The translations under genes were made by a program, and so were the position numbers. A DNA stretch of 64,000 nt from an uncultured Gemmatimonadaceae bacterium. Lineage in GTDB: Bacteria > Gemmatimonadota > Gemmatimonadetes > Gemmatimonadales > GWC2-71-9. Numbering within the stretch: position 1 is the first letter of the stretch; every line of letters starts with the position of its first letter. The stretch is from positions 42 through 64,041 of the forward strand of contig CAZYIV010000009.1 in assembly GCA_964647615.1 (NCBI GenBank), written 5' to 3'. Shown here in pieces: positions 1 to 64,000 of this stretch. The notes beneath the pieces are model-generated. The model ran no database searches. It saw nothing but the letters and a program-made list of their open reading frames with translations, and was not told the origin of the DNA.

Positions 1-170
1 GGACGAGGGGCTCGGCTCGCAACGCCATGGGATTGCCACGGGCCCCCGGGCCTCCGGCCCGGGGTGCCCTCGCAATGACAGGGTGCACCTACAGTCTGTG
101 CCGTCCCTACTGTCTTACCGTCTTACCGTCTTACCGTCCTACCGTCCTCCCGTCCTACCGTCCGATCTGG
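1..170. repeat. REP-like composite repeat (right-arm type, truncated by the window edge) with a YTACCGTC octamer run
   Basis: 29-79 gggattgccacgggcccccgggcctccggcccggggtgccctcgcaatgac matches 6148-6199 almost base for base. 1-15 ggacgaggggctcgg matches the unit ends at 5960-5975 and 10318-10333. About 100-163 carries tandem (c/t)taccgtc units, as at 6209-6259. Confidence 0.8.
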
Positions 171-344
171 CCCACTTCTTCCATCTCCCCCTCCCATCCC
201 GCCGGTGCGCTCCCACCCCCTGCCGCCCGGGCCGATCCACCGAGACCGCAGCGAAGCACCTGTCAGGCAATCACTTGGAACTCCCCGCCGGGCCCAGCTC
301 CCGGCTCGTCAGACCCTGCGTCAGGTGACCAGGAGGCCCGTCCG

Positions 345-938
345 ATGTCCACTGCGCCGGACACGCGGTACCTGCTCCTCGACCACGCCAGCATGCTCGC
401 CAGCTCCCTCGGCCTCGCCGCGCTCAGCACCGCCCGGGTGGCGCGTTCCGCCCGCCTCTCCAAGACCACCGTCCACGGCTACCTCGGCGGACGGGAGCGG
501 CTGCAGCTCCAGGTGCTGGACCACGCCGTCTGGGAACTGGTGCGGGACGTGCTCACCCCCGCCCGCCGGGCACCCCGAGGGGTGCCCCGCCTGCAGGCGC
601 TGCTGGAGCACTGGATGGGATGGTGCAGCGGCGGCTACCACCCGGGCGGCTGCCCCCTGGTGGCGATCGCGATCGAGTTCGACGACCGGCCGGGCCCGGT
701 CCGGAAGCGGCTGCTCCGCTGGTGCGCCGCATGGCGCCGCTGCCTGAGCCGTGAGGTGGCCCACGCCCGGCGGGCGGGTGCGCTGAGGGAAGTGAGCGAC
801 CCGGACCAGTTCGTCCACGATTACCAGGGGATCATGCTGGCGTACCACCACGCCGAGCGGCTGGTGCGCGACCTGGACGCGCGGGCGCGCGCGCTCCGGG
901 CGTTCAACGACCTGGTGGGAAGGGAGTCGCGGTGGTGA
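345..938 (+). CDS. TetR-family transcriptional regulator
   Basis: N-terminal HTH-like segment LSTARVARSARLSKTTVHGYLGG. ATG at 345 is preceded by aggagg (331-336). The track ORF start at 27 lies inside the REP repeat, so it was rejected. Confidence 0.8.
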   Translation: MSTAPDTRYLLLDHASMLASSLGLAALSTARVARSARLSKTTVHGYLGGRERLQLQVLDHAVWELVRDVLTPARRAPRGVPRLQALLEHWMGWCSGGYHPGGCPLVAIAIEFDDRPGPVRKRLLRWCAAWRRCLSREVAHARRAGALREVSDPDQFVHDYQGIMLAYHHAERLVRDLDARARALRAFNDLVGRESRW

Positions 939-968
939 GGGGAGGGGCAACCCCCGCCCCCCCTCACC
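934..968. terminator. GC-rich hairpin between convergent genes (possible bidirectional terminator, no U-tract)
   Basis: GGTGAGGGG (934-942) pairs with CCCCTCACC (960-968), with an inner GGGG-caa-CCCC. It overlaps the TetR stop and ends 4 nt before the stop of the minus-strand giant gene. Confidence 0.35.
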
Positions 969-971
969 GGA

Positions 972-3900
972 TCATGGAATCAGCTGGATCGCCTTGCCGT
1001 CGAACTTGTGCAGGTCCTTCACCAGCCCGCCCTGCATCGCCTCCTCGCGGCTGATCCCGAAGCCCACCTGGCCGCGCAGGTTGATCCGGCCCGGCTTGGC
1101 CGGCGAGGTGGCGGTCGCGGCCACCGGGCGGTCGAAGTCGGGCACGAACTGGATCGGGTCCGCGAACATCATCACCGGCATGCCGAGGAAGGTGGCGAGC
1201 GCCTGCAGCAGCGGGCGATTGCCGCCCTCCGCCACCTGGTACCACCAGAGGCGGCGGTCGGGAGTGGCGCGCTGCCGCTCACCGATGGCGTTGATCAGGG
1301 TAGCGACGCCCCGCATGCTCCGCAGGTTGATGCTTTCCCGGAAGGCCAGCAGGGACTCCATGGTGAGGGCCGGCGTCTCCGGCCGGGGCTCTGGGAGCGG
1401 CACCGAGAACCCCTCGGTGAGGCCCGGGTCAATCCGGGGGCTGAACCAGATGCTGGGGGTGGAGCCCGTGTGGAAGTCCATGCCGCCATATACGATGAAG
1501 TTCACCCGGGAGGCGGGCCGGGCCAGGATGTTGAGCAGCTCCAGGAAGCCTTCCACCTCCATGTCGTCGGTGGGTGGCACCATGCCGTTGCTGCGCTCGA
1601 TGATCGCCTTGAAGTCCACGGTGGACGGGTGCCAGGTGCCGTCCAGCAGCGCGCCGATCTCCTGCGCCACGGTGTTGAACCCGGTATCCCGGTCGGCCTG
1701 GCCGTAACACCAGACCTCCGCCACGGTGACCCCGCCGCTGCCACCACCGGCGCCGCCCTTGTCGGCCAGGCCGCCGGTGTCCGCCAGCAGGATGTCGCCT
1801 ACCGGCATCCCCGTGGCGCCGTGCAGCAGCCGGCGCATCGCGTCGCCGGTGAAGCCGTCGCTGCTACCGCCGCCACCGCCGGGCGAGCCCTCGATGCCCG
1901 GCATGAAGTCGCCGCTGCCGCCGCCGGTCCCGCCACCGCCGGACGATCCGCTCCCGCCACCACCACTCCGCACCCCCGCCGCATCCAGTGCGCGGGCGGT
2001 GTTGAGCGCGGCGCCCATCTCGGAGGCGTTCCTGGGCGTGCCGCCCTGGGCCGCGGGGCTCGCCGCCGTCGCGGCGGCCGCCGCGCCCTTGCCGGCGTCG
2101 ATCTTCCGCTTCTCCAGCTCGAACGACTGCGCCGCCATCATGTTGGCGCTGGCGATCTGGGCCTGGGTGGCCGCCGCTCCCGCGCTGGTGCCGGCCAGCG
2201 ACTGCGCCAGCCCGATGGTCGCGCCGAGCCCCGACATGTCGCGGAACATGCTGCCGTTCTGGACCGCGCCGAGCACTGCGCCCACGCCGGTCGGGTCGGG
2301 GAGCGAGGTGGGGCTCACGATGTTGAGCACCGGCTGCCCCAGCTGTCCCGGCCGCGCCTCGCTCGCCTGCGCCCGCGATCCCATGTTGATCGCCGCGATC
2401 TCCGGCGGCGCCAGCGGGATGGGGCTGTCCTGCCAGTTCCAGAACCGGGTGGCATCGAGCTTCTCGGCGGAGTTGGAGCGGCCCAGCACCGCCTCGCCGA
2501 AGACGCCGCCGGTGGGGATCGGCACCAGCTGCTCGGTGGTGGAGGGTCCGCCGAACTGGAGCCCGCGATCACTGAGCCACCTGCGCCACGCCGCCTGCGC
2601 CGCGCCGATGGCGCCGGCGGCGGCATCCGCGCTGAGGACGCTGTCGCGCCGGGCGGTGAAGGCCGGCATCCGGAGGACGACGTAGTTGCCGGCGATCATC
2701 ACCGGCTCCGGGTCCACCAGGTCCACCACCGGCAGCCCCTCGAACGCGAACGGCGAGAGCAAGAGCGCAAGCGTGGAGGCATCCAGCGAACGCCAGATCG
2801 CCTGGCTGTAGTGCAGCCGGTTGGCGTTGAGGTGCTCCACCAGCTCGGGGCGGAGCGCCTGGTCGCCGAAGCGCACCACCGTGAAGCTGGCGTTGGCGTT
2901 GAAGCTGATGGGAAGTGTCACGGGGAAAAGCGCGCCCCGATAGGTCAGCTCGAGCGTCACCTGTCCGGTGCCGGTGGCGGGGAGTGCGCCGGCGGTGACC
3001 ACCAGCTCGCTCAGTTCCGAGAGCGGCAGCGCGCTCGGCGCGCGCCACTCGAGCCCCGCATCCGAGAAGACCACCGCCGCGCCGCCGGTGGCCGGCTTGG
3101 CGGAGACGCCGGTGACCGGCACCCGACTGTCGCCGATGCGGAATACTGCGGCGGTGAGCGCGGCGTCGCGGGGAAGGAAGACGTCGCTGCTGCCGGGGCG
3201 CACCACGTCGAGGGAGACGATGCGCGATGCCCGCGCCAGCTCGATGGCGTCGAGCACCGGCCGCGGGTCGGTGACGGGGGGACGTGGCGGCGCCGGCGGG
3301 GTGGCGGGCGGGGTCGGGGGCGTGCCGCTGTCGGCGGTGGTGCTGTCGGGCGTGGTGTCGGTGGCCATACGGGCCATCATCGTGACCCCGCCGATCGTGG
3401 CGACGCCGAGCGCGCTGAGGAACGGCCGGCTGCGGACCAGGGAGGTGACCTTCACCGTCCCGAACTCGCTGCCGAGCATCTCCCGCGCCTGCCGGTCCAG
3501 GGCCGCGTCGGCGAGGACCCCCTGGTAGCGGCGGATGGTGGCCTCGTCGAAGGTCACCAGCTTCATGGGGATGAAGAGGCAGCGCTCGACCTGGTTCAGC
3601 TCCACCCGCACCCGGTACAGCTCCACCACCTCGTAGTACTGCACGGTGAGGGCGTGCATGTGGTTGTAGTTGGCCAGGATCCGGGTGGAGACGCTCTCGT
3701 GCTCCTGCTCCGAGACCTCCAGCACCAGCGAGGCGCGGCGGTCGCGCACCGAGGAGGCGGCCTGGTGGGTCGCGTCCATGACCTTCTGGCTCATCGAGGC
3801 GGCAAGGTCGCGGCTGCCGCTGGAGGTGGAGAAGCTCTCCGCGTGGGTCTTGGTCTTGGCGGCGGAGGCCGACCCGCCGATGGACACCGGGCCGATCGTG

Positions 3901-4826
3901 GCGCCGGCGCTGAGCCCGCCGCCGAAGGTGGTGGAGCTGCTGTCGGTGGTGGAGAAGCCGGTCTGGGCCTCGTTGGCGACCGCCTCCTGCACCTCGCTCA
4001 GCGCCCGGTTGTGGCTGGTGGTGTTGCTGAGCCGCTCCGACTCGCTGATCGCCTCGGTGCCGGTGGAGCGCGACTGGCGCGACCAGTCCACCACCGCGAT
4101 CCGGGTGCTCTCGCCCGGCGCCAGCGCCACGCTGTGCAGCAGGTTGCCGAGCGTCACGCCGTGCGCAAACCAGGACTGCGCGAACGTGAGCCGCGCTCCC
4201 ACCGCCGGCACGCTGAAGCCGAAGTCGTCCTGCACCGCGGGGGCGAGATCCACCGCGCCGGCCGACGCCAGGTCGCGGGTGGTGGTGGTCTCGACGTGGT
4301 CAATGACCACGGTGGAGTAGAAGCAGCGCTCGGTGGGGTACTCGCCCATCCGCGGCACCAGCTCGGCGGCGTCGTCCGCCGTGCCGGGGTCGGCGCCGGT
4401 GGCGACGGCCAGCACCAGCCGCGCGAACCGGAACGGCAGCCAGCGGCCCAGGTCGCCGACGGTGGCCACCTGCAGCGTGTCCCCCAGCGCGGTGGCGAGT
4501 TCGGGGGTGACGCCGCGGAGGGCGGTGAGCGGGGAGCCGGCCAGGGCCTCGATGGTGGGGGCGGGCTCCTCGGTGGCGTAGCCGCCGGGGACCCGGTCGA
4601 GGCGGCCCAGCGGGCCGGCGCCCTCGGACTCCGCCGCCTCCACGATCTCCCGCGCCCGGGCCAGGAGCGGCAGCGTCGCCAGGTCGAGGACCGTGCGGAC
4701 CCCCTGTCCCGCCAGCAGGGTCACCACCGGGTCGGTCACGCCCAGCAGGACGCTGACCTCCGAGTGCAGCACGGTCACCGGATCGAGGTGGGCGCTCGCG
4801 TGCCGCAGGCCGTCCTGGTAGCGCAT
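972..4826 (-). CDS. Large (1,284 aa) modular protein of unknown function
   Basis: Single uninterrupted ORF. It has distinctive non-low-complexity blocks (LAPGESTRIAVVDWSR, ILANYNHMHALTVQYYEVVELYRV), a Ser/Thr/Gly-rich core, a Pro/Thr linker, a long Ala/Gly linker and a 252-aa C-terminal domain. The opposite-strand ORF 1008-4859 is Arg/Gly/Ala-rich junk. Confidence 0.85.
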   Translation of the reverse strand: MRYQDGLRHASAHLDPVTVLHSEVSVLLGVTDPVVTLLAGQGVRTVLDLATLPLLARAREIVEAAESEGAGPLGRLDRVPGGYATEEPAPTIEALAGSPLTALRGVTPELATALGDTLQVATVGDLGRWLPFRFARLVLAVATGADPGTADDAAELVPRMGEYPTERCFYSTVVIDHVETTTTRDLASAGAVDLAPAVQDDFGFSVPAVGARLTFAQSWFAHGVTLGNLLHSVALAPGESTRIAVVDWSRQSRSTGTEAISESERLSNTTSHNRALSEVQEAVANEAQTGFSTTDSSSTTFGGGLSAGATIGPVSIGGSASAAKTKTHAESFSTSSGSRDLAASMSQKVMDATHQAASSVRDRRASLVLEVSEQEHESVSTRILANYNHMHALTVQYYEVVELYRVRVELNQVERCLFIPMKLVTFDEATIRRYQGVLADAALDRQAREMLGSEFGTVKVTSLVRSRPFLSALGVATIGGVTMMARMATDTTPDSTTADSGTPPTPPATPPAPPRPPVTDPRPVLDAIELARASRIVSLDVVRPGSSDVFLPRDAALTAAVFRIGDSRVPVTGVSAKPATGGAAVVFSDAGLEWRAPSALPLSELSELVVTAGALPATGTGQVTLELTYRGALFPVTLPISFNANASFTVVRFGDQALRPELVEHLNANRLHYSQAIWRSLDASTLALLLSPFAFEGLPVVDLVDPEPVMIAGNYVVLRMPAFTARRDSVLSADAAAGAIGAAQAAWRRWLSDRGLQFGGPSTTEQLVPIPTGGVFGEAVLGRSNSAEKLDATRFWNWQDSPIPLAPPEIAAINMGSRAQASEARPGQLGQPVLNIVSPTSLPDPTGVGAVLGAVQNGSMFRDMSGLGATIGLAQSLAGTSAGAAATQAQIASANMMAAQSFELEKRKIDAGKGAAAAATAASPAAQGGTPRNASEMGAALNTARALDAAGVRSGGGGSGSSGGGGTGGGSGDFMPGIEGSPGGGGGSSDGFTGDAMRRLLHGATGMPVGDILLADTGGLADKGGAGGGSGGVTVAEVWCYGQADRDTGFNTVAQEIGALLDGTWHPSTVDFKAIIERSNGMVPPTDDMEVEGFLELLNILARPASRVNFIVYGGMDFHTGSTPSIWFSPRIDPGLTEGFSVPLPEPRPETPALTMESLLAFRESINLRSMRGVATLINAIGERQRATPDRRLWWYQVAEGGNRPLLQALATFLGMPVMMFADPIQFVPDFDRPVAATATSPAKPGRINLRGQVGFGISREEAMQGGLVKDLHKFDGKAIQLIP

Positions 4827-4949
4827 CGGTTCCTCCGAAGGCAGGGCGGGACAGGATGAGATGGGGGAGACCCAGAGGGACGCGGGGCGGCGGCGGGGAT
4901 TCTCAGTCAGGCGGGGGGAGGGGGGGGTGACAGGGGTGGGGGGAATGCT

Positions 4950-5310
4950 GTCATTGCGAGGGCACCCCGGCGCCTCGGCGTCCCGCGGCTAAAGCCTGCT
5001 CTCCCCGGCCTCGGCGTCCCACGGCTAAAGCCTGCTCTCCCTCGCGCCCGAGTCGCGGCTACGCCGCTCCTGAGGGGCGCTCGGTCGTCGGCATCTGTCG
5101 CTGAAGCGACAACTAATCGCCCTACTGGCGCCTCAGGGGCGCTCGGTCGTCCTCGGCTCGCGCTGACATCGCGTCCCGCGGCTAAAGCCGCGACATCCCT
5201 GGCGTTCCCTGGGCGCGCGTCCCGCGGCTAAAGCCGCGACATCCCTGGCGTTCCCTGGGCGCGCGTCCCGCGGCTAAAGCCGCGACTCGGCATCTATCGC
5301 TGAAGCGATG
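4950..5310. repeat. REP array, left arm
   Basis: Repeated hairpin units cgcggc-taaa-gccgcg and gtcgc-tgaa-gcgac. It begins with gtcattgcgagggcaccccgg, the reverse complement of 6179-6199. Confidence 0.85.
5171..5286. repeat. 46-bp direct tandem repeat, about 2.5 copies, inside the left REP arm
   Basis: gcgtcccgcggctaaagccgcgacatccctggcgttccctgggcgc occurs at 5171-5216 and 5217-5262, with a partial third copy at 5263-5286. The copies abut with no spacers. Confidence 0.9.
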
Positions 5311-5392
5311 TGGGTCCCGTGCGGGGTCGAAACGCGCCGATGGGAGTCATGGTGATGCGAGGTGCAAGGCCGAAGGAAGGTAGGATGGTCGG

Positions 5393-5863
5393 ATGCGCCA
5401 CCGACTCTTCGTGCACCTGGTCTGGACTACGCGGGAGCGCGCACCACTGATTGACCTGCCCCGTGCGGCCTTCCTGGCGCGGTTCCTGCCCGCCGTGGCC
5501 TGCCAGGAGCGCGCCCGGATGCTCGCGATGGGTGTCGTGCGTACCCACGTCCACCTGTTGCTCCGACTCGATCCCGCGACGGAGATCGGCCGGTTGGTGC
5601 AGCGACTCAAGGGCGGGAGCTCCCTCCTGATCTCCCGGGAGGGCCACGGTGGTTCCGGAGGGCCACTCCGCTGGGCACGAGGCTACAACCTCGAGTCTGT
5701 GAGCCCCCGTGCGGTTTCAGCCGTCCTGCAGTACGTGGAGTCTCAGGCTGCGCATCACCCTGCGGAGGCGATCCCGGGCTGGCCCCCAAAGGAGTCAGGT
5801 GCACGCGTCGCTTCAGCGATAGATGCCGAGTCGCGGCTTCAGCCGCGGGACTGGGCGCAGTGA
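5393..5863 (+). CDS. IS200/IS605-family Y1 (HUH) transposase-like protein, REP-associated (RAYT-like)
   Basis: HUH motif in VRTHVHLLLRL and the catalytic Tyr motif YxxxQ in LQYVESQ. Size is 156 aa. The last ~19 codons are encoded by the right-arm REP sequence. Confidence 0.85.
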   Translation: MRHRLFVHLVWTTRERAPLIDLPRAAFLARFLPAVACQERARMLAMGVVRTHVHLLLRLDPATEIGRLVQRLKGGSSLLISREGHGGSGGPLRWARGYNLESVSPRAVSAVLQYVESQAAHHPAEAIPGWPPKESGARVASAIDAESRLQPRDWAQ

Positions 5864-6199
5864 CCGATGGGAGAGGAGTTGTCGCTTCAGCGACAGAAGC
5901 CGACGACCGAGCGCCCCTCAGGAGCGGCGTAGCCGCGACTCGGGCGCGAGGGAGAGCAGGCTTCAGCCGCGGGACGAGGGGTCGGGGCGCGAGGGAGAGC
6001 AGGCTTCAGCCGCGGGACGCGGGGCCGGGGCGCGAGGGGGAGCAGGCTTTCGCCGCGAGACGAGGGGCCGGGGCGCGAGGGAGAGCAGGCTTTAGCCGCG
6101 GGACGATGGACTGGGGCCCGAGCGCCCGCCCCGGTGCGGAGCACCCTGGGATTGCCACGGGCACCCCGGGCCTCCGGCCCGGGGTGCCCTCGCAATGAC
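5807..6199. repeat. REP array, right arm (inverted relative to the left arm)
   Basis: Four tandem ~43-bp units cgcgagggagagcaggctt(c/t)agccgcgggacg... span about 5944-6116. The arm ends in a perfect 14-bp hairpin, GGGCACCCCGGGCC (6159-6172) tcc GGCCCGGGGTGCCC (6176-6189). Confidence 0.85.
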
Positions 6200-6208
6200 G
6201 ACCTTCGA

Positions 6209-6259
6209 CTACCGTCCTTACCGTCCCTACCGTCCTACCGTCTTACCGTCCTACCGTCC
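6209..6259. repeat. Octamer/nonamer microsatellite (Y)YTACCGTC, about 6 units
   Basis: ctaccgtccttaccgtccctaccgtcctaccgtcttaccgtcctaccgtcc. The same run follows the same hairpin at 100-163. It abuts the stop codon of the minus-strand gene ending at 6259. Confidence 0.85.
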
Positions 6260-6963
6260 TAAAGATGCTGAAACGGCGCCTCATGCGGCTCCGACCGCCG
6301 CGCCGCCGCCTGCGCCGCCCACCCGCGCCGCACCACGCCTGTGCTGCCGATGCCGACGGCAAGCGCCAGCGTCAGCACGATCCCGCCGAACAGGATCCCG
6401 AACGCCAGCCGGAGCACCACCCCGCCGATGTGCAGGTGTTCGAGCGCCATGGCGATCGCGAGCAGCTGCACCAGCCAGCGGACCCCCATGCTGAGGAGCG
6501 GCGCGCTGTCGAGCCCCAGGTTCACCGCGCCGATGAGCACGCCCCGGGAGAGGAACTGCGCCAGCACCCGCCCCGCGAGGAGCAGCAGGATCGCGACGAA
6601 GACGTTGGGCAGGTAGTCGATGAGCCGGCCGACGAGGGTGCCGAGCAGCTCGGGGTCGAGGGCGGTGAGCCCCACGAGTACGCCGCAGAGCAGGAAGGCC
6701 CACAGCACCACCCGGCCGAGGAGCCGGGCGGGGCTCCGGTCCGGCGACCACTCCGCCAGCGCGGAGAAGACTGTGCCGTTGAGCCGGCTGTCGAACTCCA
6801 GCCGGCGCAGCGCGCGGGTGAGGATCCAGCGCGCCGCACTCCCCAGCACCAGGGCGGCGAGGATCGCCACCAGCATCACCGCCGCCGCGGGGAGCAGCGC
6901 GGCGGCACTCTCCAGGACGCGGGCCCACGACTGCGCCAGCGCGTCAGAGACCGATTGCCACAT
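6259..6963 (-). CDS. Integral membrane protein, 'conserved TM helix' repeat type (mechanosensitive-channel-associated family)
   Basis: Several hydrophobic helices. The N-terminal pattern is [38 protein letters not shown]3 bias is strong. Confidence 0.55.
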
Positions 6964-6995
6964 GGTCCACCTCCTTCACGGCAGCGACGGCCGGG

Positions 6996-8201
6996 TCACG
7001 GGTTGAACCGGTCCGGCCAGCGCCACCGTCCGATCAAGTATGGTTTCTCGCCCTCGAATCGCAAGCACAACTCCTCGATCCGCTGTTCCACTTCCGGCTC
7101 GGTCAGGCCGGCGACGCCCATCGCGAACCCCGCGAACCAGCCGAGATAGAGGGGGGTCAGGGCGGGGAGGAGGTGCTCGCGGCTGATGCTCCGGGCATGG
7201 TACGCCAGCAGCACGTCGTACAGGGTGCGGGCCCACAGGTCGTCGGGGATCCGGCAGGCGCTGTCGGGCCCGCGCGCCAGCCGGCGGTACTCCAGCACCG
7301 TCATCGGCGGCAGCACCCGGTTCCACACCGGCGCCAGATGCTGCTCGCCCCGCCGGAACGCCGCCAGTGCCTCGGTCACGTCCACCGTGGGGACGGCCCC
7401 GTCCCACGGCTCGGGCGTGCCCGTCCGCTCCACGGCATCGGAGCCGCGCTCCTTCTGCCACCGGGCCTGGGACCGCTCCGCCTCCTGGAACAGGGTCCCG
7501 AGCACCCGGGCCAGCACCGCGCTCAGCTCGCCGATCTCGTGGAAGGTCGTGAAGTGCCGGCTGCCGATCCAGGCCTCCGCCGGGCGGAAGCCGTTCACCA
7601 GCGCCCGCTGGGCCAGCCAGAGGTTGGTGACGTAGGCGCCGCCGGCTTCCCACTGCTTCTGGGCCAGGCAGTGCTGCAGGAACCTGCGGCTGCAGGCCAC
7701 GTCGCCCCCGCCGGGGAACCGCACCCGGTGCCCGTAGAGGGCGCGGGTGAAGGGGTACACGATGCCGGAGATGATCGCCCCCTCGAGCGGCGGCCGGCTG
7801 TACCACGGCGCCACGAAGTCCGCCCGGCCTGCCACCACCGGCTCGAGCAGCCGGACCAGCGCCTCCGGGTGGGTCCGGGCCAGCTCCGTCTCGACGATCG
7901 CCAGCGCGGGGGCGGCCAGCGCCACCGCCTCCGCCGCCACCGACCGCAGGAACTCCGCCCGCGCGGCGGGTGGCGGGACGGCGCGCGCCGGGTCCGCCGG
8001 GATCGGCACATCCACCAGGCGCCCGCCAGCTGCAGGTTCGGCCGTCGCCGAGCCGGCGTGGAGCAGCAGCAGCCGCCGGCCGGGGAAGGCGGGCAGCACC
8101 GCCGCGGCGAGGGCCGCGCGCACCGCGTCGAGGGAGTCGGCATCGCCGGGGCCGGCGATCGCCACCGCCAGGTCGGCGGCGGGCGGAGTCGGGTCGGTCA
8201 C
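6996..8201 (-). CDS. Glycosyltransferase-like protein (GT-A fold suspected), divergent from treS
   Basis: 401-aa ORF with a GTG start at 8201. The family call is from weak recollection of glucosylglycerate-synthase-like proteins and no catalytic motif was verified. The antisense ORFs are compositional junk. Confidence 0.4.
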
Positions 8202-8420
8202 CGGACGGCCCGCGGGTCAGGGGCGCGGGAGGGGAGGGAACGCCGGGTCGGAGTCGTCATCGCTCTCGATACAATAGCCCCGGCTGCCCCGCGTGCCAAC
8301 GCCCGCGGCACGGCCCACTGGACGTGGGGCCCGCATGGGGCCAATCTCCCCCGGGGAGCCGCGGCACGCCGCCGGGGCGCCGTTCGTGGATGCCCGATCG
8401 AATGCCGGGAGGAGCCTCGC

Positions 8421-10121
8421 GTGGGGATTGCCCCAGACCTCGACGATCCGCTCTGGTTCAAGGATGCCGTCATCTACGAGCTGCACGTCCGCGCCTTCCA
8501 GGACGGCAACCACGACGGCATCGGTGACTTCCCCGGCCTGCTCGAGCGGCTCGACTACCTGCAGGAACTGGGCGTCACCTGCCTCTGGCTGCTGCCCTTC
8601 TTCCCCTCGCCGCTGCGCGATGACGGCTACGACATCGCCGACTACACCGCGGTCCACCCGCAGTACGGCAACCTGGACGACTTCCGCCGCTTCCTCGATG
8701 CCGCGCACGAGCGCGGCATGCGGGTGATGATCGAGCTGGTCATCAACCACACCTCCGACCAGCACCCCTGGTTCCAGGCGGCGCGCCGGGCGCCCCCCGG
8801 CTCGCCCGAGCGCGACTTCTACGTCTGGAGCGACACCGACAGTCGCTACCCCGGGGTGCGGATCATCTTCACCGACACCGAGCAGTCCAACTGGACCTGG
8901 GACCCGGTGGCGGGGGCGTACTACTGGCACCGGTTCTTCTCCCACCAGCCCGACCTCAACTTCGACAACCCGAAGGTGCTGGCCGAGGTGATCCGGGTGA
9001 TGGGCTTCTGGCTGGACATGGGGGTGGACGCCCTGCGGCTGGACGCGATCCCCTACCTGTGCGAGCGGGAGGGCACCAGCTGCGAGAACCTCCCCGAAAC
9101 ACATGCGGTGATCCGGAAGATCCGCGCCGCGCTCGATGCGGTGTATCCCGGCCGCATGATCCTGGCGGAGGCCAATCAGTGGCCGGAGGATGTCTGCGCC
9201 TACTTCGGGCAGGGGGACGAGTGCCACATGGCGTTCCACTTCCCGCTGATGCCGCGGCTGTTCATGGCGCTCCGGCTGGAGGACCGGCACCCGGTGGTGG
9301 AGATCATGCAGCGCACCCCCGCCATTCCCGACGGCTGCCAGTGGGCGCTCTTCCTGCGGAACCATGACGAGCTCACGCTCGAGATGGTGACCGACGAGGA
9401 GCGGGACTATATGTACCAGGCCTACAGCGCCGACCCGCAGATGCGGATCAACGTCGGCATCCGGCGCCGGCTTGCCCCGCTGCTGGAGAACGGCCGCCGC
9501 CGGATCGAGCTGCTCAACAGCATCCTGCTCTCGTTCCCGGGGACGCCCATCCTCTACTACGGCGACGAGATCGGGATGGGCGACAACATCTACCTCGGCG
9601 ACCGCAACGGGGTCCGCACCCCGATGCAATGGAACGCCGACCGCAACGCCGGCTTCTCCCGCGCCGACCCCGCCCGGCTGTTCAGCCCGCTGGTGATGGA
9701 CCCGGTGTACGGCTACCCGGCGGTCAACGTGGAGAACCAGGTGGGCGAGCCCTCGAGCCTGCTCAACTGGACCCGGCACATGATCGCGCTCAGGCAGCTG
9801 TTCCGGGTGTTCGGGCGGGGCGGGATCGAGTTCCTGGCGCCGGCCAACCGCAAGGTGCTGGCGTACCTCCGGCGCTACGAGGACGAGGTGGTGCTCTGCG
9901 TGGCGAATCTCTCGCGCTTTGCGCAGCCGTGCGAGCTGGACCTCGCGGCGCTGAGCGGGATGATTCCCATCGAGATGCTGGGGTACGTGGAGTTCCCGCG
10001 GATCAACCGCGTGCCCTATCGGCTGACGCTCGGGCCGTACGGCTTCTTCTGGTTCGAGCTGCACGCGGATCGGCCGCCGGCGGATGCGGGGCGGGGGGAG
10101 GGGGCGGGGGGAGGGGCGTAG
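8421..10121 (+). CDS. treS: Trehalose synthase / maltose alpha-D-glucosyltransferase (GH13), without a fused maltokinase domain
   Basis: [80 protein letters not shown] at 8421 follows gggaggag. The track ORF start at 7173 was rejected. Confidence 0.92.
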
Positions 10122-10136
10122 GCGCGGCGCTCGCTT

Positions 10137-10394
10137 CCCGCGGCTAAAGCCGCGGCTCGGCTACTGTCGCTGAAGCGACGCAAGCGTTTGGGTTCCCCGC
10201 AAGGCGACGCGTACGAGAGCTTTACATCTCTTTGGCGATAGATGCCGACGACCGAGCGGCCTTCAGGAGCCGCGAAGCGGCGACTCGGCCGCGAGGGAGA
10301 GCATGCTTCAGCCGCGGGACGAGTGGCTCGGGCGCGGAGCGCCGAGGGATTGCCACGGGCCCCCGGGCCGCCGCCCCTGCGTGCCCTCGCAATG
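10137..10394. repeat. Transposase-less composite REP element (short left-arm unit plus right-arm units)
   Basis: 10137-10179 cccgcggctaaagccgcggctcggctactgtcgctgaagcgac is left-arm type. 10235-10394 gcgatagatgccgacgaccgagcgg...gagggagagcatgcttcagccgcgggacgag...gggattgccacgggc...gtgccctcgcaatg is right-arm type. Confidence 0.8.
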
Positions 10395-10523
10395 CCGCGT
10401 CGGGCCGACCTTCCCACTCCTGTTTCAGGCGTGAACCACCGCCCCCGCCGCTGTTGCGCCCTTGTACCACTTCCTATCTTGGGGCGAGATCCCGACCGTT
10501 CCACGCCACCGCAGGATTCGTCC

Positions 10524-10994
10524 ATGCGCCGCACCCTCTCCCTGGCCCTCGGGGCCACGCTGCTCCTCGCCGCCTGCAAGGATCGGGGGATGCCGATCCC
10601 CACCGAGCCGGCCGCGAACCCGAGTACGACGTCCTTCCAGCCCCATCCCGGGGTGGACACCAGCACCACCCCCGGCTTCCCCAGCGCGGTGACCATCCAG
10701 GGGGTGGTGTACCGCACCGGCAGCGGCATCCCGACCGACACCGGCGTGGTCAGCACCAGGCCGCCGGTGCCGGGCGTGACCGTGCGCTTCCTCCGCAACC
10801 TGCTGGTCAATGGGCAGGCGACGCAGCAGGAGCTGGGGCGGGTGACCAGCGGGGCGCAGGGGGAGTTCGGGCTGAGCGGGCTGCCCGGCGGGTACTATGT
10901 CGTGGAGGGGCTCGACGCGAACGGGGCCGTGATCAACTACCAGCTGGTAGCGACCACGGCCCCGGTGACCTCGACCTCGATCTGGGTGCCCTGA
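10524..10994 (+). CDS. Lipoprotein with a carboxypeptidase-regulatory-like (Ig-like beta-sandwich) domain
   Basis: Signal peptide plus lipobox MRRTLSLALGATLLLAAC. GEFGLSGLPGGYYVVEG resembles CarboxypepD_reg-type domains. Confidence 0.6.
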   Translation: MRRTLSLALGATLLLAACKDRGMPIPTEPAANPSTTSFQPHPGVDTSTTPGFPSAVTIQGVVYRTGSGIPTDTGVVSTRPPVPGVTVRFLRNLLVNGQATQQELGRVTSGAQGEFGLSGLPGGYYVVEGLDANGAVINYQLVATTAPVTSTSIWVP

Positions 10995-10995
10995 G

Positions 10996-11259
10996 TCAGG
11001 CCTGCGCGGAGACGGGACCGGCGCCGCCCGCGGGCGGTGCCTGTCCCGCGCCGCGCCAGGCGGTCCACGCGGCGACGCTCGCCACCAGGATGTTCGCCGC
11101 GATGATCGGCGGCGCCTTGATCACCACCCCGTAGCTGATCCACACCAGCGCCGCCACCGCCTGCACCCGGCGCAGCACCCGCGGGTCGCGGCAGAAGTAG
11201 CTGGCAACGGTGAGCGCCGTCGCGCCCCACCCGATCCCCTGCAGCATGTCAGCGCCCAT
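10996..11259 (-). CDS. Small membrane protein (2-3 TM helices), function unknown
   Basis: 87 aa and hydrophobic ([13 protein letters not shown]..., [29 protein letters not shown]). It overlaps the upstream HAD gene stop by 11 nt, consistent with an operon. Confidence 0.5.
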
Positions 11260-12049
11260 CGGCTCCGGCCCCCGCGGTCTCGCGGATGGTGAGGGTGTCG
11301 GTGCGGACCTTGTCCCACTCCTGCAGCACCAGCCCGTGGCGCTCGAACAGTGCCCGGATCGCCAGCGGGCTCCAGCCCACGATCTCCTCGAGGATCGGCA
11401 CCAGCACGCTCAGCGCGTTGTCGGAGAGCACCGTGCGCCGCGCGATCGGCGAGAGGTACGGGTTCTCCGACACCGCGATGGTGAGCCCGTCCAGCCGGTT
11501 GACGTGCAGCATCACGTGCACGTCCGAACTGCCGTCGCCGATGTACACCACCTGGTCCCGCCCGATCGGCAGCCGGCGCCGCAGCTCCTCCAGCACCGCC
11601 ACCTTGCCGTAGCCCGCCGCCACCCGCTCGATCGAGGTGATCTCGCCGGTCGCGTCGTCGTAGCGGAACCGGGTGCCATGAATGCGCTCCGCCGGGACGA
11701 TCCCCTCCAGCGCCGACTGCACCACCTCTTCCGGCGCGGCCGAGATCACGAAATAGTCGAACCGGAAGCCATGCAGGTCGTGCAGCAGCTCGAACAGCAG
11801 CGGGATGTTGTGCCGCAGCCGCACCCGCTTGCCCGCCTCGATGAGATCGGCCCGGCGCACCCGGCGGTATTCCGGGTCGTGCAGCAGCAGGTACGCCAGC
11901 TCGGCGCCCTGCTGCACCAGGTGGATATCCGCGAGCCCCGCGATCCGGTCGCGGAAGTCGGGGATACCGAGCATCTCGCTCAGGATCTGGCCCGAGTCGT
12001 TGAAGCTCAGCGTCTGGTCGAAGTCGGTCGCGAGCAGGTACTCCTTCAT
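11249..12049 (-). CDS. HAD-superfamily hydrolase (subfamily IB / phosphoserine-phosphatase-like)
   Basis: Motif [10 protein letters not shown] (DxD) and motif [10 protein letters not shown]. Confidence 0.75.
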
Positions 12050-12335
12050 GCAGTCCGCCTCCGGCGCCCGCCGGGATGAATGGTCACCGGGAAAGCTAGT
12101 GCCCGGGGCATTCCGACTGCAGTGGGGTGGATGCGTAACTTCTTGCGCCTGACGTACTTGTTACTTCATGGCATTCCTGTCCGGAGTGGAAATCGCACCC
12201 GCGGATGGTGATCCAGGTCGCATGACCCCCTTTCTATATAGAGTGTGGCGTCCCGGCGCCCGGCCGTAACGAAGGACTCATCCTCCCCGCTTCACCCCGA
12301 CTTCATGATCCCGATCCCATCCTCGTCTTACCGGA

Positions 12336-12353
12336 GAATTCCCCGCGGAATTC
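12336..12353. promoter_or_regulatory. Inverted repeat GAATTCC-ccgc-GGAATTC in the long leader upstream of the oxidoreductase operon (candidate operator or hairpin)
   Basis: Perfect 7-bp arms lie inside a 427-bp intergenic region of visibly lower GC, which also contains tttctatatagag (12231-12243). Confidence 0.2.
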
Positions 12354-12476
12354 ATTCCGGACTGTTTCCGCCCGGCCGGAGTCTGTCCCGGCCACCGGCG
12401 ATCGGCGGCTGGCGGCGCACTCCTCCCGGGTGATGCTGGCGCGGTGCTCCCGCACCCCCTCACCCGAGGGCCACCC

Positions 12477-13889
12477 ATGTCGCTCGCTCATCCCGAGATG
12501 GTCCCCAATGGCCTGGTGCCACCCCAGGCCGCACGCCTCTTCACCGAACTGAAGCCCGCGCTCGACGACGACCAGGCCCGGCTCGAGGCCGATCGCTGCC
12601 TGGTCTGCGGCAGCGGCACCACGCCGGCGCCCTGCGCCACCGCCTGCCCGGCGCTGGTGGACGTGCCGCACTTCGTGGACGCCGTTGCCCATGGCGACTG
12701 GGAGTCCGCCGCGGAACTCATCTTCCGCTCCAACCTGCTCGGCGCGAGCTGCGCCCGGGTCTGCCCCACCGAGGAGCTGTGCGAGGGCGCCTGCGTGCTC
12801 ACCCGCCAGGGCCGGCGGCCGATCGAGATCGGCCGGCTGCAGCGCTACGCCACCGACCACGCGCTCGAGAACCCCTGGTCCGCCTTCCGCACCCCCGCGC
12901 CGCCGACCGGCAAGAAGGTGCTGGTGATCGGCGCCGGGCCCGCCGGGCTGGTGTGCGCCGGCGAGCTGGCGCTGCTCGGCCATCACGTCACCATCTACGA
13001 GGCACGGCCCGAGACCGGCGGGCTGGTGCGCCACGCCATCGCGCCCTACCGCCTGGACCAGGAGCCGCTGGCCGACGAGGTCCGCCGCATCCTCTCCCTC
13101 GGGGTCGAGCTGTACCTCGGCCGGCCGGTGGACACCCCCGCCGCCCTGGCCCGCCTCGAGGATGAGGCCGACGCGATCTTCCTCGGCATCGGCATGGGGA
13201 AGGACGTGGCGCAGCCGTACCCGGGCGACCAGCTGCCCGGGGTGTGGAACTCGCTCGACTTCATCGAGGCGATCAAGCTGCGCCACATGACCGAGGTCGG
13301 CCGCCGGGTCGCGGTGATCGGTGGCGGCAACACCGCGATCGACGTCGCCCGCGAGGCGGCGCGGCTCGGCGCAGAGGACGTCCGGATCCTCTACCGCCGC
13401 ACCGAGGCGGAGATGCCGGCGTTCCGGTTCGAGGTCGAGGGGGCGCGGGAGGACGGGGTGCAGTTCGAGTGGCTCACCAACCCCGTCGGCATCACCGGCG
13501 AGGACCGGGTGACCGGGGTGATCTGCCAGCGGATGCAGCTGGGCGAGCCCGATGCCTCGGGCCGCGCGCGGCCGGTGCCGCAGAAGGGCTCGGAGTTCGT
13601 GCTGCCGGTGGACACCGTCATCCGCGCCATCGGCCAGGCGCCGCGGCTGGAGTTCCTGGAGTGGATCGCCGGGCTCGAGCTGAAGGGCGGCCGGCCGGTG
13701 GTGGATCCCGGCACCGGGCAGACCACCAACCCGAAGTACTTCGCCGGCGGCGACGTGCTGAACGGCGGCGGCACGGTGGTGGCCGCCGTCGGCGCCGCCA
13801 AGCGCGCCGCGCTCGGCATCGATGCCTACCTGCGGGCGGTGGACGATCCCGACCCCGGGGAACCGGTGGACGCGCAGGAGGTCTCGTGA
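12477..13889 (+). CDS. NAD(P)H-dependent FAD/Fe-S oxidoreductase, glutamate synthase small-subunit (GltD)/PreT-like
   Basis: N-terminal Cys clusters (CLVCGSG...CATACP, CARVCPTEELCEGAC). Rossmann motifs VLVIGAGPAGLVCAGELA and VAVIGGGNTAIDVA. Confidence 0.85.
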   Translation: MSLAHPEMVPNGLVPPQAARLFTELKPALDDDQARLEADRCLVCGSGTTPAPCATACPALVDVPHFVDAVAHGDWESAAELIFRSNLLGASCARVCPTEELCEGACVLTRQGRRPIEIGRLQRYATDHALENPWSAFRTPAPPTGKKVLVIGAGPAGLVCAGELALLGHHVTIYEARPETGGLVRHAIAPYRLDQEPLADEVRRILSLGVELYLGRPVDTPAALARLEDEADAIFLGIGMGKDVAQPYPGDQLPGVWNSLDFIEAIKLRHMTEVGRRVAVIGGGNTAIDVAREAARLGAEDVRILYRRTEAEMPAFRFEVEGAREDGVQFEWLTNPVGITGEDRVTGVICQRMQLGEPDASGRARPVPQKGSEFVLPVDTVIRAIGQAPRLEFLEWIAGLELKGGRPVVDPGTGQTTNPKYFAGGDVLNGGGTVVAAVGAAKRAALGIDAYLRAVDDPDPGEPVDAQEVS

Positions 13890-14158
13890 ACCCCGGCACC
13901 GTCCGCTACGTGCAGGGGGGCGCCGCCCTCCTGGTGCACCGCAACTACTGCAAGGGCTGCCGCATCTGCGTCACCGACTGCCCGGAGCACATCCTCCGGC
14001 TGGACGAGCACGCCGTCGCGGTGGTGACCGAGATGGAGAAGTGCGTCTTCTGCGGGATCTGCGCGGTGCGCTGCCCCGACTTCGCCATCGCGCTGGAACG
14101 CCCCTCGCCCACCTACGCCGGACCCACGCACGACCCCGGAGGGATGGCATGCGCCTGA
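13886..14158 (+). CDS. 2x[4Fe-4S] ferredoxin-type subunit (OFOR delta-like)
   Basis: CKGCRICVTDCP and CVFCGICAVRCP. The GTG start overlaps the upstream stop (GTGA). Confidence 0.8.
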   Translation: MNPGTVRYVQGGAALLVHRNYCKGCRICVTDCPEHILRLDEHAVAVVTEMEKCVFCGICAVRCPDFAIALERPSPTYAGPTHDPGGMACA

Positions 14159-15318
14159 TCCAGGGCAATGAGGCCTGCGCCCTCGGGGCGCTCCACGCCG
14201 GGTGCAGCTTCTACGCCGGCTATCCCATCACGCCCGCCTCCGAGATCATGGAGCACATGGCGCGGCTCCTCCCCGCGCGGCACGGCGTGTTCGTCCAGAT
14301 GGAAGACGAGATCGGCGCGATGGCCGCGGTGATCGGCGCCGCCTGGGGCGGCGCCAAGGCGATGACCGCGACCTCCGGCCCCGGCTTCTCGCTGATGCAG
14401 GAGAACCTGGGCTACGCCGCCATGACCGACACCCCCTGCGTGGTGGTGGACAGCCAGCGGATGGGCCCGAGCACCGGCCTCCCCACGCTTCCGTCGCAGG
14501 GAGACGTGATGCAGGCGCGCTGGGGCAGCCACGGCGACCGGCCCGGCGTGACCCTGACTGCCAGCTCGGTCGCCGCGGTGTACGAGGTGACGGTCGCCGC
14601 GTTCAATATCGCCGAGCGCTACCGGGTCCCGGTGGTGCTGCTGCTCGACGCGCTGGTCTCCCACATGCGGGAGGGGGTGGAGCTGCCGGACCTGCCGGTG
14701 GTGACCCGCCAGGCCCCCGCCGACCCGGCGAGCTTCCGTCCGTTCGGGAGCGCGGAGTTCATGCCGCTCGGTGCCGGGAAGCCGATCGTCGTCACCGGGC
14801 TGGCCCACGCCGAGTCGGGCCTGCCCCGTGCCGCCGACGGCGCCAACGCCGAGCGGATGCTGCGCCGGGCGATGGACCGGATCACCGCCGGCAGCGAGGA
14901 GATCCTCCGGACCCGGGAGTTCGGGCTGGAGGATGCGGAGATCGGCATCATCGCCTACGGGCTGAGCGCCCGCCCGGCGCGCGGGGCGGTGCTCGAGCTC
15001 CGGGCGGAGGGGATCCGGGCCGGGCTGCTGGAGCTGGAGACGCTGTGGCCGCTGCCCGCGGCCGCGATCCGTGACCTGGCGGAGCGCACCCGGCTGCTGG
15101 TGGTGCCGGAGGTGAACCTGGGCCAGCTGGTGCTGGAGATCCGCGCCACCGTGGAGGGACGCACGCCGGTGCTCCCGATCAACCGGGTGGACGGGCTGGT
15201 GTTCCCGCCGGGCGAGATCGCGGCCGCGATCCGCCGCGCCGACAGCCGCACGCTGGTGCCGGTCGCGGCCCCGGCCGAACCGTCGCTCCTGGAGGTGTCG
15301 CATGCCGCGCATGGGTGA
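14149..15318 (+). CDS. 2-oxoacid:ferredoxin oxidoreductase alpha subunit
   Basis: MRLIQGNEACALGALHAGCSFYAGYPITPASEI, EDEIGAMAAVIGAAWGGAKAMTATSGPGFSLM. Confidence 0.88.
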   Translation: MRLIQGNEACALGALHAGCSFYAGYPITPASEIMEHMARLLPARHGVFVQMEDEIGAMAAVIGAAWGGAKAMTATSGPGFSLMQENLGYAAMTDTPCVVVDSQRMGPSTGLPTLPSQGDVMQARWGSHGDRPGVTLTASSVAAVYEVTVAAFNIAERYRVPVVLLLDALVSHMREGVELPDLPVVTRQAPADPASFRPFGSAEFMPLGAGKPIVVTGLAHAESGLPRAADGANAERMLRRAMDRITAGSEEILRTREFGLEDAEIGIIAYGLSARPARGAVLELRAEGIRAGLLELETLWPLPAAAIRDLAERTRLLVVPEVNLGQLVLEIRATVEGRTPVLPINRVDGLVFPPGEIAAAIRRADSRTLVPVAAPAEPSLLEVSHAAHG

Positions 15319-16705
15319 GGACCTCCGGCAGTACCTGCGGGAGGAGCTGATGCCGGGCGTCTGGTGCCCCGGCTGTGGCCACGGCAACGTGCTGCGCGGC
15401 ATCGCGACGGCGCTGGACCGGCTGCACCGCAAGCTGGACGAGGTGGTCTGCGTCGGGGGGATCGGCTGCGCCGGGCGCTCGCCCTTCTACCTCAACACCT
15501 CCTCGATGCATACCACCCACGGGCGGGCGCTGGCGTTCGCGACCGGGCTCAAGACCGCGCGGCCCGACCTCACGGTGCTGGTGACGATGGGTGACGGCGA
15601 CGCCGCGGCGATCGGCGGCAACCACTTCATCCACGCCTGCCGCCGGAACCTCGACCTGACGGCGATCGTCTACAACAACTCCACCTACGGCATGACCGGC
15701 GGCCAGCAGGCGCCGACGATGGCGACCGGCATGCGCTCCACCACCACGCCACTGGGCAGCATCGAGCCGCCCTTCGACCTGGTGGAACTGGCCCGCGCCG
15801 CCGGCGCCAGCTACGTGGCCCGCACCACCACCTTCGACTTCGAGGAGCTGCCGCAGTACATCGCCGAGGCGATCGCGCATCCGGGGTTCGCGGTGGTGGA
15901 GGTGCTGACCCAGTGCCCGACCTACTTCGGGCGGCTCAACCACATCGGCGACCCGGCCACGATGCTGGACTATGAGCGGGACCTGACCTACCCGGTGGAC
16001 CCGATGACCCGGGACCAGGTGGCGGGACGGATCCCGGTGGGCCGGTTCCGGCAGGAGGTGCGCCCCGAGTACACCCGGCGCTACGCCGAGCTGTGCGACC
16101 GGGCCGCCACCGCACCTGGTGATGCGGCGCGGGACGATGCGCGGTTCGAGCCGGGGCAGGAGGCGCTCCCCCGCGACCCCTTCGAGGTGCGGTTCTCCGG
16201 GGAAGGCGGTCAGGGAGTGATCCTGGCGGGCGTGCTGCTGGCCGACGCGGCCGCGAGTGAGGGCCGCGAGGTGGTGCAGACCCAGAGCTATGGCCCCGAG
16301 GCCCGTGGCGGTGCCTGCAAGTGCGAGGTGATCGTGAGCGGGCACGAAGTCGCCTTCCCGGAGGTGGAGCTGCCGGATGCGGTGGTGTGCCTCTCCGAGG
16401 AGTCGGTGCGGAAGTACACCGCGGTGCGCCCCGGCGGGCTCCGGCTGGTGGATGCCCGGGCGCTGCACGACCAGCCCACGGGGCCGGCGGATGTGGTGCT
16501 GCCGCTGGCACGGACGGCGGCGGAGGCGGGCGGGGAGCTGGCGGTGAACGTGGTGGCGCTGGGTGCGCTGGCGGCGCTCACGGGCGTGGTCACGCGAGAG
16601 TCCCTGGCCGAGGCGCTCAGGCGCCGGCTCAAGCCGGATCTGGTGGCACTCAACCTCCGGGCGCTGGAGGCCGGGTTCCAGCTGGGCGCGCGGCAGCCGG
16701 CGTAG
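15302..16705 (+). CDS. 2-oxoacid:ferredoxin oxidoreductase beta subunit (TPP-binding) fused to a gamma-subunit domain
   Basis: N-terminal WCPGCGHG and GDGDAAAIGGNHF (TPP motif). C-terminal FSGEGGQGVILAGVLLADAAASEGREVVQTQSYGPEARGG is typical of the gamma subunit. Confidence 0.85.
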   Translation: MPRMGEDLRQYLREELMPGVWCPGCGHGNVLRGIATALDRLHRKLDEVVCVGGIGCAGRSPFYLNTSSMHTTHGRALAFATGLKTARPDLTVLVTMGDGDAAAIGGNHFIHACRRNLDLTAIVYNNSTYGMTGGQQAPTMATGMRSTTTPLGSIEPPFDLVELARAAGASYVARTTTFDFEELPQYIAEAIAHPGFAVVEVLTQCPTYFGRLNHIGDPATMLDYERDLTYPVDPMTRDQVAGRIPVGRFRQEVRPEYTRRYAELCDRAATAPGDAARDDARFEPGQEALPRDPFEVRFSGEGGQGVILAGVLLADAAASEGREVVQTQSYGPEARGGACKCEVIVSGHEVAFPEVELPDAVVCLSEESVRKYTAVRPGGLRLVDARALHDQPTGPADVVLPLARTAAEAGGELAVNVVALGALAALTGVVTRESLAEALRRRLKPDLVALNLRALEAGFQLGARQPA

Positions 16706-16732
16706 GCGCGGGCCTGGCGGCGGCCCATTAGA

Positions 16733-17776
16733 ATGGAGGGGTCCCTCCCGGCCAGGAGCCGCCCCTCCGTGTCCTACACCCCCGCCGCCACCCGCTACGA
16801 CGCGCCGGAGTTCTACCGCCGCGCCGGCCGGTCCGGGTTGCGCCTGCCCGCGATCGCCCTCGGCCTGTGGCACAACTTCGGGGCGCCCGATGCTCCGGAT
16901 ACGGCGCGCGCCATGCTGCGCCGCGCCTTCGACCTCGGCATCACCCACTTCGACCTCGCCAACAATTACGGGCCCCCCGAGGGTGCCGCCGAAGAGACCT
17001 TCGGCCGGGTGCTGCGGGAGGACCTGCATCCGTGGCGCGACGAGCTCATCATTTCCACCAAGGCCGGCTACTACATGTGGCCCGGGCCGTACGGGGAGTG
17101 GGGCTCGCGGAAGGGGCTGCTCGCGTCGCTGGACCAGTCGCTGCGCCGGATGGGGCTGGCGTACGTGGACATCTTCTACTCCCACCGCTACGACCCCGAC
17201 ACCCCGCTCGAGGAGACGATGGGCGCGCTGGCGCAGGCGGTGCGGAGCGGGCGGGCGCTGTACGCCGGGATCTCCAACTACCCGCCGGCGGAGACCACCC
17301 GGGCGGCGGCGCTGCTCCGCGACCTCGGCACCCCGTGCGTGGTGCACCAGCCGCGCTACAGCATGCTGGAGCGGGGGCCGGAGCAGGGGCTCTTCCCGGT
17401 GCTCCGGGCGGAGGGGATCGGCGCGGTGGTGTACTCACCGCTGGCCAAGGGGCTGCTCACCGACCGCTACTTCCAGGGCATCCCGCCCGATTCCCGCGCC
17501 GGGCACGACCCGCGGTTCCTCACCCCGGCCCAGGTGACGCCGGCGGTGCTGGGGCTGGCCCGCCAGCTCAACGAGGTGGCCCAGGCCCGGGGGCAGACCC
17601 TGGCCCAGCTGGCGCTGGCCTGGGTGCTGCGGCAGCCGGTGGTGACCAGCGCGATCATCGGCGCCAGCAAGGTGCAGCAGGTCGACGACGGGGTGGCCGC
17701 CGCCCGTCAGCTGCACTTCACCGCCGAGGAGCTGGCGCGGATCGACCGCCTCCTGGGCGCGCGCCCGGTCAACTAG
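16733..17776 (+). CDS. Aldo/keto reductase (YghZ / L-glyceraldehyde-3-phosphate reductase-like)
   Basis: YRRAGRSGLRLPAIALGLWHNFG, FDLANNYGPPEG, VDIFYSHRYDPDTPLEETMGAL. 347 aa. Confidence 0.85.
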   Translation: MEGSLPARSRPSVSYTPAATRYDAPEFYRRAGRSGLRLPAIALGLWHNFGAPDAPDTARAMLRRAFDLGITHFDLANNYGPPEGAAEETFGRVLREDLHPWRDELIISTKAGYYMWPGPYGEWGSRKGLLASLDQSLRRMGLAYVDIFYSHRYDPDTPLEETMGALAQAVRSGRALYAGISNYPPAETTRAAALLRDLGTPCVVHQPRYSMLERGPEQGLFPVLRAEGIGAVVYSPLAKGLLTDRYFQGIPPDSRAGHDPRFLTPAQVTPAVLGLARQLNEVAQARGQTLAQLALAWVLRQPVVTSAIIGASKVQQVDDGVAAARQLHFTAEELARIDRLLGARPVN

Positions 17777-17848
17777 CCCCGGCGCGACGGCTCCCGCATC
17801 TTGCGGCGCGTCCGCACTCGTCCGTTCCTCGACCTCCGGGATTCCCCC

Positions 17849-18889
17849 ATGCGCTCCCCCCTCGCCCTGCTGCTGCTTCCCGCCCTGGCCGCGCCGCTCA
17901 CGGCGCAGGACAGCCCCACCTGGCGGGTCCACGACATGGCCCGCCCGCGCCCCGCGGCGGTGGCGGCGGTGCCGGCCGCCCGGTTCGACGCGCCGCCGCC
18001 GGGGGCGGTGGTGCTGTTCGATGGCACCAGCCTGAAGCACTGGGTGGGGAGCGACGGGCAGCCGGCGAAGTGGACCCTGGGCAAGGGCTACTTCGAGGTG
18101 AAGCCGGGCACCGGCACGATCATGACGGTGGATTCCTTCGGCGACATGCAGCTGCACCTGGAGTGGTCGGAGCCGGTGCCCGCCACCGGCGAGGGGCAGG
18201 ACCGGGGCAACAGCGGCGTGTTCCTGATGGGGCGCTACGAGCTGCAGGTGCTCGACAGCTGGCACAACGACACCTACGCCGACGGCCAGGTGGGCTCGCT
18301 CTACGGCCAGCACCCGCCGCTGTTCAACGCGGCGCTGCCGCCGGGGACCTGGCAGCGGTACGACGTCTTCTTCCGCCGCCCGCGCTTCGGCGCCGACGGC
18401 CGGCTGGTCTCGCCGGCGCGGGTGACCGTGCTGCAGAACGGGGTCCCGGTGCAGAACAATGCCGTGATCTTCGGCCCCACCAGCTGGCTCACCCGCAACG
18501 GCTACAGCGCCCACCCGGACAAGCTGCCGATCGGGCTGCAGGACCATTCCTTCAAGGTGCGGTTCCGCAACATCTGGGTGCGGCCGCTGCCGGAGGAGCA
18601 GCCGGCGCCGCCGCCGCCGGCGGTGCGCGCCACCACGCCCGAGGAGCGGACCGCCCTGGTGGGGAAGTACAAGACCAACTGGGGCGAGGCGACGGTGGCC
18701 GACAGCGCCGGCGGGCTGTGGCTCGACATGGGTGACGGACCGATGGCGCTGGAGGCCGACGGTCCCGACGCCTGGTCCATCACCGGGGTGGATGCGGGAG
18801 TGAGCTTTCCGCACGACACGGCGGGGAAGGTGAGTGGCCTGGTGGTGGTGGTGGGCGGGGAGAACTACCGCTACACCCGCGCCGAGTAG
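17849..18889 (+). CDS. Secreted DUF1080 / 3-keto-disaccharide hydrolase-family (LamG-like) protein
   Basis: Signal peptide MRSPLALLLLPALAAPLTAQ. GDMQLHLEW, NSGVFLMGRYELQVLDS, GLQDHSFKVRFRNIWVRPL. Confidence 0.75.
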   Translation: MRSPLALLLLPALAAPLTAQDSPTWRVHDMARPRPAAVAAVPAARFDAPPPGAVVLFDGTSLKHWVGSDGQPAKWTLGKGYFEVKPGTGTIMTVDSFGDMQLHLEWSEPVPATGEGQDRGNSGVFLMGRYELQVLDSWHNDTYADGQVGSLYGQHPPLFNAALPPGTWQRYDVFFRRPRFGADGRLVSPARVTVLQNGVPVQNNAVIFGPTSWLTRNGYSAHPDKLPIGLQDHSFKVRFRNIWVRPLPEEQPAPPPPAVRATTPEERTALVGKYKTNWGEATVADSAGGLWLDMGDGPMALEADGPDAWSITGVDAGVSFPHDTAGKVSGLVVVVGGENYRYTRAE

Positions 18890-18901
18890 CGCGGTGCGGC
18901 G

Positions 18902-19819
18902 TCAGCCGCCGGCGGGGGGCCGCATCGCCGGCTTGCCCTCCGCCGGATGGGCGAAGAGCCGGGTGGTCGGGTAGGCGAAGTCCACGTCCTCGAGGGTAGC
19001 GAACACCTCGAGGATCTCGCGCCAGAGGGTGTCGGTCACCTCCCGCCGGGCGCGCGGGTCGCACGGGGTGCGCAGGGTGAGCTTCACCCCGCTGTCCTCC
19101 ACCGTCACATACACCGCGGGATCGGTGGCGCTCGCCGGGAGGGCGTAGCGCCCGGCGATCGCCGCCATCTCGGCGCGGGCCCGCTCCGCGGCCTCGCCGC
19201 CGTGGTGCCGGGCAATGACCTGCAGCGCCTCCCGGGCCCGGGGCCAGTTGCTCTCGAAGGTCACCAGCATCGGCAGCTCGGTCCAGATGGTGTGGAAGCC
19301 GCGGGTGAAGTTGGCCAGCGGGGTGGTGAAGAGCAGGGCGTTGGGCAGGTGCACCAGCCGTCCGGTGGACTGGTCGGCGGTGACCCAGTTGCCGATCTCG
19401 AGCAGGGTGAACTGGAACAGCCGCACGTCCACCACGTCCCCCGCGAAGCCCGCCAGCTCCACCCGGTCGCCCACCTCGAACGGCCGGCGCCACAGGATGA
19501 ACACCCACGCCGCCAGGCTGGTGAGCGGGTCCTTGAGCGCGATCGCGAGCCCCGCCGAGAGCAGCCCCAGGTAGGTCGCGAACCCACCCACGTCCACCAG
19601 CCACACCCGCGCCAGCGCCAGCAGCGCCAGCAGCACCGTGACGTAGGTCGCGCCCTTGTTCCAGCGATACCGGGCGCCCGGGTCGGACACCCGGCGCCGC
19701 ACGGTGCTGCGCACCGCCCACCGCACCAGCGCGAGCCCGACCAGCACGACCGCCGAGGCCAGCAGTCGCACATGGACCGGGTCGTCGAGGCCGAGGCGCT
19801 TGAGCAGGTCGGGGTTCAT
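18902..19819 (-). CDS. Small-conductance mechanosensitive channel (MscS family)
   Basis: GDRVELAGFAGDVVDVRLFQFTLLEIGNW...GRLVHLPNALLFTTPLANFTRG. The start was chosen at MNPDLLKRL (19819), whereas the track start at 19984 would add a non-hydrophobic extension. Confidence 0.8.
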   Translation of the reverse strand: MNPDLLKRLGLDDPVHVRLLASAVVLVGLALVRWAVRSTVRRRVSDPGARYRWNKGATYVTVLLALLALARVWLVDVGGFATYLGLLSAGLAIALKDPLTSLAAWVFILWRRPFEVGDRVELAGFAGDVVDVRLFQFTLLEIGNWVTADQSTGRLVHLPNALLFTTPLANFTRGFHTIWTELPMLVTFESNWPRAREALQVIARHHGGEAAERARAEMAAIAGRYALPASATDPAVYVTVEDSGVKLTLRTPCDPRARREVTDTLWREILEVFATLEDVDFAYPTTRLFAHPAEGKPAMRPPAGG

Positions 19820-20070
19820 GCCCGAAAGAATAGCCTCGCCGGGCCCCGGCCGGAACGCCTTTCGCGGCGGGCCGCCGAGACGCGCGCGACGCGGGATTGT
19901 TAAGCCCACCGGGACAGTCGGCGATCGTGCAAGTGCGCGCGTGTGTTGCGGTTGCGCCTGACAAGAGACTCGCCCGTACCTCACGCTGTCTTCATGGCCT
20001 CCCCCCTATTCTGCGTCAGCATCGTGGACCGATGCCGTCAGCTGCAGGTGGCTCAAACCGGGAGGATCTC

Positions 20071-20526
20071 ATGAAACGGACGTTGCTTGCGCTGGCCGGA
20101 CTCGGCGCCATGCTGGCAGGTGGGCTCGTGGCACAGCAGCCCGCCGGTCGCCAGCCGACCATGGCCCCGAACGCCCAGCACCAGGTGGAGCAGGCCCAGC
20201 GCCTGCAGGAGATGCAGCAGCGGATGGAGCGGCTGGCCACCCAGCTGCGCGAGACCAATCGCTGGATGGAGCAGAACCGCGCCCAGCAGCAGTTCCGTGA
20301 CCTGGGCAAGGTGATGGAGCAGACGGGCGACCAGGTGCGCGACATGCTGCGGCAGATGGACCGGATCCACCAGGACCCCGACCTGCTGCAGACCCGCGAC
20401 CGGGACCGCGACCGGGATCAGGACCGGCTGCGTGACTTCGACCGGCTGCAGGACCGGGTCCGGGACATGACCCGTGACCTGGAGGAAGCCCACGACGTGC
20501 TGCGGAAGATGATCGGGAAGGAGTAG
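20071..20526 (+). CDS. Secreted coiled-coil protein rich in Gln/Arg/Asp (CpxP/Spy/ZraP-like periplasmic protein suspected)
   Basis: gggagga RBS lies 6 nt upstream. Signal peptide MKRTLLALAGLGAMLAGGLVAQQ. Heptad-like QAQRLQEMQQRMERLATQLRETNRWMEQNRAQQQ and an RDRDRDRDQDRLRD run. Confidence 0.6.
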   Translation: MKRTLLALAGLGAMLAGGLVAQQPAGRQPTMAPNAQHQVEQAQRLQEMQQRMERLATQLRETNRWMEQNRAQQQFRDLGKVMEQTGDQVRDMLRQMDRIHQDPDLLQTRDRDRDRDQDRLRDFDRLQDRVRDMTRDLEEAHDVLRKMIGKE

Positions 20527-20528
20527 GA

Positions 20529-21431
20529 ATGTCCGCCCGTTGGTGGGGACTCCTCGCGCTGGCGGCGGCCACCCCGGCCGCCGCCCAGCGGCTTGCCTAT
20601 GAGGGGTCGCTCGGCATGACCACCGGCCGCTACATCTTCACCACCCGCACCACCACCTTCTCCTTCTCCACCGGCTTCGCGGTCACCGCGGGCCGCCTCA
20701 CCCTCCGCGCCAGCCTGCCGGTCTGGATGCAGAACTCCACCGTGCTGACGGCGGGCGGCACCGGCGGCATGGTGCCGAGCGGTGGCTCCTCCGGCGGCAC
20801 GGTGAGTGACAGCGGGAAAGGGCAGGGCAGTGGTGGTGGGGGCGGCGGAGGCGGGGGAGGCGGAGGCGGGTCGGGTGGTGGCGGGATGGGCGGCCAGGCG
20901 GGCTCCCTGGCGCTCTCCCGGGTGGATGTACCCGCCAGCGCGTTCACCGACTACCGGGCAGCAATCGGCGACCCGCTGGTCGGCGCGAGCCTGACGCTGG
21001 TGGACGGCCGCCGGGTGCGGTTCGGGATCGGCGCGGCGGCCAAGGTGCCGCTCGCGGACACCGCGCACTACGGCACCGGCGCGTGGGATGTGGGGGGGAG
21101 TGCCTCGCTGTCGCTGCAATTGGACCCGCGCACCATCGCGGCACTGGACGGGAGCTGGTGGCACCTCGGTGACCTGCCCGAGCTCGACTTCCGCGACCCG
21201 TTCTCCGGCTCGCTCTCGCTCTCGCGGCTGCTGGGGCGGCGCTGGGCGGCGGCGGGCTTCCTGCGGGCCTCCACGTCGGCGGTGCCGGGCTTCGCCGCGC
21301 CGGCGACCGTGGGCGGGAGCCTGACGCACCTCGGCGGGACAGCCGCCGTCGGGATGGAAGTGGCGCTGGGCCTCACCGAGACCAGCCCCGACGTGGGCCT
21401 CACCGCCTACTGGCGGGTGCCGCTCCGCTGA
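20529..21431 (+). CDS. Outer-membrane beta-barrel protein (MetA/transporter-like family suspected) with an internal poly-Gly insertion
   Basis: Signal peptide ...ALAAATPAAAQ. Alternating beta-strand patterns run to the C-terminal GLTAYWRVPLR. GSGGGGGGGGGGGGGSGGGGMGG is encoded at about 20815-20895. It starts 2 nt after the upstream gene. Confidence 0.6.
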   Translation: MSARWWGLLALAAATPAAAQRLAYEGSLGMTTGRYIFTTRTTTFSFSTGFAVTAGRLTLRASLPVWMQNSTVLTAGGTGGMVPSGGSSGGTVSDSGKGQGSGGGGGGGGGGGGGSGGGGMGGQAGSLALSRVDVPASAFTDYRAAIGDPLVGASLTLVDGRRVRFGIGAAAKVPLADTAHYGTGAWDVGGSASLSLQLDPRTIAALDGSWWHLGDLPELDFRDPFSGSLSLSRLLGRRWAAAGFLRASTSAVPGFAAPATVGGSLTHLGGTAAVGMEVALGLTETSPDVGLTAYWRVPLR

Positions 21432-21443
21432 CGGGCCGGCGGG

Positions 21444-22259
21444 TCAGTCCTCCACGTGCTCCGGGTACTGTTCCCGGGCGCACTCCGGGCAGAAGGAGTG
21501 GCTGAACACTGCATCGGAGTGCGCCGAGACGTACTGCTCCAGCTGCTCCCAGTACCCGTCGTCATTCCGGATCTTCTTGCAGAAGGCGCAGATCGGGAGC
21601 AGGCCGCGGAGGGTGCGGACGTTGCCCAGCGCGGTGCGCAGGTCGCCCACCAGCTGCTGGTTCTCCGCCAGCGTCTGCTGCAGCCGCTCCAGCGCCGCCT
21701 GCCGCTCGGCCAGCGCGGTCCGGGCCGTCTCGAGCGCCCGCCCGAAGGCCCACGCCAGCACCCAGCCGAGCGCGAAGGCCGTCGCGCCGATATGGACCCA
21801 GCCCCACAGGTCGGCACCGCGGACGCCGTCGCGAACGATGATCCTCCAGCTCGCGGCCAGGGTGAAGGCCGCGCTGGTGACGCCATAGGGGCGCGCGTCG
21901 TAGGTGAGGATCGGGAGCAGCACCACCAGCACGTACACGAAGGGGAACACCGGGGAATGGGCCCCGCCGGTGACCTGCACCAGGCCGAGGAAGAGCAGGG
22001 CGGACCCGGCGGGAGTGACCAGGCGGATCAGGGCGATGCTCGCGGGCCCGCCACGACGCAGCCCCAGCGCGGTCAGCAGCAGGAGCGCGCACCAGCCCAG
22101 GCGAAGTGCCAGGGCCGCGGGCGCGGCGCCCCCGGCCTGCATCCGGTCCACCGGATGCGCCGCGAGCACCAGGACGGCGCTGACCAGCAGGAAGAGGGAC
22201 CGGTACCGATAGGTGCCGGCTCGCTTGGCCTGGATCTCTTCGGGCGTCGGGACAAACAT
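21444..22259 (-). CDS. Polytopic membrane protein with a coiled coil and a C-terminal Cys/His (zinc-ribbon-like) tail
   Basis: About 6 TM helices, then ERQAALERLQQTLAENQQLVGDLRTALGNVRTLRGLLPICAFCKKIRNDDGYWEQLEQYVSAHSDAVFSHSFCPECAREQYPE. The ATG at 22259 was chosen. The upstream part of track ORF 21444-23261 is antisense to two better genes. Confidence 0.7.
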   Translation of the reverse strand: MFVPTPEEIQAKRAGTYRYRSLFLLVSAVLVLAAHPVDRMQAGGAAPAALALRLGWCALLLLTALGLRRGGPASIALIRLVTPAGSALLFLGLVQVTGGAHSPVFPFVYVLVVLLPILTYDARPYGVTSAAFTLAASWRIIVRDGVRGADLWGWVHIGATAFALGWVLAWAFGRALETARTALAERQAALERLQQTLAENQQLVGDLRTALGNVRTLRGLLPICAFCKKIRNDDGYWEQLEQYVSAHSDAVFSHSFCPECAREQYPEHVED

Positions 22260-22445
22260 GGCACCACCGGCGCAACGGTCCACGGGGCAGGAGGGGGGCC
22301 CCCAGGCGCGGGACGAGGTCGAGGGACTGCGCCAATTAACGGGTCCCGAACCCGCCTCGCAAGCGGGGCTGGAGAGGCCCGGGAGTGGACCGCCGACCGG
22401 AGAGTCCCCATTTTGCAGGGAGCCATTCCGACCCGAGGGTTCACC

Positions 22446-22817
22446 ATGCCGTACCGCAAGGGCCTCTCCCACGAGCATCCGCACGATCCGGACGCCGGGG
22501 CGCACGACCACAGCCACGATGCCGCCCACGCGCACAGCCACAGCCACAGCCACACCCACGCGCACGATCACGATCACGTCCACGCCCACGAGCATCGGCA
22601 TGGGGACGTGGTGCACAGCCATCCGCACACCCACCGGCACCGTCACCCGCACGAGCACGAACACAGTCATGCGCACGGGCATGGGCCCGGCGCCGCCAGT
22701 CCCACGGCGGAGGTGGCCACCCACTCCCACGCGCACGACCGGCCGGAGCATGATCATGGGCATGCCGAGCTGGACGAGACCGGGCACCGGGACGCGCCGC
22801 ACGACCACGCGCACTAG
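22446..22817 (+). CDS. Histidine-rich protein (about 41 His in 123 aa by my count), putative metal-binding or storage protein
   Basis: HxH dipeptide periodicity throughout (HAHSHSHSHTHAHDHDHVHAHEHRH...). Third positions are mostly G/C, as in the neighbouring genes. The downstream gene starts 10 nt later, after ggag. Confidence 0.6.
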   Translation: MPYRKGLSHEHPHDPDAGAHDHSHDAAHAHSHSHSHTHAHDHDHVHAHEHRHGDVVHSHPHTHRHRHPHEHEHSHAHGHGPGAASPTAEVATHSHAHDRPEHDHGHAELDETGHRDAPHDHAH

Positions 22818-22827
22818 CGGAGATCCG

Positions 22828-23601
22828 ATGCCCCGGTTCCACCCGTCCTCCCGTCTGACCCCCGGTGGCCTGGCGCTGGCGCTCACCGCCTGCGGCGGCT
22901 CGGCGCCACCGGAACCCGCTCCGGCCCCCGCGCCCGAGCGGATCGTCACCGTGGTGCACGACACCGTGGTCCGGGTGGACAGCGTGATCCGCCGGGACCC
23001 GGCGCTGGACGACTCGGTCGCCCGGCTGGAGCTGGCGCTGGCCGAGCGGGGGGCGCAGGTGGACGCGTTGCAGGGCGAAGTGGCGGAGGCGCGGCTGGAG
23101 GTGGTGCGCACCATGGCCAAGCTGCGCAGCGGCGCCACCCGCGCCGAAGCGGCGGCCGCGATGGCCGAGGCCGAACTGGCGGTGCGGGCCCTGGGAGCCG
23201 CCGAGGGCCCGGAGCTGACCCGCGAGCTGGCCGGCGCGCGCGAGGTCCTCATCCAGAGCAATGCCGCCTTCGCCAGCCAGAACTACAGCGGCGCCATGTA
23301 CCTCGCCAACCAGGCCAAGGTGGCGGCGTCCAAGTCGCAGGCCCGGGTGGCGGGGATCTCGGAGGATGGGCTGCGGCGGGGGGAGCGGCTGTTCGCGGTA
23401 CCGGTGCGCTTCCGGGTGGTGCGGCGCAGCAACCTGCGGGACGGGCCGGGCACGGGGGAGCGGCTGGTCACCACGCTGGAGGGGGGGACGGTGCTGCAGG
23501 CCGAGTCTTACCTTGGCGACTGGCTGCGGGTGCACGACGAGGCCGGCCACGCCGGCTGGATCTTCCGCGACCTCGTCACCCAGGTGGGCGCGGGGCGCTA
23601 G
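22828..23601 (+). CDS. Lipoprotein with a coiled-coil region and a C-terminal bacterial SH3 domain
   Basis: Lipobox GGLALALTAC. C-terminal VVRRSNLRDGPGTGERLVTTLEGGTVLQAESYLGDWLRVHDEAGHAGWIF is SH3b-like. Confidence 0.65.
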   Translation: MPRFHPSSRLTPGGLALALTACGGSAPPEPAPAPAPERIVTVVHDTVVRVDSVIRRDPALDDSVARLELALAERGAQVDALQGEVAEARLEVVRTMAKLRSGATRAEAAAAMAEAELAVRALGAAEGPELTRELAGAREVLIQSNAAFASQNYSGAMYLANQAKVAASKSQARVAGISEDGLRRGERLFAVPVRFRVVRRSNLRDGPGTGERLVTTLEGGTVLQAESYLGDWLRVHDEAGHAGWIFRDLVTQVGAGR

Positions 23602-25238
23602 GCCCGCACCCGGTCGCGGCCCTCGCGCTTGGCGCGGTACAGCGCCTCGTCCGCGGCCGCCGTGAGGCTGTCGGGCGTGCTGCCGGCGGCCGCGGTCTGC
23701 GCCACCCCGATGGACAGCGTCACCGCCGCGCCGTGGAAGCCCTCCAGCGCGATCCGCCGCCGCAGGCGCTCCGCCAGCAGCATCGCCCCTTCCACCGCCG
23801 TCTCCGGCAGCACCACCGCGAACTCCTCCCCGCCGTAGCGCGCCGCGCAGTCCCCGGTGCGGATCGTCTCCTGGATCAGCTGGGCCACCCGGCGCAGCAC
23901 CTCGTCGCCCGCCAGGTGCCCGTAGGTGTCGTTATACCGCTTGAAGTGATCGATGTCGATCAGCAGCAGGCAGGCGGGGTGCCGGTGGCGCCGGGCCCGC
24001 TCGCTCTCGGTGGCGAGCACCATGCCGAGGTGGCGCCGGTTGAACAGCCCGGTCAGCGCGTCGGTGAGGGAGAGCCGCTCCAGGTCGGCGCGCCCCTCGC
24101 GCAGCCGCGTCACCATGCCGTTGAACGCCTCGGTCAGCGCCCCCAGCTCGCCGTCGGAGGTGACCGGGAGATCCACGTCGAAGTTGCCGCCCGCCACCTG
24201 CCGGGCCCCCGCGATCAGCCGGTCGAGCGGCCGCACCAGCACCAGCCCGAAGACGTACGCCCCGGTGCCGAACAGGGCGAGCAGCGCCAGGATGATCACC
24301 GTGGTGACGGTGCGGGTGCGGGCCAGCAGGGCGTAGGCCTCGCGGTTGGGCAGCTCCGCCACCATCAGCAGCGGCATGCCGGCCAGCGGGCTCGCCGCCC
24401 CGGCCATCATCGTCCCCTCGGCGCCGTCATAGGTGGCGAGGCGGGCCGAGTCGGCCAGGGCGGTGAGCGCGGCGGGAGAGTAGGCGCCGCCGGTGGCGGG
24501 GGCGCCGGCGCTGTCACTGGTGAGGTGGGCCACGCCGGTCGAGTCGACCAGCCGGAACCGCAGGCCGGGACGGCGCGGCAGCGCGGCCAGGTCCTCCTGC
24601 AGCGCGCCCAGGTCGAGCCGCGCCAGCATCCCGCCCACTACCCGGCCGTTGATCGTCGTCACCGGGACCGCCAGGGGCAGTTCGCCCTGGGTCGGCTCGC
24701 CGAAGACCGCCTCCCCGACGAGGAGCCGGGTGGTCCAGCCCGCGGGGAGGGGGTTGGAATCCCGCGCAGGTCCTACCGCCGCCAGGCGGCGGCCGTCGGG
24801 GTCGTACGCGGTCAGGGTGGCGTAGTCGGGGATGCGGCGCTGCACCGAGGTGAGGTACTCGGTCAGCCGTGTGGCGCCCCGCGAGTCGCGCCGCGAGACG
24901 TTCTCCGAGACCTCATAGGAGCTGGCCACCGCCCGCAGATCCGAGGCGCTGTTCCGGAGCCAGAAGTCCACCGTCCGAGCCGCCTGGAGACTGGCGCCCC
25001 GAAGCTCCTCCTCGAGGCGAGCGGTCGTCCCCCGCTGGGTCTGGCTGTAGTAGATGGCGGCGGTGAAGACCGACGGCACCAGCGCGGCCAGGACCGCGAA
25101 GAGCAGGATCTTCTTCCGGAGGGAGTCGAGCCGCAGCAGCCTCGAGGCCCGACCCGACAGGTCTTCCCAGCGTCGCAACCGGGCTCCGCAGGCAGCAGGG
25201 GGTGGCTGGAGTATCGCCTCAAGTGGCCGTCCGGCCAA
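23598..25238 (-). CDS. Diguanylate cyclase (GGDEF) with a periplasmic sensor region and a HAMP domain
   Basis: RYGGEEFAVVLPET, DIDHFKRYNDTYGHLAGDEVL, and the HAMP-like segment RPLDRLIAGARQVAGGNFDV. The exact start is uncertain. Confidence 0.85.
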   Translation of the reverse strand: MAGRPLEAILQPPPAACGARLRRWEDLSGRASRLLRLDSLRKKILLFAVLAALVPSVFTAAIYYSQTQRGTTARLEEELRGASLQAARTVDFWLRNSASDLRAVASSYEVSENVSRRDSRGATRLTEYLTSVQRRIPDYATLTAYDPDGRRLAAVGPARDSNPLPAGWTTRLLVGEAVFGEPTQGELPLAVPVTTINGRVVGGMLARLDLGALQEDLAALPRRPGLRFRLVDSTGVAHLTSDSAGAPATGGAYSPAALTALADSARLATYDGAEGTMMAGAASPLAGMPLLMVAELPNREAYALLARTRTVTTVIILALLALFGTGAYVFGLVLVRPLDRLIAGARQVAGGNFDVDLPVTSDGELGALTEAFNGMVTRLREGRADLERLSLTDALTGLFNRRHLGMVLATESERARRHRHPACLLLIDIDHFKRYNDTYGHLAGDEVLRRVAQLIQETIRTGDCAARYGGEEFAVVLPETAVEGAMLLAERLRRRIALEGFHGAAVTLSIGVAQTAAAGSTPDSLTAAADEALYRAKREGRDRVRA

Positions 25239-25336
25239 GGGTTTGAGCTCCCCGACCCGCCGGTGTCCGAAACTATGAAGACCGCTTCAGGGGTCGATTC
25301 AGCAATCCTTCATCGTTTCCCCATCAGTATTCCCGG

Positions 25337-25708
25337 GTGCATCTGCTCATCGTCGAGGACGACCGGAAGGTGGCCGGCTTCCTGGAGGAAGGCTTCCAGG
25401 AGGAGGGCTACCGCGTGTCCGTGGCCCGGGACGGGCAGGACGCCCTGGACCAGGCCCGGGCCGAGCCGTTCGACGTCATCCTGCTGGACTTCATGCTGCC
25501 GCGCCTGAGCGGTCCCGAGGTCCTCCGGACCCTTCGGGGCGAGGGCTACCGCGGGGCGATCCTGATGCTCACCGCCCGGGACGATCCGCGGGACGTGCGG
25601 ACCGCCCTCGAGGCCGGGGCCGACGCGTACGTCACCAAACCCTTCCGGTTCGCGGACCTGCTGGACCGGATCGACACCCTGCTCGCGGGCCGGCGGCTCA
25701 CCGCCTGA
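25337..25708 (+). CDS. Stand-alone response-regulator receiver domain (OmpR-type receiver without a DNA-binding domain)
   Basis: LLIVEDD, FDVILLDFMLP, LMLTARD, YVTKPF. 123 aa with a GTG start. Confidence 0.85.
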   Translation: MHLLIVEDDRKVAGFLEEGFQEEGYRVSVARDGQDALDQARAEPFDVILLDFMLPRLSGPEVLRTLRGEGYRGAILMLTARDDPRDVRTALEAGADAYVTKPFRFADLLDRIDTLLAGRRLTA

Positions 25709-25743
25709 CGTCCGGGCCGGTCCGGACGGGCTCCTCCTCCTTC

Positions 25744-27111
25744 ATGCGCTCGCTGCAACGGACCCTCGCCCTCCGGTACGGAGTGACGATGCTGGTCGCG
25801 CTGGTGGCGATCGCGCTCTGGGCCTTCCTCGGCATCCAGCTCACCCTGGAGCGGCAGCTCGACGCCGCGCTGGAGGCGACCGGCCTGCTCATGGCCGACG
25901 TCGTCGGCCAGGGCGAATCGCTGCGGCATCACTCGCCGCTCACCACGCCGGGCGAGGAGCTGCCGCGGGCCAATCGCCTGGTTGTCACACGCGATTCGCT
26001 GGGACGCATCCTCGACCAGAATTTCCCGGTCGCGGCGGGGCTGCCGTTCGACCAGGCGGCGTTCCACGCCGCGCTCGCGGGGGACCACGCCTGGGCCAAC
26101 GACAGCCTGGCCGGCGACCGGCTCCGCTCGGTGTACCTCCCGCTGGCCGGCGGCGGCGCGGTGCTGCAGGTCGCTGCCTCGATGCGGCCGCTGCAGGCGG
26201 CCTCGGACGTGACCCTGCTGGAAATGCTCGCCACCGCGCTGGTGGGCACCCTGGTCACCACCGTGGGCGCCGGATGGCTGGCGCGTTCTTCCCTGGAGCC
26301 GGTGCAGGAGATCACCACCCAGGCCCGCGCGGTGAGCAGCGCCGCCGATGGCCGGCGCATCACGGCCTACGCCGACGTGCTGGAACTGCAGGACCTCATC
26401 GCCACGCTGAACGACATGCTGCAACGGCTCGACGCCGCCCTGGTGCAGCAGCGCCGCATCATCTCGGATGTGGGGCACGACCTCCGGACCCCGATCACCG
26501 CGATGCGGGGCGAGCTGGAGGTGGCGCTGCGCGCCCCGCGCTCGCCGGAGCGGTACCAGGCGCTCCTCCGCAGCGTGCTGGAGGAGGTGGATCACCTGTC
26601 CGACACCGGCGAGGCGCTGATCACCCTCGCGCGGCTGGAGACGGGCACGGTGCCGCCAGTGTTGGTGGAGAGTGACGTGGATGCGCTGGTGGCGGCGGCG
26701 GTGCAGGGCTACCGCGACCGCCATCCGGCGCGCCAGGTGGCGGTGGTACCCTCCATGACGCCCCCCGCCCCGGTGGACCCGAAGCTGCTCGCCCTGGCGG
26801 TGGGCCAGCTGCTGGAGAATGCCGAGCGCTACGCCCCGGCGGAGGCGCCGGTGCAGGTCACCGTCCGCGCGGTGGCGCAGACGGTGCAGGTAGTCGTCGA
26901 GGATGGCGGGCCGGGGGTGCCGGACGACCGCCTGGCGACCCTGTTCGAGCCGTTCTTCCGGGGGGACGAGGCCCGTTCCCGGGGCGGGGCGGGGCTCGGG
27001 CTCACCCTGGTGCAGTCCATCGCCCGGGCGCATGGCGGCACCGTGATGGCCGCGAGGAGCGGGCTCGGCGGGCTCCGCGTGACGGTGGCATTCCCGTTGG
27101 GACGCGATTGA
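25744..27111 (+). CDS. Sensor histidine kinase (HAMP-HisKA-HATPase)
   Basis: H-box ISDVGHDLRTPITAM, N-box LLENAERYAP, G-boxes EDGGPGVP and GGAGLGLTLV. Confidence 0.88.
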   Translation: MRSLQRTLALRYGVTMLVALVAIALWAFLGIQLTLERQLDAALEATGLLMADVVGQGESLRHHSPLTTPGEELPRANRLVVTRDSLGRILDQNFPVAAGLPFDQAAFHAALAGDHAWANDSLAGDRLRSVYLPLAGGGAVLQVAASMRPLQAASDVTLLEMLATALVGTLVTTVGAGWLARSSLEPVQEITTQARAVSSAADGRRITAYADVLELQDLIATLNDMLQRLDAALVQQRRIISDVGHDLRTPITAMRGELEVALRAPRSPERYQALLRSVLEEVDHLSDTGEALITLARLETGTVPPVLVESDVDALVAAAVQGYRDRHPARQVAVVPSMTPPAPVDPKLLALAVGQLLENAERYAPAEAPVQVTVRAVAQTVQVVVEDGGPGVPDDRLATLFEPFFRGDEARSRGGAGLGLTLVQSIARAHGGTVMAARSGLGGLRVTVAFPLGRD

Positions 27112-27185
27112 GCGCGGCGAGATCCGACCCACCCCGGTGCCGGCAGGCAAATCCGACGACTGGCGATGTCGCCTTCAGTTGACGC

Positions 27186-28679
27186 ATGGTCCGGCGGGGA
27201 TACAATAGTAGGGCCATGACCCCTCCCACCGCCGCCGCGCCCGCACCCACCCTCCCCGGAACACCGAACGTCCCGGCCGTCCTCTCCGGGCTGATCGCAG
27301 CCCACGACCTGATCCTTCTCCTCCATGAGGGTGGCCGCATCCGGGAGGTGCGGAGCGCCCACGACGCGCCGCTTGCCGAGGCCACGCGCGGCTGGATCGG
27401 CCTGGCCTGGCGGGATGCGGCGGTCGCGGAGCATCGGAGCCGGGTGGACGACCTGCTGCAGGAGGCCGGCAGGATCGGTGCGGCTGGACGGCGGCTGATC
27501 CTCCACACGGCCGGCCCGGGCGCCGTCCTGCCGCTGACCTGCACCGTCGTCCGGCTGGATGGGGTGCTCCTGGTGCTGGCGCGCGACGATCGCGAGCTCG
27601 GGGCGTTACAGGCGCGGATCACCGAAGCGCAGCAGCTGCTGCACGGTGCAGCCCGTCGTGCGGCACATCTGGAGGCCCGCCAGCGGACCCTGCTGGACCT
27701 GGGTTCAGGGGCCCTCCTGCTGGTTGATGCGGCCAGCCGCCGGGTCCTGGAGGTGAACGACGCGGCCGCCGAATTGCTCGGCCAGCCGGTGGGCCGGCTG
27801 GTCGGCCGCACTCTGGCCGCGGCGCTCGAGGTGAAGGCCGAGGCCACGGTGCGGGAGTTCCTGGGGACGGCCCCGCCGGCCGGCGGCACCGAGGAGCTGG
27901 TGGTGGAGCGCGTGCCCCCTCGCGGCAGGCTCCGGCTCACGGCCGCGCACCTCGCCCGGGATACCGGCGGGGTGCTGGTCGTGCGCGCAGCGGACGAATC
28001 GGCGGATGGCGGTCGGGGGCCTGGGCGTGAGCCGGGGGCGGGCGAGATCCTCGGCGCGCTTCCGGATGCGGTGGTGGTCACCGACGCCCAGGGCCGGGTG
28101 GTGACGGCCAACAACGCGTTTCATCATCTCACGGGGATCGGTCCGGGTGCGCGGGCCGCAGGCGAGGGGTTGCAGCGCTGGGTGGGCCGACCCGGGGCGG
28201 ATGTGCCACGCGTCCTGCAGGAACTGGAACGGCACGGGTCGGTGCACCTGCTGGAAACGGTGGTGGAATCGGACCGGGGCACCCGGTGCGAGGTCGAGTT
28301 GGAGGCTGGTCCGCTGGACACCCCGGCCGGCCGGCGCTGGGTCTTCAGCCTCCGCGCGATCGCACACCGGCTGCCGCGGCGGCCCAAGGAGGGTACCGCG
28401 CTCGCCCATGCCGTCAGCGAACTGACCTCGCAAGTCGGGAAGCGCGCCTTGAAGGAGCTGGTGCGGGACACGGCGGTCGCGCTGGAACGCCAGTTCATCG
28501 AGGCCGCGCTTGCGGCGACCCGCGGGAACCGGACCGCCGCCGCGGCGCTGCTCGGCGTGAGCCGGCAGAGTCTCTACGTGAAGCTGCGGCAGTACGGACT
28601 CGGGGACGAGCCATCGGCGCCTGTCCCTGCCCACCCGACCAGGCGCCGCAAGCCCCGGCATCGGCGCCCCCGGTTGTAG
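27186..28679 (+). CDS. PAS-domain transcriptional regulator with a C-terminal Fis-type HTH (PpsR-like architecture: no receiver, no AAA+)
   Basis: Repeated PAS-like segments. C-terminal VGKRALKELVRDTAVALERQFIEAALAATRGNRTAAAALLGVSRQSLYVKLRQYGL. The start could instead be 27216. Confidence 0.55.
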   Translation: MVRRGYNSRAMTPPTAAAPAPTLPGTPNVPAVLSGLIAAHDLILLLHEGGRIREVRSAHDAPLAEATRGWIGLAWRDAAVAEHRSRVDDLLQEAGRIGAAGRRLILHTAGPGAVLPLTCTVVRLDGVLLVLARDDRELGALQARITEAQQLLHGAARRAAHLEARQRTLLDLGSGALLLVDAASRRVLEVNDAAAELLGQPVGRLVGRTLAAALEVKAEATVREFLGTAPPAGGTEELVVERVPPRGRLRLTAAHLARDTGGVLVVRAADESADGGRGPGREPGAGEILGALPDAVVVTDAQGRVVTANNAFHHLTGIGPGARAAGEGLQRWVGRPGADVPRVLQELERHGSVHLLETVVESDRGTRCEVELEAGPLDTPAGRRWVFSLRAIAHRLPRRPKEGTALAHAVSELTSQVGKRALKELVRDTAVALERQFIEAALAATRGNRTAAAALLGVSRQSLYVKLRQYGLGDEPSAPVPAHPTRRRKPRHRRPRL

Positions 28680-28788
28680 GCCTCCGCCGCTCCCTGCCGG
28701 GGGGTGAAGCCCGGTTCATCCTCCCGTCACTCCCCGCTCAGCACGGCACGGTGAGTTTCCAGCTCCCGCCCCACCGGAAAGGTTGTGC

Positions 28789-30915
28789 ATGGCGCGCTCG
28801 CTCGACCCGATCCTCGCCCCCCGTTCCATCGCGGTCGTGGGCGCCTCCCGCGCGCCCGACACGATCGGCCACCAGATCCTCGCCAACCTGGTCCGCTACG
28901 GGTTCACCGGCACGGTGTACCCGGTCAATCCGCACGCCGCCGCGGTGCACTCGATGAAGGCCTGGCCCGACGTGGGGGCGCTGCCCGAGGTGGTGGACAT
29001 GGCGGTGGTGTGCGTGCCCAAGGCGCACGTCACCGCGGTGGCGGAGGCCTGCGGGCGGCGAGGAGTGAAGGGGCTGGTGGTGATCAGCGCCGGCTTCCGC
29101 GAGGTGGGGGGGGAGGGCGTGGCGCGGGAGCGCGATCTGGTCGAGACCTGCCGGCGCCACGGCATGCGGCTGGTGGGACCCAACTGCATGGGCGTGCTCA
29201 ACGCCGACCCGGCGGTCTCCATGAACGCCACCTTCGCGCCGAGCATGCCGCCCTTCGGCCACGCCGGGTTCGTGAGCCAGTCGGGAGCGATGGGGCTCTC
29301 GGTGCTGGACTACGCCCAGGAGTACGGCATCGGGATCTCGCAGTTCGTCTCCATGGGCAACAAGCCGGACGTGAGCGGCAACGACCTGCTGCTGCACTGG
29401 GAGCAGGACCCGGCCATCGGGGTGATCCTGATGTACGTGGAGAACTTCGGGAACCCGCGGCGGTTCCTGGAGATCGCCCGCCGGGTGACGCGCACCAAGC
29501 CGATCATCGTGGTGAAGTCGGGCCGGTCGCGCACCGGCGCCCGGGCGGCGAGCTCGCACACCGGCGCGCTGGCGGCGAGTGACACGGCGGTGGATGCGCT
29601 GCTCCGGCAGGCGGGCGTGATCCGTGCCGGGACGGTGGAGGAGCTGTTCGACCTGGCGATGGCCTTCGGCGGCCAGCCGCTGCCGCGCTCGCGCCGAGTG
29701 GCGGTCGTCACCAACTCCGGCGGGCCCGGCATCATCGCCGCCGATGCGCTCGAGGCCAGGGGGATGACGGTCGCCGACCTGCATCCGGAGACGGTCACCC
29801 GGCTGCGGCCGCTGTTCCCGGAGGAGGCCTCGCTGCGCAACCCCCTGGACATGATCGCCTCCGCCACGCCCCCGGGGTACCGCTCGGCGCTCGACGCGCT
29901 GCTGGCCGATCCCGGGGTGGACGGCGTCATGTCCATCTTCGTGCCGCCACTCGGGGTGCGGCAGGCGGATGTGGCGGAGGCGATCGTCGCGGCCAAGGGC
30001 GCCCATCCCGACAAGCCGGTGCTCGCGGTGCTCATGGGGCGGCAGGGGCTGCCCCAGGGCAAGGCGGAGCTCCACGCGGTGCGGATCCCGGCCTACATCT
30101 TCCCCGAGTCGGCGGCGCGTGCCTTCGCCGCGATGTGCCGCCAGCGGGAGTGGCAGGAGCGGCCGGTGCCGCCGGCGGAGGTCCTGCCGGTGGACCCGGC
30201 CCGTGCCCGTGCGGTGCTCGCGGGGGCGCGGGCCCGGGGCGCGGAGCGGCTGGACGAGCTGGAATCGCTGGCCCTGCTCGAGGCCTATGGCATCCCCACC
30301 GCGGGCGCGGTGCTGGCCCGGACCCCCGACGAGGCGGTCGCGGCCGCGGAGCGGCTGGGCTTCCCGGTGGTGCTCAAGATCGTGGCCCCGGCCATCATTC
30401 ATAAGACCGATGTGGGCGGGGTGGAGGTGGGGATCGGCAATGCAGTGGAGGCGCGTGAGGCCTTCGGGCGGATCCTGGCCGGGGCACGGCGCGCCCATCC
30501 CGACGCCGCGATCAGCGGGGTACTGGTGCAGCCGATGCTGGCGCGGGGCCGGGAGCTGATCGTGGGGATGAGCCGCGACCCGTCGGTCGGGGCGCTGCTG
30601 ATGTTCGGCCTTGGCGGCACCCTGGTGGAGGTCCTGGGCGACGTGGTCTTCCGCCTGGCGCCGATCCACCGGCTCGATGCGCGCGACATGCTGCACGGCA
30701 TCCGGGGCGCCCGGCTGCTCGGCCCGGTGCGCGGCGCGCCCGCGGCCGACCTCGCCGCGCTGGAAGACATCCTGCTCCGGGTCTCCCAGCTGGCGGGCGA
30801 CTTCCCGGAGATTGCGGAGATCGACCTCAACCCGGTCCTGGCCTGGGCCGACGGCGCCCGCGCGGTGGATGCGCGGGTGATGCTCGCGCCGCCCGGCCCC
30901 GAGGGACATGCATGA
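28789..30915 (+). CDS. ADP-forming acyl-CoA synthetase (acetate--CoA ligase family; fused CoA-binding, ligase-CoA and ATP-grasp domains)
   Basis: SIAVVGASRAPDTIGHQILANL, GPNCMGV, SQSGAMG, SSHTGALA, and a C-terminal ATP-grasp LKIVAPAIIHKTDVGGV. The ATG at 28789 is preferred over the TTG at 28783. Confidence 0.85.
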   Translation: MARSLDPILAPRSIAVVGASRAPDTIGHQILANLVRYGFTGTVYPVNPHAAAVHSMKAWPDVGALPEVVDMAVVCVPKAHVTAVAEACGRRGVKGLVVISAGFREVGGEGVARERDLVETCRRHGMRLVGPNCMGVLNADPAVSMNATFAPSMPPFGHAGFVSQSGAMGLSVLDYAQEYGIGISQFVSMGNKPDVSGNDLLLHWEQDPAIGVILMYVENFGNPRRFLEIARRVTRTKPIIVVKSGRSRTGARAASSHTGALAASDTAVDALLRQAGVIRAGTVEELFDLAMAFGGQPLPRSRRVAVVTNSGGPGIIAADALEARGMTVADLHPETVTRLRPLFPEEASLRNPLDMIASATPPGYRSALDALLADPGVDGVMSIFVPPLGVRQADVAEAIVAAKGAHPDKPVLAVLMGRQGLPQGKAELHAVRIPAYIFPESAARAFAAMCRQREWQERPVPPAEVLPVDPARARAVLAGARARGAERLDELESLALLEAYGIPTAGAVLARTPDEAVAAAERLGFPVVLKIVAPAIIHKTDVGGVEVGIGNAVEAREAFGRILAGARRAHPDAAISGVLVQPMLARGRELIVGMSRDPSVGALLMFGLGGTLVEVLGDVVFRLAPIHRLDARDMLHGIRGARLLGPVRGAPAADLAALEDILLRVSQLAGDFPEIAEIDLNPVLAWADGARAVDARVMLAPPGPEGHA

Positions 30916-32540
30916 ACACGCCTCACACCGCGGCCGACTACCTGCACGACCCGCGGCGCAACAAGGGCACCAGCTTCACCGAGGACGAGCGCGATGCGCT
31001 GGGCCTGCGCGGCCTGCTTCCGCCGCGGGTCACCACCCAGGACGAGCAGCTGGAGCGGATCCTGGAGAACTTCCGGCGCAAGCCCTCGCCGCTGGAGCAG
31101 TACATCTACCTCATCAGCCTGCAGGACCGGAACGAGCACCTCTTCTACCGCGTGGTGATGGAGCACGTGGAGGAGATGATGCCGGTCATCTATACCCCGA
31201 CGGTGGGCGAGGCCTGCCTGCGCTTCGGACACATCTACCGCCGGCCGCGCGGACTGTACGTCACCGCCCGGGACCGGGGACGGATCCGGACGGTGCTGCG
31301 CAACTGGCCCGACCCGGACGTGCGGATGATCGTGGTCACGGACGGCGAACGCATCCTGGGCCTGGGCGACCTCGGCGCCAACGGGATGGGCATCCCCATC
31401 GGCAAGCTGGCGCTGTACACCGCCTGCGCCGGGCTGGACCCCGCCCGCTGCCTGCCGGTGGCGCTGGACGTCGGGACCGACCGCGCCGACCTGCGCTCCG
31501 ACCCGCTGTACCTGGGGCTGACGGAGCGCCGCGTGCGGGGGCCGGAGTACGACGAGCTGCTGGAGGAATTCGTGGCCGCGGTGCAGGAGGTCTTTCCCCG
31601 AGCGGTCATCCAGTTCGAGGACTTCGCGACGGACAATGCGGTGCGGCTCCTGCTGCGCTACCGGGACCGCGCCTGCTGCTTCAACGACGACATCCAGGGC
31701 ACGGCCGCGGTGGCGCTGGCGGGGCTGCTCTCGGCGGGGCGGCTCACCGGCCAGCGGCTCACCGAGCACACGGTGATGTTCCTGGGCGCCGGCTCGGCGG
31801 CAATGGGCATCGCGGGGCTGATCGCCTCCGCAATGGTCCGGGAAGGGCTGCCGGAGGCGGAGGCGCGCCGGCGCTGCTGGCTGGTGGACGAGCACGGCCT
31901 GCTCACCGCCGACCGCCCCGGCCTCAGCGACCCGCGGAAGCGCTGGGCCCACCCCCATCCCCCGGCGGCGACGCTGCTCGAGGCGATCGAGGCGCTGCGG
32001 CCGACCGCGCTGATCGGGGTCTCCACCGCCTCCGGCGGGTTCAGCGAGCCGGTACTCCGGGCGATGGCGCGGCTCAACCCCCGGCCGATCGTATTCCCGC
32101 TCTCCAATCCCACGAGCCGCTCGGAATGCACCGCGGAAGAGGCCTACCGCTGGACCGACGGCCGCGCCATCGTGGCGTCGGGGAGTCCCTTCCCGCCGGT
32201 CCGCCTGGACGGACAGACGTGGGAGCCGGGGCAGGGCAACAATGCCTACATCTTTCCGGGCGTGGGGCTGGGCGTCATCGTGGCCGGGGCGCGCCGCGTC
32301 ACCGACACCATGTTCTACGCCGCGGCGCGCAGCCTCGCGGAGCAGGTCAGTGACGAGTCGCTGGCGGTCGGCCGCCTCTTCCCCCGGCTGTCGGACATCC
32401 GCGCAGTGTCGGCGCGGATCGCGGTGCGGGTGGCGGAAGTGGCCTACGAGGAAGGCCTCGCCGCCGAGCCCCGGCCCGACGACCTGGCGGCGGCGGTGCG
32501 CCGGGCGATGTACGATCCCGCCTACCCGCGCTACGCCTGA
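30912..32540 (+). CDS. maeA: NAD(P)-dependent malic enzyme (large, SfcA/MaeA type)
   Basis: DPRRNKGTSFTEDERDALGLRGLLPP, IYTPTVGEACL, VVTDGERILGLGDLG, FEDF, FNDDIQGTAAV. The ATG overlaps the upstream stop (ATGA). Confidence 0.9.
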   Translation: MNTPHTAADYLHDPRRNKGTSFTEDERDALGLRGLLPPRVTTQDEQLERILENFRRKPSPLEQYIYLISLQDRNEHLFYRVVMEHVEEMMPVIYTPTVGEACLRFGHIYRRPRGLYVTARDRGRIRTVLRNWPDPDVRMIVVTDGERILGLGDLGANGMGIPIGKLALYTACAGLDPARCLPVALDVGTDRADLRSDPLYLGLTERRVRGPEYDELLEEFVAAVQEVFPRAVIQFEDFATDNAVRLLLRYRDRACCFNDDIQGTAAVALAGLLSAGRLTGQRLTEHTVMFLGAGSAAMGIAGLIASAMVREGLPEAEARRRCWLVDEHGLLTADRPGLSDPRKRWAHPHPPAATLLEAIEALRPTALIGVSTASGGFSEPVLRAMARLNPRPIVFPLSNPTSRSECTAEEAYRWTDGRAIVASGSPFPPVRLDGQTWEPGQGNNAYIFPGVGLGVIVAGARRVTDTMFYAAARSLAEQVSDESLAVGRLFPRLSDIRAVSARIAVRVAEVAYEEGLAAEPRPDDLAAAVRRAMYDPAYPRYA

Positions 32541-32560
32541 GGCGGCCGGTCACGATCTCG

Positions 32561-32589
32561 CGACCCCCGTTCCCCTCGGACGGGGGTCG
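32561..32589 (+). terminator. Hairpin downstream of the malic enzyme gene (10-bp perfect stem, no U-tract)
   Basis: CGACCCCCGT (32561-32570), loop tcccctcgg, ACGGGGGTCG (32580-32589). Confidence 0.4.
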
Positions 32590-32624
32590 TGCCACTCTCC
32601 CCCTCCCATTCACCCGTCCCTCCC

Positions 32625-33728
32625 ATGACCCGACACATGCTCCTGGCCGCCCTCGCGGCGCTCACCCTGCCGGCCGGCCTCGGGGCGCAGGCCCCGGACG
32701 ACGCGCGGGTGATCCTGGTGACCTTCGACGGTGTCCGCACCGCGGAATTCTTCGGCGGGCTCGACAGCAGCATCGCGTTGCACAAGGACGCGAGCGGGGT
32801 GGACGACCCGGCGCGACTGCTGCGGGACTACGACGCCCCGGATGCGGTGTCCCGGCGGCGCCGCCTGATGCCCTTCTTCTGGGATTCGCTCGCCCCGCGG
32901 GGAATCGTCCTCGGCGACCCGGCGCTGGGGGGCGGCGTGACGATCACCAACCCGCACGGCTTCTCCGCCCCGGGGTACTTCGAGATCCTCACCGGCCAGG
33001 CGCAGCCCGACGTCACCTCCAACGACCTGCGGCGGTACCCGCACCGGACAGTGCTGGAGCATGTGCGCGATCGGCTGGGGCTGCCACCGGAGCGGGTCGC
33101 GGCGTTCGCCTCGTGGGAGAACTTCCGGGCCTACGTGGCGAGCCGGGACGGGGCGGTGTTCGTGAACGCCGGCTTCGACACCCTGCCGACGGCCGACCGC
33201 ACGCCCGCGCTCGATGGCCTGGTCCGACTGCAGGCCCGCGCGGTGCCGCCGTGGCACGGGGCCCGGCTCGACGCGTTCACCGGGGCGCTCGCGCTGGAGT
33301 GGCTGCGGACCCGGGACCCGCGGGTGCTCTATATCGCGTTCAACGACACCGATGACCAGGCGCACCCCCGGCGCTATGACGGCGTGCTCGACGCGTTGCA
33401 CGGCCTTGACGATTTCCTCCGGGAGCTGTGGCAGACGGTGGAGAGCCTTCCCGCGTACCGGGGCCGCACCACGCTCGTCCTGACCACCGATCATGGCCGG
33501 GGCCGGACCGGGCGCGACTGGACCGACCATGGCGCCGAGGTCCCCGGTGCGCGCGACATCTGGCTGGCGGTGATCGGTCCCCGGACCCCCGCGCGGGGCG
33601 ACGTGTCCGGTTCCGCGACCCAGGCCCAGGTCGCCGCGACGCTGCTCGCGGCGCTGGGGCTGCCGGCCGGCCACTGGCAGCCGGGCGCGGCGGGCCCGGT
33701 GGCGGCGGTGTGCGGGGACACTTGTTAG
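32625..33728 (+). CDS. Secreted alkaline-phosphatase-superfamily enzyme (NPP/phosphodiesterase-like)
   Basis: Signal peptide MTRHMLLAALAALTLPAGLGAQA. VILVTFDGVRTAEF (metal/nucleophile region) and LVLTTDHGRG (DHG motif). Confidence 0.65.
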   Translation: MTRHMLLAALAALTLPAGLGAQAPDDARVILVTFDGVRTAEFFGGLDSSIALHKDASGVDDPARLLRDYDAPDAVSRRRRLMPFFWDSLAPRGIVLGDPALGGGVTITNPHGFSAPGYFEILTGQAQPDVTSNDLRRYPHRTVLEHVRDRLGLPPERVAAFASWENFRAYVASRDGAVFVNAGFDTLPTADRTPALDGLVRLQARAVPPWHGARLDAFTGALALEWLRTRDPRVLYIAFNDTDDQAHPRRYDGVLDALHGLDDFLRELWQTVESLPAYRGRTTLVLTTDHGRGRTGRDWTDHGAEVPGARDIWLAVIGPRTPARGDVSGSATQAQVAATLLAALGLPAGHWQPGAAGPVAAVCGDTC

Positions 33729-33898
33729 GCGGCCCCCTGTGGCACGCGAGCGGCGGGGTGCGGGAGCGCTGCGGCAGTTCGGCGTTCATGAAACCGTCAT
33801 GTTCGCTGTCATCTCGGCAGTTGCGACCCCCCGGGGTGGCGGTCCATGAATTGCCGCACCTCGTATCGTCACGACTCTCCACCCCCCTCGAGTTTCGC

Positions 33899-34153
33899 AT
33901 GACGACGTCGCTTGCCCTGCCCGATCGTGTCCTCAACTGCCTCGCGGCCGTCGCCGAGACCGACGACGTGCGCTCGGATCTGAACCTGGCCCTGTACGAG
34001 GACCAGGTACTGGACTCGATGAAGACGGTGGAACTCATCGTCGCCCTGTCGCAGGAGTTCGGGCTGGACATCTCGCCGGCGGAGCTGGAGGCCGGCACCT
34101 GGGCCACGCCGGCCCGGCTGATCGCCTGGATTGAAGAGCGGGTGGCCGGGTGA
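33899..34153 (+). CDS. dltC: D-alanyl carrier protein (DltC-like acyl carrier protein)
   Basis: 84 aa. Phosphopantetheine Ser context QVLDSMKTVELIVALSQEFG. The stop overlaps the dltD GTG start (GTGA). Confidence 0.8.
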   Translation: MTTSLALPDRVLNCLAAVAETDDVRSDLNLALYEDQVLDSMKTVELIVALSQEFGLDISPAELEAGTWATPARLIAWIEERVAG

Positions 34154-35373
34154 CCCCATCCGCCCCGCCCGGCCGGGCGGGGGGCGGACAGCTGGCGCCG
34201 GCCGCTGTCGCGCTGCTGCTCACGGTGCTGGCGTCCGTCCTCGGGCTCCATGAAGCCCGCCAGTACGCGGCTCGACACCTCGACGCACTCCTCCCCCGGA
34301 CGTTCAAGCAGAAGTCCCTGGGCCTGGCCCTGCAGCGGCGCACCCTGTCGCAGGACCGGGTCCTCCTGCTGTACGGCAGCTCGGAGTTGGGTCAGCCGGC
34401 GGCGTATCGCGCGGCCGACTGGTTCCGCAGCGCGCCCACGGGCTTCCGGATCTCGCCGGTCGGCTGGAAGGGCGCGCTGCCCATCCATCATGCCCAGACC
34501 TTCTACGCCCTGGGCCGCGCGCTCGCGGGCCGGAAAGTCGTGCTGGAGGTGGCACCGAATGTCCTCACCCATCCCGACGGGTTCTTCACCCGCGGGATGT
34601 TCGCCGGCAACCTCTCGCCCCTCAGCGCGGGACTCGTGGCCTGGGGGCCGGTGGACGACCCGCTGGCGCGCCGCCTGGCGAAGCGCATGCTGGACTTCCC
34701 CAATGCCTTCACCACCAGTCCCCTGCTTCGCTTCGGGTTGGAGACGGTGGCCCACGGTCGGCCGGGAGACCGTGCCTTCGCCAACGTGATGCGGCCCCTG
34801 GGCCGGTTTCAGGTGGCGGTGCTCGGGGTAGAGGACGAGCTGCGGCTGTGGGGGGCGGGGTGGTTGGTGGGGCACAAGCCGCTCGAGGCCGCGGCCGTCC
34901 CTGGCGAGCCCGACTGGGACCGGCTGAAGGCCGTGGCGGAGTCAGTGTACCGGACCGAGGCGACCAACAATCCGTTCGGGATCGAGAATCCGCTCTTCGC
35001 GGCACGCGAGGAGTACTACCACTCCAAGCGGCACCACGCACCCCCCGTGCCCGATCTCGACACCCTCCCCGCCTGGCAGGACCTCGAGCTGGCGCTCGAC
35101 CTGCTCCAGCGCGCCGGCGCCGATCCCCTGGTCGTGGACGTACCTTACATGGGTCGGCTGCTCGACTACCGCGGCAGCACGCGCGCGGAGCGCCAGTACT
35201 TCTATGACCACCTGCGGGCCACCTGCCAGCGGCGCGGCATCCCGGTCGTCACCTTCGAGGAGCACGACGATGACCAGTGGTTCTTCCGCGACGACGGCGG
35301 GCACCAGTCCCCCAAGGGATGGGTATTCACCAACCAGGTCCTCGACGCTTTCTATCATGACCGCCTTCACTGA
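34150..35373 (+). CDS. dltD: DltD-family protein (SGNH-like esterase/acyltransferase of the D-alanylation system)
   Basis: N-terminal TM anchor, then VLLLYGSSELG (GSSE motif of the DltD family). The operon context is with dltC/X/A/B. Confidence 0.75.
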   Translation: MTPSAPPGRAGGGQLAPAAVALLLTVLASVLGLHEARQYAARHLDALLPRTFKQKSLGLALQRRTLSQDRVLLLYGSSELGQPAAYRAADWFRSAPTGFRISPVGWKGALPIHHAQTFYALGRALAGRKVVLEVAPNVLTHPDGFFTRGMFAGNLSPLSAGLVAWGPVDDPLARRLAKRMLDFPNAFTTSPLLRFGLETVAHGRPGDRAFANVMRPLGRFQVAVLGVEDELRLWGAGWLVGHKPLEAAAVPGEPDWDRLKAVAESVYRTEATNNPFGIENPLFAAREEYYHSKRHHAPPVPDLDTLPAWQDLELALDLLQRAGADPLVVDVPYMGRLLDYRGSTRAERQYFYDHLRATCQRRGIPVVTFEEHDDDQWFFRDDGGHQSPKGWVFTNQVLDAFYHDRLH

Positions 35374-35491
35374 CCCCCGGGTCCGCTTCGCGGCCCGCTG
35401 CGCGTTCTACCTCGCGATCCAGCTCGCGCTGGTGGTCATGGCGGTGGCGCATGCCTTCGACACCCCCAGCTTCATCTACCAGGCCTTCTGA
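35357..35491 (+). CDS. dltX: DltX-like 44-aa membrane micro-protein
   Basis: One TM helix (FYLAIQLALVVMAVAHAF) and the C-terminal PSFIYQAF, matching the FIYxxF tail I recall for DltX. It overlaps the dltD end by 17 nt and the dltA ATG by 1 nt. The track lists only a longer 95-aa ORF from 35204. Confidence 0.65.
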   Translation: MTAFTDPRVRFAARCAFYLAIQLALVVMAVAHAFDTPSFIYQAF

Positions 35492-36951
35492 TGAGCGACC
35501 TGCTCGCACGAATCGAGCGCTGGGGCGCCGCGGTCCCCGACCGGGTGGCCCACCGGAGTGGCGACCGGGTCATGACCTGGGGCGAACTGGTGCGGCGGGT
35601 GCGCGCGCTTGCCGCCTGGCTCGGCACCGCGCTGCCCGATGACGGCTCGCCGGTGGTGGTCCGGGGCCACAAGGAGCCGGAGATGCTGGTGGCGTTCCTG
35701 GCCTGCGCCCGGAGCCGCCACCCCTACGTGCCGCTCGACACCGGCCTCCCCGAGGCGCGCGCCGCGCGGATCGTGGAGCTGGCCCGCGCCCCGCTGACCC
35801 TGGAGCCGGCCCGCATCGCGGAGCTGTCCGCCGGGGACCACGGGCCGCCCCCGGAACGGCGCGTCGGCCCCGCCGACCTGCACTACATCATGTTCACCTC
35901 CGGCAGCACCGGGGACCCGAAGGGCGTGCCGATCACCCGGGGCAACCTGGAGCACTTCCTGGCCTGGATGATGGCGGAGCAGGCGCCGGGCGAGGGAGAG
36001 ACCTACCTCAACCAGTGCATCTTCGGCTTCGATGTGTCCCACATGGACACCTACCTGTCGCTCCTGACGGGCGGGACGCTGGTGAGCGTCACGAAGGAAC
36101 AGGTGGCCGACCTGCGGCAGCTCTTCACGATGCTGGGCGGATCGGGCGTGACCATCTGGGTGTCCACCCCCGCCTTCGCGCAGCTGTGCCTGGTGGAGAA
36201 GGGCTTCGCGCGCGGGATGCTCCCCGGGATGCGGAAGTTCCTCTTCTGCGGCGAGGCGCTGCCGCCGGATACGGTGGCCCAGCTGCTCGACCGCTTCCCC
36301 GGCGCCGAGGTGTGGAATACCTACGGCCCGACCGAGGCGACGATCGCCACCACCTCGCTCCGGATCGACCGGGAGGTGGTGGCACGGTACGCCCCGCTTC
36401 CCATCGGCCGGCCGATGCTGGGCAGCGAGGTGACGATCCTCGACGCCGAGCGGCGCCGGGTGCCGGAGGGGACGCGGGGCGAGATCGTCATCGCGGGACC
36501 CAACGTGAGCCCGGGGTACCTGCACCGGCCGGACCTCAGTGCGAAGGCCTTCTTCGAGTTCGAGGGGCGGCCGGCGTACCGCACCGGCGACTGGGGCCAC
36601 GTGCGCGACGGCCTGCTGTTCTGCGAGGGCCGGATGGATTTCCAGGTGAAGCTCCACGGCCACCGCATCGAGCTGGGCGACATCGAGGCGAACCTGTGCG
36701 CCATTCCCGGGGTGACCGGGGCCGCGGTGCTGCCGGTCCTCAAGGACGGCCGGGTGGATGCCCTCGCCGCCTACGTGATGCAGCCGGGGACACCGCCCGG
36801 CACCGACCGGAAGCGGGCCAGCGCGTTGCGCGCGGCGCTCAACGAGCGGATTCCCGCCTACATGGTCCCGCGCAAGATCGTCTTCCTCGAGGCGTTCCCG
36901 ATGACGCCCAACGGGAAGATTGACCGGAAGTCGCTCTCGACCACCCTGTGA
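35491..36951 (+). CDS. dltA: D-alanine--D-alanyl carrier protein ligase (adenylation enzyme)
   Basis: YIMFTSGSTGDPKGV, NTYGPTEATI, YRTGD, PMTPNGKIDRKSL. 486 aa with no condensation or thiolation domains. Confidence 0.85.
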   Translation: MSDLLARIERWGAAVPDRVAHRSGDRVMTWGELVRRVRALAAWLGTALPDDGSPVVVRGHKEPEMLVAFLACARSRHPYVPLDTGLPEARAARIVELARAPLTLEPARIAELSAGDHGPPPERRVGPADLHYIMFTSGSTGDPKGVPITRGNLEHFLAWMMAEQAPGEGETYLNQCIFGFDVSHMDTYLSLLTGGTLVSVTKEQVADLRQLFTMLGGSGVTIWVSTPAFAQLCLVEKGFARGMLPGMRKFLFCGEALPPDTVAQLLDRFPGAEVWNTYGPTEATIATTSLRIDREVVARYAPLPIGRPMLGSEVTILDAERRRVPEGTRGEIVIAGPNVSPGYLHRPDLSAKAFFEFEGRPAYRTGDWGHVRDGLLFCEGRMDFQVKLHGHRIELGDIEANLCAIPGVTGAAVLPVLKDGRVDALAAYVMQPGTPPGTDRKRASALRAALNERIPAYMVPRKIVFLEAFPMTPNGKIDRKSLSTTL

Positions 36952-38117
36952 CCCCGTACGCGTCGTTCAGCTATTTCGCGCTGGTCGCCCTGCTGGTGGG
37001 GCCGGCGGTCTGGCTCGGCTGGCGGGGCCGGGGCGCGGCGCGCTGGGTGCTCATCAGCGCCGCGCTCATGCTGGTGGTGCACCACGCCCCATCCGTGAAC
37101 GTGGTGCCGGGCCTCGGCCGGCTGCGCGACCTCTGGGTGGTGCTGGGCTTCGGGGTGTGGCAATACGGCCTGGCCCGCGGCCTCCTGGCCGCCGGCGGGA
37201 AGGGGGCACCGGCCTGGCGCTTCCGCCTGGCGCTCGGACTCGCCCTGGCGCCGCTGGTGGCGGTGAAGCTCGCGCCGGTGCTCGCCCCGGCGAGCCGGCT
37301 CGGGTTCCTCGGCGTGTCCTACGTGAGCTTCCGCGCCCTCGACGTGCTCCTCGGCGTGCGCGACGGCCTGGTCAAGGCGATCCCCGCCGGCTCCTATGCG
37401 GCGTTCGTGTTCTTCTTCCCGACCATCTCTGCGGGCCCGATCGACCGGTACCGCCGCTTCCTCCGGGACTACGACGCGCCGCGCAGCCGGGCCCAGCTGC
37501 TCGGCGACCTCGACACCGCGGTGTGGCAGCTGCACGTCGGCCTGCTGCTCAAGTTCATCCTCGCCGCCCTGGTGCAGCAGTACTGGATGGACCCGGCGGC
37601 GAAGCTCCACGGCTGGCCCGCCACGGTGTCCTACATGTACGCCTACAGCGCGTACCTGTTCTTCGATTTTGCGGGGTACAGCTCCATCGCGCTGGCGGTG
37701 AGCTACGCCTGCGGCATCCGGGTGGTGGACAACTTCAACCGGCCATGGCTCGCGACCAGCATCCAGGACTTCTGGAACCGGTGGCACATCAGCCTCTCGA
37801 CCTGGTTCCGGGACCAGATCTACATGCGGTTCCTGCTGGCCAACTCGAAGGGCGGGTGGATCCGGAACCGCCACTGGGCGGCGGCGGCGGGGTTCGGCGT
37901 GACCTTCCTGCTGATGGGGCTGTGGCACGGGGTGGCGTGGCACTACGTGCTGTACGGGCTGTACCACGCGGCGCTGCTGTCGGTGCACCAGGCGGCGGGC
38001 AAGTGGCTCAAGGCCCGGCCGTTCAGCGCCACCCGCGGGTGGCGGGTCGCGAGCTGGTTCGTGACCTTCAACCTGGTGTGCTTCGGCTTCCTGCTGTTCT
38101 CGGGCCACCTCGGCTGA
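36948..38117 (+). CDS. dltB: MBOAT-family membrane O-acyltransferase (DltB-like)
   Basis: [53 protein letters not shown] (conserved His region). The GTG start overlaps the dltA stop. Confidence 0.85.
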
Positions 38118-39087
38118 ACCCGCCGGCGGGTCGCAGCGCCCACCACGCCACCACCCCGAGCATCCCCGCCCGCAGCAGCTGCCCGGCCGCCGGGCCCGCC
38201 TCCAGCGCCGCCGCCATGTGCGGCGCCGCGAACCAGTAGAACAGTCCCGCACTCAGCGCCGCCAGCCGGCGTACCAGCCCCGCCAGCGTGGGCCGGCGCA
38301 GCGCCACGGCCAGCGCCACCACCAGCCACGCCACGGCCATCCCGATCAGCACCTGCCCATAGGCGCGGAGGGGGCTGACCGGCCCCGGGTCGGGGAGCAG
38401 GCCGAAGGCCACGATCAGCCCGGGAAAGCTCCCGGCGAACAGCCCCGGCACCGTCCGCAGCCACGGTCCCGATTGCCGGGCCCCGTCGGCCAGGGAGAGC
38501 AGCGCCTCGCGGGGCGCCCGGTCCATGCAGCCGACGGAGGTGCAGCGCACGCAGGGGCGGCAGCTGGTGTCGTCCAGGTGCAGCAACGGGTCGTGGCCGT
38601 AGAGCCGCTCGACCGGGAGGATGGGGCAGACGGCGTTGCAGAACCCGCCCTTGGCGGGCCGGGTGCGGCCGGCGAGCCAGGCCATCCCCGCGATACCCAG
38701 CAGCAGGGTGGCGAGCGCCGGGGCCTGGAACTCGAGGACCACGCGCCGGGCGGGAATCAGGCCCACCAGGAGCAGGATGCCGATCCGGTTGGCGGTCCGC
38801 CCCTCGGTCCAGCCGCGCCCCGGGACGCTCGCGGCGGCCCCGCCGAGGAGGTCCAGGGTGGCGAGGGGGCAGGCCGCCCGCCACAGGGACGGGGAGAACA
38901 GAAAGGAGAGTGGCAGGAGGGGGATCACGACCCCCCAGGTGAGCCGGAGCGTGGTGGCCGGCGCCAGCAGCAGCCCTGCGAGCACGGCCCCGAAGCCGGC
39001 GAGCCCGGGCCAGCGCAGCCAGTGGCGCCAGCGGTTGGGGGCCGGCCCGGTGGGGGCGGCGGAGGGGGCTGTGGAGGGGGCCGACAT
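38068..39087 (-). CDS. Polytopic membrane protein with a ferredoxin-like Cys cluster (4Fe-4S-binding, NapH/YccM-like)
   Basis: CNAVCPILP and [14 protein letters not shown] lie between hydrophobic helices. The start was chosen at MSAPSTAP (39087). The 3' end overlaps the dltB 3' end by 50 nt. The rest of track ORF 38068-41559 is antisense to glnN. Confidence 0.55.
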
Positions 39088-39231
39088 ACCCTGAGAGGGT
39101 GGGTCCACGGGCCACGGTGCGTCAAGTGGCGGGCCCCCGTCGCGCGGCTTGTTCCCCCGGCCCTGCTGGTTATCTTCCCGCCGCCAGTCCGCGCCCCGCA
39201 CGCGCGACACTTTTGCCAGAGGGCCCCACCG

Positions 39232-41373
39232 GTGACCACCCCAGCGACGAGCGGCCAGCTCGAACCCGTGGACGCATTGTACAGCCGCGACGTCTTCTCG
39301 CGCGCGGTGATGCGTCAACGGCTCCCCAAGGACGTCTTCAAGCGCCTGATCAAGACGATCGACCAGGGCGCCCCCCTCGACCACAGCGTCGCGGACGTGG
39401 TGGCCTCGGCGATGAAGGACTGGGCCATCGAGAATGGCGCCACCCACTACACCCACTGGTTCCAGCCGCTGACCGGGCTCACCGCGGAGAAGCACGACAG
39501 CCTGATCTCCCCGGACGGCCAGGGCGGCGTGATCTTCAATTTCTCCGGCTCCGAGCTGGTGCAGGGTGAGCCGGACGCCTCCAGCTTCCCGTCCGGCGGC
39601 CTGCGGGCCACCTTCGAGGCCCGCGGCTACACCGCGTGGGACGTCACCAGCCCGGCCTTCCTGATCCGCGGCGTCAACGCCGTGACCCTCGTGATCCCGA
39701 CGGCGTTCGTGTCGTGGACCGGCGAGGCGCTCGACACCAAGATCCCGCTGCTCCGCTCGATGGAGGCGCTCTCCAACCAGGCGATGCGCATCCTGCGCCT
39801 GTTCGGCGGCGATGCCGGCGTGACCCGGGTGTTCACCACCGTCGGCCCGGAGCAGGAGTACTTCCTGGTGGACGCCCAGCTGTACTGGAAGCGTCCCGAC
39901 CTGGTGCTGGCCCACCGCACGCTCTTCGGCGCCAAGCCGCCCAAGGGGCAGCAGCTCGAGGACCAGTACTTCGGCACCATCCCCGCGCGGGTGCTGGCCT
40001 GCATGGCCGACGTGGAGCGGGAGCTCTGGTCGCTCGGCGTGCCGGTGAAGACCCGGCACAACGAGGTGGCGCCCTCGCAGTACGAGATCGCCCCGATCTT
40101 CGAGATGAGCCAGCTGGGCAGCGACCACCAGATGCTGCTCATGGAGACCCTGCGCCGGGTGGCCCCGCGGCACGGGCTCGCCGCGCTGCTGCACGAGAAG
40201 CCCTTCGCGGGCGTCAACGGCTCGGGCAAGCACAACAACTGGTCCATGTCCACCGACGGCGGGCACAACCTGCTCGACCCGCAGGACGACACCCACACCA
40301 ACCTGCAGTTCCTGGTGTTCCTGGTCTCGGTCATCCGGGCGGTGGACATCCACGCCGACCTGCTCCGCGGCTCGATCGCCTCGTCGGCCAACGACCACCG
40401 GCTGGGCGCCAACGAGGCCCCGCCGGCGATCATCTCGATCTTCCTCGGCGACATGCTCGAGGACATCCTGGCGCAGGTGGAGAAGGGCCAGCTGAAGCGC
40501 ACCCTGCGGGGCGGCGTGATCGACCTCGGCGCCCGGACCCTGCCGACCCTGCCGCGCCATTCCGGCGACCGCAACCGCACCTCGCCCTTCGCGTTCACCG
40601 GCAACAAGTTCGAGTTCCGCGCCGTGGGCTCGTCGCAGACCATCGCCTGGCCCAACACGGTGCTCAACACCATCGTGGCCGAGTCGCTCGACTACGTGGC
40701 CTCCGAGCTGGAGCGGGCGGTCGGCAAGGCGCCCACCGCCGCCCGGCTGACCGCCGCGGTGATGAGCCTGCTCAAGAAGCTGGTCAAGGCGCACAAGCGG
40801 GTGATCTTCGACGGCGACGGCTACTCCCAGGAGTGGCACGAGGAGGCGGAGCGCCGGGGCCTGCCGCACCTGCGCGACACCGTGGACTCGCTGGCGTCGC
40901 TCAAGGCCCGGAAGAACGTGGACCTGTTCAAGAAGTACGGCGTCCTGAACAAGGCCGAGTTCGACTCCCGCCTGGCCATCGCGTACGAGAAGTACGTGAA
41001 GGAACTGCAGATCGAGGCCGAGACCATGATCTCCATGGGCCGGACCATGATCCTGCCGGCGGCGCTCACGTACCAGAAGCAGATCGCCGAGGCGATCGGG
41101 GCCACCGAGACCGCCGGGGTCAAGTGCCACGACACCGTGGCCGCGCTCGGGGAGTACGTGAACCTGGTGTCGCGCTTCCAGGAGGCGCTCGGCGTCCTGG
41201 AGAAGGCCGCCGGGCACGAGGACCACGATCCGGTCAAGCACGCGACCTGGATCCGCGACAAGGTGAAGCCCGCGATGGCCACCCTGCGCGAGTACGGCGA
41301 TGCGCTCGAGGCCCACGTGGCCGCGGACCTCTGGCCGCTGCCGAGCTACCGGCAGATGCTGTTCTTCAAGTAA
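39232..41373 (+). CDS. glnN: Glutamine synthetase type III
   Basis: [88 protein letters not shown]. The GTG start at 39232 is tentative. Confidence 0.9.
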
Positions 41374-41396
41374 GCGGCGGCTGGTCCGAAGGCGAC

Positions 41397-41428
41397 GAGG
41401 GGTGGTCCCGTGACCGGGACCACCCCTC
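41397..41428. terminator. Strong hairpin between convergent glnN and a hybrid kinase gene (14-bp perfect stem)
   Basis: GAGGGGTGGTCCCG (41397-41410), loop tgac, CGGGACCACCCCTC (41415-41428). Confidence 0.5.
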
Positions 41429-41446
41429 CGTCGTTCCGGGGCCCGC

Positions 41447-43123
41447 TCAGCCGCCGACCGGGGCCGCGGCGGGTTCTTCCAGCGCCTCCCGCACCGTCTT
41501 GAGCAGGTCGCGGCTGGAGAACGGCTTGGGCAGGAACCGCATGTGGGCGCCGAGGGCATCGCGCGCGGCCACCACGTCGTCGGTGTAGCCCGACATGTAC
41601 ACCACCGGGAGGTCCGGGAGCGTGAGCCGGAGCCGGGCCACCAGCTCCCGACCGGTGAGCGCCGGCATCACCACGTCGGTGAGCAGCAGGTCGAGCGGCT
41701 CCCCCAGCCGGGTGGCGCGCTCGAAGGCCTCTGCGCCGTCGCAGGCCACGTGCACCCGGTAGCCCTGGCGCTCCAGCACCCGCCGCACCAGCTCCCGCAC
41801 CGCCGGCTCGTCCTCCACCACCAGGATGGTGGCGAGCGCCCCCGTCTCGGGGGTGGGGAGGAGCCCGGGCAGCAGCGGCGTCGGCTGCTCCGCCCCGGCG
41901 CGGGGCAGGTAGACCCGGAAGACGCTGCCGTGGCCCGGCTCGCTGTAGACCGCGAGGTAACCGCCGCTCTGCTTCACGATGCCGTACACCGTCGAGAGGC
42001 CGAGGCCGGTGCCCTGGCCCGCCGGCTTGGTGGTGAAGAACGGCTCGAAGATCCGCCGCTGGGTGTCCCGGTCCATGCCGCTACCGGTGTCGGCGACGGC
42101 CAGCATGATGTAGCTGCCGGGCCGGGCCCCCGGGTGCAGCCGGGCAAACTCGTGATCCAGCTCGGCATTGGCCGTCTCGATGGTGATCCGCCCGGTGCCG
42201 CGGATCGCGTCCCGCGCGTTCACCACGAGGTTGAGCAGCACCTGCTCCGCCTGCACCGGGTCCGCCAGTGCCAGGCCGATCCCGGCCCGGGGGCGGACCT
42301 CGAGGGTGATGTGCTCGCCGATCAGGCGGCGCAGCATCCCGCCCATGTCCCGGGCCACGCCGGCCAGGTCGAGCGGGCGCGGCTGCATGACCTGCCGACG
42401 GCTGAAGGCCAGGAGCTGGCGGGTGAGCCCGGAGGCGCGCTCGCTGGCGCGGTGGACCTCGAGCAGGTCCGCGTGGTGCGGATCGCCCTCGGGCAGGTCC
42501 TCCAGCACCAGCGCGGTGTAGTTGCCGATGACCGTGAGCAGGTTGTTGAAGTCGTGCGCGACCCCGCCCGCCAGGCGGCCCACCGCCTCCATCTTCTGCG
42601 ACTGGAACAGCTGCTCCTGGCTCTTGCGGAGGGCCTCCTCCGCGTGGCGCAGGTCGGCGAGGTAGGCGAACCCGTGGCTGGTCGCCGCCAGCACGCCATA
42701 GGCGATCGTGTTCCCGACCAGCTGGCTGAACGCGAGGCGCGCCGCCAACCCGCCGAAGCCCAGCCCGGCGGGGCCCCACCCGGCGAGGTACCAGACCAGA
42801 GTGCTCACCAGCCCGTGGACCAGCCCGAGCACGGTGGCGGCGGCGGCGTGCCGGGCCAGACTGTGCCAGCGGCGTGCGTCGCGATGGGCGACCTCGGTCA
42901 CCCGCCACACCAGGAGGAAGAAGGGGACCCACAGCCCCCACTGCAGCATCGCGGCTTCGATCCGCGCGGCCACGCCGGCGGGCGCGGGGCCGGAAGCAGA
43001 CACCAGTGCCAGGGCCGCCATCGAGAACCCCAGCACGGCGATCGCCGCAAGGGCACGGATATCCATCGGGGTGCCCGCCGCGGGGGTGGCGGCGGGCTGG
43101 CCGGAGGGCGCCTGAGTGTCCAT
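41447..43123 (-). CDS. Hybrid sensor histidine kinase/response regulator with an N-terminal membrane domain
   Basis: [40 protein letters not shown]-terminal receiver [12 protein letters not shown]...LLLTDVVMP...FLPKPF. Confidence 0.88.
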
Positions 43124-43166
43124 GTCCCCGTTTTCGGCGGGAATGGGGCCCGGCTTGAGCGGGCGG

Positions 43167-43589
43167 TCAGCCCTCGTCGGGGAAGGTGGCGGGAACGGCC
43201 GCCGCCGCCGCGACCAGCGCCTGCGCCGCGCCGGCGAAGGGCACCAGCTCGGCGAGGATCCCCTTGGTGAGCTTCAGCTTGCCCGTCATGAGGGCGAGCA
43301 GGGGCGGGGCGCCACCGGTGAGCACCGCACGCCAGGTCCCCACGCTTCCGCTCAGGACGTAGCGCGCCGCGTCCTCGTCTGCCGCGCTGGCGGCGCGGCC
43401 GACGCGGCACTCCCCATGCCACAGGTCGAGCCATGCCCGGAGGGGCTCGGCCCCGCCGTCGGCGAGCATGCAGAGCACCACTGCACCTTCCCACCCCGCC
43501 GCGGCCGCGCGGTAGGCCTCGGTCCCGTTCAGGCGTTCGGCGCAGGCCTCCGCCCAGCCATCGGAAAAGATGAGGACGGGCGCGGTCAT
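43167..43589 (-). CDS. SCP2 (sterol-carrier-like) domain protein
   Basis: ALMTGKLKLTKGILAELVPF is typical of the SCP2 C-terminus. The ATG at 43589 overlaps the aguA stop (ATGA). Confidence 0.6.
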   Translation of the reverse strand: MTAPVLIFSDGWAEACAERLNGTEAYRAAAAGWEGAVVLCMLADGGAEPLRAWLDLWHGECRVGRAASAADEDAARYVLSGSVGTWRAVLTGGAPPLLALMTGKLKLTKGILAELVPFAGAAQALVAAAAAVPATFPDEG

Positions 43590-44680
43590 GCCCGGGGCCA
43601 CTGCTGGGTGACGCAATGGAAGCTGCCGAGGCCCCAGACCAGGTCTCGGGAGTCAAGCACCACGACCCGGCGACCGGGGAAGCAGCGGGCCAGCACCTCG
43701 CGCGCCTGCGCATCGGTCTGCGGGTGGTAGCCCGGCATCAGCACCAGCTCGTTGGCGATGTAGAAGTTGGCGTAGCTGGCCGGCAGCCGCTGCCCGTCGT
43801 GATGCATTGCGGGGGGCATCGGCAGGGTGAGGATGCGGAACGGCCGGCCGTCCTGGTCGGTCATGCCCCGGAGCCGGTCCAGGTTCTCGCGCAGCGGGGC
43901 GTAGTTGGCGTCCCGGGGGTCTTCCTCCACCACCGTGACGATGGTCTGCTCGTCGGTGAAGCGGGTGAGGTCGTCCACGTGGCCGTCGGTATCGTCGCCC
44001 TCGATCCCGTCACCCAGCCACAGCACCTTCCGGACGCCGAGGTAGTCGCGCAGGGACTGCTCGATCTGCCCCCGGGAGAGCCCCGGATTGCGGTTGGGGT
44101 TGAGCAGGCAGCTCTCGGTGGTGAGCAGGGTGCCGCGGCCGTTCACGTCGAGGCTGCCCCCCTCCATCACGATCCCCGGATGGAAGACCCGCAGCTTGAA
44201 GTGGGCCCCGATCCGGGTGGGGATGACGTCGTCGGCATCGAAGGGCGGGTACTTCCCGCCCCAGGCGTTGTAGCCCCAGTCCACGATCGCCTGCTCCCGC
44301 CGCCCCGAGGCCGTCTCCCGCTGCACGAAGCAGGGCCCGTGGTCCCGGCACCAGGCGTCGTTGGTCGGGTTGTGGTGCAGGAAGACCCGGGCGCCCTTCG
44401 GCGCGGGAGTTGTTCCCGCCGCCCCGAGATCGCGGGCCGGCACGCCGGCGCCGGCCAGGCGCTCGGTGACCTCCGCCGCCATGACCGGTCCGCTGACGTT
44501 GATGTGCACCTCCTCGACCCCCGCGAGCTCCCGCACCAGTGCGGCGAAGACCGCGGGGACCGGCTCGAACTTGCCCGGCCACGAGGACTCGCGGTGGGGC
44601 CAGCTCAGCCAGGTGCCTCGATGGGGTGCCCACTCGGCGGGCATGTGATAGCCGAGGGAGGCAGGGGTGGGCTCGGTCAT
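43586..44680 (-). CDS. aguA: Agmatine deiminase
   Basis: MPAEWAPHRGTWLSWPH, NDAWCRDHGP, DWGYNAWGGKY, GGSLDVNGRGTLLTTESCLLN, TDGHVDDL, GSFHCVTQQ. Confidence 0.9.
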   Translation of the reverse strand: MTEPTPASLGYHMPAEWAPHRGTWLSWPHRESSWPGKFEPVPAVFAALVRELAGVEEVHINVSGPVMAAEVTERLAGAGVPARDLGAAGTTPAPKGARVFLHHNPTNDAWCRDHGPCFVQRETASGRREQAIVDWGYNAWGGKYPPFDADDVIPTRIGAHFKLRVFHPGIVMEGGSLDVNGRGTLLTTESCLLNPNRNPGLSRGQIEQSLRDYLGVRKVLWLGDGIEGDDTDGHVDDLTRFTDEQTIVTVVEEDPRDANYAPLRENLDRLRGMTDQDGRPFRILTLPMPPAMHHDGQRLPASYANFYIANELVLMPGYHPQTDAQAREVLARCFPGRRVVVLDSRDLVWGLGSFHCVTQQWPRA

Positions 44681-45017
44681 GGGTCCTGAGGGTCGAGGAA
44701 GTGGGGCGGAAAGGTCGGCAGGGCAGGGTCGGCGGGCAAGTCAGCGCTCCTGGCTGCAGGCCTGTTGTTGACGGATCGCCACAGATTGGCGAGTGCGCAC
44801 CCGATGTCGCGACCAGGTCGCGTGACGTATCCGCATGTCGATCAAGGCCTTGATGGCATGTGTGGGGGCCATCTGGCGTGACACTGACGGCGAAGCGTTT
44901 CGGTACGGCTCATGCATTCATGAATTGTTTATCCCCCTTGGACGCCGGGCCGTGCCGGCGACCGGGACTCAGGTGACAACTCAGGCGCTCTGCCCCCCCC
45001 GTGATGCCGGAGGATGA

Positions 45018-46304
45018 ATGCTGTTGCTGCGACACCCTCGTGCCCTCCTGCTGGCCGCTGCCAGCGCGTTGTTCCTGGCCGGTTGCAGCAGTGACACGAC
45101 CGACCCGACCGCGGGGGGGGCGCCGGTTCCGGGCACCTCCGCGCTGCGCGGCAGCGCGGCGGACCTCGGCAAGGCCATCTTCTTCGACCAGAACCTCTCG
45201 CTCCGGCGCAACCAGTCGTGCTCCAGCTGCCACGATCCGGCGTGGGGCTTCTCCTCGCCGAACGAGAACATCAACCGGAACGGGTCCGTGATGTTCGGCA
45301 CGATCCGCGACCGGTTCGGCAACCGCAAGCCGCCCAGCGCCGCCTACGCGACGCAGGCGCCGGTGCTGTTCTTCGACCCCGACGACGAGACCTATGTCGG
45401 GGGCAATTTCTGGGACGGCCGGGCGACCGGCGCGCGGCTCGGGGTGCCGGCGGCGGAGCAGGCGCTGGGCCCGTTCGTGAACCCGGTAGAGCAGGGCCTG
45501 CCGGACCGGGCCTGCGCCGTGTACCGCGCCGCCTTCGGCCGCTACCGCGGCCTGTACCGGCAGACCTGGGGCGCGGATGTGGACCGCATCCGCTTCCCCC
45601 TCCACACCGATCAGCTGTGCGAGAAGGAGGGGAGCGTCATCCCGATCCCGCCCGAGGACCGGGCGCGGCTGGACCGGGAGTACGATCACATCGGCCTGTC
45701 GGTGGCGGCGTTCGAGAACTCGGCCGAGGTGAACGGCTTCAGCTCCAAGCATGATGCGGTGCTGGCCGGCAACGCCAGCTTCAGCCCGCTCGAGGCGGAG
45801 GGCTTCGCGCTGTATGTCGGCAAGGCCAACTGTGCCGCCTGCCACCCCAACGACGGGGCCCGGGCGCTGTTCACCGATTACACCTACGACAACATCGGCG
45901 TGCCGGCCAACCCGCGGAACCCCGAGCTGCTCAGGAATCCGTCGTTCCGCGACCTTGGCGTGGGCGGGTTCTTCGGTGAGGCCGGCGAGTACGGCAAGAT
46001 GAAGGTCCCGACGCTGCGCAACCTCGACCGGCGGGGCACGCCAAACGGGGTGAAGAGCTACATGCACAACGGGGCCTTCAAGTCACTGGAACAGGTGGTG
46101 CACTTCTACAATACCCGCGACGTCCTGCCCGACTGTGCGGCGACGCCCTCCCCCCGCTTCGGCGTGAACTGCTGGCCCGCGCCGGAGGTGCTGGAGAACG
46201 TGAACGGCGATGAGCTGGGGAACCTCGGGATGACGCCGCACGAGGAACGGGCGCTGGTGGCCTACCTGCGCACCCTGAGCGACGGCTGGAACCGCACCAA
46301 CTGA
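45018..46304 (+). CDS. Di-haem cytochrome c peroxidase / MauG-family lipoprotein
   Basis: Lipobox ALFLAGC. Haem motifs CSSCH and CAACH. GNFWDGRA and MHNGAFKSLEQVVHFY. Confidence 0.85.
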   Translation: MLLLRHPRALLLAAASALFLAGCSSDTTDPTAGGAPVPGTSALRGSAADLGKAIFFDQNLSLRRNQSCSSCHDPAWGFSSPNENINRNGSVMFGTIRDRFGNRKPPSAAYATQAPVLFFDPDDETYVGGNFWDGRATGARLGVPAAEQALGPFVNPVEQGLPDRACAVYRAAFGRYRGLYRQTWGADVDRIRFPLHTDQLCEKEGSVIPIPPEDRARLDREYDHIGLSVAAFENSAEVNGFSSKHDAVLAGNASFSPLEAEGFALYVGKANCAACHPNDGARALFTDYTYDNIGVPANPRNPELLRNPSFRDLGVGGFFGEAGEYGKMKVPTLRNLDRRGTPNGVKSYMHNGAFKSLEQVVHFYNTRDVLPDCAATPSPRFGVNCWPAPEVLENVNGDELGNLGMTPHEERALVAYLRTLSDGWNRTN

Positions 46305-46312
46305 GGCGGGGC

Positions 46313-46341
46313 CGGCGGCCCTCCCGCGGGAGGGGCCGCCG
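46313..46341. terminator. Hairpin between the convergent peroxidase and aguB genes
   Basis: CGGCGGCCCTCCCG pairs with CGGGAGGGGCCGCCG (one bulged base), centred on cccgcggg. Confidence 0.45.
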
Positions 46342-46352
46342 GGACGGGGAGG

Positions 46353-47240
46353 TCAGTCGATGTAGCGCCGGGTGAGGTCGCCGTAGGACTCCACCCGGCG
46401 GTCCCGGAGGAAGGGCCAGTGGGTCCGCGCGAAGTCCACCTTCCGCGTGTCCACCGGCACCACGAGGATCTCCTCGTCCGCGCCGGCCCGGGCGAGGATC
46501 TCGCCGTTGGGCGCGCAGACGAAGCTCCCGCCCCAGAACTCGATCCCCTCGTTGGGACCGGGCTCGCGCCCCACCCGGTTCACCGCCGCCACATACACTC
46601 CGTTGGCGATGGCGTGGCTGCGCTGGATGGTCTCCCAGGAGGCCTGCTGCGCCGCGCCGTACTCCGCCTTCTCCGGCACCAACCACCCGATGGCCGTCGG
46701 ATAGAACAGGAACTGGGCCCCGGTCAGCGCGGTCAGCCGGGCCGCCTCGGGGTACCACTGGTCCCAGCAGATGAGCACGCCCGCCTTGCCGAAGCGCGTG
46801 TCCCAGGAGCGGTAGCCCAGGTCGCCCGGGGTGAAGTAGAACTTCTCGTAGAAGTGCGGGTCGTCGGGGATGTGCATCTTGCGGTACTTGCCGAGGTAGC
46901 TGCCATCGGCGTCCAGCACCGCGGTGGTGTTGTGGTAGAGCCCCTCCGCCCGCTTCTCGAACAGGGAGGCGATGATCACCACCCCGAGTTCGCGCGCCAG
47001 GGACCCCAGTTGGTCGGTGCTCGGGCCGGGGATCGGCTCGGCCAGCTGGAAGAACTGGTGGTCCTCGGTCTGGCAGAAGTAGTAGCTGCGGAACAGTTCC
47101 GGGAGGCAGATCACCTGGGCGCCGCGGGCGGCGGCCTCGCGGACCCGGGCCACGGCGGTGGCGAAGTTCTGCGCCGGATCGGCCGTCATCCGCATCTGGA
47201 CCAGGCCGAGGGTGACCTGGGAGGGGAGGGGAGTGGTCAT
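46353..47240 (-). CDS. aguB: N-carbamoylputrescine amidase (nitrilase superfamily)
   Basis: VICLPELF, YRKMHIPDDPHFYEKFYFTPGD, VLICWDQWYPEAAR (catalytic Cys), FYPTAIGW. The ATG at 47240 was chosen. Confidence 0.9.
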   Translation of the reverse strand: MTTPLPSQVTLGLVQMRMTADPAQNFATAVARVREAAARGAQVICLPELFRSYYFCQTEDHQFFQLAEPIPGPSTDQLGSLARELGVVIIASLFEKRAEGLYHNTTAVLDADGSYLGKYRKMHIPDDPHFYEKFYFTPGDLGYRSWDTRFGKAGVLICWDQWYPEAARLTALTGAQFLFYPTAIGWLVPEKAEYGAAQQASWETIQRSHAIANGVYVAAVNRVGREPGPNEGIEFWGGSFVCAPNGEILARAGADEEILVVPVDTRKVDFARTHWPFLRDRRVESYGDLTRRYID

Positions 47241-47336
47241 GGCGGGGTAAGATAGGCCCGCCAACCCTGAAGGGGAGCCCCGCCGCCGGCTCGGGGCCCG
47301 GCGCCGCCCCGCACCTGAAGCGCTCTTCATGCGCGA

Positions 47337-48953
47337 ATGACGCGCTGGACGCAATATGGAGTGGGTGGCGGGGCGAGCGGCCCCGTCCTCCTCCCATCCA
47401 TCGACGCCTGGACGCCCCGCGACGTGATCCCTCATCCGCCGTTTGCCAGCCAATTGACCCTCGAGGAGGAGCTGGCCCGTTTCGAGCGGCTGAAGCCACG
47501 CCTGCGGGACGTGTGGCAACTGCTGGCGGCGGATGACGACGCGCCGTGCACCACGGTGGTGGTGCCCTCCCTCACCCTCGACCAGCGGGAACTCACCCAG
47601 CTGGAGGGCGCCCCGTACTACGAGGAGCGGCTGCTCTTCCTGCTGATCCGGCTGCGCAATCCGCGCTCCCACGTGGTGTACGTGACCTCGCAGCCGGTGC
47701 ACCCGCTCATCCTCGACTACCTGCTCAACCTGATGCTCGGCGTGCCGGCCAGCCATGCGCGCAACCGGCTCACGATGCTCTGCGCCTACGACGCCTCCCC
47801 CCGGTCGCTCACCGAGAAGATCCTGGAGCGGCCCCGGCTCATCGAGCGCATCCGCTGCGCCATTCCTGATCCCGCCCGGGCCTACCTCTCGGTGTTCACC
47901 GCCACCCCGCTGGAGCGGAAGCTCGCGGTGCTGCTCGGGATCCCGCTCAACGGGGCGGACCCGGCACTGGCGCCGCTCGGCAGCAAGTCGGGGAACCGCC
48001 GGGTCTTCCGGGAGGCGGGCCTGGCGTTCCCCGACGGGTTCGAGGACCTGCGGCACGAGCGCGACGTGCTCGACGCGCTGGAGGCGCTGCGCGGCCGGCG
48101 GCCGGAGCTGCGCCGGGCGGTGATCAAGCTCAACGAGGGGTTCTCCGGCAGCGGCAACGCCGTCTTCCGCTATCCGATCGCCACCGACCGGCCCGCGCTG
48201 GAGCGGGCCTTCCGCCGGGTGAACTTCGTGGGGCCGGGGGAGCGGCGGGAGCGGTACTTCGCGAAGTTCCGCGAGATGGGGGGCGTGGTCGAGGAGTTCA
48301 TCGAGGGCGGCGAGGTGCGCTCGCCGAGCGCGCAGCTCCGCACCGGCCCCGACGGCGAGGTCCTGTCGCTCTCCACCCACGACCAGATCCTCGACGACGG
48401 GTCGGGCCAGATCTTCCTCGGCTGCCGGTTCCCGGCAGATGATGGCTACCGGATGGCGGTGCAGGAGGCGGGCGAACGGGTGGGCCGGGTGCTCGCCGTG
48501 CACGGTGTCGTGAGCCGCTACGGGGTGGATTTCATCGCCCGGCGGCGCGAGCCCGGGGCGCCGTGGGAGGTCTACGCCATCGAGATCAACCTGCGCCTCG
48601 GCGGGACCACCCACCCGTTCCTGGCGCTGCGGTTCCTGTGTGGCGGCGCCCTCGATCCGGCGACCGGTCTGTACCGCTCCGAGAGCGGCCGGATGAAGTG
48701 CTACCGGGCGACCGACAACCTGCACGCGCGGCGGTACCACGGCCTGCTGCCGGAGGACCTGATCGAGATCGTCACGATCAACCAGCTCAACTTCAGCCAT
48801 CGTACCGAGACCGGGGTGCTGTTCCACATGATCGGGGCGTTGTCGCAGTTCGGGAAGCTGGGGCTCACCGCCATCGGGAGCAGCCACGAGGAAGCGGACG
48901 AGCTGTACCAGCGCACCCTCTCGGTGCTGCACGCGGAGACCCGCTACGGCTGA
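47337..48953 (+). CDS. ATP-grasp-fold ligase-like protein (peptide ligase PGM1-related, pre-ATP-grasp plus ATP-grasp suspected)
   Basis: TTVVVPSLTLDQREL, YEERLLFLLIRLRNPRSHVVYVTSQP, AVIKLNEGFSGSGN, YAIEINLRLGGTTHPF. Family assignment is from memory only. Confidence 0.5.
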   Translation: MTRWTQYGVGGGASGPVLLPSIDAWTPRDVIPHPPFASQLTLEEELARFERLKPRLRDVWQLLAADDDAPCTTVVVPSLTLDQRELTQLEGAPYYEERLLFLLIRLRNPRSHVVYVTSQPVHPLILDYLLNLMLGVPASHARNRLTMLCAYDASPRSLTEKILERPRLIERIRCAIPDPARAYLSVFTATPLERKLAVLLGIPLNGADPALAPLGSKSGNRRVFREAGLAFPDGFEDLRHERDVLDALEALRGRRPELRRAVIKLNEGFSGSGNAVFRYPIATDRPALERAFRRVNFVGPGERRERYFAKFREMGGVVEEFIEGGEVRSPSAQLRTGPDGEVLSLSTHDQILDDGSGQIFLGCRFPADDGYRMAVQEAGERVGRVLAVHGVVSRYGVDFIARRREPGAPWEVYAIEINLRLGGTTHPFLALRFLCGGALDPATGLYRSESGRMKCYRATDNLHARRYHGLLPEDLIEIVTINQLNFSHRTETGVLFHMIGALSQFGKLGLTAIGSSHEEADELYQRTLSVLHAETRYG

Positions 48954-48968
48954 GCGGGCCGCGCGCGC

Positions 48969-50915
48969 TCAGCGCGGGCCCGGGACGAGCTCCAGGCGGG
49001 CGGTGCCGGCGCCGGCGGGCCAGCCGAGGCAGGCCGCCTGGCCCTGCCGGGTGTGGTCGAGGTCCTTCTCCGACTTGGCCACCGTCACGATCGGGTAGTC
49101 CCACACCGTCGCCGCCGGCTCGGCGGTGATCTCCATCGGGCCGGCGTAGCTCACCTCCACCGAGAAGGCCCCCTCGGGGCCCACCACGGCGGGGTGCCAG
49201 CGGTACTCCGCCACGAGCCCGCCCCCCTGGCGGAAGCGGTAGGTCTTCTCGAACACCGGCACGCCCGCCTCCACCGCGCGGAAGGTCACCGCCACCTGGC
49301 CGGGGCCGTCGGGGGCGACCTCCATCTGGAGCGGCAGCCCCGCGACGGTCCACGTGGGATCGTAGTCGCCCCGCTCGAACATCCCCCGGTCCAGCTGCAG
49401 GTCGAGGCCGCGCTCGCGCAGCAGCGCGCGCGGTTCGGGGTCCACCGGCGGCAGCTCGTTCCGCCGCATGCTGGGCTCCTGGGTGTCCACGGCGGGGGTG
49501 CCGGTCTCGACGTGGTGGCTCACCCGCGCCCCGCCTTCGGCCGCGGGCTCGTGATAGGCCTCGCGGCGGCGGGTGAGGGTGTTGGCGTAGTTGATCCGGT
49601 AGGGGAAGACGGTGTACTCCTCGATCACCCCGCCGCGCGCCGGGCTCAACAGGGCGGAGAAGGTGGCGTCGTGCAGCCACAGCTCGTCGTGCCCGTCGGC
49701 GTCCAGGTCGAGGACCTCCCAGGCCAGGCCCTCACCGGCCCGCAGCTCTTCCTCCGCGGCGGCCAGCTCGGCCCACAGCGCGTCGCGCAGGTGGGGCAGG
49801 TAGAGCCCGCCGAAGACCCCGTGCCAGTAGGCGTCGTTGCACTGCGCCCGGCCGATCGCGCGCCGCGCGGCGGGCGGGTCGCCGGCGGCCCGGCACAGCC
49901 GGGACAGGGTGCACATCTTCTTGTGCATCCGGTTGGCCTCGGGGTACTTCACCAGGAAGTGGCGCCAGTGGCCGCCCCGGACCAGCGCCCCGTCCGGCCC
50001 GGCGAGGCGCTCCTCGCCCAGCTCCCGCTCCAGCGCATGCAGCCGGCGGGCCGCCGGCGCCGGGAGGGCCCAGCCCTCCATCTCCCGGTAGGAGGCGGTG
50101 GGCAGGTAGGCCAGCCCGCCCGGGGGCACCGCCCGCCGCGCCTCCGCCAGGGTGGTGAGCAGCACCTCGCCGCCGTCGATCAGCGCCGAGAGCGTGGTGA
50201 GGAACTCGTCCAGCCAGCCGCGCTGGTACACCCACTCGTGGGTGCCGGGCCAGCCGCCGAACTTCTCGCCGTCGTCGGCGAAGACCGCGAGCGGCTGCCC
50301 CCGCGCGGCGAGGTTGCGGAGGTGCTCCGCGGTCTCCGCCGGGGGGCGGAAGGGGATCTGGTAGCGCAGCCGCTCGTCGATCGGGAAGAGAGTGAGCCGG
50401 CGGCCGTCGTGTTCCGTCTGCCAGGGGACGTGCAGCTCCTCGCGGCGGAAGCCGGAGGCGAGGAAGTGCCGGTCGTCCACCAGCGCGAAGGTGATCCCGG
50501 CGTCGGCCAGGTCGCCGGCGAGGTCCGGTTCCCACACCCGTTCGGTGAGCCACAGCCCCTCGGCGTTCACCCCGAAGCGATGGGCGATCGCCTCCCGGAG
50601 CCACGCCACCTGCTCCACCCGGTCGGCGCGGGGGAGCGCGGCCAGCACCGGCTCGTACATCCCGGCGGCGAGCAGTTCCACCTTGCCGTCCGTGGCCAGC
50701 CGGCCGAGCCGGTCGAGGTACTCGTGGTCGTGCCGGTCGAGCCACTCCAGCAGCGGGCCCGACAGGTGCAGGGTCACCGGGAGGAAGCCGCGCTCGTCGA
50801 CCTTCTCGAGCAGGGGGCGATAGACGTCGCGCAGGTGCTGCTCGAAGACCGAGTCGAAGTTGCCCACCGGCTGGTGCAGGTGGACGCCGAAGACGAACCG
50901 GATGGGCTGGGGCAT
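48969..50915 (-). CDS. GH57-family alpha-amylase/4-alpha-glucanotransferase-like protein
   Basis: FVFGVHLHQPVGNF, LHLSGPLLEWL, WLTERVWEP. The length is typical of GH57 proteins with DUF1925/1926-type C-terminal regions. Confidence 0.8.
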   Translation of the reverse strand: MPQPIRFVFGVHLHQPVGNFDSVFEQHLRDVYRPLLEKVDERGFLPVTLHLSGPLLEWLDRHDHEYLDRLGRLATDGKVELLAAGMYEPVLAALPRADRVEQVAWLREAIAHRFGVNAEGLWLTERVWEPDLAGDLADAGITFALVDDRHFLASGFRREELHVPWQTEHDGRRLTLFPIDERLRYQIPFRPPAETAEHLRNLAARGQPLAVFADDGEKFGGWPGTHEWVYQRGWLDEFLTTLSALIDGGEVLLTTLAEARRAVPPGGLAYLPTASYREMEGWALPAPAARRLHALERELGEERLAGPDGALVRGGHWRHFLVKYPEANRMHKKMCTLSRLCRAAGDPPAARRAIGRAQCNDAYWHGVFGGLYLPHLRDALWAELAAAEEELRAGEGLAWEVLDLDADGHDELWLHDATFSALLSPARGGVIEEYTVFPYRINYANTLTRRREAYHEPAAEGGARVSHHVETGTPAVDTQEPSMRRNELPPVDPEPRALLRERGLDLQLDRGMFERGDYDPTWTVAGLPLQMEVAPDGPGQVAVTFRAVEAGVPVFEKTYRFRQGGGLVAEYRWHPAVVGPEGAFSVEVSYAGPMEITAEPAATVWDYPIVTVAKSEKDLDHTRQGQAACLGWPAGAGTARLELVPGPR

Positions 50916-50994
50916 GCTCGTAACCTAGGCCGGTGCCCCGGGGAGGAAAGGCCCGCGTTGAGCCGGGCCGCGGCGCTGGCTATCGTTCCCGCGC

Positions 50995-53280
50995 GTGGAT
51001 GCCGGCCCCGCCCGCCACGCCTCCGCTCCCGCACTCCTCCCCGAGGCCCGCGTGTTCTCCTCCCTTGTGACGCTGCTGGCCATCCCGGCCCTGCTCCATG
51101 CCCCGCCGGTGGCCCGCCCCGCCGCCCCGCCCGACCTCACGGCGGCGCGGGCGCTGGTGGAGCGAGTGGTACCGGGGCGGAGCCGGGACTTCGTCCTCGA
51201 ACCGCTGGCGGCGTCGGACGGGCACGACGCCTTCGAGGTCGAGAGCCGGGGCCGGCAGGTCGTCCTGCGGGGGACCAGCGGGGTGGCGCTGGCCTCGGCG
51301 CTTGACTGGTACCTGGAGCAGGTGGCGCGGGTGCTGGTGGACCTGCCGCTCCGGCCGATCCGGCTCCCGGCGCGGCTGCCGGCCGTCCCGGCGCCGCACC
51401 GCGCCGAGTCGCCGTATGCGCTGCGGTACTTCTTCAACTACTGCACCTTCTCCTACAGCATGGCGTGGTGGGACTGGGCCGACTGGGAGAAGATGATCGA
51501 CTGGATGGCGCTCAAGGGGATCAACATGCCCCTGGCCGCCACCGGGCAGGAGGGCACCTGGCGGCTGGTGCTGCGCGACCTCGGCTTCAGCGACGCGCAG
51601 ATCGGCGACTTCCTGGTGGGGCCGGCCTACCTGCCGTGGGGCTGGATGGGGAATATCGACGGGCTGGGCGGTCCGCTCCCCGCCAGCTGGATCGACGGCC
51701 ACGTGGGGCTGGAGCGGCAGATCCTCGCCCGGGAGCGCGCCCTGGGGATGACCCCGGTGCTCCAGGGCTTCACCGGGCACGTCCCGGCCTCGATCACCGA
51801 GGTCTTCCCTGGCGCCAGGATCCACCAGACCGGCGACTGGTCCGCCGGCTTCTCCGGCACCTGGTTCCTCGACCCGCTCGATCCGCTGTTCCAGCGCATC
51901 GGGCGGCGGTTCATCGAGCGCCAGGCGGAGCTCTACGGGACCGACCACTACTACGCCGCCGACAGCTTCAACGAGATCGACCCGCCCTCGAACGATTCCA
52001 GCTTCCTCGCGGGCATGGGGCAGGCCGTCTACTCGGCGATGCACGCGGCCGACAGCTCCGCCATCTGGGTGCTGCAGGGCTGGTTCCTCTACTACCAGGC
52101 GAAGTTCTGGCAGGAGCCGCAGGCGCGCGCGCTGCTCGGCGCGGTCCCCGACGACCGGATGGTGGTGCTGGACCTCTGGGGGGACCGGCACCCGGTCTGG
52201 GCCCGGCGGCAGGCGTTCTATGGCAAGCCGTGGATCTGGAACGTGCTGTACAACTTCGGCGGCAAGGTCACGCTGAACGGGGACCTGCCGACCATCGCCG
52301 CCAACCTCGACACCATGCTCCGCAGCCCGGCGCACGGGAAGCTGCGCGGTCTCGGCATGATGATGGAGGGCCTCGGCACCAACCCCATCGTGCCCGACTT
52401 CGTGATGGACATGACCTGGCGGCGCGAGGTGCCCGCCCTGGACGCGTGGGCGGCCGATTACGTGACCCGCCGCTACGGCGTCGACGTGCCGGCCGCTCGC
52501 GCCGCCTGGCGCATTCTCCTCGCCACGGCGTACCGGTCCCCGGCGCAGACCGGCACCTTCCTGGCCGAGCGGCCGGGATTCTACCGGCGGGGGGTCGCCT
52601 ACCGGAGCGAGCCCAACCCGCCGTATGACACCCGCCAACTGGCCGTGGCGCTGGACTCGCTGCTCGCGGCCGCCCCCCAGCTGGGGGCGCGGGACGCCTA
52701 CCGCTACGACGTGGTAAACCTGACCCGCCAGCTGCTGGGCCAGCTGGGCCTGCCGCTGGTCGGCGCGGTGGAGGCGGCGGCTGCCGGGCGCGACCCCGCC
52801 GCGCTCCGCACGGCGGAGGCCGCGGTCGAGGGCCTGCTGCAGGACCTGGACGACCTGGTCGGCACCCGGGAGGAGTTCCTGCTCGGGAGGTGGCTGCAGT
52901 CGGCCACGCGCTGGGGCACCACCGGGGAGGAGCGGGCGCTGTACGAGTGGAACGCCCGGAACCTGATCACCCTCTGGGGCCGGAAGTGCACCGAGGGGGA
53001 GAATGACGACCTGAATCTCTACGCCTTCAAGGAGTGGCAGGGGATGTTCCGGGGCTACTTCCTGGCCCGGTGGAAGGCGTTCTTCGCGGCGCTCAACCGG
53101 GCGGTGGCCCGGGGCGAATCCTTCGACCGCGCCCCGGTGGCCGCCGCGTCCTGCGAGTGGGAGCAGGCCTGGTCCATGGGCCATGAGGCATACCGGACCA
53201 CCCCGGTGGGAGACCCAGTCGCCCTCGCGCGGCGGTTCCGGGAGCGGTACCGGGGCGCCATCGACCGGCTGGGCTCCTAG
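50995..53280 (+). CDS. Alpha-N-acetylglucosaminidase (GH89, NAGLU-like), secreted
   Basis: YFFNYCTFSYSMAWWDWADWEKMIDWMALKGINMPLA, GPAYLPWGWMGN, TPVLQGFTGHVP, YAADSFNE, WVLQGW. The start is either GTG 50995 or GTG 51052 (signal peptide VFSSLVTLLAIPALLHA). Confidence 0.85.
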   Translation: MDAGPARHASAPALLPEARVFSSLVTLLAIPALLHAPPVARPAAPPDLTAARALVERVVPGRSRDFVLEPLAASDGHDAFEVESRGRQVVLRGTSGVALASALDWYLEQVARVLVDLPLRPIRLPARLPAVPAPHRAESPYALRYFFNYCTFSYSMAWWDWADWEKMIDWMALKGINMPLAATGQEGTWRLVLRDLGFSDAQIGDFLVGPAYLPWGWMGNIDGLGGPLPASWIDGHVGLERQILARERALGMTPVLQGFTGHVPASITEVFPGARIHQTGDWSAGFSGTWFLDPLDPLFQRIGRRFIERQAELYGTDHYYAADSFNEIDPPSNDSSFLAGMGQAVYSAMHAADSSAIWVLQGWFLYYQAKFWQEPQARALLGAVPDDRMVVLDLWGDRHPVWARRQAFYGKPWIWNVLYNFGGKVTLNGDLPTIAANLDTMLRSPAHGKLRGLGMMMEGLGTNPIVPDFVMDMTWRREVPALDAWAADYVTRRYGVDVPAARAAWRILLATAYRSPAQTGTFLAERPGFYRRGVAYRSEPNPPYDTRQLAVALDSLLAAAPQLGARDAYRYDVVNLTRQLLGQLGLPLVGAVEAAAAGRDPAALRTAEAAVEGLLQDLDDLVGTREEFLLGRWLQSATRWGTTGEERALYEWNARNLITLWGRKCTEGENDDLNLYAFKEWQGMFRGYFLARWKAFFAALNRAVARGESFDRAPVAAASCEWEQAWSMGHEAYRTTPVGDPVALARRFRERYRGAIDRLGS

Positions 53281-53404
53281 CCCCCCCGGGCGGGGCGCTC
53301 CGGGACGGGGCATGGAGGAATCCCCGATTTGGGGTAGATTCTGCCCGGGCTGCCCGCCCCTCCCGGCCTCGCCGGATCCCGTTTCCCCTCTTGCTCCGTC
53401 CGCC

Positions 53405-54124
53405 ATGCACTTCGAGACCGTAGGCTGGCACAGCCCCCTGCTGGGCCGCGAGATGACCCTGCAGGTGATCGGCCATGCCGGCGCCCGCGTCCTCGTGTTC
53501 CCCACCAGCATGGGGACCTGGCGCGAGTGGCCCGACCGCCACATGCACGAGGTCCTGGCCGACCACCTGGAGCAGGGCTGGATCCAGCTCTTCTGCCTCG
53601 ACCAGCCGCACAACGAGAACTGGGGCAACGAGGCCTGCGACGCCGGGCACCGTGCCTGGACCCACCTCCAGTACTATCGCTACGCCGCCGAGGAGGTGCT
53701 GCCGTTCTCCTCGTGGCGCAACCCCAATCCGTTCGTGATCACCACCGGCGCCAGCCTGGGCGCCAGCCACGCCATGGCCTTCGGGCTCAAGTACCCGGAG
53801 GCGGTGCGCCGGATCGTGGGGCTGAGCGGGCTGTACGACCTCACCCGGATGACCGGCGGCCATACCGACGACAACATGTACCAGGTCAACCCGATGCAGT
53901 TCATGGTGCATGAACACGACCCGGGGCGCCTCGAGGCCTTCCGCCGGCAGGACATCATCATCGCGATCGGCCGCGACGACCCGATGTTCCAGAACAACAG
54001 CGACTTCTCCGGCCTGCTGTGGCAGAAGGGGATCGGCAATGCGCTGCGGGTCTGGGACGGCTGGGCCCACGACTGGCCCTACTGGGAACAGATGATCCGG
54101 ATCTACCTCCGGGGACACGACTGA
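53405..54124 (+). CDS. Esterase-family alpha/beta hydrolase
   Basis: VLVFPTSMG and GASLGASHAMAFGLKYPE (GxSxG nucleophile elbow). 239 aa from the ATG at 53405. Confidence 0.65.
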   Translation: MHFETVGWHSPLLGREMTLQVIGHAGARVLVFPTSMGTWREWPDRHMHEVLADHLEQGWIQLFCLDQPHNENWGNEACDAGHRAWTHLQYYRYAAEEVLPFSSWRNPNPFVITTGASLGASHAMAFGLKYPEAVRRIVGLSGLYDLTRMTGGHTDDNMYQVNPMQFMVHEHDPGRLEAFRRQDIIIAIGRDDPMFQNNSDFSGLLWQKGIGNALRVWDGWAHDWPYWEQMIRIYLRGHD

Positions 54125-54173
54125 CCGCCGCCCCCGTGGGCGCGCGCTACCCGAGCCTGGACGACAGACTGCC

Positions 54174-55115
54174 ATGACCAAGCGGGTCGGACTGCTGGTG
54201 GGCCGCGAGTGGAGCTTTCCGCCGGCCTTCATTGACGAGGTGAACCGCCGCCGGGCGGGGGTGACGGCGGAGATGGTCTCCATCGGCGCGGTGGCGATGG
54301 ACCAGCCCTGCCCGTGGGACGTGATCGTGGACCGGATCTCCCACGAGGTTCCGTTCTACCGCACCTACCTCAAGCAGTGCGTGCTGCAGGGGGTGGCGGT
54401 GGTGAACAACCCGTTCATGTGGACCGCGGACGACAAGTTCTTCGGCGCGGCGCTGATCACCGCGAAGGGCGTGGTGAGCCCGAAGACCTGGATCCTGCCC
54501 AACAAGGAGTACATCCCGGGCATCGACCACCGCGAGAGCCTGCGCAACCTGCAGCTGGTGGACTGGGACCGGCTGGTGGCCGAGGTGGGGCTGCCCTGCG
54601 TGCTCAAGGATGCACACGGCGGCGGCTGGCGCGACGTGTACATCTGCCACTCGCGCGAGGACCTGCTCCGCGACTTCGACCAGTCGGGCCAGCTCAACAT
54701 GGTGGTGCAGGAGTTCATCCGGTACCAGCAGTTCGTGCGCTGCCTCTGCATCGGCCAGGAGGAGATCCTAGTGATGGAGTGGGACCCGCGGCGCCGGGCT
54801 TACGGCCAGGACGACGATTTCCTCGCCCCCGAGCTGCGGGCCCGCATCGTCGCCGACTGCCGCACCATCGTGCGGACGCTTGGCTACGACATGAACTCGA
54901 TCGAGTTCGCCGTGCGCGACGGCGTGCCCTACGCCATCGACTTCATGAACCCCGCGCCCGATATGGACATCTACTCCCTCGGCCCGAAGTACTTCGAGTG
55001 GGTGGTGACGCACATGGCGGACCTCGTCATCCGCCGGGCCGGCGAGGGCCGGCGCGCGGTGGACGACCTGGGCTGGGCCCGGCTCTTCGCCGGGAGCCGG
55101 CGGACCGCCTCATGA
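54174..55115 (+). CDS. ATP-grasp enzyme (RimK/glutathione-synthetase-like)
   Basis: LPCVLKDAHGGGWRDVY, MVVQEFI, SIEFAVRDGVPYAIDFMN. 313 aa. Confidence 0.7.
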   Translation: MTKRVGLLVGREWSFPPAFIDEVNRRRAGVTAEMVSIGAVAMDQPCPWDVIVDRISHEVPFYRTYLKQCVLQGVAVVNNPFMWTADDKFFGAALITAKGVVSPKTWILPNKEYIPGIDHRESLRNLQLVDWDRLVAEVGLPCVLKDAHGGGWRDVYICHSREDLLRDFDQSGQLNMVVQEFIRYQQFVRCLCIGQEEILVMEWDPRRRAYGQDDDFLAPELRARIVADCRTIVRTLGYDMNSIEFAVRDGVPYAIDFMNPAPDMDIYSLGPKYFEWVVTHMADLVIRRAGEGRRAVDDLGWARLFAGSRRTAS

Positions 55116-56467
55116 CCGACGCGGTCCGGCACTACCACGACCTGCTGCAGGAGCCGGAGGTCGCCGAGGCGAGCCACGCGATGCTCGAGGACGAGCTGCG
55201 CCGGCGGCACCTGGTCTTCGGGGATCGCGCGCTGTGCACCGTGCTGCGGCCCCGGTTCCTGAGTCCCGGGCAGCATCGCGCCCTGGCGCGCGGCATGCGC
55301 GATCTGCTCGGCGCCTTCGCCACGGCGCACACCGCCGCCATGGCCGACCCGCTCCTCCGGGCCCAGTTCCGCCTGGCCGAGTGGGAGGAGCCGCTGGTGC
55401 TGGCGGACCCGGGATACGAGAGCCCGAGCCCCCACGGGCGGCTCGACTGCTTCGAGGACCCGGCCACCGGGCGGGTGATGCTCACCGAGTACAACGCCGA
55501 GACGCCGGCCGGCGCCGGCTACACCGACCGGCTCACCGAGGCCTTCGCGGCCATCCCGGTGATGCGGCGTTTCCGGCGCCGGTACGACATCCGCCCGCTG
55601 CCCGCCCGCCCCGGGGTGGCGACGGTGCTGCTCGACGCCTGGCGCGAGTTCTCCGGGGGCTGGAGCCGGCCCCGGATCGCGATCGTGGACTGGAACGATG
55701 TGCCCACGACGGCGGAGTTCGAGATCTTCCGCGACTACTTCGGCACGCTCGGGCTGGAGACGGTGATCGTGGACCCCCGGGCCCTGGAGTACCGCGGTGG
55801 GCGGCTCTACGCCGGCGACGGGCCGGTGGACCTGATCTACAAGCGGGTGCTGATCAACGAACTGGTGGAGCGGGGCGGGGTGGACCACCCGATGGTGCGG
55901 GCGGTGCGCGACCGCGCCGTCTGCATGCTGAATCCCTTCCGCTGCAAGCTGCTGCACAAGAAGGCCAGCCTCGCGGTGCTGTCGGACGAGCGCAACGCAC
56001 GGCTCTTCACCGCGGCGCAGCGGCACGTCATTGCGGCCCACATTCCGTGGACCCGCGTGGTCGAAGCACGGCACACCGTCTACCGCGACGAGCGGGTGGA
56101 CCTGCTGCCCTGGCTGGAGGACCAGCAGGCCACCATGGTCCTCAAGCCCAACGACGACTACGGCGGCGCCGGGGTGGTGCTGGGGTGGACGGTCAGCCCG
56201 GCGGAGTGGCGGGCGGCGCTGGCCCGGGCGGTGGAGACGCCGCACATCGTGCAGGAGCGAGTGGGGATTCCCTCCGAACCCTACCCCAGCTGGGCCGATG
56301 GCCGGGTGCACCTGCTCGACCGGATGCTCGACACCGCGCCGTTCGTGCTGCACGGCGCCGCCATGGACGGCTGCCTCACCCGGCTCTCGACCGCGGCCCT
56401 GCTCAACGTGACCGCCGGGGGCGGCAGCACCGTGCCGGTCTTCGTGGTCGAGCCGCGGGACCCCTGA
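55112..56467 (+). CDS. ATP-grasp-related amidoligase-like protein (glutathionylspermidine-synthase / circularly permuted ATP-grasp-like)
   Basis: [75 protein letters not shown]. The ATG overlaps the upstream stop (ATGA). Confidence 0.55.
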
Positions 56468-56516
56468 GCGGGGCCGGCCCCGGCCGGCCCCCGTCACCCT
56501 CATCCCCGAGTCGTGG

Positions 56517-57623
56517 ATGAAAGCGCCCAGCCTGACGCTTGGAGTGGAGGAGGAGTACCAGATCGTGGACCCGGTCAGCCGGGAGCTGCGGTCGTACATC
56601 ACCGAGATCCTCAAGGAGGACTCGGTGGTGCTGGGCGAGGTGAAGCCGGAGCTGCACCAGTCCATGGTCGAGGTGGGCACCCGGGTCTGCCACCACCCCG
56701 CCGAGGTGCGGAGCGAACTGGTCCGGCTGCGGCGGCTGGTGATGGAGCTGGCGGGGAAGCAGGGGCTGCAGGTGATCGCCGCGGGGAGCCACCCCTTCTC
56801 CTCCTGGCTGGAGCAGCAGATCACCCCGCTCGACCGCTACCTCGGGGTGCGGGAGGACCTGCAGGAGCTGGCCCAGCGGCTGCTGATCTTCGGGACCCAC
56901 GTGCACATCGGGATCGAGGACCGGGAGTTCCTGATCGACGCCATGAACACGGTGCGCTACCTGCTGCCCCACGTGCTGGCGCTCTCCACCAGTTCCCCCT
57001 TCTGGATGGGCCGGGCCACCGGGCTCAAGAGCTACCGCAGCATCGTGTTCCGCGACTTTCCCCGGACCGGCATCCCGCGGACGCTGCAGTCCTGGTCGGA
57101 GTTCGAGGGGCTGGTGAACACGATGGTCGCCACCAACTGCATCCCCAACGCCTCCAAGATCTGGTGGGACGTCCGGCCCAGCTGGAGCTATCCCACCCTC
57201 GAGTTCCGGATCTGCGACGTCTGCACCCGGGTGGACGAGGCGGTCTGCATCGCGGCGATCTTCCAGGCGATCATCGCCAAGCTGTGGAAGCTCCGGCGCG
57301 ACAACCTGACCTTCCGGCTCTATCCGGCGGCGCTGATCGAGGAGAACAAGTGGCGGGCGATCCGCTACGGACTCGACGGCCGGCTGATCGACTTCGGCAA
57401 GAGTCAGGAGCAACCGGCCCGGGAGCTGATCCGGGAGCTGATCGAGTGGTTCATCGCCGACGTGGTGGACGAACTGGGGACCCGGAAGGAGGTGGAGTAC
57501 GCCTTCCGGATCCTGGAGGAGGGCACCAGCGCCGACCGGCAGATCGAGACCTTCCGCCGCACCGGCGACATGAAGGCGGTGGTGGACCACCTGGTCCGGG
57601 AGACCGCCGACGGGGTGATCTGA
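56517..57623 (+). CDS. Carboxylate-amine ligase, glutamate-cysteine ligase family 2 (YbdK/GCS2-type)
   Basis: [46 protein letters not shown]...PTLEFRICD. Confidence 0.88.
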
Positions 57624-57747
57624 GGGCCACCCGAAGGGCCCCGGCCGGGAACTTCTGGGGGGCTGGCGCGGTTGTTGCCCTAGTGTGAAGGGATCGAGCG
57701 ACCGCCTTCATCATGCACTTCGGGACCGGAAACGATACTTTCCCCGT

Positions 57748-58527
57748 ATGCCACAGCTCCCCGAGCGGCCCGTTATCGGGCTGACCACCCAGACCCTGCA
57801 CTCGATTGACGGGATCCCTGCCGGGCTGCCCGAGTCCTGGGTGATGAACCAGCGCTACTTCCTCGCCGCCACCTCGGTGGGGGCGGTCCCGTGGATGATC
57901 CCGCTGCTGGACGATGACGAGGCCACGCTCTACGAGATCTACCGCCGGCTGGACGGGATCCTGATCCCGGGCGGCGTGGACATGGACCCCGCGACCTTCG
58001 GGGAGGAGCGGCACCCCAAGTGCGGCGCCGTGGACCCGGCCCGGGACCGGGTGGAGCTGCAGTTGACCCGCTGGGCGATCGAGGACCGCAAGCCGGTCCT
58101 GGGGCTCTGCCGGGGCATCCAGGTGATCAACGTGGCGATGGGCGGCACCCTGTACCAGGACATCGCCGAGCAGGTGCCCGAGGCCATCAAGCACGACTAC
58201 TTCCCGACCGCCGGGTTCGAGCGGGACCACCTGGCCCACGAGGTGACCCTCGCCCACGGCAGCCGGCTGCGCACCGTGATGGAGCGGCCCACCCTGACGG
58301 TCAACAGCATGCACCACCAGGCGATCAAGCGCCTGGCCACGGGGCTGGTCTCCAGCGCCACGGCGCCGGACGGGCTGATCGAGGCGGTGGAACTGCCGTC
58401 GGATCACTTCATGGTGGGCGTGCAGTGGCATCCCGAGGTCTTCGAGCTGACCGACCCGCACACCCGGCACCTGTTCCATGAGTTCATCGCCGCCGCGCAG
58501 GGCTGGCGGCGGGCGCACCTGGGCTGA
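57748..58527 (+). CDS. Class I glutamine amidotransferase-like gamma-glutamyl hydrolase (peptidase C26, PuuD-like)
   Basis: GILIPGGVDMDP, PVLGLCRGIQVINVAMGGTLYQDI (nucleophile Cys), NSMHHQAI, VGVQWHPE. Confidence 0.85.
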   Translation: MPQLPERPVIGLTTQTLHSIDGIPAGLPESWVMNQRYFLAATSVGAVPWMIPLLDDDEATLYEIYRRLDGILIPGGVDMDPATFGEERHPKCGAVDPARDRVELQLTRWAIEDRKPVLGLCRGIQVINVAMGGTLYQDIAEQVPEAIKHDYFPTAGFERDHLAHEVTLAHGSRLRTVMERPTLTVNSMHHQAIKRLATGLVSSATAPDGLIEAVELPSDHFMVGVQWHPEVFELTDPHTRHLFHEFIAAAQGWRRAHLG

Positions 58528-58530
58528 TCC

Positions 58531-60540
58531 TCAGCCGGTGACGAATCCGAGGCGGTAGGCGAGGGGCGCGAGGGCGCCGTCGCCTGCCGCCTCCTGCTGC
58601 CAGACCCGGTAGAACGCCGACTGCACGTCGAAGGGCACCGCCTGGTCGAGGTGCTCCAGCAGGGTCAGCAGGTCCCGCACGGCGGCGAGCGCCGCCTCCC
58701 CCCGGTCCTCCGCCAGTCCCCGTACCCGCCGGAGCAGCGCCTGCCGCAGCAGCGGGCGGAGCTCCTCGCCGGCATCGAGCGCGGCCCGTTCCTCGGGGGC
58801 CAGCAGCCGGGCCAGCGCTTCGCCCCGGACGGCGGTGGCGAGGGCGGTGCGCTGGCGCTCGGGCAGGTCGCCCAGGGAGAGCGTCGCCTGGGGACCGTCG
58901 GGCCGCACCCGGATGCGGACCTGCACCTCGAGCCCGGTGTGGCGCACCTCGGCCGCGAGCGGGTAGGCCCGGCCCGAGTGCCGGTCGGTGAGGGTGAGCT
59001 CGGGATCGGCGCCCTCCAGCGACCAGGCGGGGCTCCACGCGGCCGCCGGTGCCAGGTGGCGCGCCGCGATCAGGCCGGCGCCGATGCGGAGCGGGGGGAA
59101 GAGGTGGGGCCGGGCCCGGTGGTAGTAGATCTCCCGCCCGCTCCCGAGGGTGCGGGCGTTGCTCTCCGCTCCCGCCAGCCGGGTGGCGAATCCCTCCTCG
59201 AGGGCGGCCCCCTCCGCGCCCGCCAGGACCGCCACCCGTGCGGCGTAGCGCAGGACCTGCACCGCCTCCAGTCCGGCGATGTCGTCGAAGAACCAGGCGC
59301 AGCTGGTGAGCGTCCGCAGCGCCCCGCGCTCCAGCTCCAGCAGCTCGGCCGCGCGCACCTGGGCGTCGTGGTCCAGCCCGGGGCGCAGCGCGTCGAGGGC
59401 GTAGGCCCGGGTGGCGTCGGGACCACCGCCCAGCGCCCCGCCGTAGCCGGCGAGGGCGGCGGCGGCGTCGGTGAACAGGGCCGGCGCCTCACGGTCGTAG
59501 CGCAGGTGCACCTGGGTGGTCAGCCAGCGCACCGCCTCGCGCAGCGGGGCCCGCCAGCGCTGGTGGGTGGGCGGGTCGTGCGACATGCGGCAGCCGCAGT
59601 CGCTGCGCCACCGCTCGACGCCGTGGCTGCAGCTCCAGGCGCTGGGCGCCACCAACCTGGTCTCGTGGTGCGCCCCCTCGCGCGCCAGGAAGCTGGCGAA
59701 GTTCTCCACCGTGACGCCGGTCCGGGTCCGCACCCGCTCGAGCATGGCGGCCAGGGCCATCTCGCCGAAGCGATGGTGGTGGCCGTAGGTCTCCCCGTCG
59801 GTGGCCACGGAGACCAGCGCCGGCGGGGTGCCCTCGGGCCGCACCGCCAGCATGCGCGCGCTCCAGGCCTCGCCATCCCGCACCAGCGGCCCGAAGGCCA
59901 CGTCGTGCGAGATCGGTCCGTCATAGACGAACACGGCGATGCTGCGCCCTCCCGCGGTCCGCACCAGGCCGGGGAGCCCTCCGGGAGGGGCCGCGTCCAC
60001 CTGGGTCGGCGCCAGGATGGTGAACCGGATCCCCGCCTGCGCCAGCACGTCCAGCGTCTCCTCGTCCACCGCCGTCTCGGGGAGCCACATCCCCGCCGGC
60101 TCGCGGCCGAAGCGGCGCCGGAAGTCCGCGATGCCCCAGCGGACCTCGGTGACCTTTTCGCGCCGGGAGGAGAGCGGCAGGATGGCGTGGTGGTAGGGCA
60201 TCGCCACCGCGTTGCCGTGACCGAGGCGGGCGGCACTGGCACGGTCCGCCGCGAGCAGCAGCTGGTAGGTGTCGGGGGCGGCGTGCTCCAGCCATTCGAG
60301 CAGCGTGGGACCGACGTTGAAGCTCAGCCACTCATACAGGTTGACGATGCGGGCGATCCGCCCGCCCGCGCCGGGCAGCCGCGCCGCGCCGACGGTGCGG
60401 TAGCACTCCTGCTCGATGCGATCGTTCCAGTCGTGCGCCGGGGCGGCGGTGGGGTCGGCCACGACCTCGTCCAGCCACGGGTCCTCCCGCGGCGGCTGGT
60501 AGAAGTGGCCGTGGACGACGATGGAGCGGGCGGGGGTCAC
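58531..60540 (-). CDS. GH57-family protein (DUF3536-type C-terminal region)
   Basis: VVHGHFYQPPREDPW, YEWLSFNVGPTLLEWL, MPYHHAILPL, GMWLPETAV, TDGETYGHHH. The GTG at 60540 overlaps the upstream stop (GTGA). The upstream part of track ORF 58531-61824 runs out of frame through the next GH57 gene. Confidence 0.8.
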   Translation of the reverse strand: MTPARSIVVHGHFYQPPREDPWLDEVVADPTAAPAHDWNDRIEQECYRTVGAARLPGAGGRIARIVNLYEWLSFNVGPTLLEWLEHAAPDTYQLLLAADRASAARLGHGNAVAMPYHHAILPLSSRREKVTEVRWGIADFRRRFGREPAGMWLPETAVDEETLDVLAQAGIRFTILAPTQVDAAPPGGLPGLVRTAGGRSIAVFVYDGPISHDVAFGPLVRDGEAWSARMLAVRPEGTPPALVSVATDGETYGHHHRFGEMALAAMLERVRTRTGVTVENFASFLAREGAHHETRLVAPSAWSCSHGVERWRSDCGCRMSHDPPTHQRWRAPLREAVRWLTTQVHLRYDREAPALFTDAAAALAGYGGALGGGPDATRAYALDALRPGLDHDAQVRAAELLELERGALRTLTSCAWFFDDIAGLEAVQVLRYAARVAVLAGAEGAALEEGFATRLAGAESNARTLGSGREIYYHRARPHLFPPLRIGAGLIAARHLAPAAAWSPAWSLEGADPELTLTDRHSGRAYPLAAEVRHTGLEVQVRIRVRPDGPQATLSLGDLPERQRTALATAVRGEALARLLAPEERAALDAGEELRPLLRQALLRRVRGLAEDRGEAALAAVRDLLTLLEHLDQAVPFDVQSAFYRVWQQEAAGDGALAPLAYRLGFVTG

Positions 60541-62252
60541 GCGGAGGCTTGGCCCGCCAGCACCCGGGCGACGGTATCGAGCACATCGGGGAAGACGTGG
60601 TCCCGGCGCCACTGCTCCGCGGCGAGCGCCTGGGCGGCGGGGCCGCCCGCCGTGCCCTGTTCCAGCGCGTCGAGGAACGCCTCGGCGTCGGCGCAATGCT
60701 CGGTGAAGCGCTTGATGGCGTAGTCGGTCACCGCGCCGGTGGAGATGATGAACTGCCAGTCGCTGCTCATGGCGAGCAGCATCGCCCGCGCGGCCTGGGC
60801 CAGCACCGGGCGGCTGGCCTCGTCCCGGAGGCCGGCGGGCGCCGCGGCCCAGAACCGCTCCTCGAGGCGCCACAGCCGCGGCCAGGTCCAGGCGGTCTCG
60901 TTGTTGAGCCACATGCTGAAGTCGCCGTTGGCGCCCCAGCTGCCGGTGGTCAGGTGGATCGCCCGCTCGCTGGTGCCGCGTTCCAGGTGCCCGCTCGCGG
61001 TCACCGGGCGGACCGCCGGGTACCCCCGCACCGCGCGGTAGACCTGGGCGAGGAACTCCACCCCCTCGAACCACCAGTGGCCGAACAGCTCGGTATCGAA
61101 CGGTACCGCCACCAGGTCCTCGGCCGCGCGCTTCCCGGGGCGCTCGCTCAGCTGGCCCAGCAGCGACGCGAAGTGCCGCCCGTGGGCGCCCGCCCGCTCC
61201 ACGGCGCGATCGGGATGGTACGACTCCTTGGCGCCCAGGTCGGAGCCGGGGGCGCTCACCCGCCAGTACCGGAGCCCGCCGGGCCAGCGGATCTTGTGGA
61301 ACTCGAGGTACCACTCGTCGCCGGGGTAGCCCTCCTGCCGGCTCCAGACCTGGCGGCTCGCCACCGGGTCCCGGGCGAAGGCGTGCACCGTCGTGGGGCC
61401 GGCGGTGCCGGCCACGCGGTAGGCCTCGTAGGGGGTGTTGGGTGTCGCCGCCTCGGCCGCGGCGCGGGCGGCACGGCGCTGGGCTGCGTCGGCCAGCTTC
61501 CCCTCCACCTCCATGCGCCACTCGCCCCAGTCGGCCCCGTAGAACCGGAAGGCCTGGCCGGCGGCGGCCAGGTGGCTGTCCACGAAGAAGTAGCGGAACC
61601 CCGCCTCTTCCACGTGCACCTCGATCCCGGAGCGCACCCGCGGGTTGGGTGCCTCGGGGAGCGGCGCCCAGTGGCCCTCCGGCCGGTAGGCGCACTCGGG
61701 GAGCCACAGCCCCGCCGGCGCCCGGCCGAAGATGCGGCGGTGTTCGGCGTGCCCGAGGAGCAGCTGCAGCCGGATGCTCTCGTCCCGGGCCAGCAGCGGC
61801 AGGAAGCCGTGGGTGGCCCCGCACGAGATCAGTTCGATGCGCCCCGCCTCCGCGTGGCGGCGGAAGGCCCGGGCCAGGTTGCGCTCCTCGGCGCGAAACC
61901 GGTGCCGCAGGCCGAGCAGGTGCGCCTTCCAGAAGTCGGCGAGCGGGATCAGGTGCGCGTCGCCGGTCTCGGTGAGGGAGGCGGCCGCCTCCTCGCAGGC
62001 CTCCAGCCGCTGGGTGAAGTAGGCCTCCAGCTCGGCCCCGAAGTCGGGGCTCTCCAGCTGGTTGGCCAGGATCGGGGTGATCCCGATGGTGAGCGGCGCC
62101 GCCACCTCCTCCGTCGCGAGGCGCTCCAGCGCGTCGAGCAGCGGCAGGTAGGTGTCGATCGCCGCCTCGCAGATCCAGTCGCTGCCGTGGGGCCAGCGTC
62201 CGTGATTGAGGACGTAGGGCAGGTGGCTGTGCAGCGCGAGCACGAAGTCCAT
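60537..62252 (-). CDS. GH57-family 1,4-alpha-glucan branching enzyme-like protein
   Basis: FVLALHSHLPYV, ELISCGATHGFLPLL, GLWLPECAY, PFDTELFGHWWFEG. Confidence 0.8.
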   Translation of the reverse strand: MDFVLALHSHLPYVLNHGRWPHGSDWICEAAIDTYLPLLDALERLATEEVAAPLTIGITPILANQLESPDFGAELEAYFTQRLEACEEAAASLTETGDAHLIPLADFWKAHLLGLRHRFRAEERNLARAFRRHAEAGRIELISCGATHGFLPLLARDESIRLQLLLGHAEHRRIFGRAPAGLWLPECAYRPEGHWAPLPEAPNPRVRSGIEVHVEEAGFRYFFVDSHLAAAGQAFRFYGADWGEWRMEVEGKLADAAQRRAARAAAEAATPNTPYEAYRVAGTAGPTTVHAFARDPVASRQVWSRQEGYPGDEWYLEFHKIRWPGGLRYWRVSAPGSDLGAKESYHPDRAVERAGAHGRHFASLLGQLSERPGKRAAEDLVAVPFDTELFGHWWFEGVEFLAQVYRAVRGYPAVRPVTASGHLERGTSERAIHLTTGSWGANGDFSMWLNNETAWTWPRLWRLEERFWAAAPAGLRDEASRPVLAQAARAMLLAMSSDWQFIISTGAVTDYAIKRFTEHCADAEAFLDALEQGTAGGPAAQALAAEQWRRDHVFPDVLDTVARVLAGQASA

Positions 62253-62265
62253 GGACGGGATTCCC

Positions 62266-63786
62266 CTAGGCGACCGGCGCCTGGCCGAGGATGCGCTCGT
62301 AGACGGCGAGGTACTTCTCGGCGGAGCGGTCCCAGGAGAAGTCCTTGCGCATCGCGTTGCGCATCATCTCCTCCCAGGCCGGGGGCACGTGGTAACGGTC
62401 CATCACGTGCCGCGCCACCCGCAGCAGGTCCTCGGAGCTGTACTCGTCGAACAGGAACCCGGAGTAGCCGTCCTCGATGGTGTCGGCCAGGCCGCCGACC
62501 CGCCGCGCCAGCGGCACGGCGCCGTAGCGCTCGGCCCGCAGCTGCGCCAGCCCGCAGGGCTCGTACAGCGAGGGCATGAGGTAGATGTCGGCCCCGGCCA
62601 TCAGCCGGTGCTCCAGCCGCTCGGAGAAGCCCAGGTGCACGCTGATCCGGTCGGGCCAGCGCGACTCGTACATCTTGAGCAGCGCCTCGTAGCGCGGCTC
62701 CCCGGTGCCCAGGAAGATGAACTGGGCCTCGAGCATGAACAGGGAGTACTCCCCGGTGATCAGCTCCAGCCCCTTCTGGTGGGTCATCCGCGCGGTCATG
62801 GCGAACAGCGGGATCCGCCGCCGCTGCGGCAGCCCGAAGCTGCGCTGCAGCGCCGCCTTGCAGCGGGCCTTGCCGGCCAGGTCCTCGGCCGAGTAGGTGG
62901 CGGTGATGTGCGGGTCGTCGGCCGGGTCCCACTCGCCCATGTTGATGCCGTTGACGATCCCGGTGAAGCGGTCGCCCAGCCACAGGAACACGTCGTGCAG
63001 CCCGAAGCCGCCCACCGGGGTGCGCAGCTCGTGCGCGTGGGTGGGGCTCACCGTGGTCACCGCGTCGGCGAACTTGAGCCCGCCCTTGAGCAGGTTGACC
63101 TGGTCGTGCCACTCGAGGTACTGCCAGGTGAACAGCTCCCAGGGCAGCCCGATCTCGGGCATGGCGCCGGGCGCGTAGTGGCCCTGGAACCCGGCGTTGT
63201 GCACCGTGAGCACGGTCCGGATGCCACGGGCGAACTGCTGGTCATTGTGGTAGCTGCGCAGGTACACCGGCGCGAGCGCGGTGTGCCAGTCGTGGCAGTG
63301 GAGGATGCAGGGACTCCGGGTGACCCGGGGCAGCATCTCCAGCGCCGCGCGGGAGAAGAACGCCCAGCGCTGCAGGTTGTCCGGGTAGTCGGTCCCCGAC
63401 TCGCCGTAGAGCCCCGCGCGGTCGAAGTAGGGATGCTCGATGCAGTAGATCCGGGGCTTGCCCGGCTCGATCGGCATCCGGAAGAGCCGGGCCTCCTCGC
63501 TCCGGGGCCCCACCTGGACGTGGAACGGCCCGGCCACCCGCTCCAGGCCCGGGGCGCCGCTCCGCACCGAGCGGTGCAGGGGGATGATCACCGCGGTGGG
63601 AATGCCCGCCGCGGCCTGGGTGGAGGCGAGGCCCGCCACCGCCTCCGCCAGGCCGCCGGTGCGCGCCAGCCAGCCGTACTCCGCCGCCAGGTGCACGATG
63701 CCGACCGGCTGGCCGTCGTGCACCAGCGTGCTGCCCTCGGGCAGCCGGTGCTCGCCCGTGTGGGAGGACTCAGATCGGCGGGACAC
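62266..63786 (-). CDS. glgA: Glycogen (starch) synthase, GT5
   Basis: VHLAAEYGWLARTGGLAEAV (KTGGL-type motif), HCHDWHTA, LMPSLYEPCGLAQL. The start is either GTG 63786 or GTG 63723. Confidence 0.85.
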   Translation of the reverse strand: MSRRSESSHTGEHRLPEGSTLVHDGQPVGIVHLAAEYGWLARTGGLAEAVAGLASTQAAAGIPTAVIIPLHRSVRSGAPGLERVAGPFHVQVGPRSEEARLFRMPIEPGKPRIYCIEHPYFDRAGLYGESGTDYPDNLQRWAFFSRAALEMLPRVTRSPCILHCHDWHTALAPVYLRSYHNDQQFARGIRTVLTVHNAGFQGHYAPGAMPEIGLPWELFTWQYLEWHDQVNLLKGGLKFADAVTTVSPTHAHELRTPVGGFGLHDVFLWLGDRFTGIVNGINMGEWDPADDPHITATYSAEDLAGKARCKAALQRSFGLPQRRRIPLFAMTARMTHQKGLELITGEYSLFMLEAQFIFLGTGEPRYEALLKMYESRWPDRISVHLGFSERLEHRLMAGADIYLMPSLYEPCGLAQLRAERYGAVPLARRVGGLADTIEDGYSGFLFDEYSSEDLLRVARHVMDRYHVPPAWEEMMRNAMRKDFSWDRSAEKYLAVYERILGQAPVA

Positions 63787-64000
63787 TCGTGGGCATCTCC
63801 CCTCGCATCGCCGGCGCGTAGTAGCGGGTGACGTAGTCCTGCACCATCCGCCGGGCCGAGAAGTGCGCGCCGGCCTGGCGGAGCGCGTGCTTCATCCGGA
63901 ACAGCCACTCGGTCGGCAGTCCGCGGGCGTCCCGCTTGTAGTACATGGGCACCACCTGCTGCTCCAGCAGGGTGTACAGGTGGTCCCCGTCGGTCGCGTC
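63770..64000 (-). CDS. glgP: Alpha-glucan phosphorylase (GT35), C-terminal fragment; the gene continues beyond the window
   Basis: The C-terminal tail WLFRMKHALRQAGAHFSARRMVQDYVTRYY resembles the end of alpha-glucan-family phosphorylases. The ORF is open to the window edge. Confidence 0.6.
   Translation of the reverse strand, partial: DATDGDHLYTLLEQQVVPMYYKRDARGLPTEWLFRMKHALRQAGAHFSARRMVQDYVTRYYAPAMRGEMPTSVPPI

What the first reader, a model, noticed from the sequence alone, without database searches (positions are those of the whole stretch)
53405..58527. Five-gene amidoligase cluster: esterase, two ATP-grasp-type ligases, a GCS2 carboxylate-amine ligase and a gamma-glutamyl hydrolase
Five co-directional genes with short gaps and one ATGA overlap (55112) encode:
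- an alpha/beta-hydrolase esterase (GASLGAS)
- a RimK/GshB-like ATP-grasp enzyme
- a 451-aa glutathionylspermidine-synthase-like or permuted ATP-grasp-like protein
- a YbdK/GCS2 ligase ([10 protein letters not shown] ... TLEFRICD)
- a peptidase-C26 class I amidotransferase-like hydrolase (LCRGIQVIN, HHQ, WHPE)

Three different ATP-dependent amide-bond-forming enzymes sit beside two hydrolases. That is the logic of ribosome-independent synthesis of a small gamma-glutamyl or peptide-type metabolite. It is also the logic of transient gamma-glutamyl protection followed by removal, as in the Puu pathway and ergothioneine biosynthesis. The product is not predictable from sequence.

Comparative-genomics work on amidoligases has predicted such neighbourhoods to make novel metabolites or peptide tags. 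As far as I know, none with this composition has been characterised. The agmatine/putrescine genes 7-10 kb upstream offer a candidate amine substrate pool.
Basis: partly seen in the sequence, partly recalled or inferred. Interest (0 to 1): 0.65.

Follow-up and report, generated by a model that had tools for sequence, protein, structure and literature searches.

The report
Conserved multi-ligase small-peptide operon, uncharacterised
Five neighbouring genes in a Gemmatimonadales genome encode three different ATP-driven bond-forming enzymes and two hydrolases; the block is conserved across several soil-bacterial phyla and most likely builds and recycles a small, still unidentified gamma-glutamyl-type peptide, a gene set already flagged by comparative genomics but never tested.

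Summary
Window 53405-58527 carries five co-directional genes, each with GC3 of 0.95-0.96:
- G1: an esterase-family serine hydrolase.
- G2: an unclassified classical ATP-grasp ligase.
- G3: a circularly permuted, glutathione-synthetase-fold ATP-grasp ligase.
- G4: a YbdK/GCS2 carboxylate-amine ligase.
- G5: a peptidase-C26 amidase.

Catalytic residues are conserved in all five. The block keeps its order in Gemmatimonadota and Acidobacteriota. Chloroflexota and Armatimonadota carry variants. At least 579 species genomes hold a G3 relative.

The stable core is G1-G2-G3, usually with G4. G5, a second esterase, extra L-amino-acid-ligase-type ATP-grasps and S9/M20/M24 peptidases come and go. No exporter, regulator, precursor peptide, carrier protein or riboswitch travels with the block.

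No protein reaches the curated cut-off of any named enzyme (GshA, PuuD, RimK, LysX).

Best reading: stepwise, ribosome-independent assembly and turnover of a cytoplasmic short gamma-glutamyl peptide or pseudopeptide.

The polyamine link is only local synteny.

From my memory, the neighbourhood type was catalogued in silico by Iyer et al. 2009 and in the Pfam PF14403 text. I found no experimental work.

Verdict: new member of a known, predicted kind, of moderate interest.

The parts
53405..54124 (+). G1: esterase-family alpha/beta serine hydrolase, 239 aa
   Evidence: Pfam Esterase PF00756, 28.4 bits against a gathering score of 22. The closest solved relatives are the S. aureus 'esterase family protein' entries 7l0a and 6vh9, E about 5e-5. 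The nucleophile elbow G115-A-S117-L-G119 and H222 are conserved in at least 97% of 54 sequences (window G1 plus orthologs). G1 lies just upstream of G2 in 44/46 Gemmatimonadota and 6/7 Chloroflexota loci.
54174..55115 (+). G2: classical ATP-grasp ligase of an unnamed family, 313 aa
   Evidence: No Pfam family in G2 or in any of its 120 listed homologs. NCBIfam rimK_fam gives E 4.6e-11, 42.6 bits against a cut-off of 143. The AF2 model has pLDDT 70.9. Its Foldseek matches are D-Ala-D-Ala ligases, RimK and ArgX, at E 1e-12 to 1e-9 and TM about 0.55. K145, the G149-G-G151 loop, Q179-E180, E244 and D256/N259 are conserved in 68 sequences. Its stop overlaps the G3 start in ATGA. G2 is present in 51/51 Gemmatimonadota and 10/11 Chloroflexota loci.
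55112..56467 (+). G3: circularly permuted ATP-grasp ligase with a glutathione-synthetase/GspS-like fold, 451 aa; the hub gene of the neighbourhood
   Evidence: Pfam CP_ATPgrasp_2, E 2.2e-6, 27.3 bits, covering 78-373 of 374 profile positions. PF14403 is precomputed for many homologs. The AF2 model has pLDDT 72.2. Its best Foldseek matches are human glutathione synthetase 2hgs (E 1e-9, TM 0.54), homoglutathione synthetase, E. coli GspS, ligase Cp1B and YgiC/YjfC. The profile hits PDB 3n6x 'putative glutathionylspermidine synthase' at E 1.4e-7. R110-x-D112, E126-x-N128 and the K345/G351-G352 loop are invariant in 81 sequences.
56517..57623 (+). G4: YbdK/GCS2-family carboxylate-amine ligase, 368 aa
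   Evidence: Pfam GCS2, 195 bits. NF010039 (PRK13515) equivalog 'carboxylate-amine ligase', 523 bits against a cut-off of 371. All models named glutamate--cysteine ligase score below their cut-offs. E. coli YbdK 1r8g matches at E 5e-46. All 15 cluster-linked orthologs tested, drawn from at least four phyla, match NF010039 best. G4 is the most conserved gene of the block, 67-90% identity.
57748..58527 (+). G5: peptidase-C26 / class-I amidotransferase-like gamma-glutamyl amidase, 259 aa (the ORF is open from the GTG at 57685)
   Evidence: Pfam Peptidase_C26, 211 bits. The PuuD equivalog NF008471 gives 123.9 bits against a cut-off of 266. PDB matches are Lin1909 3fij (6e-41), PuuD 6vtv (5.5e-32) and 7d4r 'probable glutamine amidotransferase'. 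The C121/H228/E230 triad is conserved in 52 sequences. G5 lies downstream of G4 in 42/43 Gemmatimonadota loci, and upstream of G1 in two Chloroflexota loci.

Best explanation
The block is a self-contained operon for ribosome-independent, ATP-dependent assembly and turnover of a short cytoplasmic peptide or pseudopeptide that contains a gamma-glutamyl link.

Inferred order of events:
1. The GCS2 ligase G4 activates a carboxylate as an acyl-phosphate, by family precedent the gamma-carboxyl of glutamate. It couples this to an amino acid or amine.
2. The glutathione-synthetase-fold permuted ATP-grasp G3 extends the free C-terminal carboxylate with a further amino acid or amine. This is what glutathione synthetase, GspS and Cp1B do.
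3. The classical ATP-grasp G2 adds another residue, or makes the acceptor dipeptide, in the manner of Ddl, RimK or LysX.
4. The C26 amidase G5 removes or recycles the gamma-glutamyl group.
5. The serine hydrolase G1, and in many relatives a second esterase, cleaves the remaining amide, ester or thioester bond.

Shown here:
- The folds and families of the five proteins.
- Intact catalytic residues in all five.
- Conserved linkage of the genes.

Inferred:
- The substrates.
- The order of the steps.
- That the product is a free small molecule.
For: **Family and fold assignments**

**Catalytic residues**
- Catalytic and ATP/Mg residues are conserved in at least 97% of 52-81 sequences (window protein plus orthologs) for every gene.
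- The invariant R110-x-D112...E126-x-N128 of G3 parallels R139/D141/E163/N165 of Cp1B. Those four residues surround the adenosine-binding site of Cp1B, and alanine substitution of each abolished or strongly reduced activity (PMC12568646).

**Operon-like anatomy**
- ATGA overlap, gaps of 49-124 nt, and no terminator-like site inside the block.

**Conserved linkage**
- Gemmatimonadota: G1 44/46, G2 51/51, G4 49/50, G5 42/43.
- Both Acidobacteriota loci are complete.
- Chloroflexota: G1 6/7, G2 10/11, G4 6/12.
- At least 579 species genomes hold a G3 relative.

**Accessory genes point to peptide chemistry**
- Extra L-amino-acid-ligase-type ATP-grasps (weak DdaF/BacD-like hits) in L045, L050, L077, L049 and L062.
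- S9 peptidases next to G3 in L045, L053 and L068.
- M20/M24/M28 peptidases near G3-G4 in L040 and L081.

**Fusions and distant relatives**
- An open reading frame runs from a G3-like into a GCS2 domain (P0411).
- An AMP-binding domain is fused to a G3-like domain (P0498).
- Distant G3 relatives in cultured Bacillus and Streptomyces sit in multi-ligase operons with efflux pumps.

**Absences that fit a free cytoplasmic product**
- No conserved small ORF within 1.5 kb of the outermost cluster genes, which argues against a RiPP precursor or a LysW-type carrier.
- No exporter or regulator is conserved with the block.

**Literature**
- Linked ATP-grasp and COOH-NH2 ligases are stated to catalyse successive peptide ligations (PMC4431377).
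Against: - No substrate is identified, and no protein reaches the curated cut-off of a named enzyme.
- The structure models are of only moderate confidence (pLDDT 71-72). Fold matches have TM about 0.5 and 10-17% identity.
- G4 and G5 are missing from about half or more of the Chloroflexota loci. The gamma-glutamyl step therefore cannot be essential to whatever the G1-G2-G3 core does.
- Two esterase-family genes fit an ester or thioester product at least as well as a peptide.
- Co-transcription was not tested.
- Gemmatimonadetes and Acidobacteria are predicted bacillithiol users (PMC6282198). A role as the main redox thiol is therefore not required.
Confidence: 0.5

Rival explanations
1. Tail-building on a cofactor or other pre-existing metabolite. 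The ligases add a short alpha/gamma-oligoglutamate (or similar) tail to an acceptor made elsewhere in the genome, as happens with F420, folate, tetrahydrosarcinapterin, methanofuran and methylofuran. The C26 enzyme trims the tail, as gamma-glutamyl hydrolase does for folylpolyglutamate.
For: - The best NCBIfam hit of G2 is the RimK family of alpha-L-glutamate ligases.
- G4 belongs to the glutamate-activating GCS2 family.
- G5 belongs to the gamma-glutamyl hydrolase family C26.
- Two sequential ATP-grasp ligases, MyfA and MyfB, build the polyglutamate chain of methylofuran (PMC8141765).
- The absence of an exporter fits an intracellular cofactor.
Against: - No cofactor-biosynthesis gene is conserved next to the block in any of the loci inspected.
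- The rimK_fam score is far below its cut-off, 42.6 against 143.4.
- The accessory genes are general peptidases and L-amino-acid-ligase-type enzymes, not cofactor enzymes.
Confidence: 0.15
2. A transient gamma-glutamyl protection or activation pathway, Puu-like or BesA-like. G4 gamma-glutamylates an amine or amino acid so that G2 and G3 can modify it. G5 then removes the gamma-glutamyl group. The end product carries no glutamate.
For: - G5 is closest among characterised enzymes to PuuD and to a Pseudomonas amidotransferase-like hydrolase.
- G4 and G5 are adjacent in Gemmatimonadota and Acidobacteriota.
- A BesA-like gamma-glutamyl-dipeptide ligase homolog lies 4.4 kb upstream at 47337-48953. 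It is kept nearby in close relatives.
Against: - The block holds no oxidase, dehydrogenase or other tailoring enzyme, only ligases and hydrolases.
- G5 scores below the PuuD equivalog cut-off.
- The G1-G2-G3 core persists without G4 and G5 in Chloroflexota.
- The polyamine genes are only local synteny.
Confidence: 0.1
3. Peptide tagging of a protein. One or more of the ligases add residues to a protein C-terminus or side chain, as in RimK on S6, LysX/ArgX on LysW, or PafA-type ligation. The hydrolases would act as de-modifying enzymes.
For: - RimK and ArgX are among the structural matches of G2.
- By established knowledge, not tested here, the GCS2/glutamine-synthetase fold is also that of PafA and Dop.
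- Iyer et al. 2009 proposed peptide tags for some amidoligase neighbourhoods (title cited).
Against: - No conserved small ORF or candidate target gene lies within 1.5 kb of the outermost cluster genes in 80 loci.
- The nearest characterised structural relatives of G3 act on small molecules: glutathione synthetase, homoglutathione synthetase, GspS and Cp1B.
- The distant relatives inspected in Bacillus and Streptomyces sit in operons that include efflux pumps.
Confidence: 0.07
4. Ester chemistry linked to carbohydrate metabolism. One ATP-grasp makes a carboxylate-hydroxyl (ester) bond to a sugar or polyol, as the Mycobacterium tuberculosis ATP-grasp Rv1722 makes GABA-trehalose. The esterase-family proteins would reverse the reaction.
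For: - One or two PF00756 esterase genes always accompany G2-G3.
- An ATP-grasp forming an ester between GABA and trehalose has been shown (bioRxiv 10.64898/2026.04.15.718621).
- In the window and its closest relatives the block lies between GH57, NAGLU and glycogen genes.
Against: - The carbohydrate genes flank the block only in the closest Gemmatimonadales and differ even among those.
- Homology of G2 or G3 to Rv1722 could not be tested, because no Rv1722 sequence was at hand.
- PF00756-type hydrolases also cleave thioesters and amides.
Confidence: 0.07

Closest known systems
RoseRS_2616-type circularly permuted ATP-grasp neighbourhoods (Pfam CP_ATPgrasp_2, PF14403; Iyer, Abhiman, Burroughs & Aravind 2009, Mol Biosyst 5:1636)
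   Same: - G3 matches PF14403 over nearly the whole profile.
- As I recall the Pfam text, which I could not read here, the family is defined by linkage to a GCS2-like COOH-NH2 ligase, an alpha/beta-hydrolase, an amidohydrolase and an M20 peptidase, and is predicted to make small peptides.
- That linkage is what searches show.
   Different: - The window protein scores 27.3 bits, under the gathering score of 32.
- The amidohydrolase here is a class-I (C26) enzyme.
- The partner ATP-grasp G2 has no Pfam family.
- The 2009 work is a prediction only, with no product or activity known.
- The paper is not in the library, so this comparison rests partly on memory.
Glutathione and glutathionylspermidine synthesis (gamma-glutamylcysteine ligase, glutathione synthetase, GspS/amidase)
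   Same: - A GCS2-family ligase sits next to a glutathione-synthetase-fold ligase.
- Successive acyl-phosphate ligations are followed by a dedicated amidase.
- G3-G4 is kept as a pair even where G1 and G2 are absent (L040, L081).
   Different: - G4 is below the cut-off of every glutamate--cysteine ligase model.
- G3 shares only 10-17% identity with glutathione synthetase and GspS.
- A third ligase and one or two esterases are present.
- The hydrolase is C26, not a CHAP amidase.
- No evidence points to cysteine or any thiol.
Puu pathway of E. coli (PuuA gamma-glutamylation, PuuD hydrolysis)
   Same: - An ATP-dependent glutamate-type ligase is paired with a C26 gamma-glutamyl amidase.
- PuuD is the closest characterised homolog of G5.
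   Different: - PuuA is a glutamine-synthetase-type enzyme, not GCS2.
- No oxidase or dehydrogenase is present.
- Two further ligases are present.
- G5 is below the PuuD equivalog cut-off.
Fungal E-64 pathway (ATP-grasp Cp1B followed by amide-bond synthetase Cp1D; PMC12568646)
   Same: - Stand-alone ligases act in succession to build acid-amino acid-amine pseudopeptides without an NRPS.
- Cp1B (9cjn) is a structural match of G3, and the R-x-D...E-x-N motif is shared.
   Different: - The setting is eukaryotic secondary metabolism with an oxygenase-made warhead.
- Foldseek reports only about 15% identity between G3 and Cp1B, and I ran no sequence search between them.
- The product there is exported and bioactive, whereas this block has no exporter.
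RimK / LysX-ArgX / MyfA-MyfB glutamate and amino-acid ligases
   Same: - G2 has the classical ATP-grasp fold, and RimK and ArgX are among its best structural matches.
- Its best NCBIfam family is rimK_fam.
   Different: - G2 is far below the cut-offs: 42.6 against 143.4 for rimK_fam, and 22.2 against 275.6 for LysX.
- No S6, LysW or cofactor partner is linked.

Membership tests
Pfam CP_ATPgrasp_2 (PF14403), for G3 | Profile score at or above the gathering score of 32 bits | tested here: inconclusive
   The window G3 scores 27.3 bits, E 2.2e-6, over profile positions 78-373 of 374. Relatives found with the G3 profile do pass: P0389 48.9 bits and P0440 35.2 bits. Many close homologs carry a precomputed PF14403 hit.
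Pfam CP_ATPgrasp_2 (PF14403), for G3 | Circularly permuted ATP-grasp (glutathione-synthetase/GspS-like) fold with acyl-phosphate and Mg residues | tested here: met
   The best Foldseek matches are 2hgs, 3kal, 3o98, 9cjn and 7uk8. The profile hits 3n6x at E 1.4e-7. R110, D112, E126, N128, K345 and G351-G352 are invariant.
Pfam CP_ATPgrasp_2 (PF14403), for G3 | Gene neighbourhood with a GCS2 ligase, an alpha/beta-hydrolase, an amidohydrolase and M20-type peptidases (family description recalled from memory) | tested here: met
   GCS2, esterase and C26 genes are linked. M20/M24/M28 peptidases lie near G3-G4 in L040 and L081.
YbdK/GCS2 carboxylate-amine ligases (PF04107; NCBIfam NF010039), for G4 | Scores above the Pfam gathering score and above the NF010039 equivalog cut-off | tested here: met
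   GCS2 195 bits against 21. NF010039 523.5 bits against 371. All 15 cluster-linked orthologs match NF010039 best.
Bona fide glutamate--cysteine ligase (GshA-type equivalogs NF010043/42/44/45, TIGR02048), for G4 | Score above the curated equivalog cut-off | tested here: not met
   350.7 against 409, 253.8 against 427, 243 against 437, 182.2 against 395, and 71.6 against 249. Enzymatic specificity cannot be tested with these tools.
Peptidase C26 / PuuD gamma-glutamyl amidases, for G5 | C26 profile match and a Cys-His-Glu triad | tested here: met
   Peptidase_C26 211 bits. C121, H228 and E230 are conserved in 52 sequences.
Peptidase C26 / PuuD gamma-glutamyl amidases, for G5 | PuuD equivalog (NF008471) cut-off of 266 bits | tested here: not met
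   123.9 bits. G5 belongs to the family but is not a PuuD ortholog.
RimK / LysX ATP-grasp ligases, for G2 | Score above the TIGR00768 (143.4) or TIGR02144 (275.6) cut-off | tested here: not met
   42.6 and 22.2 bits. G2 shares only the fold.
Putative esterase family (PF00756), for G1 | Profile score above the gathering score, plus a GxSxG nucleophile and a catalytic His | tested here: met
   28.4 bits against 22. G115-A-S117-L-G119 and H222 are conserved. The acidic residue of the triad was not assigned.
Puu-type gamma-glutamylation catabolic pathway | Presence of an oxidase and a dehydrogenase (PuuB/PuuC-like) acting on the gamma-glutamylated intermediate | tested here: not met
   The block holds only ligases and hydrolases, as do the conserved neighbours.
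Graspetide/RiPP or LysW-carrier systems | A linked small precursor or carrier gene | tested here: not met
   No small intergenic ORF (25-95 aa) is shared by more than 5 of 80 loci. Those that are shared are local-synteny artefacts. The gaps inside the window block are at most 124 nt.
Anti-phage defence systems (PADLOC) | Any match to a defence protein model | tested here: not met
   No hit for any of the five proteins at E up to 0.001.

The most novel reading that the evidence does not exclude
The operon makes a metabolite that has not yet been described. It would be a short gamma-glutamyl peptide or pseudopeptide serving as a standard cytoplasmic constituent of Gemmatimonadota, many Acidobacteriota and Chloroflexota, for example a new low-molecular-weight thiol, stress solute or cofactor tail. 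G2 and G3 would then be the founding members of two enzyme families with new substrate specificities.
Probability: 0.3. Interest if true: 0.7.

Novelty: new member of a known kind. Interest (0 to 1): 0.45.

Why it matters
Three unrelated ATP-dependent ligase types are kept together with their own hydrolases in hundreds of species of abundant but poorly studied soil phyla. Every member I inspected is annotated 'hypothetical protein' or with a generic family name.

If the product is a common cytoplasmic metabolite, this would be a missing piece of core metabolism in those phyla, in redox buffering, stress protection or cofactor decoration.

Identifying the product would also do three things:
- Give the first biochemical function to a member of Pfam PF14403.
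- Give the first function to the unnamed G2 family.
- Give a physiological partner to a YbdK-type ligase. As far as I know, the real role of that family has been unclear since the E. coli protein was first studied.

The ligases could also serve as stand-alone biocatalysts for forming amide bonds.

Against this, the neighbourhood type was already predicted by comparative genomics. The sequence alone adds no surprise beyond confirming how widespread and how modular the block is.

Tried and rejected
- **Iyer et al. 2009.** The paper (PMC3268129, PMID 20023723) is not in the library. Its identity was confirmed only through a reference list.
- **Literature searches.** I searched RoseRS_2616, CP_ATPgrasp_2, PF14403, 'circularly permuted ATP-grasp', and combinations of YbdK/C26/ATP-grasp and of Gemmatimonad/ligase. 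None turned up an experimental study of this cluster.
- **Roseiflexus link.** I queried with a Chloroflexia G3 to recover the Roseiflexus prototype. The best 120 hits were all MAG proteins with no Roseiflexus entry, so the link to RoseRS_2616 could not be shown directly.
- **Riboswitch or leader upstream.** The only Rfam match is a sub-threshold chance hit to a human lncRNA family. The 130-nt leader folds no better than its shuffles, z = 0.01.
- **Promoter and terminator scan.** Nothing found, so it is uninformative in this 72% GC genome.
- **Defence system.** Rejected.
- **RiPP precursor or LysW carrier.** Rejected, because no conserved small ORF exists.
- **Polyamine link.** The agmatine deiminase (43586-44680, - strand) and the CN-hydrolase (46353 to about 47300, - strand) are real. 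They are separated from the block by a cytochrome c peroxidase, a BesA-like ligase, a GH57 enzyme and a NAGLU gene. The intervening genes differ between close relatives. I therefore treat the link as local synteny.
- **Glycogen link.** GH57, glycogen synthase and phosphorylase genes flank the block only in the nearest Gemmatimonadales.
- **Sequence search of G3 against PDB.** It gave nothing. Only the profile search and the fold search were informative.

Full report
**Observation**

The window is 69-75% G+C. Its closest protein relatives come from Gemmatimonadales MAGs. Five + strand ORFs occupy 53405-58527:

| Gene | Coordinates | Length |
|---|---|---|
| G1 | 53405-54124 | 239 aa |
| G2 | 54174-55115 | 313 aa |
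| G3 | 55112-56467 | 451 aa |
| G4 | 56517-57623 | 368 aa |
| G5 | 57748-58527 | 259 aa |

- The G5 ORF is open from the GTG at 57685. The ATG at 57748 is the likely start, because ortholog conservation begins there.
- The G2 stop and the G3 start overlap in ATGA. The other gaps are 49, 49 and 124 nt.
- Third-position G+C is 0.95-0.96 in all five frames. Each ORF has hundreds of full-length homologs. They are real genes, and the long opposite-strand ORFs listed are shadows.

**What the proteins are**

*G1*
- It passes the Pfam Esterase family threshold, 28.4 bits against 22.
- Its nearest solved relatives are staphylococcal esterase-family proteins.
- The G-A-S117-L-G elbow and H222 are conserved.

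*G2*
- It has no Pfam family, and neither do any of its 120 listed homologs.
- It shows weak sequence similarity to RimK-family ligases and biotin-carboxylase-type ATP-grasps.
- A moderate-confidence model (pLDDT 70.9) superposes on D-Ala-D-Ala ligases, RimK and ArgX.
- The ATP-grasp lysine, glycine loop and Mg ligands are conserved.

*G3*
- It matches Pfam CP_ATPgrasp_2 over almost the whole profile but scores 27.3 bits, just under the gathering score of 32.
- A sequence search against PDB finds nothing. A profile of 16 orthologs reaches 3n6x, a 'putative glutathionylspermidine synthase', at E 1.4e-7.
- Its model (pLDDT 72.2) matches, in order, human glutathione synthetase, soybean homoglutathione synthetase, E. 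coli glutathionylspermidine synthetase, the fungal ligase Cp1B and E. coli YgiC/YjfC.
- The invariant R110-x-D112 and E126-x-N128 parallel R139/D141/E163/N165 of Cp1B. Those four residues surround the adenosine-binding site of Cp1B, and alanine substitution of each abolished or strongly reduced activity (PMC12568646).

*G4*
- It is a clear YbdK/GCS2 ligase: 195 bits in Pfam, and E 5e-46 to E. coli YbdK.
- It passes the NCBIfam equivalog NF010039, which NCBI names only 'carboxylate-amine ligase'. It fails every model named glutamate--cysteine ligase.
- All 15 cluster-linked orthologs tested, drawn from at least four phyla, behave the same way.

*G5*
- It is a peptidase-C26 amidase with the Cys-His-Glu triad.
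- It is related to PuuD but scores below the PuuD equivalog cut-off.

**Conservation**

A scan of one genome per species with two conserved G3 peptides found more than 579 species with a relative. The best 80 loci come from Gemmatimonadota, Acidobacteriota, Chloroflexota, Armatimonadota and unclassified bacteria. Only loci with enough flanking DNA were counted:

| Phylum | G1 | G2 | G4 | G5 (downstream) |
|---|---|---|---|---|
| Gemmatimonadota | 44/46 | 51/51 | 49/50 | 42/43 |
| Chloroflexota | 6/7 | 10/11 | 6/12 | 0/10 |

- Both Acidobacteriota loci are complete.
- Two Chloroflexota loci have a C26 gene upstream of G1 instead.
- L040 and the Armatimonadota locus L081 clearly carry only G3-G4; three further loci (L025, L069, L079) show only G3-G4 but have too little upstream sequence to rule out G1-G2.
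- G4 is the most conserved gene, at 67-90% identity to the window protein. G3 is 56-82% identical.
- An exhaustive profile search finds 4,920 clusters at 50% identity with E up to 0.001, and 1,049 with E up to 1e-30.

The five-gene block is one architecture of a modular system whose hub is G3.

**Accessory genes**

- A second, better-scoring PF00756 esterase lies just upstream of G1 in most of 29 of the 80 loci (displaced or on the opposite strand in a few). The Acidobacteriota six-gene operon of L082 is one example. The window has no copy.
- Further ATP-grasp genes of the L-amino-acid-ligase type, with weak hits to dapdiamide synthase DdaF and alanine-anticapsin ligase BacD, follow G3 or G4 in L045, L050 and L077. 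Two lie in tandem upstream in L049 and L062.
- S9 peptidases abut G3 in L045, L053 and L068.
- M20, M24, M28 and BAAT-type hydrolases lie near the G3-G4 pairs of L040 and L081.
- One short-contig protein reads through from a G3-like into a GCS2 domain. Another fuses an AMP-binding domain to a G3-like domain.
- Distant G3 relatives (22-30% identity) on plasmids of cultured bacteria lie in multi-ligase operons with efflux pumps. In Bacillus thuringiensis the operon is an AMP-binding protein, two G3-like genes and a MATE pump. In Streptomyces it is two ATP-grasps, an MFS pump and a G3-like gene.

**What is absent**

- No conserved small ORF lies within 1.5 kb of the outermost cluster genes.
- No exporter or regulator is conserved with it.
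- There is no riboswitch or structured leader.
- There is no match to defence-system models.

**Mechanism**

The evidence supports a set of active, functionally coupled amide-bond ligases and hydrolases that work on small substrates inside the cell.

- The most economical scheme follows family precedent. G4 makes a gamma-glutamyl-X compound. G3 extends a C-terminal carboxylate, as glutathione synthetase and GspS do. G2 contributes a further ligation. G5 removes the gamma-glutamyl group. G1 cleaves the remaining bond.
- The literature on these superfamilies states that linked ATP-grasp and COOH-NH2 ligases catalyse successive peptide ligations (PMC4431377, citing Iyer et al. 2009).
- The folds, the intact active sites and the linkage are shown here. 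The substrates, the order of steps and the nature of the product are inferred. I put this general model at 0.5.
- Because G1-G2-G3 persists without G4 and G5 in many Chloroflexota, the gamma-glutamyl step is probably an add-on rather than the heart of the chemistry.

**Rivals**

1. *Oligoglutamate-type tail on a cofactor, 0.15.* The precedent is MyfA/MyfB in methylofuran synthesis (PMC8141765). Against it, no cofactor genes are linked.
2. *Transient gamma-glutamyl protection as in the Puu or Bes pathways, 0.1.* The resemblance of G5 to PuuD fits. So does a BesA-like ligase 4.4 kb upstream. Against it, there are no tailoring enzymes.
3. *Protein tagging, 0.07.* No target or carrier gene is linked.
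4. *Ester formation on a sugar, 0.07.* The esterases and the newly reported GABA-trehalose synthetase Rv1722 prompt this idea. The carbohydrate genes flank the block only in the closest relatives.

A role as the main redox thiol is possible but not needed. Gemmatimonadetes and Acidobacteria are predicted bacillithiol producers (PMC6282198).

**Polyamine idea**

- The agmatine deiminase and the N-carbamoylputrescine-amidase-like genes are real.
- They lie on the other strand, 6-10 kb away and behind four unrelated genes.
- The intervening genes differ even between close relatives.
- This is local synteny, not evidence for an amine substrate.

**Novelty**

- As I recall the Pfam text for PF14403, it rests on Iyer et al. 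2009. It defines the family by this kind of neighbourhood and predicts small-peptide synthesis. I could not read the paper here.
- Seven literature searches found no experimental work.
- Every database name I saw for G2 and G3 relatives is 'hypothetical protein' or a generic family label.
- The finding is therefore a well-supported new member of an already predicted but uncharacterised kind of system. It is of moderate interest.
- A cultured host is available for testing: Roseisolibacter sp. H3M3-2, locus L049.

Noticed in passing
window 47337-48953 (+): A fourth ATP-dependent ligase lies 4.4 kb upstream of G1. It is a 538-aa ATP-grasp with Pfam PGM1_C and ATP-grasp_IQCH. Its best NCBIfam hit is BesA, the L-propargylglycine--L-glutamate ligase, at 170 bits against a cut-off of 750. 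It keeps the same relative position in the close relatives L001, L013, L014, L016, L085 and L086. It may work with the cluster, or it may simply be a neighbour.
   Followed up: partly
window 43586-44680 (-) and 46353 to about 47300 (-): These genes are an agmatine deiminase (PAD_porph, 410 bits) and a CN_hydrolase (N-carbamoylputrescine-amidase-like, 215 bits). A di-haem cytochrome c peroxidase lies between them at 45018-46304 (+). The 859-aa ORF listed at 46353-48932 is an over-extension across the opposite-strand ligase gene.
   Followed up: partly
window 48969-50915 (-), 50995-53280 (+), 58531 to about 60600 (-), 60537-62252 (-): The cluster is embedded in alpha-glucan genes. They include a GH57 amylase/4-alpha-glucanotransferase-type gene, a complete alpha-N-acetylglucosaminidase (NAGLU, 456 bits), a GH57/DUF3536 gene and a GH57 branching enzyme. 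In L085 and L086 these continue into glycogen synthase and glucan phosphorylase genes. The gene between the upstream genes and G1 differs between relatives: NAGLU in the window, a BTAD regulator in L086, and a 222-aa hypothetical in L085.
   Followed up: partly
L082 7580-8266 and 28 further loci (for example L037 3152-3988, L068 4050-4925): A second esterase gene (PF00756, E 1.2e-31 in L068) sits directly upstream of G1, or between G1 and G2, in 29 of 80 related loci. This makes a six-gene operon. The window has no copy.
   Followed up: yes
L003/L004/L006/L008 G4-G5 gaps; L006 G1-G2 gap; L001 G1-G2 and G3-G4 gaps; window 88-163 and 6209-6261: In related Gemmatimonadales the intergenic gaps inside the cluster hold arrays of 7-8-nt tandem repeats. 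In most cases the arrays are in inverted orientation around a core, for example (AGTTCCG)n ... core ... (CGGAACT)n. In the L001 G1-G2 gap the two arrays are not complementary. The G4-G5 core is conserved between several loci. The window's own cluster gaps lack these arrays. Similar octamer arrays, (CCGTCCTA)n and (CTACCGTC)n, occur elsewhere in the window. They look like a family of small intergenic repeat elements.
   Followed up: partly
window 4972-6122: Several tandem arrays with periods of 36-46 nt occur here. One is a 46-nt unit repeated 2.5 times at 100% identity at 5170-5286. Another is a 43-nt unit repeated 4.2 times at 5942-6122. They are unrelated to the finding.
   Followed up: no
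L085 11422-12529 (also L005 and L008): In some long-read MAGs the GCS2 gene is called as two pieces of 233 and 150 aa, or gives a truncated tblastn hit. This is most likely an indel error in the assembly rather than a true pseudogene.
   Followed up: no
L087 (B. thuringiensis plasmid NZ_CP017574.1, 14561-19838) and L088 (Streptomyces plasmid NZ_CP109501.1): Distant G3 relatives in cultured bacteria form compact operons that look like secondary metabolism. In B. thuringiensis the operon is an AMP-binding protein, two tandem 'glutathionylspermidine synthase family' genes and a MATE exporter, and it lies next to a cyclodipeptide synthase/P450 pair. In Streptomyces it is two ATP-grasps, an MFS transporter and a G3-like gene.
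   Followed up: partly
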